Origin: Planctomycetales bacterium
GTDB lineage: Bacteria; 4484-113; JAFGCY01
Direction of reading: 5' to 3'
Length of the DNA: 32,000 bases
Assembly (NCBI GenBank): GCA_022646745.1
Contig: CP060262.1
Coordinates: 1,110,001 to 1,142,000, forward strand
Part shown: positions 1-32,000 of the stretch, in pieces
How the letters are laid out: each line of letters starts with the position of its first letter
How positions within the stretch are numbered: position 1 is the first letter of the stretch
Made by a program: the position numbers and the translations under genes
Notes under the pieces: generated by a model
What the model saw: only the letters and a program-made list of their open reading frames with translations
Told to the model about the DNA's origin: nothing
Databases searched by the model: none

Positions 1-139
1 CACTGATTAACATCCCACATCCCCCATCCCGCATCCCGCTCCTGTCTCATCCCCTTCTCCCAACTGCGACCCCCTGATCCCCGGTCCCCGGTCCCAGGTC
101 CCTGATTAACAACCGGTCCCCTGTACCAGTTGTCAGCAG
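1..139. repeat. C/T-rich block of degenerate heptamer units (CATCCCN units 11-39, CCCNGGT-type units about 76-105, ends with CAGTTGTCAG 127-136). Probably the distal arm of a palindromic intergenic element cut by the window edge
   Basis: Direct reading. It uses the same units as (CATCCCN)n at 8343-8425. GATCCCCGGTCCC at 76-88 is the reverse complement of GGGACCGGGGATC at 11472-11484. Confidence 0.5.
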
Positions 140-312
140 AAAAACCCCGATTGTTGGGACATTTTCCGGCTGGAGGGGCTGCCGAGGGGGTCTGGAGGGG
201 TGCTCAGGGGGGTCTCGCGACAGTTAGGTTAATAACGTCCGCAAAGGGGGGATCAGGCCCGATGGATACTGCCGATGCCGCCGGTGGCCGGGGATTAACT
301 GTTAAAAGAGTA

Positions 313-441
313 ACCAGTGGTCAGTGGTCAGTGGGCAGTAGGAACAGTTGAAATAGTATTGATAGTTTCAATAGTCAGATTTGAGAACGGACACTCCCGT
401 GTACTCACTATTCGCACTATTCAGACTATCCAAACTATTCA
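313..441. repeat. Imperfect inverted repeat of short units. Left arm is (CAGTGGN)x4 plus AATAGT-type units (313-388); right arm is ACTATT-type units (404-441)
   Basis: Direct reading. The AATAGT units on the left are the complement of the CACTATT/AACTATT units on the right, with a loop of about 15 nt. Confidence 0.5.
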
Positions 442-484
442 TACCTGGTCTCAAGTGCGTATGCGTGCCCGATAATTAAAGGAG

Positions 485-2746
485 GTGGATACAGCACCCA
501 GAGCAGCGCAGACCAAAAACCAGTTCGGCACCTTCGCCGGGGTCTACGTGCCGTCCATCCTCACCATCCTCGGCGCGATCATGTTCATGCGCGCCAACTT
601 CGTGACGGGCGAGGCCGGCATCATCGGCGCGCTGTCCATCCTGCTGTTAGCCAAGGCTGTATCAGTGCTCAGCGTGATCAGCGTCTCGGCGATCGCCACC
701 AACATGACGGTGCGCGGCGGCGGGGCCTACTTCCTGATCTCGCGCTCGCTGGGGCCGGAATTCGGCGGCTCGATCGGCCTCGCGTACTTCCTCGCGCAGG
801 CGCTGTCCATCCCGTTCTACATCCTCGGTTTCACCGAGGCGATGGCCTTCGCCCTGCCGCAGTACAGCGCCTGGAGCGCGGACATCGCCTATGCCGCGGC
901 GGCGCTCCTGCTGGTCGTGGCCTGGGTCGGGGCCTCCTGGGCGATCCGCGTGCAGTACGTCGTGATGGGGGCGCTCGCGCTGTCGGTGGCGGCGATCTTC
1001 ATCACCGGCGGCATGCACTGGAGCGAGGCCACCTTCATGCACAACCTGGCGGCGAACTACACCCAGCACGTGGTGCCGACGCCCGAGGGGCAGGAGCCGC
1101 ACAACTTCTGGAGCATCTTCGCGATCTACTTCCCGGCGGTGACGGGCTTCCTGGCCGGCGTGAACATGTCCGGCGACCTGAAGGACCCCAGCCGCTCGAT
1201 CCCCAAGGGCTCGCTCCTGGCCGTGCTGACAGGCTTCATCGTGTACCTGCTGATCATCCTCGTGAACGGCGGCGCGTTCTCCCGCGAGCAGCTGATCAAC
1301 CAGCCGTTTGAGATCATGGGGCAGATGGCGCCCTTCGGCATGGGGGTGCTGATCGCGCTTGGGGTGGTGGCGGCCACGCTGTCGTCCGCGCTCGGCAGCT
1401 ACCTCGGAGCGCCGCGTATCCTGCAGGCGGTGGCGCGGGACAGGCTGCTGCCGTTCCTGAACCCCTTCGCCGGCGGATCGAAGAAGGGCGATGAGCCCCT
1501 GCCGGCGCTGGCGCTGACGGCGGTGATCACCTTCGGCGTGCTGTACTGGAGCTACAACATCGCCCAGGGGGACAGCTTCAACATCGTGGCAAGCGTGATC
1601 ACGATGTTCTTCCTTTATACATATGGCACGCTGAACCTGGCCGCCTTCACCGAGGCCTTCGGGCGCAACCCGAGCTTCCGCCCGCGCTTCAAGCAGTTCC
1701 ACTGGTCCACGGCACTCGTCGGCTTCCTGGCCTGCGGCGCGATCGCCTTCATCATCGACCCGCCGGCCGCCGTGGTGGCGGTGCTCGTGATCGGCGCGCT
1801 GTACTGGTACCTGCACCACCGCGAGCTCAGGGCCGCATTCGGTGATGCGCGGCGCGGCTTCATATATACAAATGTGCGCAACCAGCTGCTGCGCCTGCGC
1901 TCGATGCCGGCCGACCCGAAGAACTGGCGCCCGACGATCCTCGTGTTCACCGGCAACCCGAGCACGCGCGACTTCCTCGTGCGCTACGCCAACTGGCTGG
2001 AGAGCTCGCGCGGGATCGTGATGATCGTGAACATCATCGTGGGCAGTGATGAGCGCAGCGGCTTCCACCACCTGCGGGCCACGAAGCAGATCGAGGCCTA
2101 CCTGGAGCACAACAACCTGCCGGCCTTCCCGATCGCGGTGGCCACCGACGACCTGTCGATCGGGATGGAGATGGTGCTGCAGACCGCCAGCATCGGCCCG
2201 ATCCGCCCGAACCTGGTGATGCTCGGCTGGCCCTCGGAGCGCACCAACCTGCAGGCCTATACCCGCAACCTGAAGAGCGCGACCGCCAAGGGCATGAGCC
2301 TCCTGATGATCCGCGGCAAGAGCCTGCCGCCGCAGATGGGCCAGCGCAGCATCGACGTCTGGTGGCGCGGGCGGCAGAACGGTTCGCTGATGCTGCTGCT
2401 GGCGCACATGCTGCAGCACAGCATCGGCTGGACTTCGGCACGCATCCGCATCCTGCGTGTGGTGCCACGCGAGGTGGAAAAGGAGCCGGCCCTGACAGAC
2501 CTGCGCAACATCATGGAGGAAGCGCGGGTGGAGGCGGAGCCGGTGGTGATCGTCACCGAGGCAAGCTTCCGCGAGGTGCTGCAGCAGCACAGCATGCAGG
2601 CCACGACGGTGTTCCTAGGTTTCGCCACCCCGGAGCCGGAGGAATCGCAGGCCTGGCGCGACATGTATGAGGAGCTGCTGGAGGGCATGCCCACCACCCT
2701 GATGGTGCAGGCGCTGGATGAGGAAGACAAGGCACTGCTCGGATAG
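485..2746 (+). CDS. Cation-chloride cotransporter family (SLC12/CCC, APC superfamily) homolog with a large C-terminal cytoplasmic domain
   Basis: GTG start 6 nt after AAGGAGG. The N-terminal signature FGTFAGVYVPSILTILGAIMFMR ... SAIATNMTVRGGGAYFLISRSLGPEFGGSIGLAYFL closely matches the conserved TM1-TM3 SLC12 motifs. About 12 hydrophobic segments are followed by a soluble tail of about 270 aa. Confidence 0.88.
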   Translation: MDTAPRAAQTKNQFGTFAGVYVPSILTILGAIMFMRANFVTGEAGIIGALSILLLAKAVSVLSVISVSAIATNMTVRGGGAYFLISRSLGPEFGGSIGLAYFLAQALSIPFYILGFTEAMAFALPQYSAWSADIAYAAAALLLVVAWVGASWAIRVQYVVMGALALSVAAIFITGGMHWSEATFMHNLAANYTQHVVPTPEGQEPHNFWSIFAIYFPAVTGFLAGVNMSGDLKDPSRSIPKGSLLAVLTGFIVYLLIILVNGGAFSREQLINQPFEIMGQMAPFGMGVLIALGVVAATLSSALGSYLGAPRILQAVARDRLLPFLNPFAGGSKKGDEPLPALALTAVITFGVLYWSYNIAQGDSFNIVASVITMFFLYTYGTLNLAAFTEAFGRNPSFRPRFKQFHWSTALVGFLACGAIAFIIDPPAAVVAVLVIGALYWYLHHRELRAAFGDARRGFIYTNVRNQLLRLRSMPADPKNWRPTILVFTGNPSTRDFLVRYANWLESSRGIVMIVNIIVGSDERSGFHHLRATKQIEAYLEHNNLPAFPIAVATDDLSIGMEMVLQTASIGPIRPNLVMLGWPSERTNLQAYTRNLKSATAKGMSLLMIRGKSLPPQMGQRSIDVWWRGRQNGSLMLLLAHMLQHSIGWTSARIRILRVVPREVEKEPALTDLRNIMEEARVEAEPVVIVTEASFREVLQQHSMQATTVFLGFATPEPEESQAWRDMYEELLEGMPTTLMVQALDEEDKALLG

Positions 2747-2781
2747 GAGGCAGGGAGCAGGAAGCGGAAAGCAGAAAGCAG
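2747..2781. repeat. Purine-rich degenerate hexamer run (GAGGCAGGGAGCAGGAAGCGGAAAGCAGAAAGCAG) directly after the transporter stop codon, with no complementary arm nearby
   Basis: Direct reading. It uses the same AAGCAG/GAAGCA vocabulary as the elements after the flagellin genes. Confidence 0.5.
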
Positions 2782-3110
2782 ACTCAATCAAATGGTTTGT
2801 AATGCCTGTTGATAAAGTGGATTATTCTATTAGCTGATGCGCTAATTATAAGACTACGGAAGATCACGGGCTATTCCAAACTTGGAAAAGTATGCCTGGC
2901 CAAGTTCGAATTGGATTCGTAATTATTATTAGCGAATAAGCTCGGAATAAGCTCTGTATTGGCTTTATCGCTGACGTGAATAGAAGGAGTAATATGATCC
3001 GGGATCTGCCTCGGTTGATCAGGACGGATCAGGAATGGCTGGGAACTGAGTATTTTCTGGCCGGCATACACTTTCAATTTTGTCCGAAGTGTATGGCCTT
3101 TGGCCTCGTA

Positions 3111-3680
3111 TCAGCTCTTCGGCTTGAGGTGCGCCAGGTCCTTTGGCAGCTCCACTCCCATCTTGTCCAGCGCATAAACCATCAGGTTTGAATTGAAGCT
3201 GCCAAAATCCTCCACCAGCTCGCCGCCCGGCTTGAAGATCCAGACTCGCGGCGTACCCTTCTCGCGCATGTCCATGCTGATTTCAGTCTGCTTCACATCC
3301 GGGTCCCACAGCACCGGGGCCTGCAGGCCGCGCTCGAGGATCGTGGCCTCGGCCTGCTCCTCCACCTTGTCGGCGTTGATGGTGTAGATGTCCACGCCGA
3401 CATCGTACTTCTGCATGTTTCGGTACATCAGTTCCACGAAGGGCAGCTGGCGCTTGCAGTGCGGGCATTCGCTGATCCAGAAGAACAGCAGAAACGGCCG
3501 GCCGCTGTCAGCCAGCTCCTTGAATGTGACATGCTCCTTGCCGCCGACTTCCTTCAGGTCGAACTCATAGGACGGCTTGGCATCCTTCCCATCCTTTCCC
3601 TGCGCAAAGGCAGAACCGGACCAGCCGAGGAGGCCCAGCACAAGCAGCAAGACAGTCAGCTTCAGAACACGCATTTCCAC
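3111..3680 (-). CDS. Secreted TlpA/ResA-like thioredoxin-fold thiol:disulfide oxidoreductase (CPHC active site)
   Basis: Signal peptide MEMRVLKLTVLLLVLGLLGWSGSAFA, motif FFWISECPHCKRQ, and redoxin-like length of 189 aa. It is a paralog of 6014-6565. Confidence 0.8.
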   Translation of the reverse strand: MEMRVLKLTVLLLVLGLLGWSGSAFAQGKDGKDAKPSYEFDLKEVGGKEHVTFKELADSGRPFLLFFWISECPHCKRQLPFVELMYRNMQKYDVGVDIYTINADKVEEQAEATILERGLQAPVLWDPDVKQTEISMDMREKGTPRVWIFKPGGELVEDFGSFNSNLMVYALDKMGVELPKDLAHLKPKS

Positions 3681-3796
3681 TCCGTTAACATTGCCCGCAG
3701 GCCATTATCCATGACGTGGCCGGGGCCTGCAGTATTCATCGCGGCTGTTATGCTCATTGCAGTGCTGCAGGGACGCGGCCAAGGGAGGACTGTGGC

Positions 3797-4567
3797 TTGC
3801 TCGCTTCCAGGTTCATTTACGCCTTTCTCATCATTGAGCTGCTTGTGCTGCTGGGCGGTGACCCCGCGCATTCACAGGACAAGTGGATGGTGGGCAGCCA
3901 GGAACAGGTGCGCGCCTTGAACATGGTGCAGATCGCGCTGACCGCCTACCAGTCGAGCCACGGCAAGTGGCCGAAGAACTGGAAGGAGCTGCGCGAGAGC
4001 GGGATCTGGCAATCCGTGCTGCTCAATGAACAGGGCCAGGCGCTGGACCCGGACAATGATGGACCGCCCAAACTCGGCAGCGGCCTGAACTATCGCGGCG
4101 TTGACAGCGAGGGTCGGGCGGTGCTTGTGGTGCTGGTGCCGCGCGGGGCAGCCGCGCTGCAAAGCGAGGAGGAACGCACCTGGCGGCTGGAACCGCAGCC
4201 GGACTACGCCCAGCGCCTGAAATGGCTGGACAGCCAGGGCTTCACAGCCGCGCGCGGGATCACGCTGGCGGACTACATTGACGACAAGGGGATGCTGGGC
4301 CTGTTTGCGATCTGCGGGGTGATCGAGGAGGGGCTGAAGCTGTACACGCTTGAGAACAGCGGCGGGCCGGAGGAGCTGGACCAGCTGATTGACAGCGGAT
4401 ACTGCCCGGTGGACCGCCAGAGCATCAACCCGCGAACGGGAGCACGCCTGAAGTTCGACGGCAGCCGCGGCGAGCTGAAGCTCAGCTTCGACAAGGACGG
4501 GAAGCTCACCGGAGTCTGGCCGGTGCTGTCCGATGGCAAGGAGCTGAAAGCGCCGGGGGTTTTCTAG
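3797..4567 (+). CDS. Hypothetical exported protein with a degenerate prepilin/pseudopilin-like N-terminus
   Basis: The ORF is open from 3716, but GGGAGGA (3783-3789) lies 7 nt before TTG 3797, which gives the N-terminus LASRFIYA/FLIIELLVLLGG. The following segment QVRALNMVQIALTAYQSSHGKWPKNWKEL resembles the pseudopilin alpha1-C region. The start codon is uncertain (3716 or 3797). Confidence 0.6.
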   Translation: MLASRFIYAFLIIELLVLLGGDPAHSQDKWMVGSQEQVRALNMVQIALTAYQSSHGKWPKNWKELRESGIWQSVLLNEQGQALDPDNDGPPKLGSGLNYRGVDSEGRAVLVVLVPRGAAALQSEEERTWRLEPQPDYAQRLKWLDSQGFTAARGITLADYIDDKGMLGLFAICGVIEEGLKLYTLENSGGPEELDQLIDSGYCPVDRQSINPRTGARLKFDGSRGELKLSFDKDGKLTGVWPVLSDGKELKAPGVF

Positions 4568-4605
4568 CGAGGACCTTGGATCTGGGGTGTAGTGGGTAAT
4601 GAATC

Positions 4606-5247
4606 ATGAATAAAGAAATTAATTATGCGAAGGTCTATAAGCACCTGATAATCGAATTCGCAGATGGATCAAATGCTGAGCTGAAACTTGATCTTCAAAA
4701 CTGTGTTGTTGTATTGGAGATCAATGACGAGATAACCTTGCTAAAGCGATTTCGTCTGTCATTCCTTGGTTGCACAAACGTTGAAGTTGTCATGGAAGGA
4801 GAAGACGAGGATAGACAAACTGACCTGATATATCGCATACAGGAATCTGAGGCGGAGGGTGATCTTAGACACTTCCTGGTTGAATTCAATTCGGAATCTA
4901 CCGTGACAATTTCATGCAAGGACTTCACGCTGTCCAAAATTGGGCCACGAAGGGACTGGAAAGAGCAGGTTCTGAAGTTTGACGTTGACAAAGTCAATCA
5001 GCTAACAAAAGGACTGATAAATCACAAGATTCTGAGCGAGGAGGAAGCCGATAAGTATGCCTATGCATTGCTGACTATTGAGATGCATTGTGAACCTCTT
5101 TTTCTTGTGGATATCCCCAACTTGATCGAATTGTTGTCAAAAGAAAATCTATCAGATGCAGAACGAAAAGACGTTCTGGGCGATATACGGCTGGGCCTTT
5201 CTTCGATCGTGGAGCAGATTGACGATGCAAAGTTACTGGAAGTGTAA
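4606..5247 (+). CDS. Hypothetical protein, an AT-rich orphan gene
   Basis: Clean 213-aa ORF in a block of about 40% GC (hand count 24/60 for 4621-4680, versus 39/60 for 4441-4500). I recognise no motifs. Confidence 0.6.
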   Translation: MNKEINYAKVYKHLIIEFADGSNAELKLDLQNCVVVLEINDEITLLKRFRLSFLGCTNVEVVMEGEDEDRQTDLIYRIQESEAEGDLRHFLVEFNSESTVTISCKDFTLSKIGPRRDWKEQVLKFDVDKVNQLTKGLINHKILSEEEADKYAYALLTIEMHCEPLFLVDIPNLIELLSKENLSDAERKDVLGDIRLGLSSIVEQIDDAKLLEV

Positions 5248-5602
5248 AGCAGATGATGAGCACATACAAGATACAGTTCTTACGCTTTGCCGCTGGCCTG
5301 TTTGCCATCCACGCCCTGTTGGACGCCTGCGGCGACCCCCACCCGGGATGTCCAGCGGCAATCCTATGATGCTCTTCTTCGTGCCTTGGTGACTTGGTGG
5401 TTTCATTTTTGTTGGCCAGCAAGACACAAAGACACCAAGCAGATCGGATAGCGGCACTTGTTTTACGCAACCGGAAGTGGATATGGCGAAGAAGGCGTAT
5501 ATGGAAGTAGGGCGGCGGTAATACCGCCGCCGCGGATGGGGTGTCAGCCCATCCCTCCGTCATGCATGTTGCACGAGTGACCGGCTTGCGCCGGGATACC
5601 GC

Positions 5603-5990
5603 GCCGAGCTTGCGCTCGACCTCCGGAAAGCAATGAGTTGTGAAGAGTGAGCAATGATGGTTTCGCAGGTCGAGGTAACAACAAGCCTTTGTCTGGCTCA
5701 TGGCTCATTCTTCATTGCTCATGATTGGCTCATGCGGAATGTTTCGGCTGCATCCGCCTGCGGCTGGACTGACCTCCTCGCCGAGCTTGCGCTCGACCTC
5801 CGGAAAGCAATGAGTTGTGAAGAGTGAGCAATGATGGATTCGCAGGTCGAGGCAACAACAAGCCTTTGTCAGGCTCATTGCACAATCTTCATTGCTCATG
5901 ATTGGCACATGCAGAATGTTTCGGCTGCATCCGCCTGCGGCTGGGATGCAGAACCCCTGGTCAGTCCTGCCTGCGGCGGGACTGACCTCC
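5603..5990. repeat. Tandem direct repeat with a 177-bp period. Copy 1 is 5603-5779 and copy 2 is 5780-5990, with a 35-nt insertion near its end. Each copy contains an internal GAGCAAT-type hairpin
   Basis: GCCGAGCTTGCGCTCGACCTCCGGAAAGCAATGAGTTGTGAAGAGTGAGCAATGATGG starts at both 5603 and 5780. The copies differ at only a few positions over the first 100 nt or so. Confidence 0.85.
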
Positions 5991-6013
5991 GTGTCATCCT
6001 TACGGATGACCTC

Positions 6014-6565
6014 CTATTTGTCGTCGGGGACGGGGATGTCGAGCAGCTTGAGCACCGCTTCGCTGTAGCCGGCCTTGTAGCCCGTGATAGTGTCGATGAA
6101 CTCGCCGCCCGCCCCGAACACGTAGGTCACCGGCATGCCAAGGTCCTTCAGGCCGTAGGCCTTGTCCGTGCGCCGGCCGTGCATGTCCCACAGCACCGGG
6201 ATTGACAGCCCGGTCTCGGCGATGTAGCTGCGGCAGTCGCGCTCGCGGTCGTCGATGTTGATGCTGACGAGGTACATGTCCAGCTCATGCTCGCGGATCG
6301 AGTCATTGAGCTCCTGCACGTAGGGCATCTGCATCCGGCAAAGCTGGCAGCTGGACAGCCACCACACCAGCACGAAGGGCTTCTTGCTGCGGGCCAGTTC
6401 CTCGAAGCTCAGGCCGCCCGCGTCGTTGACGTAGTCCAGGTCGAAGGCGTAGTACTCCCAGTCCGGGTTGGGCTTGGAGTCATCCTCGCCCTGGGCCAGC
6501 GCGGGCGCAAAGCCGCAGGCCGTGAAGGCCAGCGCCAGCAACATGATCAACATCCTATCTCTCAT
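6014..6565 (-). CDS. TlpA/ResA-like thioredoxin-fold lipoprotein (CQLC active site)
   Basis: Signal/lipobox MLIMLLALAFTAC and motif VWWLSSCQLCRMQMPYV. It aligns by eye with 3111-3680 (YEFDLKEV../YAFDLDYV.., ..GLQAPVLWD/..GLSIPVLWD). Confidence 0.8.
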   Translation of the reverse strand: MRDRMLIMLLALAFTACGFAPALAQGEDDSKPNPDWEYYAFDLDYVNDAGGLSFEELARSKKPFVLVWWLSSCQLCRMQMPYVQELNDSIREHELDMYLVSINIDDRERDCRSYIAETGLSIPVLWDMHGRRTDKAYGLKDLGMPVTYVFGAGGEFIDTITGYKAGYSEAVLKLLDIPVPDDK

Positions 6566-7070
6566 CCGGTACCTCTTCTATATCCAGGCGCCGCGCCATG
6601 CCTTCCATGTCCCGGCATGTCATCAACAGCGCATCTTCCTGTGTGTCAGTGTAATAACGCTTGCGCAGGCCAACCTGCGTGAAGCCGAGCCGCTCGTACA
6701 GGGTTATCGCCGCCTCGTTGCTGACCCTTACCTCCAGCACGATATAGGCGATCCCTTCCTGGATTCCCTGGAAGGCCGTGTACGCAATCAGCTGCTCGGC
6801 GATGCGCCTGCCCCGGTACTCCTGCTTGGTGGCAATAGTGCCGATGTGCGCCTCGTCGTAGATGAACCAGCTGCCGATGTACCCAACCAGCTCGTGCTGA
6901 TCCTTCGTTTCTATGACAAAGAAGCGGGCGTGCCTGTTCGCATCGATGTCGGATTCGTACATCGATCGCTTCCATGGAGTGGGAAAACTGTACTGCTCGA
7001 TCACGAGCAGGGGATCCAGGTCCGCTTCAGCCATCCGCCGGATCCTGAACTGGTCAAAGGCTCCCGCCAT
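6555..7070 (-). CDS. rimI: Ribosomal-protein-alanine N-acetyltransferase (GNAT family, RimI-like)
   Basis: IRRMAEADLDPLLVIEQYSFPTPW ... GTIATKQEYRGRRIAEQLI ... LEVRVSNEAAITLYERLGF ... YYTDTQEDALLM is the typical RimI/GNAT core. It overlaps the downstream thioredoxin gene by 11 nt. Confidence 0.85.
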   Translation of the reverse strand: MAGAFDQFRIRRMAEADLDPLLVIEQYSFPTPWKRSMYESDIDANRHARFFVIETKDQHELVGYIGSWFIYDEAHIGTIATKQEYRGRRIAEQLIAYTAFQGIQEGIAYIVLEVRVSNEAAITLYERLGFTQVGLRKRYYTDTQEDALLMTCRDMEGMARRLDIEEVPDER

Positions 7071-7142
7071 GCGTAAATTATAGGTTGAACCGGGGCCTGA
7101 TCCTCAAGCAGAGATTGACTCGTGCCGATCCACTGAAATAAG

Positions 7143-7853
7143 ATGGAAGCCGTGAAGCTCAGCCTCAACCTGCAGAACTGCGAGATCCCCGCCGGGTGCG
7201 CCAACTTCGGCGAGCTCGTTTCGTACATGGAGGAGCAGCAGATCCCGCAGGATGAGGTGATCACCCGCATCATCATCGACGGCAGCGATGTCAGTTCCGA
7301 GCGTGAGCTGGAGCTGGCCACGGAGCCGCTCAGCGAATTCGAGATCGTTGAGTTCTACTCCGCACGCACGCTTGACCTGGCCCGCCAGAGCATGCAGGAT
7401 GCAACAGAACTGCTGCCGGCGCTGCAGGCGGACCTGCCGAACGTGGCCACGGAGCTGCGCGGCGGCAACATCCAGGACGGGCTCCTGATGTTCGACAAAT
7501 GCCTGGAGATCATCAGCCACTACGTCAGCCTGGTGAATGCGATTGACGGGATCTACCGCCGGATCGACCCCAGTTTCCGCCTGCTGCCGAGTGCAGATGC
7601 GGCGACGGACGAGAACGAGACGGATTTCGATGTGGACAGCCTCAACCCGAACCCGGACAATGAGCTGAAGACCTTCGCCTCGATTGAGAACCTGCGCCAG
7701 AAGCTGATGAGCGTGGAGCAGGCCCAGGCGAACGGGGACAGCCTGCTTTTGGCGGACCTGATCGAGTTCGAGATCCTGCCAATCGTGGGGATCTGGAACA
7801 ACGAACTGCCGGTGCTGAACGGGCGGGTGCAAAGAGAAAACGCAAAAGCCTGA
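7143..7853 (+). CDS. Hypothetical acidic cytoplasmic protein
   Basis: 236-aa ORF with host-like GC3 bias, followed by an intrinsic terminator. I recognise no motifs and there is no obvious SD, so the start is uncertain. Confidence 0.6.
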   Translation: MEAVKLSLNLQNCEIPAGCANFGELVSYMEEQQIPQDEVITRIIIDGSDVSSERELELATEPLSEFEIVEFYSARTLDLARQSMQDATELLPALQADLPNVATELRGGNIQDGLLMFDKCLEIISHYVSLVNAIDGIYRRIDPSFRLLPSADAATDENETDFDVDSLNPNPDNELKTFASIENLRQKLMSVEQAQANGDSLLLADLIEFEILPIVGIWNNELPVLNGRVQRENAKA

Positions 7854-7957
7854 TTCCCCTGCCGTCTCACGCAAGCGCTCGACGGTCTGCGTGACGGCAA
7901 GAAACAAGTTTCGTGCCGCACGCACGAACAGCGCTCTCCCAACAAACATTGGAAGAT

Positions 7958-7984
7958 AAAGCGAGCCCCAGGGCTCGCTTTTTG
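7958..7984 (+). terminator. Rho-independent terminator
   Basis: GCGAGCC(CCAG)GGCTCGC stem followed by TTTTT. Confidence 0.75.
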
Positions 7985-7992
7985 CTTTCTTC

Positions 7993-8426
7993 GAGCAATG
8001 AAGAGTGAGCAATGAGAAGAAGTGGGATGAGGGATGGGGGATGAGGGATGAGCAGAAGCAGAATGAGAAGCAGTTAAGCAATGAGCAATGAAGAGTGAGC
8101 AATGAGCCCATGAGGCAGTTTGCCTGCTTCGTTGCATGGAATTATTTCTGACAACGGGTACTGAATTCGGGTTGTTGAACTCTGACAGTTCTGCATGGCG
8201 AGACAGAGATTGCAGCATTGGCTCATTGCTCACTCTTCATTGCTCATTGCTAACAAGGCGACTGGCAGTCGCCGCTCCAGCGAGCTGAATGCTCGCGCTC
8301 CATCCCCCGTCCCATTGTGCGCAAGCAAGTTGCGCACCTCCGCATCCCACATCCCACATCCCCCATCCCTCATCCCCCATCCCCCATCCCTCATCCCTCA
8401 TCCCTCATCCCTCATCCCCCATCCCG
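7993..8426. repeat. Composite nested palindromic element. GAGCAATGAAGAGTGAGCAATGAG occurs at 7993-8016 and 8084-8107, and its complement at 8221-8244. (GGGATGN)x4 at 8024-8052 faces (CATCCCN)x~12 at 8343-8425. A CAGAAG-type hexamer run lies at 8053-8073
   Basis: Direct reading of both strands. The inner pair encloses a loop of about 110 nt and the outer heptamer arrays are complementary. Confidence 0.8.
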
Positions 8427-8506
8427 CTTTTAGCACCTTGAGTCGGTAAACCCCGGCTTAATTTGCGTAAAGCGGGCAGTTTTTATATCGACCCCACTTT
8501 CAAAAA

Positions 8507-8526
8507 CTTTAGGCCGCGGGTAGATT
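8507..8526 (+). promoter_or_regulatory. Candidate promoter element CTTTAG-N6-GGTAGATT (possible -10 TAGATT) about 96 nt upstream of flagellin 1
   Basis: The same motif with the same spacing occurs upstream of flagellin 3 (14990-15009), and a related TCAAGTT-N6-GAATAGATT occurs upstream of flagellin 2. There is no conserved -35, so the sigma factor is unknown. Confidence 0.3.
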
Positions 8527-8600
8527 CTCCCTGCGGGCAGATTCCCCTGGTTGCCTGGCAACGATGAAGTTGCCAGTGGGGAGCCCGCCAACCCTTTCGC

Positions 8601-8619
8601 ACGTTCAAGGAGGAATGTG
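8601..8619 (+). promoter_or_regulatory. Conserved 19-nt leader ACGTTCAAGGAGGAATGTG containing the Shine-Dalgarno sequence of flagellin 1
   Basis: Identical 19-mer at 11795-11813 and 15076-15094. AAGGAGG lies 8 nt before the ATG. Confidence 0.8.
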
Positions 8620-8621
8620 TA

Positions 8622-11336
8622 ATGAGTGTCACACGTATCTACCAGAACCCGTTGGCTATCAATGCGAACCGGAATCTGAAGATCACCGGAATGAACATCT
8701 CCAAGTCCCTGGAGCGCCTGTCATCCGGTTTGCGTATCAACCGTGCCGCTGACGACGCCGCCGGCCTCTCCATCAGTGAGAAGTTGCGCAGCCAGATCCG
8801 CGGCCTCAACCGCGCCAGCACCAACGCCCTGGACGGCATTTCGCTAATCCAGACCGCGGAAGGTGCACTCAACGAGACGCACTCGATCCTGCAGCGCATG
8901 CGCGAGCTGAGTGTCCAGGCTGCCAACGGCATCTACACCGCCGGTGACCGCCAGGCCATCCAGCAGGAGGTCGGGCAGCTGATCGATGAGATCAACCGCA
9001 TCTCGGACACCACCGAGTTCAACACCAAGACCCTGCTTGACGGAACGCTGGGCGCCCTGATCTCCACCGACGACTTCACCAAGGTCCGTGCGGCCGTGGT
9101 CGGCAACGTCGGCAACGGCGGAAACTTCGTGCTGCGTGCCGCGGCACTCAACACCGGCCAGCTGCAGGTGCAGAAGACCGACGTGTTCTCCACCGTCCAG
9201 CAGGCTGACGCCGTCGGCAAGATCAACTACGCCAAGACCTACCGGGCTGACGTTGACATCGCCACCTCCAGCGTGAGCGGCGTCGGCAAGACCGGCATCT
9301 ACCAGGTCGAGGTGATCAACGATGCCAACGGCTCGACCGCCGTGCAGAGCACCGTGGACGCAACCTTCCGCATCAGCGGCGCCTCCTTCGCGGGTGGCGG
9401 CCTGAGCGTCGGCCGTTCCCTGCAGGCCGAGGAGCTGACCGTCGGCGACAAGATCCTGCTGACCGTCAACACCCAGAGCGGCGTGCAGACCGTGAGCGTC
9501 GTGCTCGGCAGCCTCGGCACCGACATGACCAGCATGGCGGCCCTGATGAGCACCGCGCTCAACAACGGCATTGCCAACGTCTCCAACGTGACATTCAACG
9601 CGAGCGGCCAGTTCAGCATCAACGTCTCGAACGGCGGTTCCTCACTCTCGATCATCAGCACGCAGTTCGTTGACACCGACGGCAGCGGTTCCGACTTCTA
9701 CATCAGTTTCGGTGCCTCCGGCCAGTCCAACAACTTCTACAGTGCGGTGCAGTACAGCTTCTTCAACAACGGCAGCGCCACCTCCGGCAGCCTGACCCGC
9801 ACAGGCGCGAGCGGCGAGTACTTCTCGATCGGCGATGCCAACACCGGTACCGTCGGAATCCGCTTCGACGTGCGCCATGACTTCAGCCAGGTCAGCCTGG
9901 CCGGCGCGACCCAGACCGACACCCTGACCTGGAGCCGCTACGGTGGTGGCAACAGCATCCAGGAGTACGGCGAGGTCTGGCAGAGCGGCCCGGCCGTGAC
10001 GAACGGCACCTTCATGGTCAGCGCGATCTCCGAGCGCACCTATGCGATCTTCGAGTTTGACAACGAGTCATACACCAGCCTGGTGGCAGCCGGAACCGAC
10101 CAGGATGTCGCCCTGCTGACGGCGCGCGGCGCCCGCATGAGCAACCTCAACGGTGACCAGACCTTCTCGATCGCGATGGCCTTCGAGGGCGCGGTCGGCA
10201 CCAACCTGGAGAACATCCACTTCGCGGTGGATGGCATCATGCAAAGCGGCGAGACCGCTACCTTCAACATCAGCACCAACAACGTGCTGACGGCGGACCA
10301 GCTCAACACGCTGGCCAGCCTCAACCGCTTCCAGGAGTTCGGCGTGTTCAACGGCCGCGACAGCGTGGAACTGACCCTCTACCTGCGCGGATCCAGCAAC
10401 ACCACCACAGTCAACCTGACCAAGAACGACACCTTCGAGGACATGGCGGGCAAGATCAGCCTGGCGATGTACAACCCGGACGGATCCGGCATCATCACCA
10501 GCGGCATCATCAACCCACAGCAGATCCCCGACCTGGTGCATGTCAACACGGTCGGCATGGCGAAGGGCACGATGTCCATCACCACCGCGGTGCCGGGAGC
10601 TGAGATCGTGTTCGCCGGTGACGAGAGCATCCTGAAGGCCCTGTCCCTGATCGAGGTGCAGGCCGGCGAGGCTCCGGTGTACAGCATCAACGCCTTCAAC
10701 ATCGAGAAGAACCAGCAGGTCGGCAGCGTGATCGTCAACTCCAACGAGATCAACGGCCTGCTGCCCGGCGTGAAGGTCTTCTTCGACAACACGCTCGGCC
10801 TCAAGCTGGATCCCCAGCCCCCGGTCACGGCCCAGGGCGGCGGTACCAACAACCTGACGAGCTTCGGCTACCAGCAGCCGACCGAGCGCCCGAGCATCTC
10901 ACTGTCCGGCAGCGTGGAGAGCTTCTTCATCCACGTCGCCCCGCGTGACTTCACCCTGCAGATCGGTGCCAACCAGGGCCAGACGATCAACACCTTCCTG
11001 TCCGACATGAGTGCCGAGGCACTCGGCGTGGAGGGCCTGGTGGTCGTCACCAGCGACCTGGCACAGGAGAGCATCAGCATCGTCGACCACGCGATCAGCA
11101 AGGTCAGCTCTGAGCGTTCCCGTCTCGGTGCAATCCAGAACCGCCTGGAAAGCACGATCCGCAACTTGGACGTCAGCGCCGAGAACCTGACCTCCTCCGA
11201 GAGCCGCATCCGCGACGTGGACGTGGCGCTCGAGACGATTGCCAGCACCCGCAACCAGATCCTGCTGCAGGCTGGCGTAGCTGCGATGGCCCAGGCCAAC
11301 CAGCTGCCCAACCAGATGCTGCAGCTGCTGCGCTAG
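8622..11336 (+). CDS. fliC: Giant flagellin paralog 1 (904 aa)
   Basis: N-terminus has LERLSSGLRINRAADDAAGLSISEKLRSQIRGLNRASTNALDGISLIQTAEGAL. C-terminus has SSERSRLGAIQNRLESTIRNLDVSAENLTSSESRIRDVDVALETIASTRNQILLQAGVAAMAQANQLPNQMLQLLR. These are the canonical flagellin D0/D1 signatures. Confidence 0.95.
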   Translation: MSVTRIYQNPLAINANRNLKITGMNISKSLERLSSGLRINRAADDAAGLSISEKLRSQIRGLNRASTNALDGISLIQTAEGALNETHSILQRMRELSVQAANGIYTAGDRQAIQQEVGQLIDEINRISDTTEFNTKTLLDGTLGALISTDDFTKVRAAVVGNVGNGGNFVLRAAALNTGQLQVQKTDVFSTVQQADAVGKINYAKTYRADVDIATSSVSGVGKTGIYQVEVINDANGSTAVQSTVDATFRISGASFAGGGLSVGRSLQAEELTVGDKILLTVNTQSGVQTVSVVLGSLGTDMTSMAALMSTALNNGIANVSNVTFNASGQFSINVSNGGSSLSIISTQFVDTDGSGSDFYISFGASGQSNNFYSAVQYSFFNNGSATSGSLTRTGASGEYFSIGDANTGTVGIRFDVRHDFSQVSLAGATQTDTLTWSRYGGGNSIQEYGEVWQSGPAVTNGTFMVSAISERTYAIFEFDNESYTSLVAAGTDQDVALLTARGARMSNLNGDQTFSIAMAFEGAVGTNLENIHFAVDGIMQSGETATFNISTNNVLTADQLNTLASLNRFQEFGVFNGRDSVELTLYLRGSSNTTTVNLTKNDTFEDMAGKISLAMYNPDGSGIITSGIINPQQIPDLVHVNTVGMAKGTMSITTAVPGAEIVFAGDESILKALSLIEVQAGEAPVYSINAFNIEKNQQVGSVIVNSNEINGLLPGVKVFFDNTLGLKLDPQPPVTAQGGGTNNLTSFGYQQPTERPSISLSGSVESFFIHVAPRDFTLQIGANQGQTINTFLSDMSAEALGVEGLVVVTSDLAQESISIVDHAISKVSSERSRLGAIQNRLESTIRNLDVSAENLTSSESRIRDVDVALETIASTRNQILLQAGVAAMAQANQLPNQMLQLLR

Positions 11337-11423
11337 GCATAAGGCAACCAGCCCAGCCGTACCGGGTCCATCAAGCGGGCCGGGCGGCGGGGATGAGCAT
11401 CGCCGGATTAGGCAAGGGATGGA

Positions 11424-11463
11424 GCCCCCCGGGTGGAAACGCCCGGGGGGCCTTTCAGTTTTC
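11424..11463 (+). terminator. Rho-independent terminator of flagellin 1
   Basis: GCCCCCCGGG(TGGAAACG)CCCGGGGGGC followed by CTTTCAGTTTT. Confidence 0.8.
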
Positions 11464-11661
11464 AGGGACGAGGGACCGGGGATCGGCAGTTGGCAGAATC
11501 AGAATGAGAAGCAGCAGAATGCAATCGTCAGTGAGCTGATTCCTTTACCTGCTTCTGCATCTGCATCTGCTTCTCATCCTGCATCTGATTCTGATTCTAC
11601 TTCTGTTTCTGCTTCTGTTTCTTAATTTTTACCTGACAACTGACCACTGCCAACAGACCAC
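11464..11661. repeat. Post-terminator palindromic element. The purine-rich arm (GGGACC, CAGTTGGCAG, GAATCA/GAAGCA units) spans 11464-11522. The pyrimidine-rich arm has 12 CTGNTT hexamers (11549-11622) and then CTGACAACTGACCACTGCCAAC
   Basis: Direct reading. The arms are imperfect reverse complements in the same unit order. Confidence 0.75.
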
Positions 11662-11703
11662 TTTTCAATGGCTAAATTACCCTGAATATTATTAGTCTCC
11701 TTA

Positions 11704-11723
11704 TCAAGTTCCGGGAATAGATT
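11704..11723 (+). promoter_or_regulatory. Candidate promoter element TCAAGTT-N6-GAATAGATT about 93 nt upstream of flagellin 2
   Basis: Position and the TAGATT core are shared with the elements upstream of flagellins 1 and 3. Confidence 0.25.
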
Positions 11724-11794
11724 ACTGATACTCGTTAGGCTTTGTCAGAGCACCACGGCCTTTAGCAAGCTGTGGCCGGCCATAGCAACCGAGC

Positions 11795-11813
11795 ACGTTC
11801 AAGGAGGAATGTG
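11795..11813 (+). promoter_or_regulatory. Conserved 19-nt SD leader of flagellin 2
   Basis: ACGTTCAAGGAGGAATGTG, identical to 8601-8619. Confidence 0.8.
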
Positions 11814-11815
11814 TA

Positions 11816-14527
11816 ATGAGTGTCACACGTATCTACCAGAACCCGCTGGCAATCAATGCCAACCGGAACCTGAAGATCACCGGAATGAACATCTCCAAGT
11901 CATTGGAGCGCCTGTCTTCCGGATTGCGCATCAACCGTGCCGCTGACGACGCAGCGGGACTGACCATCAGTGAGAAGCTGCGCAGCCAGATCCGCGGCCT
12001 CAACCGCGCCAGCACCAACGCGCTGGACGGCATCTCCCTGATCCAGACGGCGGAGGGCGCCCTCAACGAGACGCACTCGATCCTGCAGCGCATGCGTGAG
12101 CTGAGCGTGCAGGCCGCCAACGGCATCTACACCGCCAACGACCGCCAGGCGATCCAGTCCGAGGTCGGGCAGCTGATCGACGAGATCAACCGCATCTCCG
12201 ACACCACCGAGTTCAACACCAAGACCCTGCTTGACGGTACGCTCGGTGCCCTGATCTCCACCGACGACTTCACCAAGGTCCGCGCGGCGGTGGTCGGCAA
12301 TGTCGGCAACGGCGGCAACTTCGTGCTGCGCGCCGCGGCACTGGACACCGGCCAGCTGCAGGTGCAGAAGACCGACGTGTTCTCCACGGTGCAGACCGGC
12401 GACGCGGTCGGCTCGATCAACTTCCAGAAGACCTACCGCGCCGACGTTGACATTGCCACCGCCGGCGTGAGCGGTGTGGGCCAGACCGGCCTGTACCAGG
12501 TCGAGGTGATCCGCGATGCCAACGGCTCCACCGCCGTGCAGAGCACCGTGGACGCCACCTTCCGCATCAGCGGCGCGTCCTATGCGGGCGGCGGCCTGAG
12601 CCTCGGCCGCTCCCTGCAGGCCGAGGAGCTGACCGTCGGCGACAAGATCCTGCTCACGGTGAACACCCAGAGCGGCGTCGAGACCGTCAGCATCGTGATC
12701 GGCAGCCTCGGCACCGACATGACGAGCCTCGCCGGCCTGATGAGCACCGCTCTCAACAACGGCCTGGCAAACGTCTCGAGCGTGGGCTTCAACGCCGCCG
12801 GCCAGTTCAGCATCGGGGTCTCCAACGGTGGCTCCAGCCTGAGCATCATCAGCACGCAGTTCGTTGACACCGACGGCAGCGGCTCGGACTTCTACATCAG
12901 CTTCGGCTCCAGCGGGCAGTCCAACAGCTTCTACAGCGCGGTGCAGTACAGCTTCTTCAACAACGGCAGTGCGACTTCCGGCAGCCTGGCACGCGCCGGT
13001 GGTGCCAGCATCAGCGGCCAGTACTTCTCGATCGGCGATGCCAACACCGGTACCGTCGGCATCCGGCTCGACGTGCGCTTCGACTTCAGCACGGTCAGCC
13101 TGGCCGGCTCCAACGCGAGCGACACCCTGAAGTGGGAGCGCTTCACCGGCGGCAACAGCCTGCAGGAGTACGGTTCCGTCTGGCAGGAGGGCAGCGCCGT
13201 CACCAACGGCACCTTCCTCGTCAGTGCGATCTCGGAGCGCACATATGCGATCTTCGAGTTCGACAACCAGGCCTACACCAGCCTGACGAGCGGCGGCACC
13301 GACCAGGAGGTCGCACTGCTGACCGCCCGCGGCGCGCGGATGAGCAATGTCAACGGCGACCAGACCTTCTCGATCGCCGTGGCCTTCGAGGGCGCGGTCG
13401 GCACCAACCTGGAGAACATCCACTTCGCGGTGGACGGCATCCTGCAGAGCGGAGAGACGGCGACCTTCAACATCAGCACCAACAACGTGCTGACGGCGGA
13501 CCAGCTCAATACCCTGGCAAGCCTCAACCGCTTCCAGGAGTTCGGCGTGTTCAACGGCCGCGACAGTGTGGAGCTGACCCTCTACCTGCGCGGTTCCTCG
13601 CAGACCACCACCGTCAACCTGACCAAGAACGACACATTCGAGGACATGGCGGGCAAGATCTCGCTGGCGATGTACAACCCGGATGGGACGGGCATCATCA
13701 CGAGCGGCATCATCAACCCGCAGCAGATCCCGGATCTGGTGCACGTGAACACGGTCGGCATGGCGAAGGGCACGATGTCCATCACCACCGCCGTGCCCGG
13801 CGCCGAGGTCGTGTTCGCCGGTGACGAAAGCCTGCTGAAGGCCCTGTCACTGGTGGAGATCCAGGAGGGCGAGGCCCCGGTGTACAGCATCAACGCCTTC
13901 AACATCGAGAAGAACCAGACGGTCGGCTCCACGATCGTGCGGTCCAACGAGATCAACGGCCTGCTGCCCGGTGTGAAGCTGTTCTTCGACAACACGCTCG
14001 GCCTCAAGCTGGATCCCCAGCCCCCGGTCAACACCACCAACAACCTCACGAGCTTCGCGTACCAGCAGCCCAACGAGCGTCCTGACATCTCCCTGTCCGG
14101 CAGCATCGAGAGCTTCTTCGTACACGTCGCCCCGCGTGCCTTCAACCTGCAGATCGGCGCAAACCAGGGCCAGACGATCGACACCTACCTGTCCGACATG
14201 AGTGCGGAAGCACTCGGTGTGGAGGGACTCGTCGTCGTCACCAGTGACCTGGCGCAGGAGAGCATCAGCATCGTCGACCACGCGATCAGCAAGGTCAGCT
14301 CTGAGCGTTCCCGCCTGGGAGCGATCCAGAACCGTCTCGAGAGCACGATCCGCAACCTGGACGTGAGCGCCGAGAACCTGACCTCTTCAGAGAGCCGCAT
14401 CCGTGACGTGGACGTGGCACTGGAGACCATCGCCAGCACGAGGAACCAGATCCTGCTGCAGGCTGGTGTGGCTGCGATGGCCCAGGCCAACCAGCTCCCT
14501 CAGAACATGCTGCAGCTGCTGAGGTAG
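11816..14527 (+). CDS. fliC: Giant flagellin paralog 2 (903 aa)
   Basis: Collinear with paralog 1 over its whole length, with the same D0/D1 termini. Confidence 0.95.
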   Translation: MSVTRIYQNPLAINANRNLKITGMNISKSLERLSSGLRINRAADDAAGLTISEKLRSQIRGLNRASTNALDGISLIQTAEGALNETHSILQRMRELSVQAANGIYTANDRQAIQSEVGQLIDEINRISDTTEFNTKTLLDGTLGALISTDDFTKVRAAVVGNVGNGGNFVLRAAALDTGQLQVQKTDVFSTVQTGDAVGSINFQKTYRADVDIATAGVSGVGQTGLYQVEVIRDANGSTAVQSTVDATFRISGASYAGGGLSLGRSLQAEELTVGDKILLTVNTQSGVETVSIVIGSLGTDMTSLAGLMSTALNNGLANVSSVGFNAAGQFSIGVSNGGSSLSIISTQFVDTDGSGSDFYISFGSSGQSNSFYSAVQYSFFNNGSATSGSLARAGGASISGQYFSIGDANTGTVGIRLDVRFDFSTVSLAGSNASDTLKWERFTGGNSLQEYGSVWQEGSAVTNGTFLVSAISERTYAIFEFDNQAYTSLTSGGTDQEVALLTARGARMSNVNGDQTFSIAVAFEGAVGTNLENIHFAVDGILQSGETATFNISTNNVLTADQLNTLASLNRFQEFGVFNGRDSVELTLYLRGSSQTTTVNLTKNDTFEDMAGKISLAMYNPDGTGIITSGIINPQQIPDLVHVNTVGMAKGTMSITTAVPGAEVVFAGDESLLKALSLVEIQEGEAPVYSINAFNIEKNQTVGSTIVRSNEINGLLPGVKLFFDNTLGLKLDPQPPVNTTNNLTSFAYQQPNERPDISLSGSIESFFVHVAPRAFNLQIGANQGQTIDTYLSDMSAEALGVEGLVVVTSDLAQESISIVDHAISKVSSERSRLGAIQNRLESTIRNLDVSAENLTSSESRIRDVDVALETIASTRNQILLQAGVAAMAQANQLPQNMLQLLR

Positions 14528-14573
14528 TGAAGCCTCTGACGCTTCGCAGCATCTCACTTGATCAGTGAGCAGC

Positions 14574-14603
14574 GCCCCCGGGCCAGTGGCCCGGGGGCTT
14601 TTT
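14574..14603 (+). terminator. Rho-independent terminator of flagellin 2
   Basis: GCCCCCGGGCC(AGT)GGCCCGGGGGC followed by TTTTT. Confidence 0.85.
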
Positions 14604-14609
14604 AATAAT

Positions 14610-14757
14610 CAGTTGGCAGTGGGCAGTGGGGAGTATCAGAATGAGAATGAGAAACAGAAGCAGCAGAAGAGGGTAAACAGTTGTAAGTTTCCTGACCTGC
14701 TTCTCATTCTGATTCTGATTCTGAGCCTGACCACTGATTTCTGACAACTGGCCACTG
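14610..14757. repeat. Post-terminator palindromic element. The left arm CAGTTGGCAGTGGGCAGTGGGGAGTATCAGAATGAGAATGAGAAACAGAAGCAGCAGAAG spans 14610-14669. The right arm CTGCTTCTCATTCTGATTCTGATTCTGAGCCTGACCACTGATTTCTGACAACTGGCCACTG spans 14697-14757
   Basis: The reverse complement of the left arm aligns by eye with the right arm in the same unit order. The loop is about 27 nt. Confidence 0.8.
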
Positions 14758-14989
14758 TTTTTCTGACTTTGCGGCTGAAATCGAAAATAAATCCGGTCCA
14801 TTTTCCAGCGACCCTGACCAATGGTCTATTCTCCGCCCCCATTTTCTTAACCGCGGCTGAAGCGACGCCGATATTGGTTGCCAATCTCCCCGTTTGATTC
14901 CTTCATTCCAGGCCGCTCCTGTCCCGGCATTCGCCCTCTCCTCCCCGCGCTACACCCCGCAGGCAGTTTATCGGCCACAATTGCAGCAG

Positions 14990-15009
14990 CTTTAGTTTTC
15001 CGGTAGATT
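14990..15009 (+). promoter_or_regulatory. Candidate promoter element CTTTAG-N6-GGTAGATT about 88 nt upstream of flagellin 3
   Basis: Identical motif and spacing to 8507-8526. TTGCAG lies 17 nt upstream of TAGATT. Confidence 0.3.
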
Positions 15010-15075
15010 TTTCCCGCCGGACAGCAGGACCAAGTGTCAGAAATGGCAGGTGACGGCTGGCCGAGCATCCCGCCT

Positions 15076-15094
15076 ACGTTCAAGGAGGAATGTG
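15076..15094 (+). promoter_or_regulatory. Conserved 19-nt SD leader of flagellin 3
   Basis: ACGTTCAAGGAGGAATGTG, identical to 8601-8619. Confidence 0.8.
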
Positions 15095-15096
15095 GC

Positions 15097-17820
15097 ATGA
15101 GTGTTTCTCGTATATATCAGAACCCGTTGGCAATCAACGCCAACCGTAACCTCAAGATCACGGGGATGAACATCTCCAAGTCCCTGGAAAGACTGTCCAG
15201 TGGTCTGAGGATCAACCGTGCCGCAGATGACGCCGCCGGCCTCTCCATCAGTGAGAAGTTGCGCAGCCAGATCCGCGGCCTCAACCGCGCCAGCACCAAC
15301 GCCCTGGACGGCATCAGCCTGATCCAGACCGCGGAAGGTGCGCTCAACGAGACCCACAGCATCCTGCAGCGCATGCGTGAGCTGTCCGTGCAGGCCGCCA
15401 ACGGCATCTACACCGCCGGCGACCGCATCGCGATCCAGCAGGAAGTCAGCCAGCTCGTGGGGGAAATCAACCGCATCTCCGACACCACGGAGTTCAACAC
15501 CAAGACCCTGCTCGACGGGACGCTCGGCGCCCTGATCTCGACTGACGACTTCAGCCGGATCAGCGCGGCCGTGACCGGCAACGTCGGCAAGGGTGGCAAC
15601 TTCGTGCTGAAGGCCGCCGCGCTGACAACCGGCAACCTGCAGGTGCAGAAGTCGGACGTGTTCTCCACGGTGCAGCAGGCGGACGCCGTCGGCCGGATCA
15701 ACTCCGCGCTGACCTTCCGCGCGGATGCGGAGATCGCCACCGCCAGCACAAACGGCGTCGGGCATACCGGCATCTACCAGGTCGAGGTGCTGAATGACAG
15801 TTTCGGCAGCGTGGCCGTGCAGAGCACCGGTCCCGGCACCTTCCGCATCAGCGGTGCCTCGATCAGCGGCGGCGCCCTGAGCATCGGCCGCAACCTGCAG
15901 GCGGAGGAGCTGACCGTCGGCGACAAGATCCTGCTGACAGTCAACACCCAGAGCGGCGTGAGCACGGTCAGCATCGTGCTCGGCAGCCTCGGCACAAACA
16001 TGACGAGCCTGGCCGGACTGATGAGCAACGCGCTGAACGGCGGCTTTGCCAACGTCTCGAACGTGACCTTCAACGCCAGCGGACAGTTCAGCATCAACGT
16101 CTCCAACGGCGGCTCGACCCTGTCCATCATCAGCTCCAAGTTCGTTGACACAGATGGCAGCGGCTCGGACTTCTACATCAGCTTCGGCAGCGCCGGTGGT
16201 TCGAACACCTTCTACAGTTCGGTGCAGTACAGCTTCTTCAACAACGGCAGCGCCACCTCCGGCAGCCTGTCCCGCGGCGGCGGTGCCAGCATCAGCGGCC
16301 ACTTCTTCTCGATCGGCGATGCCAACACGGGCACGATCGGCATCCGCTTCGACACCCGCTATGACTTCAGCCAGGTCAGCCTCGCCAACACGACGGCGAC
16401 CGATACCATCAACTGGAGCCGCTGGGACGGTGGCAACAGCATCCAGGAGTACGGCAAGGTCTGGCAGGATGGACCGGCCGTTACCAACGGCACCTTCATC
16501 GTGTCCAGTGCCGGTGCCCGCACATATGCAATCTACGAATTCGACAACCAGGCATACACTGACCTCGTCGCAGGCGGCGTGGACCAGGACATCGCCTTCA
16601 AGACGGCCCGCGGCGACCGGCAGGTCGACATCAACGGCGACAACCTGTTCTCGATCGGCGTGGCCTTCGAGGGCGCGGTCGGCAGCGACCTGGAGAACAT
16701 CCACTTCGCGCTGGACGGCATCATGCAGGTCGGTGAGCAGGCCACCTTCAACATCAGCACCAACAACGTGCTGACGGCGGACCAGCTCAATACCCTGGCA
16801 AGCCTCAACCGCTTCCAGGAGTTCGGCGTGTTCAACGGCCGCGACAGCGTGGAGCTGACGCTCTTCCTGCGCGGGTCCAGCGAGTCCACCACGATCAACC
16901 TGACCAAGAATGACAGCTTCGAGGACATGGCCGGCAAGATCAGCCTGGCGATGTACAACACCGACGGCAGCGGCATCATCAAGAGCGGCATCATCAACCC
17001 GCAGCAGGTGCCGGACCTGGTGCACGTGAACACGATCGGCATGGCGAAGGGCACGATGTCCATCACCACGGCGGTACCGGGTGCCGAAGTGGTGTTCGCC
17101 GGTGACGAAAGCATCCTGAAGGCCCTGTCCCTGATCGAGATCGAGGAGGGCACGGCCCCCGTCTACAGCATCAGCGCCTTCAACATCGAGAAGAACGCGG
17201 AGGTCGGCAAGGTGATCGTCAACTCCAACGAGATCAACGGCCTGCTGCCCGGCGTGAAGCTGTTCTTCGACAACACACTCGGCCTCAAGCTGGATGCCCA
17301 GCCGCCGACCAGCATCGCCGGCGGCGGCACGAACGGCATGATCAGCTTCGGCTACCAGGCCCCGACGGAGCGCCCGACGATCTCGCTCGGTGGCAACATC
17401 GAAAGCTTCTTCGTCCATGTCGCGCCGCGTGACTTCAGCCTGCAGATCGGTGCCAACCAGGGCCAGACGATCGACACCTTCATCGCCGACATGAGTGCCC
17501 AGGCACTCGGCGTGGAGGGCCTGGTGGTGGTCACGAGTGACCTCGCCCAGGAGGCGATCAGCATCGTTGACAATGCGATCAACACGGTCAGCAGCCAGCG
17601 CTCCAGGCTGGGTGCCCTGCAGAACCGACTGGAAAGCACGATCCGCAACCTGGATGTCAGCGCCGAGAACCTGACCTCATCCGAGAGCCGCATCCGCGAC
17701 GTGGACGTGGCCCTCGAGACGATCGCCTCGACCCGCAACCAGATCCTGCTGCAGGCAGGTGTGGCGGCGATGGCCCAGGCCAACCAGATGCCGCAGCAGA
17801 TGCTGCAGCTGCTGGGCTAA
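15097..17820 (+). CDS. fliC: Giant flagellin paralog 3 (907 aa), the most diverged copy
   Basis: The ORF is open from 15034. Homology to paralogs 1 and 2 (MSVSRIYQNPLAINANRNLK) and the conserved SD leader place the start at ATG 15097. Confidence 0.93.
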   Translation: MSVSRIYQNPLAINANRNLKITGMNISKSLERLSSGLRINRAADDAAGLSISEKLRSQIRGLNRASTNALDGISLIQTAEGALNETHSILQRMRELSVQAANGIYTAGDRIAIQQEVSQLVGEINRISDTTEFNTKTLLDGTLGALISTDDFSRISAAVTGNVGKGGNFVLKAAALTTGNLQVQKSDVFSTVQQADAVGRINSALTFRADAEIATASTNGVGHTGIYQVEVLNDSFGSVAVQSTGPGTFRISGASISGGALSIGRNLQAEELTVGDKILLTVNTQSGVSTVSIVLGSLGTNMTSLAGLMSNALNGGFANVSNVTFNASGQFSINVSNGGSTLSIISSKFVDTDGSGSDFYISFGSAGGSNTFYSSVQYSFFNNGSATSGSLSRGGGASISGHFFSIGDANTGTIGIRFDTRYDFSQVSLANTTATDTINWSRWDGGNSIQEYGKVWQDGPAVTNGTFIVSSAGARTYAIYEFDNQAYTDLVAGGVDQDIAFKTARGDRQVDINGDNLFSIGVAFEGAVGSDLENIHFALDGIMQVGEQATFNISTNNVLTADQLNTLASLNRFQEFGVFNGRDSVELTLFLRGSSESTTINLTKNDSFEDMAGKISLAMYNTDGSGIIKSGIINPQQVPDLVHVNTIGMAKGTMSITTAVPGAEVVFAGDESILKALSLIEIEEGTAPVYSISAFNIEKNAEVGKVIVNSNEINGLLPGVKLFFDNTLGLKLDAQPPTSIAGGGTNGMISFGYQAPTERPTISLGGNIESFFVHVAPRDFSLQIGANQGQTIDTFIADMSAQALGVEGLVVVTSDLAQEAISIVDNAINTVSSQRSRLGALQNRLESTIRNLDVSAENLTSSESRIRDVDVALETIASTRNQILLQAGVAAMAQANQMPQQMLQLLG

Positions 17821-17851
17821 GCGTAGCTAATCCCTGAGCTTTACGAGAAGC

Positions 17852-17891
17852 GCCTCCTCCGGCCGGATGGTCCGGGGGAGGCCGCTTTTTT
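17852..17891 (+). terminator. Rho-independent terminator of flagellin 3
   Basis: GCCTCCTCCGG(CCGGATGGT)CCGGGGGAGGC followed by CGCTTTTTT. Confidence 0.8.
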
Positions 17892-17977
17892 CAGGTTACT
17901 GGTATCAGGTTGCAGGTTGCGGAGATCAGGGAAAACGGAGTATTGGCAGAAGCAGAATAAGAAGCAGAAGTAGAATC
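17892..17977. repeat. Post-terminator half element. It has CAGGTTN heptamers (17892-17930) and a GGCAGAAGCAGAATAAGAAGCAGAAGTAGAATC hexamer run (17945-17977), with no complementary arm before the convergent gene
   Basis: Direct reading. Confidence 0.6.
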
Positions 17978-18037
17978 TGTTGCGGCGGCTTCCAGCCGCC
18001 GGACTCAGTCAACTGCTTGTAATTGAATCCGTTCAGC

Positions 18038-18361
18038 TCAGACGGTTACGTGATCGGTGTCATCTACCTTATCCACATGGTCCTTTGGACGCCTGAAGGG
18101 AATCAGGATTCCGATGAAGCAGGCGTAGGTCAGCGCAGACCACATGTCCGTGCTTCTGGGGCCGGAGCCAGCCAGTGACATCGCATTCAGGGATGCACTG
18201 ATGATGATTGCCAGCCTGCTGACAGTGATCCAGATGGCCAGCAGACGCTGGTTCAATCCCGTACTGTTGAGCTGCAGGCCCGACGGCAGCCTGAACACGA
18301 GCCCAACCACGCTGAGCAGCATCACGAGGATTGTCATCACCCATGAGATTGTGTGCCACAT
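18038..18361 (-). CDS. Small hypothetical membrane protein (107 aa)
   Basis: Three hydrophobic segments (WVMTILVMLLSVVGLVF, LLAIWITVSRLAIIISASL, ALTYACFIGILIPF). GC is lower than in the neighbouring genes and no SD was checked. Confidence 0.45.
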   Translation of the reverse strand: MWHTISWVMTILVMLLSVVGLVFRLPSGLQLNSTGLNQRLLAIWITVSRLAIIISASLNAMSLAGSGPRSTDMWSALTYACFIGILIPFRRPKDHVDKVDDTDHVTV

Positions 18362-18501
18362 GGCCAGCCCCCGCAGGCAGCAGTGATGGTTTACATACTA
18401 ACACCAGGACCAGATCAAGTGTGTTTGCCTACGGGAAACTGTGAACATCTGGTGCTTTAAGTGCCGATTGCCAAGTCTGCTCTCCGCTTACAGCTTCCTG
18501 C

Positions 18502-20259
18502 CTACTCAGTAGCCTCGTAGCAACCCGCATCCAGCAGGCCGTCGAACACTGGCTGTGGTCGCATGTTGCCATCGAAGTCCAGCGGCGGGAAGCCGAGGAT
18601 GTCCGTGCCCAGTTCAGTTGCAAGCGATCCGGGCAGGATGTGGTAGTCGTCGATCAGTGAATTGAGGAACACAGCCTCATCAGTCATTTCAATGCTGTGC
18701 TGGTCGTTGCCTGTGTTTGACTTCCAGTCAGCCAGGTCGTAGACATTCGCGTCGTCATCAGGCGTGAAGCGGCCGATGGCCAGGTTGTAGTCACTGGAGA
18801 AGCCCGCCAGGCAGTCCGCATCAAGGCTGATCGCGCCGCGGAAGTCATGCCGGTTCCAGAGGATGTTGTTGCGCAGGGTATTGCCGGTGCTGGCGTTTGC
18901 GATCCGGATGCACCAGCGGCCGTCAGCCGCCTGCACGATCGTGTTGCAGACCACCAGGTTGCCGGTGGAGGTCAGGCCGTCCTGGCTGAACAGGGTGATG
19001 CCGGAGGCATGGTTGCCATAGAGAAGGTTGTTGCGGATCACGCTGTCGCGCAGGCCGTCCATGTTGAGGGCCGCACCACCGCCGCTGCCGTTGTCAAAGC
19101 AGACATTGCGCTCAATCAGCGCACCACTCATGATCCCGTCGCCACCCTGGCTGGCATCGGCGTTGAACTGGATCCCGCCGCGCTTGTTGCTGAAGCAGAC
19201 ATTGCCGCGGGCGATGTTCTCATCACCACTGTTGCTGAGGTAGATCCCGTGTTCGTCCCCGCTGAAGCTGCAGGTGTTGTACTCCACCACCAGCCTGTCC
19301 GTGAAGCCGCTGAAGATGCCCCAGCGGGCATTACCGGTGCAGTTGTTGTGCCGGAGGATGATGTCATGCGCCGGCGTCGCAGCACTGCCGACCACGCGGA
19401 TGCCTGCCCGCGAGCAGTCACGTACCGTGAAGCCCTCGACCACGATGTCGTGGATGTCCGGGGCCTCGAAATTCTCGATGTTGATCCCGTCCGGGGTTTC
19501 CACATTGTCAAAGATCACTGCTGCCCCGTCCAGTGCACTGAAGGTGATCGGGGAGCCCGGCATACCGCTGCGCGACAGCATGAAGCCCTCGTAGTTGCCC
19601 GGCCGCACGATCACCGTGTCTCCCGCCACCACGTTGTCAGCAGCCTTCTGCAGGGTGCCCCAGGGCAGGGTCACACTGCCGGGGTTGTTGTCATTGCCAC
19701 CGCTGCTGACAGGTGCGACATAGAACGTGTTGCCACCGTGTTCCTCGTCGTAGACAAGCGCCAGGCTGTCCAGCTGTGACTGCATCCCGCCGGACTTGAG
19801 CGCCGGGGCCAGCACCACGCAGTAGCAGAAGCCGCCCGGGGAAATCAGCCCCTGCGCATCTGACAGGTCAATCAGGGCCTCGCCCTCACTGAGCACGCTG
19901 AAGAAGCGCCAGCGCCCGAGCTGGAAGTCGGCCGCGGCGATGTAGAACAGGCCGCTGCCGCTGGCAATCAGGCTGTCCAGCGGTCCCTCGGGGGCCGGCA
20001 CCTGGAAGATGCACCAGGCATGCTCATCCTGCGTGGGCTTCAGCACGCGGCGTTCCTCATCAAGCGGTTCGCAGTTGAACTGGCTGTGGGGCTGTACGAG
20101 GCTCAGGCGGAAGGATTCGATGATGCTCGGCTGTCGAAGCTGGTCGAGGCCGTTGATGCCAGGCAGCTCTCCATCCACGGGCTGCAGCAGCGGCGCGGCG
20201 GAAGCGCAGGCCGCCATCAGGCAGGCCAGCAGCAGGCATGGCAGGTGGATCAGCCTCAC
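18502..20259 (-). CDS. Secreted right-handed parallel beta-helix repeat protein (pectate-lyase-fold superfamily) with an N-terminal domain of about 190 aa and unknown fold
   Basis: Signal peptide MRLIHLPCLLLACLMAACASA. TFYVAPVSSGGNDNNPGSVTLPWGTLQKAADNVVAGDTVIVRPGNYEGF is the typical beta-helix entry motif. Repeated N-x-x-x-G-I PbH1-like turns follow (NARWGIF, HGIYLSNSGDENIARGNVCFSN, GGIQFNAD, NHASGITLF). Confidence 0.8.
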   Translation of the reverse strand: MRLIHLPCLLLACLMAACASAAPLLQPVDGELPGINGLDQLRQPSIIESFRLSLVQPHSQFNCEPLDEERRVLKPTQDEHAWCIFQVPAPEGPLDSLIASGSGLFYIAAADFQLGRWRFFSVLSEGEALIDLSDAQGLISPGGFCYCVVLAPALKSGGMQSQLDSLALVYDEEHGGNTFYVAPVSSGGNDNNPGSVTLPWGTLQKAADNVVAGDTVIVRPGNYEGFMLSRSGMPGSPITFSALDGAAVIFDNVETPDGINIENFEAPDIHDIVVEGFTVRDCSRAGIRVVGSAATPAHDIILRHNNCTGNARWGIFSGFTDRLVVEYNTCSFSGDEHGIYLSNSGDENIARGNVCFSNKRGGIQFNADASQGGDGIMSGALIERNVCFDNGSGGGAALNMDGLRDSVIRNNLLYGNHASGITLFSQDGLTSTGNLVVCNTIVQAADGRWCIRIANASTGNTLRNNILWNRHDFRGAISLDADCLAGFSSDYNLAIGRFTPDDDANVYDLADWKSNTGNDQHSIEMTDEAVFLNSLIDDYHILPGSLATELGTDILGFPPLDFDGNMRPQPVFDGLLDAGCYEATE

Positions 20260-20337
20260 TCCCTGTTATACCCAGCAGCCCGCGCCGCGCCAAGGGACAC
20301 TTGCTGCGGATCTGCCGCATACTGTGGAACGGAAATG

Positions 20338-20366
20338 AAAAAGGGGAACCCGTGGGCTCCCCTTTC
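20338..20366 (-). terminator. Rho-independent terminator, potentially bidirectional, ending the five-gene operon
   Basis: The minus strand reads AGGGGAGCCCACGGGTTCCCCT followed by TTTTTC. Confidence 0.7.
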
Positions 20367-20386
20367 ATCAGTCTGAGATCCGTTCC

Positions 20387-21025
20387 TCAGGACCGTGTCC
20401 AGGGGAACATGATGTGCCCGCTTTCAATGATGTACTGGAAGCGGCCGATCAGCAGCGAGATACGGGCCATCACCGTGTAGCCGAAGCTCGCGCCGAAGCT
20501 GACCATGATGAACACGATGCCCAGCCGGCTGATCATGCCGACGGTACGGCGGTGCTCCAGGCTGAAGAAGAAGTAGATCAGCGTGGAGAACACCGCGACC
20601 AGGATGATGATCTGGTTGATCACCGGGCCCGGGCCGCCGGAGTAGGGCTGCAGGGTCTGGCTGAGCTGCGGCAGCAGCAGCGAATGCACGATCAGTGGCA
20701 GCGAGTAGCCCGCGAAACCACCGATGTACAGCGCAAATGCCATGCGCGAGAGCCAGCTCATCGAGGGGATGATGCGCAGCAGGATGAAGATGCCGAGGAT
20801 GGTCGGGATCAGCACCCAGTAGTTGTGCTGCTGCTTCATGGCCTGGAACACGAGCGGGTAGATCGTGCTCCAGTACTGGATGTTCACGTAGTAACCGACG
20901 GAGATGCCGAGGTACAGGTGCTCCCCGAACTTGAAGGCCGGGTTGTCCTTGTAGATGAAGCTGAACATCATCAGCGTCAGGCCGACGGCAATCCATGTGC
21001 CTAGTACTTCACCTGCCGGGATCAT
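20387..21025 (-). CDS. Operon gene 5: polytopic membrane protein with about 6 TM segments, function unknown
   Basis: 212 aa and hydrophobic throughout. Its start overlaps the upstream stop by 4 nt (ATGA at 21022-21025). Confidence 0.75.
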   Translation of the reverse strand: MIPAGEVLGTWIAVGLTLMMFSFIYKDNPAFKFGEHLYLGISVGYYVNIQYWSTIYPLVFQAMKQQHNYWVLIPTILGIFILLRIIPSMSWLSRMAFALYIGGFAGYSLPLIVHSLLLPQLSQTLQPYSGGPGPVINQIIILVAVFSTLIYFFFSLEHRRTVGMISRLGIVFIMVSFGASFGYTVMARISLLIGRFQYIIESGHIMFPWTRS

Positions 21026-21897
21026 GCGGTCCTCCTTTCCTCACGCTGCCGCTTGTTGGCAATGAAGTAACAGATGTTGGCCAGGATGATCGAGAGCACG
21101 ATGAACAGGTGCACCGCGCTCTGGGCATCCATTCCCTTGACGGCGTTGCCCGCCACGCGGGGCGCGCCACCCTGGACGTTGGGGTACTTGTCCATCAGCA
21201 GTACGTCATACTCCGCGCTGCCCTTCATTCCACCGGAGATGCCATCCAGCTGCCCCGCCTGGTAGTAGGGATAGTAGCCGGCGGCGGAGACCGCGGTGCA
21301 GGCTGCGCTCATCGGCACGTTCTCCGGCGCACTGGCGAAGGCGATCCAGACCTCGACCGTCGCACCGGCGGCGATGTCGACGATGTAATCGCAGTCCTTC
21401 ACACTCTGCACGCGCTGGTAGATCGGCATGTTGGCGGTCGGCCGGTTGTAGAAGTCCGTCGGGTAGGTGCCGGTGATGCTGTTAGTCAGGCCACCGACCA
21501 CCGCCGCGTTGCCGGGCTTGTAGCCGAGGAAGCACCAGTCGGTTCCGTTCGTCTTGCCGTACTGCTTGCTGACTTCCTCTACCGCCTGCTGGACGAGCGC
21601 CGGGCCACCGGGCCACAGCGTGAGGATGTGTACCTTGTGGTCCTTCTCGAAGCAGTGGGCCAGCATCGAGTACAGGAAGGGCTGCAGCTCGGGCTTGGAG
21701 GACGGGTCATAGTCAGCCGCGATCATGATGTCACTGCCGTTGGGCAGTGCATCCACCGCGCTGAAGATCGAACGCACCTCGGGGGTGGTGCCGACCGGCA
21801 TTGACAGCGGCCAGATCAGCGGCCAGGCCACCAGTACGGCGACGCAGGCAAAGATGATCTTGCGGTCCAGGTTGAGGATCAGTGTCACGAAATCCAT
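21022..21897 (-). CDS. Operon gene 4: bitopic protein with N- and C-terminal TM helices flanking a soluble domain of about 230 aa, function unknown
   Basis: TM helices IIFACVAVLVAWPLIWPL and AVHLFIVLSIILANICYFIA. There is a 2-nt gap to the upstream gene. Confidence 0.75.
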   Translation of the reverse strand: MDFVTLILNLDRKIIFACVAVLVAWPLIWPLSMPVGTTPEVRSIFSAVDALPNGSDIMIAADYDPSSKPELQPFLYSMLAHCFEKDHKVHILTLWPGGPALVQQAVEEVSKQYGKTNGTDWCFLGYKPGNAAVVGGLTNSITGTYPTDFYNRPTANMPIYQRVQSVKDCDYIVDIAAGATVEVWIAFASAPENVPMSAACTAVSAAGYYPYYQAGQLDGISGGMKGSAEYDVLLMDKYPNVQGGAPRVAGNAVKGMDAQSAVHLFIVLSIILANICYFIANKRQREERRTA

Positions 21898-21899
21898 TT

Positions 21900-22604
21900 C
21901 TAGTCACCTCCTCCCATGTAGGTCCGCTCAATGCCGAAGATTATTCGGATCGAGATTGCGATCTGGCTCAGGTAGACCCCGAGCAGGATGCCGCGCTTGG
22001 CGGCGGCGTTCGGCACATTCAGCAGCCAGCCGGTCCACTCCTCGAAGTCAATCAGGTGGTACTCGTTCTGGCCGATCATGAAAGCCGGGGTGGCATTGCT
22101 GATCAGGTCGCCAATCGGCACGCGGCCGACCATCATGATGATCGCCGCCACAAGCAGCAGGGTGGCTTCCATGCTGCGGGCGCGGAAGGCGCGGAAGGCT
22201 GCCGATGCGATGAAGAAGGCCAGCACGGAGAACATCGTGGCCTGCATCGGGATGAAGGTGTATTCATAAAGCCAGTTGAATAGCGAGCCGGTTTCCATGT
22301 TCTTCTCGGCGAATCCCGGGAAGGCGAAGGGCAGGAAGCCGGCTGCGGTCATCATGATGAAGGCGGCGATCGTCACGTATGAGAACGCGAATCCCGGCCG
22401 CTTCATCCTGATCTTCAGCATGTGGTGCTGCAGCAGCGACAGGATACCGAGGATCGCCGCGAAGCCCACGATGATGCGCACCCATTCCAGGTAGCCATCC
22501 ACCAGGTTGGTGCTCACCTCGCTGGGGATGTAGTACCTGATCCACATCATGATTCCCGCCACGAAGGCGATGATGATGGGCAGTTGTCGTTTCAGGAAAA
22601 TCAA
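21900..22604 (-). CDS. Operon gene 3: polytopic membrane protein with about 5-6 TM segments, function unknown
   Basis: 234 aa with multiple hydrophobic segments. There is a 10-nt gap to the upstream gene. Confidence 0.75.
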   Translation of the reverse strand: MIFLKRQLPIIIAFVAGIMMWIRYYIPSEVSTNLVDGYLEWVRIIVGFAAILGILSLLQHHMLKIRMKRPGFAFSYVTIAAFIMMTAAGFLPFAFPGFAEKNMETGSLFNWLYEYTFIPMQATMFSVLAFFIASAAFRAFRARSMEATLLLVAAIIMMVGRVPIGDLISNATPAFMIGQNEYHLIDFEEWTGWLLNVPNAAAKRGILLGVYLSQIAISIRIIFGIERTYMGGGD

Positions 22605-22614
22605 CTCATGCCTC

Positions 22615-24303
22615 CTACAGCGGTGTCACCAGGTCACGCAGGACGTCCCACTGCGCACTGAAGATGAAGAGGATTGCCTGCAGCAGGATGATCGCCATCA
22701 TGAAAGCCTTGGCGATGTCCTGGCCCTTCAGGCTGCCCAAAAGCATCGGCTCCCGGGACAGGTAAGCGCTAGCGGCATACAGCTCCTCACCGATCAGCGT
22801 GTAGTCGCAGGTCACGATGAAGAACGGCAGCTGGTGCTCGGCGTCTGTGCCGGCGATCTGGATCGCGCCGGTGTCGGCACCGGTCTCGGCCAGCAGCAGC
22901 GACTCGGCGTAGTAGTAGCCCATCAGGAAGATCGCGGCGGGCTTGTCACGCATCATGATGCCGCAGGTGGCTGCAGTGAATGAGAACTGGTCGTCCGTCA
23001 GGAAGAAGATGTTGTCCTCGCGGTAAGCGTCGGGACGGCCCGCCGTGGCGTAGCCTTCCTTGACGACCTCCTGGGCGACGGTCTGCACCACCGGGTCGCG
23101 GTTCGGCACGATCAGGTCAGACTCGTAGTCCGCGATCTTGCCGGCCACGCGGCCGAGGATGTTGATCGCTGCCAGCGTTGACAGTTCCGAGAGGGACTGC
23201 AGGCCGCAGAGGTACATCACCGGCTTGCCCATCTCCGTGGCACGGCCGATCGCCTCGTCGACGGCCTCCAGGCCGGCGATGCGGCGGATGAACATGTTCG
23301 GGTTGCGCCGCGCGAGGATGATGAAGGTCAGGATGATTCCGCCGAACAGCAGTGCGAAGATCAGGTTATTCAGCTTGCTCTTGTCAAAGGCGTTGCCAAT
23401 CGGGGCGGCGGTGCCGATCTGCACCACGTCCGCCAGCTGCGGCCCGCCGGCCTCGGCCTCGGGGAACATCGGGTTGGCCGGGACGGTGCCGAAGGTGCTC
23501 ATGCGCACCTGGTACTCGATGTCCGGCACCAGCCTGACGGGGATCGCGCGGAACTGCTCTAGCCCGGTGGCTTCATCGCTGGAGTCCGCCGTGCCGGGGT
23601 TCGGCACGGAGATCGTGTCGAAGGTGTAGAACAGCATGCCCGCGTCAGCGCGGCTGGCGGAGTTGACACCGAACAGGTCGCTGCGGTCGCCGCGGGTGCC
23701 GACGGAGGCCATCGGAGCCGGATCGGCCACGCTGATCCATTCCTTGCCGCTGCGCAGCGCCTCGTTGAGGAACTCCCAGGTCAGGGCCTTCAGGCGCAGG
23801 TCCTCGCCTGCATAGGTGCGGGCGGAGAAAGCATTGTGGAGCCTGTTGACCTGGTGGTCCAGGCGCTTGTGCACGCGGTACTTCTGCCAGTATTCATGGC
23901 GCTTCTGGTTGATGGTGCCATCCGGCTCCTTGTCCAGGATCGCCTGGTCAAGCGCGGACTGTGCGGCATCCATCTCGGCCTTGGCGGCATCGCGCTGCGT
24001 CAGCACGTCAGCGATCTGACCGACCAGCCAGCTGCGTGCATCAGTGAGCGTCTTCTGCTGGCGCTCCGTCAGGGCGAAGTGGTCCAGCAGCTGCTCGTTG
24101 ATGCGCACCTCGAAGGAGAACAGGTCGCTCTCCGCCGGTGTCCCGTTCCAGTTCCAGCTTACGGCGAGGGCGCTGCCATCATCATTGGCAACATCCCCCA
24201 GCTCGACATCAGCCGGAGCGGGAACGGCCATGGCGTGCACAGGCAGCAGTACCAGCACCGCTGCCATGCAGGCCAGAATCCGTTTTCCCATTCCCATGTG
24301 CAT
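22615..24303 (-). CDS. Operon gene 2: large membrane protein, function unknown. It has a signal peptide, an extracytoplasmic region of about 280 aa with a coiled-coil-like segment, a TM helix, a domain of about 220 aa, and a C-terminal TM helix
   Basis: Signal peptide GKRILACMAAVLVLLPVHAMA, and TM helices LIFALLFGGIILTFIILA and AFMMAIILLQAILFIFSA. Three in-frame ATGs at 24303, 24297 and 24291 make the exact start uncertain. Confidence 0.75.
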   Translation of the reverse strand: MHMGMGKRILACMAAVLVLLPVHAMAVPAPADVELGDVANDDGSALAVSWNWNGTPAESDLFSFEVRINEQLLDHFALTERQQKTLTDARSWLVGQIADVLTQRDAAKAEMDAAQSALDQAILDKEPDGTINQKRHEYWQKYRVHKRLDHQVNRLHNAFSARTYAGEDLRLKALTWEFLNEALRSGKEWISVADPAPMASVGTRGDRSDLFGVNSASRADAGMLFYTFDTISVPNPGTADSSDEATGLEQFRAIPVRLVPDIEYQVRMSTFGTVPANPMFPEAEAGGPQLADVVQIGTAAPIGNAFDKSKLNNLIFALLFGGIILTFIILARRNPNMFIRRIAGLEAVDEAIGRATEMGKPVMYLCGLQSLSELSTLAAINILGRVAGKIADYESDLIVPNRDPVVQTVAQEVVKEGYATAGRPDAYREDNIFFLTDDQFSFTAATCGIMMRDKPAAIFLMGYYYAESLLLAETGADTGAIQIAGTDAEHQLPFFIVTCDYTLIGEELYAASAYLSREPMLLGSLKGQDIAKAFMMAIILLQAILFIFSAQWDVLRDLVTPL

Positions 24304-24347
24304 ATCCTGCTCTTTTAATGTTTGACCCGTCGTACCGTTGGGCGGGA

Positions 24348-25475
24348 TCAGCCTTCGATCATTTCAATGTTGGCGCGGGGCACCACGATCTTCTCCCCGC
24401 CATCAAATTCCACCTCAAGCACGCGGACCATCGTCTCGCTCTCGACCTTGGTCAGCTCCGGGATCAGCTTGCCGACGCGGCCGATGCGGCCGAAGTAGGG
24501 CTCGCGGATGCAGCGCACCATCGCGCCGATGTCCGTGCCGACGTTCTGCTGCGCTTCCTGCTGAGCGCCGACGGCACCGGTGGTCGGGATGATCACCTCG
24601 GGGCGCATCACGCCCGCGCGGATCTGGGTGGCACCGCTGATGCTGGTGCGCTGGCCCTCCCGCTTCTTCAGCAGGTTGAAGGTCTTGTCCGCCATCGCGA
24701 TCTCGCCGAAGCCCTCGGTCATCACGAGGGTCAGCCCGATCTCCTCGGAGCCGGTGATCGCCACGCCGAGGTCGTAACCGAGGATCGCCTTCAGGTCCTT
24801 GTCATGGAAACCGCCGACGATCACTCCCTTCACGCCGACCTGCTTGCACTTCTCGAATGCCGCGGAGGTCAGCAGGCTGCCGCCGACGACGATCCTGTTC
24901 TGGAATTCAGCCTTGATGTGCTGCTCGTCAAGGATCTCGTCCTTGGAGGAGACGCCCATCACCAAGTCGCCGTGCGTCTCTCCTCCCACGCCGAAGATGC
25001 CCTGCACGAAGCTGCCGTGGGCCTCGACGGAAGCGCCCTCTCCGGGACGCACTTCCACCACCTTGCCATCCACGTAGGCCTGCATCTCAACAAGGCGGGG
25101 CGGATAGCGCAGGATCACCTGCCCGGTCACGTCGGAAACGTTGTCCACCGTGCCGTCGAAATCCACGGTGATGCGGGTCTGGAGGAACTTCAGGCCCAGG
25201 AAGGGCTTGTTCTCCGCGATCACCTCGCCGGCGGTGAACGAGTCACCTGGCTTCTTGAGCATGTAGTCATTGATCATGCCCGGGTCCACGCCCAGCATGT
25301 TCACGACGTTGAGGGTCTTTACCGGTCCGGGGAGTTCAGTGCGTGCAACGACCTGCTCAGCCTTGACCGTGTCGCCTTCCTTGACGAGCACATCTCCCTT
25401 CAGCGGGAGGATACGATCCTTGCGGATCGTGGTTAGTTCAGTGACCTTCAGGCCTGGTACGTATGCATGCGCCAC
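24348..25475 (-). CDS. Operon gene 1: soluble protein with an N-terminal barrel-sandwich (lipoyl/biotinyl-like hybrid) motif and a C-terminal KOW-like segment, function unknown
   Basis: GTG start 11 nt after GGAGGA. PLKGDVLVKEGDTVKAEQVVA resembles the hybrid-motif hairpin. The C-terminus is GRIGRVGKLIPELTKVESETMVRVLEVEFDGGEKIVVPRANIE. There is no Walker A motif. Confidence 0.75.
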   Translation of the reverse strand: MAHAYVPGLKVTELTTIRKDRILPLKGDVLVKEGDTVKAEQVVARTELPGPVKTLNVVNMLGVDPGMINDYMLKKPGDSFTAGEVIAENKPFLGLKFLQTRITVDFDGTVDNVSDVTGQVILRYPPRLVEMQAYVDGKVVEVRPGEGASVEAHGSFVQGIFGVGGETHGDLVMGVSSKDEILDEQHIKAEFQNRIVVGGSLLTSAAFEKCKQVGVKGVIVGGFHDKDLKAILGYDLGVAITGSEEIGLTLVMTEGFGEIAMADKTFNLLKKREGQRTSISGATQIRAGVMRPEVIIPTTGAVGAQQEAQQNVGTDIGAMVRCIREPYFGRIGRVGKLIPELTKVESETMVRVLEVEFDGGEKIVVPRANIEMIEG

Positions 25476-25639
25476 TTGGGTGCCGTCCTCCGGTTTCCCC
25501 GCATGGCGGGGGTTAAGTTTGAGTTACCTATAATAAACCAAAAGCCCGAATAGGTCACTACCCGGCAATCCCCTCACACTTTATCTGACTGCGCCATGGC
25601 CTGTGCCGTGACATCACCTGCGTTGCAAGCAGGGAAAGC

Positions 25640-25668
25640 AAAAAGGCCCCCGCCGTGGCAGGGGCCTC
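25640..25668 (-). terminator. Rho-independent terminator of the 25691-26320 gene
   Basis: The minus strand reads AGGCCCCTGCCACGGCGGGGGCCT followed by TTTTGC. Confidence 0.75.
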
Positions 25669-25690
25669 CAGTTGCAGATCAGGCGGGGAA

Positions 25691-26320
25691 CTAGTCCTCG
25701 TCGCCGAAGTCGTCGTCATCGTCCATTGCGGCGGCCGGAGCAGCGGCAGCGGAAGCAGCAGCCGGGGCGCCACCACCGATGGACCAGTCGTAGATGTACC
25801 AGTTGGCGATCATCGCCAGCGGGACAGTGATCAGTGCACCGATGCCGAACACCGCGCCACCGAGGCCGGAGACGATCATCGTCAGCAGCAGGGGCACGAA
25901 GACCAGGCCGAGGTTGTCCTTCACGTAGTTGAAGCTTTCCTTGGCGGCATCGAAGGCAGCCATGTCACGCTCCAGCATCAGCGGGACCATGAAGGCCAGC
26001 ACGAAGGGGATCACGATGGAGGCCAGTCCAAAGGTGACCACGCTGGCAAGGCCGGCCACCAGGGCAACGACCCAGACCATGAACCACTTGCCGAAGTTGG
26101 AGAACTCGGAAAAGAGGTCGCCGAAGTCAGCGGTGCCACCCTGCTGCACCCTGCGCATCGCCTTGACAATACCCACGAACACGGGAATGCCGGCAATACC
26201 GGCGGTGAAACCCGCGAGAAGGGATCCGACGAGACTTCCAACCACGACGACTATGATGCTGGAAACGAGGTTTGCGGAAAACCTGTTCCATGATTCCGAG
26301 AAAAGTTTGCCGATGTCCAT
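25691..26320 (-). CDS. Polytopic membrane protein with an Ala-rich and then poly-acidic C-terminal tail
   Basis: The ORF is open to 26455, but GGAG lies 7 nt upstream of ATG 26320 and the protein then starts MDIGKLFSESWNRF. It has 4-5 hydrophobic segments and the tail GGGAPAAASAAAAPAAAMDDDDDFGDED. Confidence 0.65.
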   Translation of the reverse strand: MDIGKLFSESWNRFSANLVSSIIVVVVGSLVGSLLAGFTAGIAGIPVFVGIVKAMRRVQQGGTADFGDLFSEFSNFGKWFMVWVVALVAGLASVVTFGLASIVIPFVLAFMVPLMLERDMAAFDAAKESFNYVKDNLGLVFVPLLLTMIVSGLGGAVFGIGALITVPLAMIANWYIYDWSIGGGAPAAASAAAAPAAAMDDDDDFGDED

Positions 26321-26523
26321 CAGTGGCTCCTCAAATGAGATTGTAAGTACGTCCAGGTCTTCTGCTGCAGGTACCAACCATTGGCCCAGCGACCGCCGGC
26401 TTCCTGCGCCGCGACCTGAATTGGACTCCAGGGTATTGAAAGGCTGATTATACATTTATTCCAAATCCGGTCAAACATGATCCGGATTCAGCCGGCAAAT
26501 CCACACGGTCCGCACACATGCTG

Positions 26524-27969
26524 TCAGGGGCGCCTGTCAACGATGCGCTTTTCCTTGCTCATCGTTTCCATGCCAAGTTCCACACTCATCTCCTCATGGC
26601 TGTAGAAGCGGATCTCGTCGATGCCGATCTCGGTCTGGATCTTGAACTTGGTCTGGATCGCCTTCTCGAAGTCCTGCTGGTTGCAGCCATCATGCAGGGC
26701 CACCAGCAGCTGCACCTGGTCCTGGCCGAATTCATTGCCTTCCGGCTTGCTGACCACCATCTGCCATTCGATGATCTCCCGCTCGGCATTGAACAGATTG
26801 AACAGCTCATTGAAGTCCACCAGTGTGCCTTTGACCTTCTTGATCTCGCTCACACGCGTGATGCTGGTGCCGAGCATCGGCAGCATCTTCCCGGTATGCG
26901 GGCACTGGCCGTATACAAGCCCTTCCTTGACGAGGTCGCCCGTGCGGTAACGCAGCACGGTGCTGCCGGCCCCGGAAATGTGGGAATAGACCACCTCACC
27001 CGGCTCTCCCTCCGCCACCGGCTTGCCGGTCTGCGGATCCACCACTTCGAAGATTTCCATGTCGGGGTAGGTCAGGTAGCGCGAATCCTCGCTGTCGGCA
27101 CTTTCCAACCAGGCCTTCTTGGCCTCGGTCATGCCATAGGTCACGAGCACTTTCACATTGCTCGCGCCGAGCTTGCCGAGGCGTTCCTTCAGCTTGAGCT
27201 TGTACATCGGCGGCACACGCTCGGCCCCGAGCACCACGATGCGGATCGCACTCATGTCGGTGCCGAGCTGCTCGCCGAGGTGCACGAGGTGCATGATGTA
27301 GCCGGGGGTGCCGATCAGCACGGTCGGCTTGATGCGGCCGATCACGGCGAGGATGCCCTGGCTGCCCATCACCTTACCGCCGCCGGTGTGCATCACCATC
27401 ACGCCGGCCTCGAATCCCATCTCGCTGATCTGCCAGAATCCGAGGTGCGGGGCAAAGGGCATCACACTGACGATGCGGTCCTGCTTGCGGTCGAATCCGC
27501 TGACCTCGAACATCCGGGCGCCGGCCAGGCGCAGCTGCTGCATGTCGGCCTTTGTGTAGACGAAGGGAGTCGGCAGGGCCGTGCGGCCGGTGGTGAAGGT
27601 AGTCATCACAGGCAGGTACTCGTCCAGCACGATATCCTTGATGCTCTTGCCCTCGCGCTTGGCCCGGGTCACCAGGCCGATCTTGTCGAACAGGCCGAGG
27701 CTCTGCTTGAGCTTCGCCTCATCCGGCTGGATGATGAAGTCGCGGAAGCGCGCCGGGTTCTCCTCTGTGCTGGCAATGTCCTTCTTGTAGGTGAAGGGCA
27801 GCTTCTGCAGGTCCTCCAGCGTGCGCAGGCTGTCCGGGTTGAGGCCGGCCTCATCCAGCACCCTGCGGTAATGCGGGCAGAACGGATAGACCTTGTTCGC
27901 CACGAACTGGTGCAGCTTCCTGCCCTGCCGCTCACGGATCTCGCCAATCGGTACGTTTCCCCATGCCAT
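26524..27969 (-). CDS. Adenylate-forming enzyme of the phenylacetate-CoA ligase (PaaK) / coenzyme F390 synthetase-like family
   Basis: N-terminus has LHQFVANKVYPFCPHYRRVLDEAGLNPDSLRTLEDLQKLPFTYKKDI. Core motifs are TTGRTALPT, GTPGYIMHL, YGMTE and RYRTGD. Confidence 0.8.
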   Translation of the reverse strand: MAWGNVPIGEIRERQGRKLHQFVANKVYPFCPHYRRVLDEAGLNPDSLRTLEDLQKLPFTYKKDIASTEENPARFRDFIIQPDEAKLKQSLGLFDKIGLVTRAKREGKSIKDIVLDEYLPVMTTFTTGRTALPTPFVYTKADMQQLRLAGARMFEVSGFDRKQDRIVSVMPFAPHLGFWQISEMGFEAGVMVMHTGGGKVMGSQGILAVIGRIKPTVLIGTPGYIMHLVHLGEQLGTDMSAIRIVVLGAERVPPMYKLKLKERLGKLGASNVKVLVTYGMTEAKKAWLESADSEDSRYLTYPDMEIFEVVDPQTGKPVAEGEPGEVVYSHISGAGSTVLRYRTGDLVKEGLVYGQCPHTGKMLPMLGTSITRVSEIKKVKGTLVDFNELFNLFNAEREIIEWQMVVSKPEGNEFGQDQVQLLVALHDGCNQQDFEKAIQTKFKIQTEIGIDEIRFYSHEEMSVELGMETMSKEKRIVDRRP

Positions 27970-28036
27970 GCTTCTATTCTACGGGAAAAGCAGGCCCGCA
28001 CAGGATGCGACTGCCGGTATCACCTAGAATTCCCCG

Positions 28037-29308
28037 GTGAAGCACTTCCTTACCCTCACCTGTGTTGCCAGCCTGCTGCTGCTCAGCGCCTGCCCGCAGG
28101 ACCAGGCACAACAGTCCGGCACGCAATCTGGAATGGACCCGCTCGAAAACGCTGGCGATGAGGTCGGACCGCAGCCGGATGGCGTGGTGGTGCTGGAAAG
28201 CCCCCTGTGGTCCGTTGAATGGGACGGGGAAGCGCATGGCCTGTCCTTGCCGGAGTTCAGCGAGCTGCTGCTCAATGAGGGCGCTGCTGCACTGCTCGGC
28301 CGGGCGGACTTCAGTGGCTTCGAAACCCGCGCGGAATCAGAGAGCGGCCCGGAGGGCGAGGAGCCGATCGCAATCTGGCTGCTGCCGGAGGACACCACCC
28401 CCGTCGGCTTCAGCGCGCAGCTCGTGGCTTTCGGTGAAGGACGGCGGTTGATCTTCGGCTTCAGCGCCGCCTGGTACGCCGCCAATTTCGGGACGACGCC
28501 GGATGAACTGGACACGCAGTTCCGCAGCATGCATGAAGAGCATGGCGGGGCGGTGCGCAACTACGCCTACCTCGACCCGGACTTCGACGTGAGCTTCTTC
28601 CAGTTTGACTTTGGCAACGACGGCAGTGGAGCCTGGGGCAGCCCCTACATGACGCACAAGCGCTTCACGATGCATGGCGACATCCCCGAATGGAACTTCT
28701 ACTGCATCGGCATCGATGCCGGTGCCACACTGGCAACGCGCCGGGAGTTCATTGCTGAGGCACATGACCAGTCCATGCCTGACCGCACACTACCGGAGGG
28801 GATTGGCAACGAAGCCGGGCCGGACAGGCTGTTGTCACTCTGCGCAGCAGGCAGCAGCGAAATCCTCAGTGAGCTGGGGATCGATCCGGCTTCGGGAAAT
28901 CGCAGTGAGGGCTTCAGCCTGGCCCGCGTGCTCAGGCCACGCACGCAGCTGATGGGCTACACCGGCCAGCTTGAGGATGGCTACCCGCAGTATGAGCTGC
29001 TGCTGGCGGAGAACAGCCTGGTGCAGCAGCTCAGCTTCACCGACAGCTGGCTCGGGCAGCAGGGAATGGCAACGGATGTCTTCGTTGCCCGTTTCGAGGA
29101 ATTGTCAGCGAGCTTTGCAGGCTGGCGGAAGGAACCAGACACGGCGGCCGGTACCGAGATGCGGGACAGCGGCGTGATCATTGGCAACTGGGAGCTCTCG
29201 CGCCGGCAATTCAGCCTGGAAGGTGGGGGATATACGTCTTCATGGGCGATCCGGCCACTGCTGGAGGATGACGGGGAGCAAGAGCCAGCAGAAGGAGAGG
29301 CCGGCTAG
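28037..29308 (+). CDS. Hypothetical lipoprotein
   Basis: GTG start and lipobox MKHFLTLTCVASLLLLSAC. 423 aa with no recognisable motifs. Confidence 0.65.
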   Translation: MKHFLTLTCVASLLLLSACPQDQAQQSGTQSGMDPLENAGDEVGPQPDGVVVLESPLWSVEWDGEAHGLSLPEFSELLLNEGAAALLGRADFSGFETRAESESGPEGEEPIAIWLLPEDTTPVGFSAQLVAFGEGRRLIFGFSAAWYAANFGTTPDELDTQFRSMHEEHGGAVRNYAYLDPDFDVSFFQFDFGNDGSGAWGSPYMTHKRFTMHGDIPEWNFYCIGIDAGATLATRREFIAEAHDQSMPDRTLPEGIGNEAGPDRLLSLCAAGSSEILSELGIDPASGNRSEGFSLARVLRPRTQLMGYTGQLEDGYPQYELLLAENSLVQQLSFTDSWLGQQGMATDVFVARFEELSASFAGWRKEPDTAAGTEMRDSGVIIGNWELSRRQFSLEGGGYTSSWAIRPLLEDDGEQEPAEGEAG

Positions 29309-29310
29309 CT

Positions 29311-30300
29311 TCAGTTGCTGGCAACGCTGGCGGGCAGGGCCTCCAGCACCTTGCGCTCGATTTCCTCGAGCTCATCCATCCATTCCGGGTTGCGCACCTC
29401 ATCCGCCAGCCGCAGGGCGACCGTGCGGGCCTGACTGATGAAGTCCCGCACGGCATCCATCGAGAACTGGATGCTGCCGCCGGAGAACAGGTGCGCCTTG
29501 ATGGCGTCCGCATCCTCCTGGGCATGGGTCTCCTGGTAGCGCTCGGCAAGCTGCTGGGTGCGCGGCGCATCCTGCATCAGCGAGTGCACCAGCGCAAGCG
29601 TGATGCGGCCCTCGCGCAGGTCGCTCATCACCGGCTTGCCAGTGCTTTCCTCATCCTGGGTCAGGTCCAGCAGGTCGTCCACGATCTGGAAGGCCAAGCC
29701 CAGCAGGCGGCCATATTCCGCTGCCAGCTTGATCTGCCTGTCTTCCGCGCCACCGAGGTAGGCGCCCATCGCGCAGCAGAGGCTGAACAGCACGGCGGTC
29801 TTCAGGTGGATCACGCCGTAGTACTTCTCAACGCTTAAGCGGAAGTTGTTGCGGTTGAGCACTTCCTCGATCACCCCGAGGCCGAGCTCCTGGCTGGTGT
29901 CAAGCAGCATCTCAGTCAGGTTGAAGTCACGCTCGAGGTTGAGGCTCTTCAGCACAAGCGCCAGCACGTAGTCGCCGACGATCACCGCCACCTCATTGCC
30001 GAACATGCTGTTGAGCGTGAGGTTGCCGCGGCGCGTATGCGCCTCGTCGATGATGTCATCGTGGATCAGGGTGGCGGTATGCAGAAGCTCGCAGCAGGCG
30101 GAGCAGTTGATCGCACTCGAGAATTCGGAGCCGCCGAAGATCTCGGCGAAGCTGATCAGCATCCGCGGGCGCAGGCGCTTGCCTCGCGACTTGGAGATCT
30201 CCGTCACGTAACGGGTGACCAGCTGGTCGGAATCGGCGAGTATCTCGCTGATCCGCTCCTCCACGAGGTCGATGTAGTTGTTCAGCTGCTCAGCCCGCAT
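29311..30300 (-). CDS. Polyprenyl diphosphate synthase (trans-isoprenyl diphosphate synthase family, long-chain type likely)
   Basis: First DDxxD region LHTATLIHDDIIDE and second FQIVDDLLD. 329 aa. Confidence 0.9.
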   Translation of the reverse strand: MRAEQLNNYIDLVEERISEILADSDQLVTRYVTEISKSRGKRLRPRMLISFAEIFGGSEFSSAINCSACCELLHTATLIHDDIIDEAHTRRGNLTLNSMFGNEVAVIVGDYVLALVLKSLNLERDFNLTEMLLDTSQELGLGVIEEVLNRNNFRLSVEKYYGVIHLKTAVLFSLCCAMGAYLGGAEDRQIKLAAEYGRLLGLAFQIVDDLLDLTQDEESTGKPVMSDLREGRITLALVHSLMQDAPRTQQLAERYQETHAQEDADAIKAHLFSGGSIQFSMDAVRDFISQARTVALRLADEVRNPEWMDELEEIERKVLEALPASVASN

Positions 30301-30301
30301 G

Positions 30302-31813
30302 CTAACCAGCTGTGAGTATAGCGTGTATCCGCTTCTTGAGCCCCTTCAGCCCGCCACCGCGGGCACCGCTCACGAGCAGCATCGCCTGGCCATCCTCCAC
30401 ACGTACATTCACCTTGTGGAACGGCACGTACAGCGCCACTCCGATGCCGATGATCATCAGGATCCAGCCGAGGTAAAGCATCGGCATGCCCGGATCACGC
30501 TTGTAGGAGAAGATCGAGAAGTTCTGGATGCGGTCGGCCAGCTTCAGCTCGACCCACTGGCCGTCCATGCTGACCTTGAAGCCTTTCTCGGTATCAAGGA
30601 TCTGGTCGCTGACTTCGTTCGTCATCAGGTTGTGCTTGTGCACGACCGTCATCGGGCCGAGGTGGCGGTCCAGCTTGCCGTCGATGTAGAGGTCGCCGGC
30701 CTTGACCTTCTCCAGCAGGAATGCGGTGTCCGTGCGGCCGACGGCATCCTCGGCGCGGGCCAGGCGCGGATTGCCGGCCATGTCCGGGATGATGCCGATC
30801 CACATCTCGGCCGGCACCAGCTCCTCGGTGGTCTTGCCATCCACCGTCATCGAAAGGAAGCCGCTCTGCTCGTAGCCGCTCTGGAACAGCATCAGCTTGT
30901 CAATCACCAGCGGGTGGTTGACAATCACCTCGGCGCTGACGGTCTGGCCGTTGCGCTCGGCGGTCAGGGTTGAGACATAGTCCTTGACGAAGTAGTGGCT
31001 GTACTCCTGGAAGTCGTCACTGTACTCCTCGTCGTTCTGCAGCACGGTCGGCAGGATCAGCTTGCGGCCGTAGTCAATCCGGAAGCGGTCCTGGCTGAGC
31101 TGGTAGTCGCGCTTGGGCAGGCCATTGAGGAACCACTTGACCAGCGGGTGCTTGCCGGCGGCCACATCGAGCGTAAGCGTCTGCTGCTCGCCGTCCGCCA
31201 TGCGCACATTGCCCTTGTTGCCAAAGATGCTGCCGTAGATGCCGCCGAACAGCAGCACGAGCACTGCCACGTGCAGCACCACCATGCCCCAGCGCTGGTA
31301 GAAACCACGGTCGCCGTAGATGCAGCGCGCACCCTTGTCGTCCGTCTCCTCGACCACGCGGAAGCCTTCGTCACGCAGAAGCTTCGCCACATCCGCAGCC
31401 GGTGCATCCTTTTCCACATCGAATTCGATGGCACGGCGGTCGGCCCGGTAGAAGCCGGCACCACGCTTCACCGCAGGGGTCTTCCACTCGCGCATCGTGC
31501 GCTTGAAGCGCGTGATGTTGCAGACCGTGGCGCTGACGCAGAGCCACACGAGCGAGATGAAGAACACCGGTGTGAAGTAGATGTGGTGCAAGCCCAGGAG
31601 GCGGATGATCTCCCAGCGCTGCTCACCGTACTTCTGGATGTACTGCTGGTCGATCGGCATGTTGGACATGCCGCCCACCAGGTGCTCCTGCGGCAGCACG
31701 GTGCCCAAGGCGTTGAGCAGCGCGAGCAGCAGCATTACGTAGATTGCGATCGGCAGGCTGTTCAGCCACTTCCAGAGGAAGTTGAACGGCCCCCAGGTTT
31801 TATGTGCTGCCAT
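30302..31813 (-). CDS. resB: Cytochrome c biogenesis protein ResB/Ccs1 (System II)
   Basis: N-terminus WKWLNSLPIAIYVMLLLALLNALGTVLPQE. The architecture is TM helices, a large extracytoplasmic domain and a C-terminal TM helix (MLYLGWILMIIGIGVALYV). Its stop is 1 nt from the downstream start. Confidence 0.8.
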   Translation of the reverse strand: MAAHKTWGPFNFLWKWLNSLPIAIYVMLLLALLNALGTVLPQEHLVGGMSNMPIDQQYIQKYGEQRWEIIRLLGLHHIYFTPVFFISLVWLCVSATVCNITRFKRTMREWKTPAVKRGAGFYRADRRAIEFDVEKDAPAADVAKLLRDEGFRVVEETDDKGARCIYGDRGFYQRWGMVVLHVAVLVLLFGGIYGSIFGNKGNVRMADGEQQTLTLDVAAGKHPLVKWFLNGLPKRDYQLSQDRFRIDYGRKLILPTVLQNDEEYSDDFQEYSHYFVKDYVSTLTAERNGQTVSAEVIVNHPLVIDKLMLFQSGYEQSGFLSMTVDGKTTEELVPAEMWIGIIPDMAGNPRLARAEDAVGRTDTAFLLEKVKAGDLYIDGKLDRHLGPMTVVHKHNLMTNEVSDQILDTEKGFKVSMDGQWVELKLADRIQNFSIFSYKRDPGMPMLYLGWILMIIGIGVALYVPFHKVNVRVEDGQAMLLVSGARGGGLKGLKKRIHAILTAG

Positions 31814-31816
31814 GGT

Positions 31817-32000
31817 CAGCTCTGCTTGTGCTCAGCAGGAGGCTGTGGGCTGCGCCCCGGAGGAGTCGGATGCAGGCCATCCGATGAACCGGGAGCACCG
31901 CCGCCGACGTGGCGCCGGATGCTGGGGACGATCTCGTCCTCCTCATCCTCAATGTCCTTCAGGTCACGTTTCGGACCCGGCAGGAACAACATCACGATTG
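31817..32000 (-). CDS. 3' end of an unidentified gene that continues beyond the window
   Basis: My manual translation of the minus frame is open for 61 codons to the window edge (...IVMLFLPGPKRDLKDIEDEEDEIVPSIRRHVGGGAPGSS...AEHKQS*). Its stop lies 3 nt before the resB start. Confidence 0.4.

What the first reader, a model, noticed from the sequence alone, without database searches (positions are those of the whole stretch)
8507..17891. Array of three tandem, independently transcribed giant flagellin genes with no flagellar accessory genes nearby
Three collinear paralogs of 904, 903 and 907 aa are about three times the size of typical flagellins. Each has the same 19-nt SD leader, a similar upstream motif about 90 nt from the start, and its own strong intrinsic terminator. 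Together they occupy 9.2 kb. Their GC3-rich codon usage matches the host genes, so they look native. Many synonymous differences in the conserved termini indicate long-term purifying selection on all three copies rather than a very recent duplication. Giant flagellins have been described in only a few lineages. A triple array suggests a thick or heteropolymeric filament, or differential expression.
Basis: partly seen in the sequence, partly recalled or inferred. Interest (0 to 1): 0.8.

Follow-up and report, generated by a model that had tools for sequence, protein, structure and literature searches.

The report
Three tandem large flagellin genes
An uncultured wastewater bacterium carries three adjacent, intact genes for unusually large (about 905 aa) flagellins that resemble the Geovibrio thiophilus flagellin known to build a 24-nm-thick flagellum, so this is a real but largely ordinary new example of a known kind.

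Summary
Three collinear ORFs (8622-11336, 11816-14527, 15097-17820; 904, 903 and 907 aa) all carry Pfam Flagellin_N and Flagellin_C. Each has an identical 19-nt leader and a strong terminator. GC3 is 0.90, like the host genes, and dN/dS is 0.04-0.19 in the termini.

They are flagellins, not FlgL and not flagellinolysin. The roughly 650-aa outer region is homologous to the 793-aa Geovibrio thiophilus flagellin, whose 240 Å filament has been solved (PDB 9au6). That organism also has three similar-sized flagellin genes close together.

The window comes from a 4.11-Mb contig (GenBank UNM09297-99, annotated "hypothetical protein"). The same contig encodes FlhB and a 1288-aa FliD cap. Flagellar genes are scattered singly in this lineage, so the lack of flagellar neighbours is normal there.

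The 19-nt leader is a hairpin that presents AAGGAG (GGA plus the Shine-Dalgarno sequence) in its loop. The hairpin shows strong covariation across 30 flagellin leaders. This is the form of a CsrA-type translational control site.

The promoters remain unresolved. By Thomson et al. (2018) these are "large" (>800 aa) flagellins, not "giant" (>1000 aa), and that paper calls giant flagellins widespread. Verdict: new member of a known kind, modest interest.

The parts
8622..11336 (+). fla1, large flagellin, 904 aa; identical to GenBank UNM09297.1 / H7A35_04395
   Evidence: ORF and translation. Pfam Flagellin_N and Flagellin_C. Exact match to P0277. AF2 model has pLDDT 78; top PDB fold hit is 9au6_A at E 1e-44.
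11816..14527 (+). fla2, large flagellin, 903 aa; identical to UNM09298.1 / KDL29_12810
   Evidence: Exact match to P0005.
15097..17820 (+). fla3, large flagellin, 907 aa from the ATG; identical to UNM09299.1 / H7A35_04405
   Evidence: Exact match to P0280. The ATG at 15097 lines up with the starts and leaders of the other two copies.
8601..8619 (+). Leader hairpin of fla1. Stem CACGUUC/GAAUGUG (one G-U pair), loop AAGGAG, which holds the Shine-Dalgarno sequence and the GGA motif. Predicted CsrA-type translational control site.
   Evidence: Identical in all three copies. Present in the MFE fold. Covariation across 30 flagellin leaders: 82.9% of cells paired versus 54% in shuffles, 61 cells with changes on both sides, 0 of 500 shuffles as high.
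11795..11813 (+). Leader hairpin of fla2 (same sequence)
15076..15094 (+). Leader hairpin of fla3 (same 19 nt)
   Evidence: In the 121-nt MFE fold of this copy the hairpin is replaced by an alternative pairing.
8519..8526 (+). Upstream motif GGTAGATT, a possible TAnnnT -10-like element about 100 nt before the fla1 ATG. Function not established.
   Evidence: TAGATT is retained in the ortholog L004.
11716..11723 (+). Upstream motif AATAGATT before fla2
   Evidence: It reads ATGGATT in the ortholog L004.
15002..15009 (+). Upstream motif GGTAGATT before fla3
   Evidence: The orthologs have GGTAAGTT.
14847..14874 (+). Sigma-28-like element TTAA-N16-GCCGATAT, about 220 nt upstream of fla3. Candidate class III promoter.
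   Evidence: The -10 CCGATAT is conserved in orthologs. Relatives carry canonical TAAA-N15-GCCGATA at comparable distances. The fliD of the same genome has TTCA-N15-GCCGATAT about 70 nt before its ATG (read by eye).
14968..14994 (-). Exact sigma-28 consensus TAAA-N15-GCCGATAA on the minus strand, pointing away from fla3. Unexplained.
   Evidence: Pattern search gave 1 match against 0.01 expected. There is no credible ORF downstream on the minus strand.
11424..11461 (+). Intrinsic terminator after fla1 (12-bp GC stem followed by a U-rich tail)
   Evidence: Folds at -33.5 kcal/mol, z -4.3.
14574..14608 (+). Intrinsic terminator after fla2 (11-bp GC stem followed by UUUUU)
   Evidence: Folds at -28.3 kcal/mol, z -4.2.
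17847..17894 (+). Intrinsic terminator after fla3 (long GC stem followed by UUUUUU)
   Evidence: Folds at -32.4 kcal/mol, z -3.9.

Best explanation
The three genes encode functional paralogous filament subunits (flagellins) of a bacterial flagellum in an uncultured bacterium. The source is a 4.11-Mb contig labelled 'Planctomycetales bacterium'; sister MAGs are labelled 'UBP7' or 'bacterium'.

Each protein has the canonical D0/D1 helical core at both ends. Between them sits a beta-rich, acidic outer region of about 650 aa that is homologous to the D2-D5 outer domains of the Geovibrio thiophilus flagellin.

Inferred steps:
- The subunits are exported through the flagellar type III apparatus (FlhB is in the genome).
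- They polymerise under a very large FliD cap (1288 aa, same genome).
- The resulting filament is markedly thicker than the Salmonella type, of the order of the 24 nm seen in G. thiophilus.

Each gene appears to be its own transcription unit, ending at a strong intrinsic terminator. Each mRNA carries the same leader hairpin, which displays AAGGAG (GGA plus the Shine-Dalgarno sequence) in its loop. I infer that this hairpin is bound by CsrA or an equivalent factor, coupling flagellin translation to secretion status as in the Bacillus subtilis Hag-FliW-CsrA circuit.

The triplication predates the split from sister species, and all three copies are kept under purifying selection. Which copies enter the filament, and when, cannot be told from sequence.
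For: Shown:
- Flagellin_N and Flagellin_C in all three.
- NCBIfam flagellin models score 277-281 bits, against 89-91 for FlgL, which is below its 127 cut-off.
- AF2 model pLDDT 78. Foldseek top hit is 9au6_A, the G. thiophilus flagellum, at E 1e-44, TM 0.48/0.54 and 26% identity.
- phmmer against the PDB gives the same top hit at 1.5e-77, with two stretches covering residues 9-430 and 323-903.
- The outer-region-only model again has 9au6 as its only significant hit, E 1.7e-12.
- G. thiophilus has a 240 Å filament, D2-D5 outer domains, an acidic surface, and three flagellin genes of similar length close together.
- The outer region here has 57-60 D+E against 30-33 K+R.
- All three proteins are identical to UNM09297-99 on the 4,112,261-bp contig.
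- The same contig carries FlhB UNM09256.1, which scores 361 bits on TIGR00328 (cut-off 349); the SctU model scores below its own cut-off.
- The same contig carries FliD UNM07747.1, 1288 aa, with FliD_N and FliD_C.
- In more distant family members the gene order is flagellin-flaG-fliD. In L007 and L008, flhB lies 4-5 kb from the flagellin.
- Orthologous three-gene arrays in the same order occur in HKST-UBA03 and in an ENA contig. Ortholog dN/dS is about 0.10; paralog terminal dN/dS is 0.04-0.19.
- Hairpin covariation.
- Terminators.

Inferred: CsrA binding, filament thickness, and separate transcription units.
Against: - There is no expression, proteomic or imaging evidence.
- Only two flagellar genes (flhB, fliD) were tied to this genome. 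The basal body, hook, motor, fliA, fliS, csrA and fliW were not tested.
- Promoters could not be assigned. The only exact sigma-28 consensus near the genes is on the opposite strand.
- A second upstream CsrA-type site, common in relatives, is not evident in the three leaders here.
- In the sister genome AC1.30 the array has four copies. One has 55 gap openings and another has a frameshift plus a 3-nt deletion in the SD, so copies can be lost, or that assembly is faulty.
- The G. thiophilus filament contained only one of its three flagellins.
- Domain orientations in the AF2 model are uncertain (TM about 0.5).
Confidence: 0.8

Rival explanations
1. Only one copy is the major filament protein. 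The other two are alternates or minor components, used under other conditions or at particular positions along the filament, or held as a reservoir for recombination. On this view the array serves differential expression or variation rather than a heteropolymer.
For: - In G. thiophilus the cryo-EM density fitted only one of three similar flagellins.
- Each gene here has its own terminator, and the sequence upstream of the leader differs between copies.
- Paralog differences concentrate in parts of the outer region (residues 211-240, 421-450 and 481-510), which suggests surface differences.
- Copy order and number differ in AC1.30, with signs of recombination and decay.
Against: - All three copies have orthologs in the same order in a sister species, with dN/dS of about 0.10. 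None is drifting in this genome.
- The identical leader suggests common translational control.
- Sequence alone cannot separate this view from a mixed filament.
Confidence: 0.4
2. The proteins are flagellin-derived but do not serve mainly in swimming. They might act as a secreted or surface adhesin or mineral-binding fibre, or the organism might lack a complete rotary flagellum.
For: - The outer region is acidic, as in G. thiophilus, where adhesion to positively charged minerals was proposed.
- There are no flagellar neighbours, and only two apparatus genes were verified.
- GenBank annotates the three proteins as hypothetical.
Against: - The D0/D1 regions, which carry polymerisation and export functions, are the most strongly constrained parts.
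- A flagellum-specific FlhB and a filament cap FliD are in the same genome.
- Related loci have flaG-fliD next to the flagellin.
- An adhesive role would add to motility, not replace it.
Confidence: 0.07
3. They are hook-filament junction proteins (FlgL) or enzymatic flagellins (flagellinolysin-like), not structural flagellins.
For: - JGI labels a few homologs 'flagellin-like hook-associated protein FlgL'.
- NCBIfam lists weak FlgL and flagellinolysin matches.
Against: - FlgL TIGR02550 scores 89-91 bits, below its 127 cut-off and far below the flagellin models.
- The flagellinolysin match (72 bits, cut-off 205) covers only a short stretch (residues 769-835) at the junction with the shared C-terminal region. 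There is no HExxH motif.
- The fold searches find no enzyme.
Confidence: 0.02

Closest known systems
Geovibrio thiophilus flagellin (A0A3R5UZF4, PDB 9au6; Nat Commun 2024, PMC11532411)
   Same: - D0/D1 core plus a very large beta-rich outer region that is homologous by both sequence and fold.
- Acidic outer surface.
- Three flagellin genes of similar length close together in the genome.
- The leader hairpin with GGA in its loop is also present in Deferribacteres flagellin genes.
   Different: - The proteins here are about 110 aa longer (904 vs 793 aa) and only about 26% identical.
- The host is an uncultured lineage that is not among the classes the paper lists for this outer-domain type (Chrysiogenetes, Clostridia, Deferribacteres, Synergistia).
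- The three genes here form a strict head-to-tail array, and flagellar genes are otherwise scattered.
- The acid:base ratio is about 2:1 here, against about 3:1 there.
- There is no structural or expression evidence here.
Giant flagellins of Bermanella marisrubri and Oleibacter marinus (Thomson et al. 2018, PMC6248924)
   Same: An oversized flagellin with an expanded surface region. Those proteins were shown to give thick filaments.
   Different: - Those are >1000 aa and built from DE/DX repeat regions in gamma-proteobacteria.
- The proteins here are 903-907 aa, which is 'large' by that paper's terms.
- Their outer region matches the G. thiophilus type instead.
- I did not test for DE regions.
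Bacillus subtilis hag leader and the FliW-CsrA-Hag partner switch (established knowledge: Yakhnin 2007; Mukherjee 2011; recalled, not read here)
   Same: A flagellin mRNA leader with a GGA motif in a hairpin loop overlapping the Shine-Dalgarno sequence. Relatives of this family also carry one to three further upstream CA[AC]GGAGGTG hairpins, comparable to the second CsrA site of hag.
   Different: - No clear second site is visible in the three leaders of this window.
- csrA and fliW were not located in this genome.
- Binding is untested.
Multi-flagellin arrays in other bacteria (e.g. Caulobacter, Vibrio, spirochaetes; general knowledge)
   Same: Several closely related flagellin genes in tandem. 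Tandem pairs of large flagellins also occur in the related loci L026, L034, L038, L047 and L053.
   Different: Those classical examples use normal-sized flagellins, and for most of them the filament composition is known.

Membership tests
Bacterial flagellin (FliC/Hag; Pfam PF00669 + PF00700) | N-terminal D0/D1 helical region | tested here: met
   Flagellin_N at residues 8-142, 146-152 bits against a cut-off of 26.6. The AF2 model has long helices at 10-130.
Bacterial flagellin (FliC/Hag; Pfam PF00669 + PF00700) | C-terminal D1/D0 helical region | tested here: met
   Flagellin_C over the last 86 aa, 84-91 bits against a cut-off of 23. Helix at 811-903 in the model.
Bacterial flagellin (FliC/Hag; Pfam PF00669 + PF00700) | Closer to flagellin than to the paralogous FlgL | tested here: met
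   Flagellin Hag model 277-281 bits. FlgL TIGR02550 89-91 bits, below its 127.2 cut-off.
Bacterial flagellin (FliC/Hag; Pfam PF00669 + PF00700) | Genome encodes the flagellar export apparatus and filament cap | tested here: inconclusive
   FlhB (TIGR00328 361 bits, cut-off 349) and FliD (1288 aa) are on the same 4.11-Mb contig. All other apparatus genes are untested.
Bacterial flagellin (FliC/Hag; Pfam PF00669 + PF00700) | Polymerises into the flagellar filament | not testable with these tools
   Needs microscopy or proteomics.
G. thiophilus-type large flagellins (outer domains D2-D5, PDB 9au6) | Outer region homologous in fold | tested here: met
   Foldseek E 1e-44, TM 0.48/0.54 for the full model. 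For the outer region alone, E 1.7e-12 and the only significant hit (that model has only pLDDT 61).
G. thiophilus-type large flagellins (outer domains D2-D5, PDB 9au6) | Sequence homology beyond D0/D1 | tested here: met
   phmmer stretches cover query residues 9-430 and 323-903. tblastn of residues about 567-790 hits Deferribacteres flagellins at 25-29% identity.
G. thiophilus-type large flagellins (outer domains D2-D5, PDB 9au6) | Strongly acidic outer surface | tested here: inconclusive
   D+E:K+R is about 2:1 in the outer region, against about 3:1 reported for G. thiophilus. Surface exposure was not computed.
G. thiophilus-type large flagellins (outer domains D2-D5, PDB 9au6) | Thick filament of about 24 nm with outer-domain dimerisation | not testable with these tools
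   Needs cryo-EM.
Giant flagellins sensu Thomson et al. 2018 | Length above 1000 aa | tested here: not met
   903-907 aa. The paper calls >800 aa 'large'.
Giant flagellins sensu Thomson et al. 2018 | DE/DX repeat regions of the Oceanospirillales type | not tested
   No DE-region model was available. The outer region matches a different structural type.
Flagellinolysin (proteolytic flagellin) | HExxH metalloprotease domain in the variable region | tested here: not met
   No HExxH motif. NF033876 scores 72 bits against a cut-off of 205, and only over residues 769-835. No protease fold hit.
CsrA-controlled flagellin leader (B. subtilis hag type) | GGA in a hairpin loop overlapping the Shine-Dalgarno sequence | tested here: met
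   Stem CACGUUC/GAAUGUG with loop AAGGAG. Covariation: 82.9% of cells paired against 54% in shuffles, 61 cells with changes on both sides, 0 of 500 shuffles as high, slid controls 29-49%.
CsrA-controlled flagellin leader (B. subtilis hag type) | Second upstream GGA site | tested here: inconclusive
   CA[AC]GGAGGTG hairpins are present in most relatives (L006, L007, L018, L020-L024, L053) but are not evident in the three window leaders.
CsrA-controlled flagellin leader (B. subtilis hag type) | csrA and fliW in the genome; CsrA binds the leader | not tested
The whole genome was not available.

The most novel reading that the evidence does not exclude
This uncultured lineage may build an exceptionally thick filament from several large flagellin paralogs: three in the array plus one or two 895-aa types elsewhere. 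The filament would be capped by a co-evolved giant FliD (1288 aa). That FliD belongs to a family with only 26 detectable members among 5.8 billion proteins, many of them labelled only 'bacterium' like the hosts of the large flagellins; sharing of a genome with the large flagellins was confirmed only for the window's own. Use of the copies might be governed partly by sigma-28 promoters on the opposite strand, which would produce antisense or divergent RNAs between neighbouring copies. This would be a flagellin-switching arrangement that has not been described.
Probability: 0.1. Interest if true: 0.55.

Novelty: new member of a known kind. Interest (0 to 1): 0.3.

Why it matters
It extends the G. 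thiophilus-type large flagellin family to an uncultured wastewater and marine lineage, where the genes are currently annotated as hypothetical proteins. It shows that tandem multi-copy arrays are common for this family. It points to a matching, very large FliD cap. It also provides a covariation-supported leader hairpin that links flagellin translation control across distant phyla. None of this overturns current understanding. It offers targets for annotation fixes and for structural work on thick flagella.

Tried and rejected
- Rfam scan of 8000-18600. Only sub-threshold miRNA-precursor matches to long intergenic hairpins; no known RNA family.
- Exact-sequence contig look-up with the window's fla1 failed. 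The ENA copy differs by 1 aa; the exact matches came from cluster members.
- tblastn of 40 E. coli flagellar and chemotaxis proteins against all held loci. Nothing in the window. It did give the flhB lead in L007/L008 and the fliD lead in L022/L023.
- tblastn with CsrA (sequences recalled from memory) against 1.04 Mb of loci: no hit.
- Outer-region-only structure prediction. Low confidence (pLDDT 61, pTM 0.34), so used only as a secondary check.
- BLASTP of the giant FliD against fla1: no significant similarity. Shared outer domains between the cap and the flagellin are therefore not shown.
- Literature search for 'UBP7': no description of motility. The current GTDB UBP7 has 0.8-1.4-Mb genomes, so the depositors' label probably no longer applies to this 4.1-Mb genome. 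Taxonomy is left open.
- Sigma-54 promoter. TGGCAA...TTGC at about 8555-8572 has the wrong spacing (3 nt too long, read by eye). Rejected.
- Sigma-70 scan: 3 hits against 1.9 expected, none placed sensibly.
- Flagellinolysin and FlgL readings: rejected.


Full report
**1. Observation.**
The window holds three head-to-tail ORFs on the plus strand: 8622-11336 (904 aa), 11816-14527 (903 aa) and 15097-17820 (907 aa). The third is counted from the ATG that aligns with the other two; the longest ORF starts at GTG 15034. Each carries Pfam Flagellin_N (residues 8-142) and Flagellin_C (last 86 residues) far above the gathering scores. Copies 2 and 3 are 91% and 84% identical to copy 1.

The 19 nt before each start codon, ACGTTCAAGGAGGAATGTG, are identical in all three (8601-8619, 11795-11813, 15076-15094). 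A shared RRTAGATT motif lies about 90-100 nt upstream of each ATG. Each gene is followed by a GC-rich hairpin and a T run. These fold at -28 to -34 kcal/mol, and none of 200 shuffles fold as well.

GC3 is 0.90-0.91, within the 0.82-0.93 range of confident neighbours. Nei-Gojobori estimates between paralogs give dS of 0.37-0.43. dN/dS is 0.04-0.14 in the N-terminal 145 codons, 0.05-0.19 in the C-terminal 100 codons, and 0.27-0.46 in the outer region.

No neighbouring ORF scanned matches a flagellar family. The neighbours include an SLC12-type permease, two AhpC/redoxin genes, a GNAT acetyltransferase, a NosD/beta-helix protein, a DUF6754 protein, a polyprenyl synthase and ResB. E. coli flagellar proteins find nothing in the window.

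**2. What the proteins are.**
NCBIfam flagellin models score 277-281 bits. FlgL scores 89-91 bits, below its cut-off. The flagellinolysin model touches only a short stretch (residues 769-835) at the junction with the shared C-terminal region, and there is no HExxH motif.

An AlphaFold2 model built on 36 family members (pLDDT 78) has the expected long terminal helices and a beta-rich region of about 650 residues. Foldseek against the PDB gives one outstanding hit: 9au6_A, the cryo-EM structure of the Geovibrio thiophilus flagellum (793-aa flagellin; E 1e-44, TM 0.48/0.54, 26% identity). All other hits align only the D0/D1 core. A sequence search of the PDB ranks the same chain first (1.5e-77), with matched stretches that run through the outer region. 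A lower-confidence model of the outer region alone again finds only 9au6 at a significant level, plus faint FliD-cap resemblances. No enzyme fold appears.

The paper behind 9au6 (PMC11532411) reports several points:
- The flagellin has outer domains D2-D5 that raise the filament diameter to 240 Å.
- The surface is strongly acidic.
- The genome has three flagellins of similar length close to one another.
- The filament density fitted only one of the three.

The outer region here is also acidic, with 57-60 D+E against 30-33 K+R.

**3. Family and host.**
About 100 proteins of 860-1140 aa align over their full length at 40-95% identity. All come from metagenomes or MAGs labelled "bacterium". A scan of one genome per GTDB species with an outer-region profile found them in MAGs labelled UBP7 (HKST-UBA01/03, saline activated sludge), AC1.30, SJ870, Zodletone, Auka and "uncultured Planctomycetales". 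The last third of the outer region also hits Deferribacteres flagellins at 25-29% identity.

The three window proteins are residue-for-residue identical to UNM09297.1, UNM09298.1 and UNM09299.1 (locus tags H7A35_04395 to 04405). These lie on a 4,112,261-bp contig labelled "Planctomycetales bacterium", where they are annotated as hypothetical proteins. The phylum assignment stays open, because the current UBP7 is described as having 0.8-1.4-Mb genomes.

Orthologous three-gene arrays in the same order exist in HKST-UBA03 and in an ENA contig. Ortholog dN/dS is about 0.10, so the triplication predates these species and all copies are maintained.

Sister genomes also have one or two separate 895-aa flagellins at other loci. 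Tandem pairs are frequent across the wider family.

**4. Is there a flagellum?**
Flagellin loci in this lineage have no flagellar neighbours. In two relatives, however, a full-length flhB lies 4-5 kb from the flagellin. Searching with that FlhB found orthologs on the same multi-megabase contigs that carry the large flagellins (2.38 Mb and 2.70 Mb).

It also found a cluster member, UNM09256.1, on the window's own 4.11-Mb contig, 42 accession numbers from the flagellins. That protein passes the flagellar FlhB equivalog cut-off (361 bits against 349) and fails the injectisome SctU cut-off. flhB is itself an isolated gene in every context examined, so scattered flagellar genes are the rule in this lineage.

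In more distant family members the order is flagellin-flaG-fliD, with a 1127-aa FliD. Searching with that FliD gave only 26 hits among 5.8 billion proteins, nearly all 1120-1300 aa. One is UNM07747.1 (1288 aa, FliD_N and FliD_C) on the window's contig.

Two flagellum-specific genes are thus tied to this genome. The remainder could not be tested with the tools available.

**5. The leader.**
The 19-nt "SD leader" folds into a hairpin with stem CACGUUC/GAAUGUG and loop AAGGAG. It appears in the minimum-free-energy folds of copies 1 and 2.

I aligned 30 distinct flagellin leaders without gaps on the GGAG: the window, the lineage's other loci, Deferribacteres and others. Over the eight proposed pairs:
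- 82.9% of cells are standard pairs, against 54% in column shuffles.
- 61 cells have changes on both sides, against 22.5 expected.
- 0 of 500 shuffles reach the observed score.
- Sliding the partners drops pairing to 29-49%.

A GGA in a hairpin loop overlapping the Shine-Dalgarno sequence is the known form of a CsrA binding site. This is how B. subtilis controls hag translation through FliW-CsrA (established knowledge, not re-read here). Most relatives carry one to three additional upstream CA[AC]GGAGGTG hairpins. The three window leaders do not show an obvious second site.

I infer CsrA-type translational control. csrA and fliW were not located.

**6. Promoters.**
Relatives have canonical sigma-28 promoters (TAAA-N15-GCCGATA) 115-200 nt upstream of the flagellin start. 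In the window:
- fla3 has a plus-strand TTAA-N16-GCCGATAT at 14847-14874, and its -10 is conserved in orthologs.
- The fliD of the same genome has TTCA-N15-GCCGATAT.
- No comparable plus-strand element was found for fla1 or fla2.
- The shared RRTAGATT fits a TAnnnT -10, but its -35 is weak and the hexamer changes to TAAGTT in fla3 orthologs.
- The only exact sigma-28 consensus lies on the minus strand at 14968-14994, against 0.01 expected by chance. A weaker minus-strand version precedes fla1. No minus-strand ORF follows.

I leave this unexplained. Separate transcription units are supported by the terminators, not by mapped promoters.

**7. Mechanism, rivals and comparison.**
Best reading (confidence 0.8): these are functional flagellin paralogs. 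They are exported by the flagellar type III system, polymerised under a giant FliD cap into a thick G. thiophilus-like filament, and regulated translationally through the leader hairpin.

Sequence cannot decide whether all three co-assemble or one dominates. The G. thiophilus precedent and the copy-number changes in AC1.30 favour keeping the "one major, others alternate" reading at about 0.4. In AC1.30 there are four copies in a different order, one with 55 gap openings and one with a frameshift plus an SD deletion. A non-motility role alone is unlikely (0.07). FlgL and protease readings are effectively excluded.

By Thomson et al. (2018) these are "large" rather than "giant" flagellins. That paper states that giant flagellins are widespread across phyla, including Deferribacteres, Planctomycetes and Glassbacteria.

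**8. Verdict.**
The feature is real and well described. It is a new member of a known kind, with a solved structural homolog that even shares the three-paralog arrangement. Interest is modest (0.3). The points worth a specialist's attention are the co-occurring giant FliD family, the covariation-supported leader hairpin, the minus-strand sigma-28 consensus, and the mis-annotation as hypothetical proteins.

Noticed in passing
Not in the window. GenBank UNM07747.1 (P0254) is on the same 4.11-Mb contig; L062:715-4581; L022:13654-17037: A giant FliD filament cap (1288 aa; 1127 aa in L022). Its family has only 26 detectable members among 5.8 billion proteins, nearly all 1120-1300 aa, many from sources labelled only 'bacterium'; co-occurrence with the large flagellins was confirmed for the window's own contig and L022. 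BLASTP shows no significant similarity to the flagellin outer region.
   Followed up: partly
window 14968-14994 (minus strand); weaker version at 8485-8511 (minus strand): An exact sigma-28 consensus TAAA-N15-GCCGATAA points away from fla3 towards the fla2 terminator, against 0.01 expected by chance. No ORF lies downstream. It could drive an antisense or divergent RNA.
   Followed up: partly
window 8343-8425, 11549-11622, 14697-14724; inverted repeats 8077-8117/8211-8251, 11494-11514/11567-11598, 14632-14657/14697-14722: The intergenic spacers around the flagellin genes are filled with 6-7-nt tandem repeats (CATCCCT x12, CTGCTT x12). Long imperfect inverted repeats are built from these units just downstream of the terminators. 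Similar short repeats occur at the window start (11-441). Function unknown; possibly genome-wide repeat elements.
   Followed up: partly
window about 3740-5920: A stretch of about 2.2 kb is absent from the three sister loci L001, L004 and L005. It includes a low-GC ORF (4606-5247, GC 0.42, GC3 0.46), a 177-nt direct repeat (5602-5944, 1.9 copies), and a duplicated AhpC/redoxin gene on either side (3111-3680 and 6014-6565). It looks like an insertion or duplication.
   Followed up: no
L005 (MAG AC1.30, JAWLAZ010000001.1) 6351-18534: The sister genome has four flagellin copies in a different order (fla2-like, fla1-like, fla2-like, fla3-like). Copy 3 has 55 gap openings relative to fla2. Copy 4 has an early frameshift and a 3-nt deletion inside the SD loop. 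These are either pseudogenes or long-read assembly errors.
   Followed up: partly
GenBank UNM10045.1 (P0287), same 4.11-Mb contig, outside the window: A 250-aa 'hypothetical protein' clusters with an 895-aa large flagellin of the sister genomes. It may be a truncated or mis-called fourth flagellin gene in the window's genome.
   Followed up: no
window 8622-17820 as deposited in GenBank (UNM09297-UNM09299): All three flagellins are annotated 'hypothetical protein' in the public records, despite Pfam flagellin matches with E-values down to about 1e-44.
   Followed up: yes
L018:9200-9480, L020, L023, L053 and other relatives (upstream of their flagellin genes): The 5' UTRs of related large flagellin genes carry one to three extra short hairpins CA[AC]GGAGGTG (GGA in the loop) between a canonical sigma-28 promoter and the SD hairpin. 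This resembles multi-site CsrA leaders. These hairpins are missing from the window's three copies.
   Followed up: partly

Follow-up and report, generated by a model that had tools for sequence, protein, structure and literature searches.

Tandem flagellin genes with large outer domains placed ahead of the D1 beta-hairpin

Introduction

Three tandem genes in the window (the whole 32-kb stretch of DNA analysed) each code for a flagellin of about 900 residues (903-907 aa). The initial annotation placed a very large insert of these proteins within the N-terminal part of D1, away from the variable site familiar from Salmonella and Bacillus subtilis. The locus raises the question of where the outer domains are built into the flagellin core, what they are related to, and whether their position is peculiar to these genes.

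The explanation favoured here, with a probability of about 0.85, is that the genes are separately terminated and encode filament flagellins with a standard D0/D1 core and with Geovibrio-related outer domains in front of the D1 hairpin. Each of the three genes would provide a filament subunit of an uncultured bacterium. The chain would leave D1 straight after helix ND1b (LLDG, residue 142), form beta-rich outer domains of about 634 residues outside D1, rejoin D1 where the hairpin's first strand begins (residue 777) and run through a linker of 16 residues directly into the CD1/CD0 helix, as it does in minimal flagellins. With the exit at 142 and the return at 777, D1 would be made of parts from both sides of the insert: ND1a and ND1b precede it, the hairpin and CD1 follow it. 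The features of the locus are listed in Table 1.

Table 1. Features of the flagellin locus; positions are those of the window, residues those of paralog 1
Feature	Positions	Strand	Remarks
Flagellin paralog 1	8622..11336	+	904 aa; Pfam Flagellin_N 151 bits, Flagellin_C 84 bits
N-terminal core, residues 1-142	8622..9047	+	helices ND0, ND1a, ND1b (AF2 10-34, 46-101, 107-131); ends in TEFNTKTLLDGT (residues 131-142, closing with LLDG)
Outer-domain insert, residues 143-776	9048..10949	+	beta-rich; AF2, composition and Foldseek
Internal repeat unit a, residues 264-315	9411..9566	+	strand-strand-helix; AF2 strands 277-284, 287-294, helix 302-315
Best-conserved insert module, residues ~560-732	10299..10817	+	shared across phyla by large flagellins
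Internal repeat unit b, residues 567-618	10320..10475	+	AF2 strands 581-588, 594-600, helix 605-616
D1 beta-hairpin and short helix, residues 777-803 (FTLQIGANQGQTINTFLSDMSAEALGV)	10950..11030	+	AF2 strands 777-780, 788-791, helix 798-801
16-residue linker, residues 804-819	11031..11078	+	fills the Salmonella/Hag-type variable site; 9HPZ alignment ungapped here
C-terminal D1/D0 helix, residues 811-904	11052..11333	+	AF2 helix 811-903; Pfam Flagellin_C 818-903
Terminator-like hairpin past paralog 1	11424..11451	+	12-bp stem with 11 GC pairs, then a T-rich tail
Flagellin paralog 2	11816..14527	+	903 aa; insert 12242-14140, hairpin 14141-14221
Terminator-like hairpin past paralog 2	14574..14598	+	
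Flagellin paralog 3	15097..17820	+	907 aa from ATG 15097; insert 15523-17433, hairpin 17434-17514
Terminator-like hairpin past paralog 3	17868..17884	+	weaker

Identity of the three genes

All three paralogs match the Pfam profiles of both helical ends of flagellin far above the cut-offs: PF00669, the N-terminal region, with 146-152 bits (gathering cut-off 26.6) and PF00700, the C-terminal region, with 84-91 bits (cut-off 23) over profile positions 1-86 of 86. Paralog 1 scores 277 bits with the NCBIfam model of Hag-type flagellin, and its full-length AF2 model has a pLDDT of 80.8 and a pTM of 0.73. Each gene is followed by a terminator-like hairpin of its own. The paralogs are 89-98% identical to each other in the core and 78-88% in the insert. 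The mechanically derived reading frame of paralog 3 begins at GTG 15034, and homology starts only at the ATG at 15097. A conserved upstream block and simple-sequence repeats are present as well and might govern the choice of the paralog that is expressed. None of the flanking genes within the 32-kb window is flagellar.

The proteins could instead be axial proteins of the hook-filament junction or of a cap-like kind (FlgL/HAP3-like). The JGI annotation indeed calls the homologues P0050, P0075 and P0082 'flagellin-like hook-associated protein FlgL', FlgL models match at E 1e-25, and the insert alone finds FliD, FlgL and FlgK chains in Foldseek, if weakly and without significance (E 0.1-1.5). The FlgL model, however, gives 91 bits, below its cut-off of 127, against 190-277 bits for the flagellin models; the N-terminal core shares 64% identity with the filament flagellin of Roseburia hominis, and Flagellin_C is matched from end to end. 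A tandem array of three almost identical genes is typical of flagellins, and the nearest structure is a filament subunit determined by cryo-EM (PMC11532411). An identity as junction or cap protein is very unlikely.

The closest genome is labelled 'MAG: bacterium AC1.30' (95% identity), and remoter relatives with 53-61% identity carry the label 'uncultured Planctomycetales'. The related family members P0079, P0080 and P0082 are longer, with 1129-1143 aa.

Position of the insert in the core

The position of the insert follows from alignments to flagellins that have no outer domains. Residues 7-143 of paralog 1 align to residues 4-140 of the 270-aa R. hominis flagellin (9HPZ), and residues 778-903 align without gaps to its residues 144-269 (E 1.8e-27). 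The two blocks thus meet at 9HPZ residues 140/144, and in the same place in 6T17 and 8JMV, so that the entire insert lies at one point of a minimal flagellin. Chance does not account for the match. Once it is removed, the protein is collinear and ungapped with the minimal flagellins (R. hominis 9HPZ, Kurthia 6T17, spirochaete FlaB), to which its N-terminal block is 58-64% identical. It is also collinear with Salmonella FliC through the hairpin; the N-terminal core aligns to FliC from residue 5 to about 140, and the D2/D3 domains of FliC come after the hairpin. The AF2 model has the same order: three helices, beta domains (140-774), hairpin (777-791), short helix (798-801) and long helix (811-903).

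The segment LQIGAN...ALGV, contained in LQIGANQGQTINTFLSDMSAEALGV (residues 779-803), is on the evidence of these alignments and of the AF2 model the predicted D1 beta-hairpin. It aligns to 9HPZ from residue 144, to 6T17 from 146, to 8JMV 141-171 and to LTIQVGANDGETIDIDLKQINSQTLGL of FliC, and, by alignments and AF2 strands, the whole of 777-803 is contiguous with CD1. With the hairpin so assigned, the outer domains would occupy a pre-hairpin slot and the slot used in Salmonella and Hag would be empty. The C-terminal D1 helix motif IVDHAISKVSSERSRLGAIQNRL (residues 820-842) begins 16 residues after LQIGANQGQTINTFLSDMSAEALGV. That the hairpin packs against the D1 helices is expected from homology and predicted secondary structure.

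A different assignment would restore the usual, post-hairpin position of the insert: LQIGAN...ALGV would be a relic or a duplicate, and the strands following LLDG (140-160) would form the real hairpin. The AF2 model does contain short strands right after LLDG (140-142, 145-149, 155-159), and one surveyed flagellin, L018, has its insert flanked by hairpin-like motifs. Residues 143-175, however, align to the hairpin of no short flagellin, whereas residues 776-805 do, ungapped and with high posterior probability, and the FliC alignment likewise selects 776-805. The counterpart of residues 143-190 is instead, by alignment, the beginning of the outer domains in 9AU6, the Geovibrio thiophilus flagellin. 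Furthermore, QIGA stands constantly 52 residues before RxxLGAxQNR in about 90 homologues of varied length, which is the spacing of minimal flagellins. A relic hairpin at 777-803 is very improbable.

The initial annotation was correct in all its coordinates and residue numbers. The span it gave, 9048-10931, corresponds to residues 143-770, and the full insert extends to residue 776 (9048-10949). Alignments and the AF2 model bear out its placing of the insert between the end of ND1b and the hairpin, the virtual absence of a variable region after ALG, where the 16-residue linker is all that is found, and the presence of this topology in all three paralogs. A split match to Flagellin_N, which it had anticipated, did not appear: residues 8-142 match positions 3-137 of the 139-position PF00669 contiguously. 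Since that profile ends at LLDG, a split match cannot discriminate between the two positions, and the claim itself was left intact; full-length NCBIfam models, PDB flagellin sequences and FliC took the place of the Pfam comparison.

Composition and internal repeat of the insert

The insert contains neither cysteine nor an HExxH motif and is rich in G, S, T and N (11.0, 10.7, 9.4 and 7.5%), as had been described. It is net acidic, with 55 D+E and 30 K+R (1.8:1). Two segments in it had been likened to the flagellin IN motif. Pfam Flagellin_IN (PF07196) has no match at E<=10, either in the insert or in the two segments scanned separately, but the two segments proved homologous to each other: the first lies within repeat unit a and the second within unit b, and hhalign aligns the units over 51 columns with a probability of 90% and an E of 1.6e-6.

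The insert alone has no match at E<=10 among PDB sequences. Single-sequence and profile searches of the fetched loci recovered only the close family and, beyond it, the shared module at about 560-732. This module is the part of the insert with the widest matches in a library of 1.84 billion representatives; the insert profile matches flagellins of Synergistaceae, Thermodesulfobacteriota and Rifleibacterium over positions 418-590 only (E 6e-9 to 4e-20). Between the paralogs, identity over residues 551-650 amounts to 88-98%.

Relationship to the Geovibrio thiophilus flagellin

The best PDB match of the full-length protein, by sequence (E 1.5e-77) as well as by fold (Foldseek E 8e-43, TM 0.51/0.58), is 9AU6, the cryo-EM filament subunit of G. 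thiophilus, which has the outer domains D2-D5 and was placed in outer-domain cluster #41 (Fields et al. 2024, PMC11532411). Other flagellins reach at best E 4e-14 and TM 0.22 in Foldseek, which corresponds to the core alone. 9AU6, too, has its outer domains between LLxG and a QIGAN hairpin; its segment MQIGANEGQTI...LGI is found by sequence alignment at about 670-697 of 793, past the outer domains. At both its proximal ends, N- and C-terminal, the insert can be aligned in sequence to 9AU6, and both proteins have several beta-rich outer domains with a duplicated unit among them. The G. thiophilus genome likewise encodes similar flagellins in three copies, two of which lie near each other, and the outer domains of 9AU6 are acidic. 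The two systems differ in length (793 aa in 9AU6, 903-907 aa here), in the lack of phmmer-detectable similarity when the insert is taken alone, in the excess of acidic residues (about 3:1 reported for G. thiophilus, 1.8:1 here) and in lineage, G. thiophilus belonging to the Deferribacteres and the present sequence being a MAG.

Likeness of fold to D2-D5 is found by Foldseek with the full-length model and with the insert alone. For the insert, 9AU6 is the sole significant PDB match (E 6.9e-11), with rigid-body TM values of 0.20/0.17. These TM scores are weak evidence, as the insert-only AF2 model (15 sequences) is worse than the full-length one, with a pLDDT of 71 against 81 and poor ends. The low values indicate that the outer domains are related through the folds of individual domains and not as one rigid unit. 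The outer domains would accordingly be fold-level relatives of D2-D5 with an internally repeated strand-strand-helix unit. The published clusters require at least 30% identity of the trimmed outer domain, or rigid-body TM1 and TM2 above 0.5 with an alignment length above 0.8 (PMC11532411). The protein probably belongs to a cluster separate from #41 and linked to it through individual domains, the present TM values being from Foldseek, not USalign, and from a model with low-confidence ends.

On another view, the outer domains would have a specific biochemical function, be it enzymatic or that of a specific adhesin, which would account for their size and conservation and make them more than a structural or antigenic coat. 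The module at about 560-732 is strongly conserved across phyla and among the paralogs, enzymatic flagellins occupy the same slot, and the negatively charged surface of the G. thiophilus filament was proposed to aid adhesion to minerals (PMC11532411), which the net acidic insert recalls. Against this, the insert has no HExxH, Pfam and NCBIfam find no enzyme or binding domain in it at E<=10, and the one significant structural relative is itself a flagellin. Packing constraints within the filament explain the conservation of a domain near the core equally well. Such a function is unlikely.

Other flagellins and the pre-hairpin slot

Flagellinolysin (NF033876; Eckhard et al. 2017, PMC5595980) carries a foreign domain in the same slot. 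Its 384-position model spans the end of ND1b (positions 1-34, matched by residues 113-146) and the hairpin with the start of CD1 (positions 326-384, matched by residues 775-835). Unlike flagellinolysin, the present proteins have no peptidase domain and reach 72 bits, where 205 is the cut-off, through the flanking core only. A flagellinolysin identity, already denied in the initial annotation, is ruled out; no HExxH was found in the proteins of the window or in any flagellin reading frame of 80 surveyed loci. All three products of the locus are complete large flagellins whose outer domains resemble those of Geovibrio; they are not fusions, not flagellinolysins and not FlgL, and in this respect the annotation of the locus is settled.

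Salmonella FliC and the Hag proteins of B. subtilis and B. amyloliquefaciens (1UCU, 5WJT, 8JMV) share the D0/D1 core, the hairpin and ALG with the present proteins. In FliC (D2/D3) and in 8JMV (about 55 residues), however, the variable region follows the hairpin and ALG. The giant flagellins of Oceanospirillales (Thomson et al. 2018, PMC6248924) resemble the present ones in their large outer-domain inserts, internal duplication and expected thick filaments. They differ in that they are proteobacterial and longer than 1000 aa, a length for 'giant flagellin' that the 903-907 aa here do not reach, and their inserts (DE/DX regions) are unrelated.

Among the flagellin reading frames of 80 GTDB species loci, 46 carry the insert ahead of the hairpin and 7 behind it, 24 lack an outer domain and 8 are unclear; the sample was gathered with core peptide patterns from the present family and is therefore biased to Bacillota-like cores and not a census. 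A first regular-expression classifier left 24 flagellins unclear, most of which were settled by reading the sequences and relaxing the motif. Several of the 8 that remained are pre-hairpin as far as phmmer domain boundaries suggest. The pre-hairpin arrangement is the majority state of the insert-bearing flagellins in this sample. The initial annotation was right about the location, but the location is not exceptional, since 9AU6, NF033876 and the majority of the sample all have it; calling the post-hairpin site 'canonical' reflects a perspective that comes from Salmonella and B. subtilis. In the favoured explanation, the pre-hairpin slot would be a general second site of outer-domain acquisition, widely used outside Proteobacteria and hence not peculiar to the present locus.

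Implications

The insertion point of outer domains in flagellins is not fixed. One large structural survey trimmed constant lengths, 163 residues at the N terminus and 100 at the C terminus, and one fusion-design study names just two attachment sites, both post-hairpin. Such procedures mishandle flagellins that use the pre-hairpin slot: with the fixed cuts, about 20 outer-domain residues are lost on the N side and the hairpin stays on the C side. No explicit description of the pre-hairpin site was met in the literature searched, the coverage of which was incomplete, so it cannot be claimed that there is none. The result is useful yet incremental, because the 9AU6 structure and a curated NCBIfam model already embody the topology. 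A stronger proposal, that the ND1b-hairpin slot is the main site of outer-domain acquisition outside Proteobacteria and defines a class with the hairpin in the C-terminal half of D1, is tentative and rather doubtful. If it were true, outer-domain boundaries in existing surveys would be misplaced for this class, and the slot would be a third natural site for flagellin fusion engineering.

In the filament, the outer domains would coat the core, thicken it and provide an acidic, antigenically variable surface, and the paralogs appear to differ mainly in these domains. Three or more paralogs, each with its own surface, may make up a thick filament in this uncultured lineage.

Flagellin genes and flanking DNA

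The window carries three tandem flagellin genes, paralogs 1-3 (see table; residue numbers are those of paralog 1). Both Pfam flagellin domains are matched in all three products, Flagellin_N at 146-152 bits (cut-off 26.6) and Flagellin_C at 84-91 bits (cut-off 23), and the best score among the NCBIfam flagellin models is 277 bits. An identity as FlgL was rejected, the FlgL model reaching only 91 bits, under its cut-off of 127. The paralogs are 89-98% identical in the cores and 78-88% in the inserts, the beta-rich blocks of outer domains that separate the N-terminal core from the D1 beta-hairpin, and differ most at residues ~151-250 and ~401-550. The likeness of paralog 3 to the other two begins only at ATG 15097; nothing in paralogs 1 and 2 corresponds to the first 21 codons of its mechanical ORF (15034-15096), and ATG 15097, marked by the conserved leader, is likely to be the true start.

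This leader, the 19 nt ahead of the start codon (ACGTTCAAGGAGGAATGTG), is identical in all three paralogs, and a CTTTA...(G/A)TAGATT block is conserved farther 5', at ~85-110 nt from the start codons. Judged by sequence, the two could be a promoter and a leader whose Shine-Dalgarno sequence contains AGGA; the leader may resemble those of CsrA-regulated flagellins. The intergenic DNA 5' of each gene also contains a short-period tandem repeat, of CATCCCY (~12 copies), CTGCTT (~12) and CTGATT (~5) before paralogs 1, 2 and 3, respectively. Slipped-strand mispairing in these arrays could alter promoter spacing; alternatively, they may be nothing more than low-complexity DNA. The long minus-strand ORFs 5' of paralog 1, which overlap simple repeats and have low-complexity translations rich in Cys, Ser, His and Leu, are probably not genes. 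A terminator-like hairpin follows every flagellin gene, strong for paralogs 1 and 2 and weaker for paralog 3. No flagellar genes were found among the scanned neighbours, which encode an amino-acid permease, two AhpC/TSA-like proteins, a NosD/beta-helix protein, a DUF6754 protein, a polyprenyl synthetase and ResB; no evident link of the NosD and DUF6754 proteins to flagellins was seen.

Features of the flagellin cluster and its surroundings (window coordinates)
Feature	Position	Strand	Remark
Minus-strand ORFs	7104-8233	-	5' of paralog 1
Tandem repeats	8343-8425; 11549-11622; 14697-14724		5' of paralogs 1; 2; 3
Further repeat stretches	8024-8052; 8077-8107; 8216-8251
Identical 19-nt leader	8603-8621; 11797-11815; 15078-15096		paralogs 1; 2; 3
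Paralog 1 ORF	8622-11336	+	904 aa
Paralog 1 insert	9048-10949		residues 143-776
Paralog 2 ORF	11816-14527	+	903 aa
Paralog 2 insert	12242-14140
Paralog 3 ORF	15034-17820	+	mechanical ORF from GTG; 907 aa from ATG 15097
Paralog 3 insert	15523-17433
NosD/right-handed beta-helix protein	18502-20259	-	585 aa; 3' of flagellin cluster
DUF6754 protein	22615-24303	-	562 aa, 384 bits; 3' of flagellin cluster

Position of the insert

The initial annotation had placed the giant domain of paralog 1 ahead of the D1 beta-hairpin, and alignments to PDB sequences and FliC as well as an AlphaFold2 model bear this out. Its coordinates proved exact: TEFNTKTLLDGT occupies residues 131-142, LQIGAN...ALGV residues 779-803, and IVDHAISKV... 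begins at residue 820. The span 9048-10931 corresponds to residues 143-770, and the insert boundary is moved here to residue 776. The same layout is found in all three paralogs. The reported composition was also confirmed, the insert being rich in G/S/T/N and devoid of cysteine and HExxH; its net charge is acidic (D+E 55, K+R 30).

Several independent lines agree that LQIGAN...ALGV is the D1 hairpin. Among PDB sequences, the 270-aa flagellin of Roseburia hominis (9HPZ) aligns at 4-140 with residues 7-143 and, ungapped, at 144-269 with residues 778-903 (E 1.8e-27), and Kurthia 6T17 aligns at 2-141 with residues 5-142 and at 146-275 with residues 776-903. In the Hag-like flagellin of B. amyloliquefaciens (8JMV), positions 141-171 match residues 775-805 and the remaining C-terminus resumes at 227-327; its own variable stretch therefore follows the hairpin. 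After excision of the insert the protein is collinear with Salmonella FliC (P06179), with FTLQIGANQGQTINTFLSDMSAEALGVEGL paired to LTIQVGANDGETIDIDLKQINSQTLGLDTL; in this alignment the D2/D3 domains of FliC come after the hairpin segment. The AlphaFold2 model of the full protein (57 homologues, mean pLDDT 80.8, pTM 0.73) has helices at 10-34, 46-101 and 107-131, beta-rich domains at 140-774, the hairpin at 777-780/788-791, a short helix at 798-801 and a single long helix at 811-903. The split Flagellin_N match that had been expected did not appear, the match being contiguous over residues 8-142. Because the 139 positions of PF00669 run only as far as LLDG, a contiguous match is expected under either topology; it decides nothing and leaves the topology claim unaffected.

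Occurrence of the pre-hairpin slot

That this topology is exceptional is unsupported, since a deposited structure, the flagellinolysin model and a survey of 80 loci all show outer domains in the slot before the hairpin. The best PDB sequence match, the 793-aa flagellin of Geovibrio thiophilus (9AU6, E 1.5e-77), has TEFNTKKLLNG at ~131-141 and MQIGANEGQTI...LGI at ~670-697, and its outer domains therefore precede the hairpin too. In the NCBIfam flagellinolysin model NF033876, positions 1-34 match residues 113-146 and positions 326-384 of 384 match residues 775-835, which places the peptidase domain in the same slot. QIGA lies constantly 52 residues ahead of RxxLGAxQNR in the listed homologues of 523 to 1143 aa, also where the homologue matches paralog 1 in the core only.

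The 80 loci, from GTDB species representatives, were fetched by core peptide patterns, a sample biased towards cores like that of paralog 1, and every flagellin ORF was classified. The insert is pre-hairpin in 46 ORFs and post-hairpin in 7; outer domains are absent from 24, the site is ambiguous in 8, and a single ORF has motifs on both sides. Among such cores the pre-hairpin slot is thus the common one. Its users, with inserts unrelated in sequence, include Lachnospiraceae ([Lactobacillus] rogosae), Paenibacillus, Cohnella, Ureibacillus, Geobacillus, Synergistaceae, Aminobacteriaceae, Fervidobacterium and a Thermodesulfobacteriota MAG, whose three flagellin ORFs lie in tandem and measure 939-949 aa; the post-hairpin group is likewise from Bacillota (e.g. 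Halobacillus, Lederbergia, Carbobacillus). The ORF at 4981 of the Ureibacillus thermophilus locus (496 aa) is the sole surveyed flagellin with hairpin-like motifs at both places, one directly after LLxG and another 52 residues before the CD1 motif; it may have a duplicated hairpin or inserts in both slots.

Relatives of the insert

With the full model, Foldseek retrieves 9AU6 at E 8e-43 (TM 0.51/0.58), and the next flagellins at no better than E 4e-14 (TM 0.22), by the core alone. For a model of the insert only (pLDDT 71), 9AU6 is the sole significant PDB match (E 6.9e-11), followed by FliD, FlgL and FlgK chains at non-significant E values of 0.1-1.5. The proximal parts of the insert (143-~225 and ~640-776) are recognisably like the corresponding parts of 9AU6. 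That flagellin is reported to be one of three similar ones in its genome and to have a strongly acidic surface; of its four outer domains (D2-D5), all beta-rich, D2 is described as having a fold typical chiefly of hook-associated proteins, D4 as related to FliD D2, and D5 as a duplicated D4 (PMC11532411).

Two segments of the insert had been likened to the flagellin IN motif. Pfam Flagellin_IN does not match them even at E<=10; they are, however, homologous to each other (residues 264-315 and 567-618; profile-profile probability 90%, E 1.6e-6), and the AlphaFold2 model folds each of them into a strand-strand-helix unit. By analogy, the repeat would fit the report of duplicated FliD-like domains in G. 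thiophilus.

By sequence, only a small family has the complete insert, with no more than 42 representatives at E<=1e-3 among 1.84 billion clusters (50% identity); the ~100 full-length homologues found by a word-indexed search were exclusively metagenomic or MAG sequences. Its most widely shared part is residues ~560-732, the only region in which the insert profile matches large flagellins of Synergistaceae, Thermodesulfobacteriota and Rifleibacterium (E 6e-9 to 4e-20). The first ~90 residues of this module fall within 551-650, the stretch best kept between the three paralogs. Three tandem large flagellin ORFs with pre-hairpin inserts also occur in other phyla, namely in the Thermodesulfobacteriota MAG (at 2091, 5998 and 9963) and in Candidatus Rifleibacterium amylolyticum (at 2, 5968 and 8432). 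In the latter the module is matched in two of the three ORFs (at 2 and 8432), near the N-terminal rather than the C-terminal end of the insert, which points to shuffling of outer-domain modules.

Bacterium AC1.30, an unclassified MAG (JAWLAZ010000001.1, 95% identity), is the closest genome; more distant relatives carry the Planctomycetales label. The AC1.30 locus (2690-13645) holds at least four tandem flagellin copies, two of them intact. One copy is broken up between reading frames, the ORFs at 9511 and 10592 corresponding to insert residues 248-387 and 542-696, and a further copy starts at 12549 and runs past the locus end; there are no runs of N in this sequence. The broken copy may represent a pseudogene, or repeated DNA that was assembled wrongly.

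Proposed assembly and implications

Homology and prediction show a normal D0/D1 core, from which the chain leaves after ND1b and comes back at the hairpin. The outer domains would be nested and coat the core, with the distal parts of the insert varying between paralogs. By analogy with 9AU6 and the thick filaments of large flagellins (PMC6248924), the filament may be thick, with an acidic surface.

An explicit statement of the pre-hairpin insertion site was not found in the literature searched. A 2024 structural survey defined outer domains by removing fixed lengths, 163 residues from the N-terminus and 100 from the C-terminus, a B. cereus fusion-design paper names two natural attachment sites, both post-hairpin, and the papers on flagellinolysin and giant flagellins go no further than 'the hypervariable region' or a 'central insert' (PMC5595980; PMC6248924). 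The site thus seems under-described, and is already implicit in a deposited structure and a curated HMM. The three paralogs add an example from an uncultured lineage to the known flagellins with large outer domains.

Follow-up and report, generated by a model that had tools for sequence, protein, structure and literature searches.

Paired purine-first arrays of degenerate 6-7-nt units form fast-changing palindromes downstream of flagellin and other genes

The REP/BIME/REPIN sequences of proteobacteria are small intergenic palindromes, often located 3' of genes, which occur in clusters and as inverted, hairpin-forming doublets; a REP is a fixed sequence of 20-40 nt and depends on a RAYT transposase. 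MITEs are also small and non-coding, have inverted terminal arms and can be nested. In many bacteria heptamers belong to the most over-represented classes of simple repeat, and their origin and role have been discussed for three decades. In Xanthomonas, 89-93% of GGGAATC heptamer arrays are intergenic, at a mean of 28 nt from the upstream ORF, and in 70-75 cases two arrays are convergent or inverted, so that stem-loops or cruciforms are possible (Rehm et al., 2015, PMC4692102). These arrays are under-represented between divergent genes, differ widely in length and sequence from one sister species to another, and were assigned no function (PMC4692102). MacGregor (2015, PMC4679880) and the work reviewed there describe over-represented heptamer repeats with 7-nt-step indels between strains, relatives in which the same gene order has shorter, repeat-free spacers, and one heptamer (TAACTGA) that is common to Beggiatoaceae, Cyanobacteria and Bacteroidetes. 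Cyanobacterial STRR and heptanucleotide LSSR sequences belong to this literature as it is cited there (Mazel, 1990; Mrazek, 2007, in PMC4679880), and so does a published slippage hypothesis for heptamers, an over-represented size class in many bacteria.

The window analysed here is a stretch of 32,000 nt with 61% G+C, of which ~14.5% is non-coding. Its genes encode an SLC12-type permease, an AhpC/TSA protein, a GNAT acetyltransferase, a DUF8042 protein, three tandem giant flagellins (903-928 aa), a NosD-like protein, and cytochrome c assembly and polyprenyl synthase functions. The focal feature follows flagellin gene 2 (14610-14757; this and all other features are given on the plus strand) and is an imperfect inverted repeat, with 54-nt arms (14610-14663 and 14697-14750) that are 76% complementary, 33 nt apart and built of CAGTGGN heptamers and CAGAAK hexamers. 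The purine-rich 5' arm (14610-14666), supported by Tandem Repeats Finder (TRF), arm pairing and folding, consists of the units CAGTTGG, CAGTGGG, CAGTGGG, GAGTAT, CAGAAT, GAGAAT, GAGAAA, CAGAAG and CAGCAGAAG. It is followed by a loop or spacer (14667-14696) whose 3' end (TTTCCTGACCTGCTTCT) is similar to the same position in the element after flagellin gene 1 (TTCCTTTACCTGCTTCT). The pyrimidine-rich 3' arm (14697-14757), supported by arm pairing and by RNA and DNA folding, is made of CTGCTT, CTCATT, CTGATT, CTGATT, CTGAGC and CTGACCACTGATTTCTGACAACTGGCCACTG, an imperfect complement of the 5' arm in mirrored unit order, and runs into TTTTT at 14758-14762. Three period-6/7 arrays were called by TRF inside the element (14610-14634, 14638-14653 and 14697-14724).

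The earlier note had described palindromic elements of degenerate 6-7-nt units in mirrored order, and folding against composition-matched shuffles confirmed that such pairing is real. The focal element folds as RNA with a minimum free energy (MFE) of -62.3 kcal/mol, versus -37.7 +/- 3.8 kcal/mol in shuffles that preserve the composition of each arm (z = -6.5), and as DNA with -31.9 versus -17.4 +/- 3.2 kcal/mol, a value equalled by 0 of 200 shuffles. The pairing thus exceeds the mere matching of a purine-rich with a pyrimidine-rich tract. In L002, which was assembled independently from a different sample, window positions 11495-15779 are matched at 100% identity, showing that the element is not an assembly artefact.

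The element is confined between two fixed borders. On its left, a terminator scan identified the intrinsic terminator of flagellin gene 2 (14574-14603), with an all-G:C stem of 11 bp (14574-14598) and a T-run (14599-14603), which is kept both in another strain that is 97.7% identical overall (L001) and in AC1.30, at ~90% nucleotide identity (L009). On its right lies the flank 5' of flagellin gene 3 (14758-15096), presumably the promoter and 5' UTR of that gene; strain alignments show that this flank is conserved, in contrast to the focal element. We recognised by eye in this flank GCCGATAT (14867-14874), which we take to be sigma-28-like. The focal element, being a 148-nt imperfect, A/T-richer hairpin 3' of the true terminator, is not itself an intrinsic terminator, and together with the TTTTT that follows it resembles one only loosely.

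Comparable elements are present elsewhere in the window, where TRF, arm pairing and folding reveal paired arms at 338-444, 5633-5899, 7993-8429 and 11464-11662. After flagellin gene 1 (11464-11662, for which strains were also compared), an outer module of GGGAC-type heptamers pairs with CTGACNA heptamers, and in the inner module ~5 CAGAAK hexamers on the left face 12 right-hand units of CTGCTT type. A nested compound element (7993-8429) follows the DUF8042 gene (the gene at 7143); in it, GAGCAAT units are followed in order by four GGGATGN units, GCAGAA units, a GAGCAAT hairpin (arms 8077-8117 and 8211-8251, 93% complementary), small GC hairpins and twelve CATCCCN units; its GGGATGN array (8024-8052) contains the four G3 runs required of a G-quadruplex, which is true of only some of the non-focal arrays in the window. 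A 177-bp tandem duplication (5602-5944; 1.9 copies, 95% identical) carries a GAGCAAT-type hairpin in each copy (5633-5657/5698-5722 and 5810-5834/5875-5899) and has convergent gene ends on either side. Near the window edge, a hairpin of 9-nt units (338-444, arms 338-378 and 404-444) sets GAATAGT-type units against ACTATTCNN; 5' of it are a CAGTGGT array (315-339) and unpaired CATCCCN and TCCCCGG arrays (11-39 and 78-102), whose partners may lie outside the window edge.

Two further loci had been listed among the similar structures; two arms are present after the 7143 gene, after flagellins 1 and 2 and on the thioredoxin side, but at 2747 and 17892 only the purine arm is present. The first of these (2747-2787, GCAGAA/GGAAGC type) directly follows the stop codon of the SLC12-type transporter gene, and the second (17892-17975, CAGGTTN and then GCAGAA-type arrays) lies 3' of the flagellin-3 terminator. 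Arrays were called by TRF in both tracts and a complementary arm was searched for in each, and none was found.

The scan returned terminator-like hairpins at 7958-7981, 11424-11451, 14574-14598 and 17868-17884, and the elements after the 7143 gene and after flagellins 1-3 begin 8-13 nt past these stems. This agrees with the observation in the earlier note that the elements directly follow the flagellin terminators, and most elements do lie 3' of genes. They stop 150-340 nt short of the next start codon, and in three tandem spacers T4-T5 is found directly 3' of the distal arm on the sense strand. More generally, 17 of the 19 period-6/7 TRF arrays fall in the non-coding ~14.5% of the window (P ~1e-12, a binomial estimate), and 74 of 77 arrays lie outside genes predicted by a crude, home-made gene caller in ~207 kb of related DNA. 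This lineage sample consists of the window, the part of locus L003 that extends past it, L009 and 19 loci ascertained by repeat content; the related loci were sampled by one repeat motif, and the related MAGs from a repeat-based scan bear the depositors' labels UBP7 HKST-UBA01/03 and AC1.30. The UBP7 label agrees poorly with current descriptions of that phylum (genomes of 0.8-1.4 Mb, 36-53% GC), given 61% GC and a contig of 4.1 Mb here. In the same sample, 52% of the convergent spacers contain arrays, compared with 27% of the tandem and 17% of the divergent ones, a ranking that fits tolerance where no promoter is disturbed. Many arrays have a 21-nt super-period, which corresponds to about two helical turns.

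Comparison with relatives shows that arrays gain, lose and interconvert units very fast at fixed sites, and that divergence of the focal element is several times that of the non-coding DNA next to it. In L001, the elements occupy identical sites, with the same terminator on the left and the same downstream flank (TTTTTCTGACTTT) on the right, and their differences from those of the window are whole units and switches between variants of a unit. At the focal site, one CAGTTGG unit is lost, TTTCTCA is gained and units are interconverted while the flanks are conserved, amounting, over 155 alignment columns, to 18 substitutions and 18 columns with gaps. Across three spacers, substitutions reach 13-37% and gap columns 12-22% within elements, versus substitutions of 4-12% in the remaining spacer and 1-3% in coding sequence; divergence from L001 is 3-5x higher within elements than in their flanks. 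At greater distance the units themselves are exchanged: at the orthologous site after the flagellin-2-type gene, L009 has an 83-nt hairpin of CAGGGAT/CGGGGAC units facing GGTCCCTG units, with CAGGGAY/GGGGACC units in both arms replacing CAGTGGN/CAGAAK. After its flagellin-1-type gene, the outer GGGAC-type and CTGACNA heptamers are common with the window and the inner hexamer palindrome is absent. Only a ~60-nt remnant follows the flagellin-1-type gene of a relative with 87% flagellin identity (L010), and a relative with 70% flagellin identity (L011) has the same AhpC-GNAT-DUF8042-three-flagellin order with spacers of 82-98 bp, in which no arrays were found. Arms can also be grossly unequal, as with the 4 GGGATGN versus 12 CATCCCN units and the ~5 versus 12 hexamers above. 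Altogether, same-site unit changes, swaps of unit family and unequal arms argue for in-place evolution by slippage rather than for repeated arrival of finished elements, which suits the guess of replication-slippage expansion made in the earlier note.

Despite this turnover the focal hairpin is as stable in L001 as in the window (-62.1 versus -62.3 kcal/mol), when an equal number of random substitutions yields -46.5 +/- 6.7 kcal/mol. By inspection, the changes in L001 hit unit positions that are already variable and include no clean compensatory pairs, so robustness of the hairpin comes from unit redundancy; retention of the MFE is equally expected under selection for structure.

On balance, we consider it probable that the focal feature is a compound inverted microsatellite, one that slippage together with inverted copying has produced and that is tolerated, without a sequence-specific function, in the interval from terminator to promoter. 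Two facing arrays of related 6-7-nt units would make up the long imperfect palindrome, which would occupy the sole unconstrained DNA between the intrinsic terminator and the next promoter. Arrays would grow by replication slippage, and the complementary arm would be made and kept in step by inverted copying, either by intramolecular template switching or by fold-back synthesis over a hairpin already present, such that complementary arrays would arise on both sides together and in mirrored order. Against this reading, slippage alone fails to account for the appearance of a new unit type in both arms at once, and the template-switch step is inferred. Hairpin potential persists because the units of an arm are near-synonymous, each pairing with any unit of the opposite arm. 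A sequence-specific function would probably be unneeded; at most, the element might add a second, weak terminator-like hairpin with its T-run and some spacing between transcription units.

The dispersed GAGCAAT hairpins require separate consideration. Their ~30-nt arms are built of GAGCAAT, GAGCAAT and GAAGAGT units, forming a 21-nt super-unit, and an exact 23-mer is found in 19 stretches of three related MAGs. Their loops have a loose common core, which makes them a dispersed family of ~95 nt, and they are present or absent between strains. The earlier note had placed all elements in one family: the common hairpin design stands, but the grouping mixes palindromic microsatellites that evolve in place with these hairpins, which, often nested in compound elements, are a separate family of small dispersed elements. 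The same exact 23-mer, including the GAAGAGT variant unit, occurs in purine-first hairpins of Hymenobacter cavernae, Hymenobacter sp. B1770 and one Bacteroidales MAG (39% GC), the latter with three GAGCAAT hairpins within 8 kb. The chance expectation for a 23-mer in the collection that yielded them is ~0.02 by our own estimate, which implies common ancestry, transfer or strong shared constraint. The motif is nonetheless rare overall: the 23-mer had 1 match in a metagenome collection and 0 in viral contigs. The conserved flank to the right of the focal element, when used to scan metagenomes, had 0. Arm complementarity within and between copies of 19 GAGCAAT hairpins is the same (20.6 vs 20.7, p = 0.53), a comparison that is uninformative because the copies were ascertained by an exact purine-arm 16-mer.

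Could the elements be miniature mobile elements of the MITE or REPIN kind, inserting by terminator hairpins or into each other with a transposase supplied in trans, and the unit arrays be their terminal inverted repeats? Dispersal, the loosely conserved loop cores, strain presence/absence and the cross-phylum 23-mer hairpins all speak for this possibility, as does the nested architecture. Compound elements are moreover flanked by T-rich direct repeats of 5-10 nt (CGCTTTTTGC at 7976-7985 vs CGCTTTTAGC at 8425-8434; CTTTTCA on either side of the element in L001, TTCCAT in L009), which could be target-site duplications from insertion; they coincide, however, with the T-runs that form the terminator tails, and no flanking duplications were seen at 20-odd GAGCAAT hairpins. 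Neither the window nor the fetched related loci hold a second, near-identical copy of the focal element, orthologous elements alter in place by unit steps, and arms are often single or very unequal. No long element with such ends and a transposase gene was found in the sampled loci either, and a search of 25 loci for an autonomous parent, as an arm pair 1-5 kb apart enclosing a gene, was negative. As an account of the elements we regard mobility as rather unlikely. It nevertheless contributes to at least part of the picture, namely the dispersed GAGCAAT copies and the hexamer modules after flagellins 1 and 2, whose loops are partly common.

The order of the two arms is the point that the compound-microsatellite reading leaves most exposed. 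In the ~207 kb lineage sample, purine-rich precedes pyrimidine-rich in 12 of the 12 spacers that hold both array types, and no pyrimidine-first pairs were found. Of 26 occurrences of the 23-mer GAGCAATGAAGAGTGAGCAATGA, 18 have the complementary arm at most 300 nt downstream and none has it upstream; the three window occurrences among the 26 are mutually non-independent. The earlier note had read this regularity as a constant orientation relative to the upstream gene. A purine-first inverted repeat reads purine-first on both strands, so that its orientation to a gene or to replication is undefinable, and the 'minus-strand' element on the thioredoxin side is an equivalent statement to the plus-strand ones. 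Single arrays, which are about as common as pairs in the related loci, occur in both orientations to neighbouring genes. The true regularity is hence the R-then-Y order and not a gene-relative orientation. It spans ~ten unit types in the lineage, extends to the GAGCAAT hairpins in Bacteroidota and matches the 'convergent' pairs of Xanthomonas; under the neutral model this strict order has no explanation. We tentatively envisage, as an unlikely possibility, a strand-asymmetric builder of palindromic microsatellites (e.g. fold-back synthesis solely from a purine-rich nascent strand), or a cross-phylum mobile hairpin with heptamer ends. If either were true, the elements would form a distinct self-propagating class and not passive microsatellites.

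A role at the RNA level, as back-up (possibly bidirectional) terminators, as insulators that keep read-through out of the following flagellin gene, or as 3' stabilisers of read-through transcripts, seems very unlikely to us. The location 3' of gene ends and the hairpin stability kept across strains would suit it, and so would the T4-T5 past the distal arm and the pyrimidine-rich 3' arm, which would give U/C-rich sequence past the inner stems in either direction. Most Xanthomonas arrays are, in addition, transcribed (Rehm et al., 2015, PMC4692102). The elements nevertheless lie beyond strong terminators, one-armed tracts are common and close relatives exist without elements. Folding of both strands revealed no consistent RNA-strand preference by MFE, and the arm mismatches are chiefly transversions (74, versus 19 G:T and 9 A:C), which is unlike an RNA helix under selection and leaves no RNA-specific signature. 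Rfam 15 gave 0 matches at gathering thresholds, and at permissive thresholds there were only sub-threshold matches to eukaryotic miRNA-precursor models, that is, to generic hairpins. Given the T4-T5, the elements may at most act as weak back-up terminators.

We likewise give little credence to a role at the DNA level, be it as G-quadruplex or i-motif, as cruciforms, as phased protein-binding sites, or as barriers to, or hot spots of, recombination among the tandem flagellin paralogues. GGGATGN and GGGGACC arrays do have at least four G3 runs, like the G4-forming heptamers of Xanthomonas and Nostoc, but the focal arms (CAGTGGN, CAGAAK) have no four such runs and the focal, GAGCAAT and CAGAAK units lack G-tracts; with most units devoid of this potential, G4 formation is not a general or common cause. 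Phased binding could draw on the 21-nt super-period, and cruciforms on the stable DNA hairpin; sequence turnover is faster than a specific binding site would allow. Flagellin copy number varies between strains and an element is duplicated along with its gene. Elements also follow unrelated genes, which led us to reject phase variation of flagellin expression as a general role as well.

The locus is a clean natural experiment in repeat evolution, in that fixed terminator and promoter borders allow the same sites to be followed at ~98%, 90% and lower identity. It displays both a turnover several-fold above that of neighbouring non-coding DNA and a strict purine-first rule for paired arrays; that rule and the cross-phylum GAGCAAT hairpin are the points worth following. 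In practical terms, such elements lengthen intergenic DNA, break assemblies and yield spurious ORF calls in MAGs.

Set against the fixed sequence of a REP, the focal element is made of arrays of 6-7-nt units and has no conserved copy elsewhere; only the GAGCAAT sub-type is found in many copies. In size and distribution, its hairpins are REP-like, as are small units of the form 'GC stem + CCTCC'. MITEs offer a likeness in inverted arms, non-coding location, small size and nesting, and a difference in that we find no clear target-site duplication, no uniform full-length focal copies, no parent IS in the sampled loci and change in place by unit steps. A full-text literature search for the repeat sequences themselves found no paper. 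The closest parallels lie among the heptamer repeats. As with STRR and TAACTGA repeats, head-to-tail arrays of 6-7-nt units with a non-coding bias are mixed with related heptamers in long intergenic regions, strains differ by whole units or 7-nt-step indels at a fixed site, syntenic close relatives have shorter, repeat-free spacers, and one heptamer recurs in distant phyla; some units here, CCACTGA and CAACTGA for example, differ from TAACTGA by a single base. TAACTGA arrays, by comparison, are nearly always direct repeats (Beggiatoa has one inverted case); in Beggiatoa they sit just upstream of start codons, and a paired hairpin design in a terminator-adjacent position is not their hallmark. 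Xanthomonas arrays come nearer still: there as here, degenerate tandem heptamers have an intergenic bias and lie closer to the 3' end of the upstream ORF, opposite-strand arrays are in convergent order with the G- or purine-rich one first, arrays are scarce between divergent genes, and the same intergenic sites vary between close relatives. The elements described here differ in that a single element joins different types of unit, hexamers among them, and nests these in mirrored order, in that most focal units are without G-quadruplex capacity (neither GGGNATC nor at least four G3 tracts), in that they start directly after canonical terminators, and in their host, an uncultured lineage. The earlier note knew of no described bacterial family of this design, but the Xanthomonas pairs (PMC4692102) and other heptamer repeats (PMC4679880) had already been published; these elements add a new and more elaborate case to a kind of bacterial repeat that is known, though unexplained, and do not constitute a class of their own.

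The compound elements, which lie between genes as facing, hairpin-forming arrays of 6-7-nt units, were bordered on both sides by short T-rich direct repeats in the window, in strain L001 (97.7% identical) and in locus L009 of the related MAG AC1.30. In the window, these flanking repeats read CGCTTTTTGC/CGCTTTTAGC (7976-7985 vs 8425-8434) and TTTTT/TTTTT around the focal element (14599-14603 vs 14758-14762); L001 has CTTTTCA at either end (6110-6125 vs 6295-6306), and in L009 the flanking copies are TTCCAT (16026-16043 vs 16125-16138). Such repeats could be target-site duplications, or could merely be the terminator T-run repeated. Many heptamer arrays showed a super-period of 21-22 nt, approximately two helical turns, made up of three variants of the heptamer that always follow one another in the same order (window 8343-8425, 14727-14767 and 170-215; and, among the other loci compared, L012 1346-1409, L021 353-415, L033 991-1041 and 5927-6004).

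The exact 23-mer GAGCAATGAAGAGTGAGCAATGA of the GAGCAAT hairpin, including its variant unit GAAGAGT, also occurs in Bacteroidota, where it builds purine-first hairpins in genomes with a GC content of 39-64%: Hymenobacter cavernae (L013 3499-3645), Hymenobacter sp. B1770 (L025 2020-2112) and a Bacteroidales MAG (L015 3519-3583, 6470-6541 and 6968-7054). The loops of these hairpins show no relationship to the loops found in the lineage of the window, and one copy is directly adjoined by a tRNA gene.

Downstream of AhpC, the entire spacer is nearly unalignable across three strains, except for the hairpin closest to the gene. Here, at window 5602-5944, a 177-bp unit is duplicated in tandem (1.9 copies, 95% identical) and has a GAGCAAT hairpin in each copy; in L001 this unit is single-copy. 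The ORF at 4606-5247 (213 aa) had no Pfam match and was not called by our codon-usage-based gene caller; the region from 4568 up to the AhpC gene (4568-6013), ~1.4 kb long, may be non-coding and rich in repeats. Besides the compound elements, a second family of repeats was observed, which is REP/BIME-like and has units of ~22-25 nt (window 5603-5625, 5780-5802, 5975-6013 and 8255-8342; L009 7350-7470; and two further compared loci, L016 1010-1060 and 3300-3350, and L017 3060-3190). Each unit combines a G+C-rich stem of 6-8 bp, a loop of 4-5 nt and an (A/G)CCTCC or GCTCC tail; on the opposite strand GGAGG comes first and the loops are frequently GNRA-like. These units are amplified in tandem, with copy numbers varying from strain to strain, as for TTGCCAGACTTACATCTGACCTCC, present in four tandem copies in L009.

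AC1.30 carries four flagellin copies (L009 10001-22700; fla2-like, fla1-like, fla2-like, fla3-like) vs three in the window (8622-17820). In the gene calls, two of the four are broken into small ORFs, either because the genes are frameshifted or because of long-read errors. The element 3' of the fla2-like gene occurs twice (12787-12866 and 19045-19120), having been duplicated along with that gene. The flank upstream of flagellin gene 3 remains conserved while the adjoining element changes. It contains the motif GCCGATAT (window 14867-14874, read by eye), which we take to resemble the sigma-28 (flagellar) promoter -10 element.

Follow-up and report, generated by a model that had tools for sequence, protein, structure and literature searches.

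The window, by which we mean the whole 32-kb stretch of DNA that was analysed, contains five consecutive genes on the minus strand, here called g1 (24348–25475, 375 aa, GTG start), g2 (22615–24303, 562 aa), g3 (21900–22604, 234 aa, TTG start), g4 (21022–21897, 291 aa) and g5 (20387–21025, 212 aa). The junctions between them are, in order, 44, 10, 2 and −4 nt, the start of g5 overlapping the stop of g4 by 4 nt (ATGA). Ribosome-binding sites of the GGAGG type precede g1, g3 (TAGGAGG), g4 and g5; that of g2 is weak. A promoter-like site on the minus strand (25530–25558; GTGACC-17 nt-TATTAT, 9/12 consensus matches) was found upstream of g1 by consensus scan; it amounts to a pattern match and no more, with one site found against about one expected from shuffles. 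After g5, RNA folding yielded an intrinsic terminator on the minus strand at about 20337–20365 (GGGGAGCC-CACG-GGTTCCCC followed by the U-run TTTTTC), with a folding energy of −21.8 kcal/mol (z = −4.42) that was equalled in 0 of 200 shuffles. This terminator was not listed by a simple pattern scan for terminators, and such a scan did report a terminator-like hairpin upstream of g1 (25642–25669). The latter hairpin and the promoter-like site mark off g1–g5 as a separate transcription unit. The original prediction had described a tightly coupled minus-strand operon of five genes, with a GTG start and a terminator behind the last gene, and the open reading frames, junctions and RNA fold agree with it in every one of these points. 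The GC content at third codon positions is 0.86–0.91 in the minus-strand frames, the long plus-strand ORFs opposite the operon have shifted codon-position GC patterns that fit antisense shadows, and conserved homologues were found for all five proteins; the minus strand is the true coding strand.

Directly upstream of the operon, also on the minus strand (25691–26455), lies a gene for a polytopic membrane protein of 254 aa, which is BPSS1780/YciC/DUF7544-like with an acidic tail (weak Pfam matches to DUF7544 and GPDPase_memb) and is followed by the hairpin at 25642–25669 as its own terminator-like structure. The protein is homologous to membrane proteins encoded directly upstream of g1 in two other loci (L026, E = 3e-9; L020, E = 9e-8). 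From these similarities it may be an accessory component, its membership of the system being uncertain. The gene after g5 encodes a beta-helix lipoprotein and not a Memo-like protein; an AMP-binding ligase and flagellins are among the other neighbours in the window.

The product of g1 had been predicted to be soluble, with a lipoyl/biotinyl-like hairpin and a KOW-like C-terminus, which is what Pfam and an AF2 model (pLDDT 84.8) indicate. The protein consists of a beta-rich N-terminal part of the barrel-sandwich-hybrid type (aa 11–173), with a hairpin of the Biotin_lipoyl/RnfC_N/NQRA_N type at aa 15–47, a small alpha/beta domain (195–297) that holds the invariant segment SGATQIRAGVxRPE, a linker, and a KOW/SH3-like barrel (319–372). 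The match to Biotin_lipoyl (E = 1.1e-5) spans only 17 residues, and those to NQRA_N and RnfC_N are weak and under the gathering scores. Over 41 members of the g1 family, Pfam matches were obtained to Biotin_lipoyl in 31, RnfC_N in 23 (best E 9e-6), NQRA_N in 18 and KOW in at least 12. At the tip of the hairpin L48, P49 and G50 are invariant and position 45 is R in 30/41 and K in 8/41 of the proteins; this tip, (R/K)-T-E-L-P-G, has no DKA or MKM context, and a lipoyl or biotinyl carrier was rejected. Foldseek searches with the g1 model matched only the KOW barrel, the matches including Spt5 KOW5 (E ∼1e-3, TM-score ∼0.8 over the domain) and PetP, a subunit of cytochrome b6f. Membership of NusG/Spt5 was rejected because no NGN or NusG N-terminal family was present among the Pfam matches of the 41 members; the name "NusG" on some g1 homologues is a mis-annotation from the KOW motif. 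Clustering at 90% identity divides the family into more than 8000 clusters, with 3436 representatives left at 50%. About 80 columns are invariant, and these include a series of glycine-rich loops as well as the SGATQIRAGVxRPE segment. Neither Pfam searches over the family nor a motif scan recovered a recognisable catalytic or cofactor motif in g1.

Of the five proteins, only g2 has a family assignment. Its residues 304–552 align to positions 4–252 of the 257-position Pfam profile DUF6754 (PF20539) with 383.9 bits (cut-off 27; E = 3.8e-115), i.e. above the gathering score and over virtually the complete domain. The protein has a signal peptide (1–26), a periplasmic extension with a coiled coil (∼27–310), a first TM helix (313–331), the cytoplasmic DUF6754 domain (∼332–529, about 195 aa), which is highly conserved, and a second TM helix (530–548), and hydropathy and Pfam thus match the predicted layout. 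The extension of ∼300 aa is a lineage-specific addition to DUF6754. Across 45 g2/DUF6754 sequences 72 columns are invariant, and no functional name occurs among the more than 8000 clusters (90% identity) of DUF6754 proteins; Pfam, PDB, fold and literature searches returned no function, structure or paper for the family. The AF2 model of this region was poor (pLDDT 62) and had no fold match. DUF6754 modelled alone is disordered exactly where conservation is highest, as is expected if the subunit folds against partners.

The predicted polytopic nature of g3 and g5 is evident from hydropathy, with about 6 TM helices in g3 (both termini inside by the positive-inside rule) and 5–6 in g5. Signatures are TMF..LAFF..SAA.RAFR and a C-terminal ER in g3, and YKDNP, YFFFSxEH and FGxxFGYTVMxRxSLLxGR in g5. 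Both proteins have conserved charged or polar residues within or beside TM helices and neither contains cysteine; they are not paralogues of each other. For g4, which had been described as bitopic with a domain of about 230 aa, hydropathy indicates a periplasmic domain of ∼225 aa, as proposed, but with a TM helix at each end (14–32 and 261–279) and a basic cytoplasmic tail, so that the protein is not strictly single-pass. Conserved in g4 are D11-R12, E70, D120-Y121, D148 and GG..G.AEYE. No relatives of g3, g4 or g5 were found in Pfam, NCBIfam, PADLOC or the PDB.

The predicted absence of Walker A, HExxH and CxxC motifs from g1–g5 was confirmed by a motif scan. A P-loop (ABC-type) transporter was rejected on the absence of Walker A from the five proteins and of any ABC_tran match, and an anti-phage defence system on the absence of PADLOC-DB matches at E up to 0.01 for g1–g5 and the partner ATPase described below. 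Pfam, NCBIfam, PDB and fold searches did not reveal resemblance of any subunit to a known transporter, channel or motor.

A wider gene cluster (GlmL-ATPase / g1 / DUF6754) was defined here from ∼100 loci of many phyla. The order DUF6754-g3-g4-g5 is co-linear in 14/15 GTDB loci, and in metagenome loci, that hold these genes, with median junctions of 3–22 nt; g3 always follows the DUF6754 gene. The one exception to the co-linearity of all four genes is L011, where only DUF6754 and g3 were detected, on a contig of 8.3 kb. Of the 41 g1-seeded loci whose downstream flank is 4.5 kb or longer, 28 have the membrane module immediately behind g1, 3 have it at another place in the locus and 10 have none nearby. 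The window has g1 followed by DUF6754-g3-g4-g5, and the same order is found in L016, L020 and the sister lineage L105, which keeps this five-gene operon. Modules without g1 also occur (L021, L022, L104). These loci and the 10 g1 loci lacking a module show that g1 and the membrane module are separable units, which can be encoded apart and might act separately. In five loci (L045, L056, L064, L068, L082) a single ATPase-g1 pair is accompanied by two or three tandem modules, and between paralogous modules the median identity is 56% for the DUF6754 domain, 40% for g4, the subunit that diverges most, and 33% for the periplasmic extension of g2. The g1 and DUF6754 families occur in UBP7, Planctomycetota, Nitrospirota, Elusimicrobiota, Zixibacteria, Eisenbacteria, Dormibacteraeota and Stahlbacteria, and also in Bacillota-type and Bacteroidota-type MAGs. 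Two small upstream proteins (s154 and s115) and a Memo-like protein encoded after g5 are present in a subset of loci only (Memo in 18); tblastn gave no match to s154 or s115 in the window.

A GlmL-family ASKHA (actin-fold) ATPase of ∼610 aa is encoded in 54/58 g1-seeded loci and lies directly upstream in 35 of them. It is a clear member of PF13941 (E = 4e-129). ATPase::g1 fusions are found in two representatives from separate 50%-identity clusters, one of which has 4 members from different sources. The ATPase and g1 are each 55–70% identical across phyla. A tblastn search with two ATPase queries detected no ATPase in the 32-kb window, adjacent to g1 or elsewhere, nor was one present within 10 kb of the L105 operon. 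The lineage of the window carries an operon form without a nearby ATPase; the enzyme may be encoded elsewhere or be dispensable. The operon is one form of a larger system that usually includes the ATPase. A literature search found no paper describing the system, and the five genes belong to a very widespread, previously undescribed bacterial system. The original prediction of an uncharacterised membrane complex is therefore supported: profile, structure and literature searches linked none of the proteins to any transporter or respiratory complex that has been characterised, and gene order was not lost between phyla.

We tentatively favour a hetero-oligomeric inner-membrane complex in which g1 is the cytoplasmic adaptor, the whole acting as an energised transporter or transducer. 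The adaptor role is proposed because g1 partners the GlmL-family ATPase in most bacteria that carry the system. The g2–g5 proteins would assemble into one membrane module of ∼16 TM helices, with the cytoplasmic DUF6754 domain as its most constrained part and a periplasmic face made up of the variable g2 extension and the ∼225-aa domain of g4. As a peripheral subunit on the cytoplasmic side, g1 would dock via its barrel-sandwich-hybrid and/or KOW/SH3-like barrels, and would link an ATP-driven cytoplasmic engine, the ATPase, to one or several interchangeable modules. We infer ATP-coupled transport or transduction, in which the cytoplasmic side would be common and the periplasmic side would set the specificity for substrate or partner. 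Weak hints from gene context suggest envelope or lipid components, or peptides and amino acids, as possible cargo; the flanks do not fix the substrate, since the genes around the system are varied, with 107 Pfam families represented among 102 upstream neighbours. A complex is supported by the tight junctions within a single unit, the co-linearity, the linkage of g1 to both module and ATPase, the fusions, the tandem modules, the conserved DUF6754 domain, its disorder when modelled alone, the conserved charged and polar residues of g3 and g5 and the L105 operon; the reading is weakened by the g1 loci without a module, the modules without g1, the lack of an ATPase in the window, the varied flanks and the missing resemblance of the subunits to known transporters, channels or motors. 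It also counts against this reading that ASKHA ATPases are not known to power transporters. That these genes represent a new class of membrane machine, in which a GlmL-type ASKHA ATPase drives interchangeable DUF6754-g3-g4-g5 modules via g1, is possible but doubtful.

The ATPase and g1 could instead form a cytoplasmic ATP-dependent enzyme or chaperone with g1 as the catalytic part and a small molecule or protein as its substrate, g2–g5 being a separate secondary transporter or membrane scaffold from which the substrate comes or to which it is passed. This we consider rather unlikely. The identity across phyla and the ∼80 invariant g1 columns do resemble those of an active site, ATPase-g1 pairs lack an adjacent module in the 10 loci mentioned, the ATPase family is kin to hydantoinase/oxoprolinase enzymes and GlmL, and some neighbours come from amino-acid, lipoate or phospholipid metabolism. 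However, the window and L105 keep g1 in an operon with g2–g5 with no ATPase nearby, no catalytic or cofactor motif can be recognised in g1, and no consistent metabolic neighbour was seen across the loci. The possible models for such an enzyme would be the hydantoinase-A-type kinases or GlmL-type mutase accessory proteins.

Gene neighbourhood also bears on an envelope-maintenance machine that would span the envelope or signal across it, comparable to Tol-Pal, Lol, Mla or Lpt, and whose task would be to move phospholipid, LPS or lipoprotein components or to insert them. The g2 extension and the g4 domain would then be the parts that contact envelope partners. GlmL-f51-g1 directly precedes a TolQ-TolR-TolB cluster in four loci (L041, L060, L094, L057), KdsA-KdsD-CDP-alcohol phosphatidyltransferase-PlsY are found directly upstream in three (L051, L058, L091), and CdsA and a PlsC-like acyltransferase are upstream of the fusion locus L106 and of L105, respectively. 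PlsY is the family seen most often among upstream neighbours and TolQ among downstream ones, but the counts are small (5/102 and 6/72) and probably derive from few related lineages, the window has the lipoprotein, ligase and flagellin genes as neighbours, and the system occurs in Bacillota-type MAGs, where Tol-Pal or LPS roles would not apply. Such a function is in our view improbable.

KOW domains act on the transcription or translation machinery in NusG/Spt5, and g1 might in the same way relay signals that are sensed by the periplasmic parts. The Foldseek match to the NusG/Spt5 KOW barrel, the NusG label of some homologues in databases and the variability of the periplasmic parts would fit a signalling device of this kind. 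It is nevertheless very unlikely, as g1 lacks an NGN domain and any DNA- or RNA-binding domain, barrels of the SH3/KOW type can also act simply for docking (e.g. PetP), and an ATPase partner with a multi-subunit polytopic module is atypical of sensors.

The last alternative, a degenerate Rnf/Nqr-like complex with g1 as RnfC/NqrA, g2 as RnfD/NqrB, g4 as RnfG/NqrC and g3 and g5 as RnfA/E or NqrD/E, is largely refuted and has hardly any probability left: subunit number, sizes and topologies are parallel, the g1 N-terminus gives the RnfC_N and NQRA_N matches listed above and g1 contains an SGAT tetrapeptide, but g2–g5 match no Rnf/Nqr Pfam family (RnfA/E, NqrD/E, RnfD/NqrB) with E as high as 1, PDB searches to E = 10 with profiles of the five proteins yield no chain of Rnf or Nqr, NqrA and RnfC are absent from the top 50 Foldseek PDB matches of g1, CxxC is lacking, and g3 and g5 are neither paralogous nor cysteine-containing. 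Similarity of the whole g1 protein to RnfC/NqrA was rejected, the weak matches being confined to the N-terminal hairpin. The loose resemblance to Nqr and Rnf that had been noted holds for the fold of this hairpin and for nothing beyond it. The covalent FMN attachment motif is D-x-x-[S/T]-G-A-[S/T] and is located on extracytosolic subunits (PMC12052999). Flavinylation of g1 was rejected, since in 41/41 members the required Asp is replaced by A, T or C and g1 is cytoplasmic; the earlier statement that Rnf/Nqr signature motifs are lacking is correct for the full motif, but g1 does hold an SGAT tetrapeptide, the only one in the five proteins.

Returning to the adaptor-and-module complex, g1 and DUF6754 are large families that are widespread in many phyla, the 55–70% identity is about as high as that of core cellular machinery, and database and literature searches found no component with a known function, solved structure or paper. 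The genomic anatomy, with an ATPase, an adaptor, exchangeable four-subunit modules and natural fusions, turns a sizeable part of microbial dark matter into a concrete hypothesis that can be tested. Should the ATPase drive the module, membrane processes would have a new energy-coupling architecture, an ASKHA ATPase providing a new ATP coupling to a transmembrane process across many bacterial phyla, and the window would represent a lineage in which adaptor and module form a stand-alone operon. If it does not, the genes would still encode a new multi-subunit membrane complex, possibly tied to envelope or lipid homeostasis.

Compared with known systems, the operon shares with Rnf and Na+-NQR the tight coupling, a soluble subunit with an N-terminal barrel-sandwich hybrid (RnfC_N/NQRA_N type), one larger membrane subunit, two polytopic subunits of ∼200–230 aa and one subunit with a periplasmic domain. 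It differs in gene order, in the lack of sequence or fold kinship of g1–g5 beyond the hybrid hairpin and of Fe-S cysteines and NADH- or FMN-binding domains, and in its usual partner, which is an ASKHA ATPase and not a redox module. That ATPase shares PF13941 with the GlmL/MutL accessory proteins of B12-dependent glutamate and ornithine mutases (NF040745, NF040744), but it scores far under the GlmL and Or-4 equivalog cut-offs (238 vs 475 bits and 211 vs 600 bits), has an extra C-terminal beta domain of ∼120 aa and is not beside mutase genes in any locus examined. The last 55 aa of g1 form a KOW/SH3-like barrel as in NusG/Spt5 and PetP, while the NGN domain of NusG/Spt5 is missing. With ECF-type and other modular transporters there is no homology, P-loop/ABC ATPase, EcfT or S-component match, and the likeness is one of analogy only: one cytoplasmic ATPase-g1 pair is combined with two or three paralogous membrane modules, which are conserved at the cytoplasmic face and divergent in their external parts.

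The five minus-strand genes (g1–g5 in order of transcription) were found in an ORF check exactly where the original prediction had placed them: g1 at 24348-25475 (375 aa, GTG start), g2 at 22615-24303 (562 aa), g3 at 21900-22604 (234 aa, TTG start), g4 at 21022-21897 (291 aa) and g5 at 20387-21025 (212 aa). The successive junctions measured 44, 10, 2 and −4 nt, in line with the spacing and the 4-nt overlap that had been claimed. Ribosome-binding sites of the GGAGG type precede g1, g3, g4 and g5, and a weak one precedes g2. The GC3 in these frames is 0.86–0.91 (G+C of the window ~61%), and in the long plus-strand ORFs the codon-position GC pattern is shifted in a way that fits antisense shadows. 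The N-termini of the proteins agree with those of homologues, which makes the GTG and TTG starts credible. The terminator proposed downstream of g5 was recovered as a minus-strand hairpin followed by a U-run (~20337-20365, −21.8 kcal/mol, z = −4.4). Upstream of g1, a promoter-like site lies at 25530-25558 and a terminator-like hairpin follows the preceding gene at 25642-25669; because this site and the flanking hairpins delimit them, the five genes appear to form a single transcription unit.

What the operon encodes is one form of a multi-component membrane system that is undescribed, very widespread and strongly conserved. Closest to it are uncultured 'UBP7'-type MAGs, which carry the same genes at 72–94% identity and also retain the AMP-binding ligase and the beta-helix lipoprotein on the flanks. 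Scanning of GTDB genomes with g2 yielded 15 loci from UBP7, 'Planctomycetales', Stahlbacteria, Elusimicrobiales, Bacillota, Rikenellaceae and Eubacteriales MAGs. The DUF6754 domain of g2 (PF20539) and g3, g4 and g5, together termed the module, stood in the same order in 14 of the 15; in the remaining locus (L011, an 8.3-kb contig; L-numbers denote the loci compared) DUF6754 and g3 alone were detected. An exhaustive profile search gave 3436 representatives of the g1 family at 50% identity, and g1 and DUF6754 each form >8000 clusters at 90% identity, all named 'hypothetical', 'DUF6754' or, wrongly, NusG. The named family members are all MAGs, with phyla that include Nitrospirota, Zixibacteria, Eisenbacteria, Brocadiia, Dormibacteraeota and Ozemobacteraceae. 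In the literature library searched, no paper mentioned DUF6754 or the g1/module cluster, and nothing relevant came up on the PF13941/GlmL proteins or on a barrel-sandwich hybrid combined with KOW. Of its components, one already has a catalogue entry as a DUF. The reading of the operon as an uncharacterised complex was thus supported and extended, as no profile, structure or literature match pointed to a known complex.

Gene order was determined from 80 metagenomic g1 loci, in which every ORF was clustered. In the canonical order, s154 (a small membrane protein) comes first, followed by a ~120-aa protein, a ~610-aa GlmL-family ASKHA ATPase (hereafter the ATPase), g1, DUF6754, g3, g4, g5 and, in 18 loci, a Memo-like protein. 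The ATPase was present within 54 of the 58 loci having enough upstream sequence and lay directly upstream of g1 in 35 of these 58. The module followed g1 directly in 28/41 loci, was found elsewhere in the locus in 3/41 and was absent from 10/41; with the co-linearity of g2–g5 in the GTDB loci, these figures bear out the conserved synteny of the five genes. Two or three tandem modules follow a single ATPase–g1 pair in L045, L056, L064, L068 and L082, and modules without g1 nearby occur in L021, L022 and L104, the last from a close relative of the window's organism, where it is the second module. Fusions of the ATPase to g1 were found in two g1-family representatives, P0382 (995 aa) and P0449 (1003 aa). 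The P0449 cluster, from Ozemobacteraceae MAGs, has 4 members from different sources (NCBI, JGI/IMG, ENA), and the P0382 fusion gene (L106:2029-5016) has CdsA upstream and DUF6754-g3-g4 downstream. The system consists of two linked but separable units: a soluble one of ATPase and g1, supported by adjacency and fusion, and the four-subunit membrane module. The component found with both is g1, which in the window shares an operon with the module. In L057, paralogous modules beside one ATPase–g1 pair are divergently oriented, and L047 has two or three modules beside g1 with the ATPase undetected.

No homologue of the ATPase, of s154 or of s115 (another small upstream protein of some loci) was found in the 32 kb of the window. 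Since L105 (72% g1 identity) shares the five-gene operon and likewise has no ATPase within 10 kb, the form seen in the window is a conserved variant in which no ATPase adjoins the operon. Elsewhere, the ATPase matches PF13941 with an E-value of 4e-129 and scores well under the GlmL and Or-4 equivalog cut-offs; judged by these profile scores, it is a genuine PF13941 member but neither GlmL nor Or-4. Between ATPase and g1, L041, L060, L070, L094 and L057 encode ~270-aa secreted proteins with a C-terminal TM anchor (family f51, no Pfam family), and in these loci TolQ/TolR/TolB come after g1.

The layout claimed for g2 was seen again: a signal peptide, a ~285-aa periplasmic extension with a coiled coil, TM1, a domain of ~195 aa and TM2. 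Residues 304-552 constitute a full DUF6754 domain (E 3.8e-115), which was placed in the cytoplasm because basic residues come after TM1; the hydrophobicity of its conserved second half is too low to span the membrane. Neither a fold nor a sequence match was found for DUF6754, the AF2 model (pLDDT 62, <50 in the most conserved stretch) being too poor for a meaningful fold search. Since minimal g2 proteins (275 aa) have nothing but DUF6754, the periplasmic extension is an addition made in particular lineages. An exact-sequence look-up of g2 returned no protein record. In a close relative (L018:1751-3441) g2 is called as two ORFs of 322 and 241 aa, with the break at the boundary of extension and DUF6754; a frameshift or a misassembly could account for this, as could a gene that is truly split. 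Both g3 (~6 TM helices) and g5 (5–6) are polytopic, as had been proposed, and neither contains cysteine. The soluble domain ascribed to g4 was found (~225 aa, periplasmic), but it lies between two TM helices, the later of which leads into a basic tail, so that the protein is not strictly bitopic. For g3, g4 and g5 no Pfam, NCBIfam, PADLOC or PDB relative was obtained with family profiles, lenient thresholds included. Paralogy among g2–g5 was undetectable, and a pseudo-symmetric complex pairing the C-terminal part of g2 with g4 and g3 with g5 was rejected (all hhalign probabilities ≤0.5%). A motif scan of all five proteins gave no Walker A, HExxH or CxxC, as originally reported, and B12, biotin and lipoyl motifs were also absent.

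In g1, neither a TM segment nor a signal peptide was found. Pfam matched Biotin_lipoyl over a short stretch (aa 29-45, E 1.1e-5), and NQRA_N and RnfC_N below threshold; among 41 family members scanned singly, these families matched 31, 18 and 23 sequences, respectively, and KOW-type families 12, 8 and 4, with no recurrent match in the central part. In the AF2 model (pLDDT 84.8), residues 11-173 form a beta-rich N-terminal part and residues 195-297 a small alpha/beta domain, from which a disordered linker (303-312) leads to a KOW-like barrel (319-372), so that both the barrel-sandwich hairpin and the KOW-like C-terminus of the original prediction stand. Foldseek with the full-length model retrieved only KOW domains from the PDB (NusG, Spt5, ribosomal proteins, PetP) and no whole-protein fold, and the family profile gave nothing significant against PDB sequences. 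Because of the KOW barrel, homologues have been mis-annotated as NusG. No conserved lysine is present at the hairpin tip, and g1 is therefore no lipoyl or biotinyl carrier; LipA, LplA and GcvP genes near some loci are too rare to support lipoylation. The most conserved block, SGATQIRAGVxRPE (280-293), includes SGAT, the core of the motif for flavinylation by ApbE, D-x-x-[S/T]-G-A-[S/T], in which Asp is strictly required (PMC12052999). That position is A, T or C in 41/41 sequences and g1 is cytoplasmic, which rejects flavinylation at this site. The g1 of the window keeps every residue invariant in the family. In P0411, P0443 and ~7 other ~450-aa representatives, a ~78-aa N-terminal insertion gives extra hybrid-barrel-type matches (RnfC_N, E 3.7e-9; PTS_EIIA_1 and Peptidase_M23 weak), which suggests that the barrel-sandwich region is duplicated or expanded.

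The gene next to the operon on its upstream side (25691-26455, −) encodes a polytopic membrane protein of 254 aa whose C-terminal tail is acidic and rich in Ala. Homologues of this protein stand between ATPase and g1 in L026 and L020, and it may be an accessory component. Farther upstream are the AMP-binding (PaaK-like) ligase (26524-27969, −), a 423-aa ORF without Pfam family that recurs in relatives (28037-29308, +), a polyprenyl synthetase (29311-30300, −) and a ResB-like cytochrome c biogenesis protein (30302-31813, −), which a CcsA-type gene adjoins in L023. Immediately beyond the operon terminator, the 585-aa right-handed beta-helix lipoprotein-like protein (NosD/Beta_helix/DUF1565; 18502-20259, −) keeps its position in L001-L003 and L023, which are close relatives, and no farther. 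Three tandem 'giant' flagellin genes (8622-11336, 11816-14527 and 15034-17820, all +; 904, 903 and 928 aa) have normal Flagellin_N and Flagellin_C ends and a ~680-aa central insert without Pfam match. The arrangement is kept in the near-identical contig L023, but a link to motility was rejected, as the adjacency is confined to the window's own relatives. Further ORFs lie at 485-2746 (+), 3716-4567 (+), 4606-5247 (+), 6014-7070 (−) and 7104-8111 (−), the last without Pfam match.

Among paralogous modules, the median identity was highest for the cytoplasmic DUF6754 domain (56%), followed by g5 (50%), g3 (47%), g4 (40%) and the periplasmic extension of g2 (33%); the window module compared with L104 showed the same gradient. 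From this genomic anatomy we tentatively favour, at slightly less than an even chance, a modular, energised transporter or transducer. The proteins g2–g5 would assemble into one complex of ~16 TM helices. On its cytoplasmic face g1 would dock, most likely on DUF6754, since no other part of the module is as constrained and AF2 could not fold this domain alone. The ATPase, where present, would act through g1, and the divergent periplasmic parts would give each module its own specificity.

It is less probable that ATPase and g1 form a soluble enzyme or chaperone with the module as a separate membrane partner, a reading to be weighed against the operon common to g1 and the module. Less likely still is an envelope or lipid-homeostasis machine. 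Some lineages have phospholipid/KDO genes upstream (PlsY, CDP-alcohol phosphatidyltransferase, CdsA, PlsC-like, KdsA, KdsD) and others have Tol-Pal genes downstream of g1; in L016 and L101 the cluster is surrounded by Opp peptide-transporter genes, and a few loci have lipoate and glycine-cleavage genes. On the cargo of the favoured transporter or transducer such context gives weak hints, and the genes on either side are too heterogeneous to decide the function. Signalling through the KOW domain of g1 appears improbable.

A degenerate Rnf/Nqr complex is very improbable: the loose resemblance noted originally holds for subunit count, sizes, topologies and the fold of the g1 N-terminal hairpin, but every defining feature tested failed: the membrane subunits match none of the Rnf/Nqr families, g1 does not resemble RnfC/NqrA over its whole length, the motif for flavinylation is not satisfied and Fe-S cysteines are absent. 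A defence system was rejected for want of a PADLOC match. The partner ATPase shares PF13941 with GlmL and Or-4, yet none of the loci examined contains mutase genes, next to it or elsewhere, and the DxHxxG motif is absent, which dismisses a B12-mutase context. The likeness of g1 to NusG is the KOW barrel. With ECF transporters, the combination of an ATPase–g1 pair and membrane modules shares, by analogy alone, a similar modular logic.
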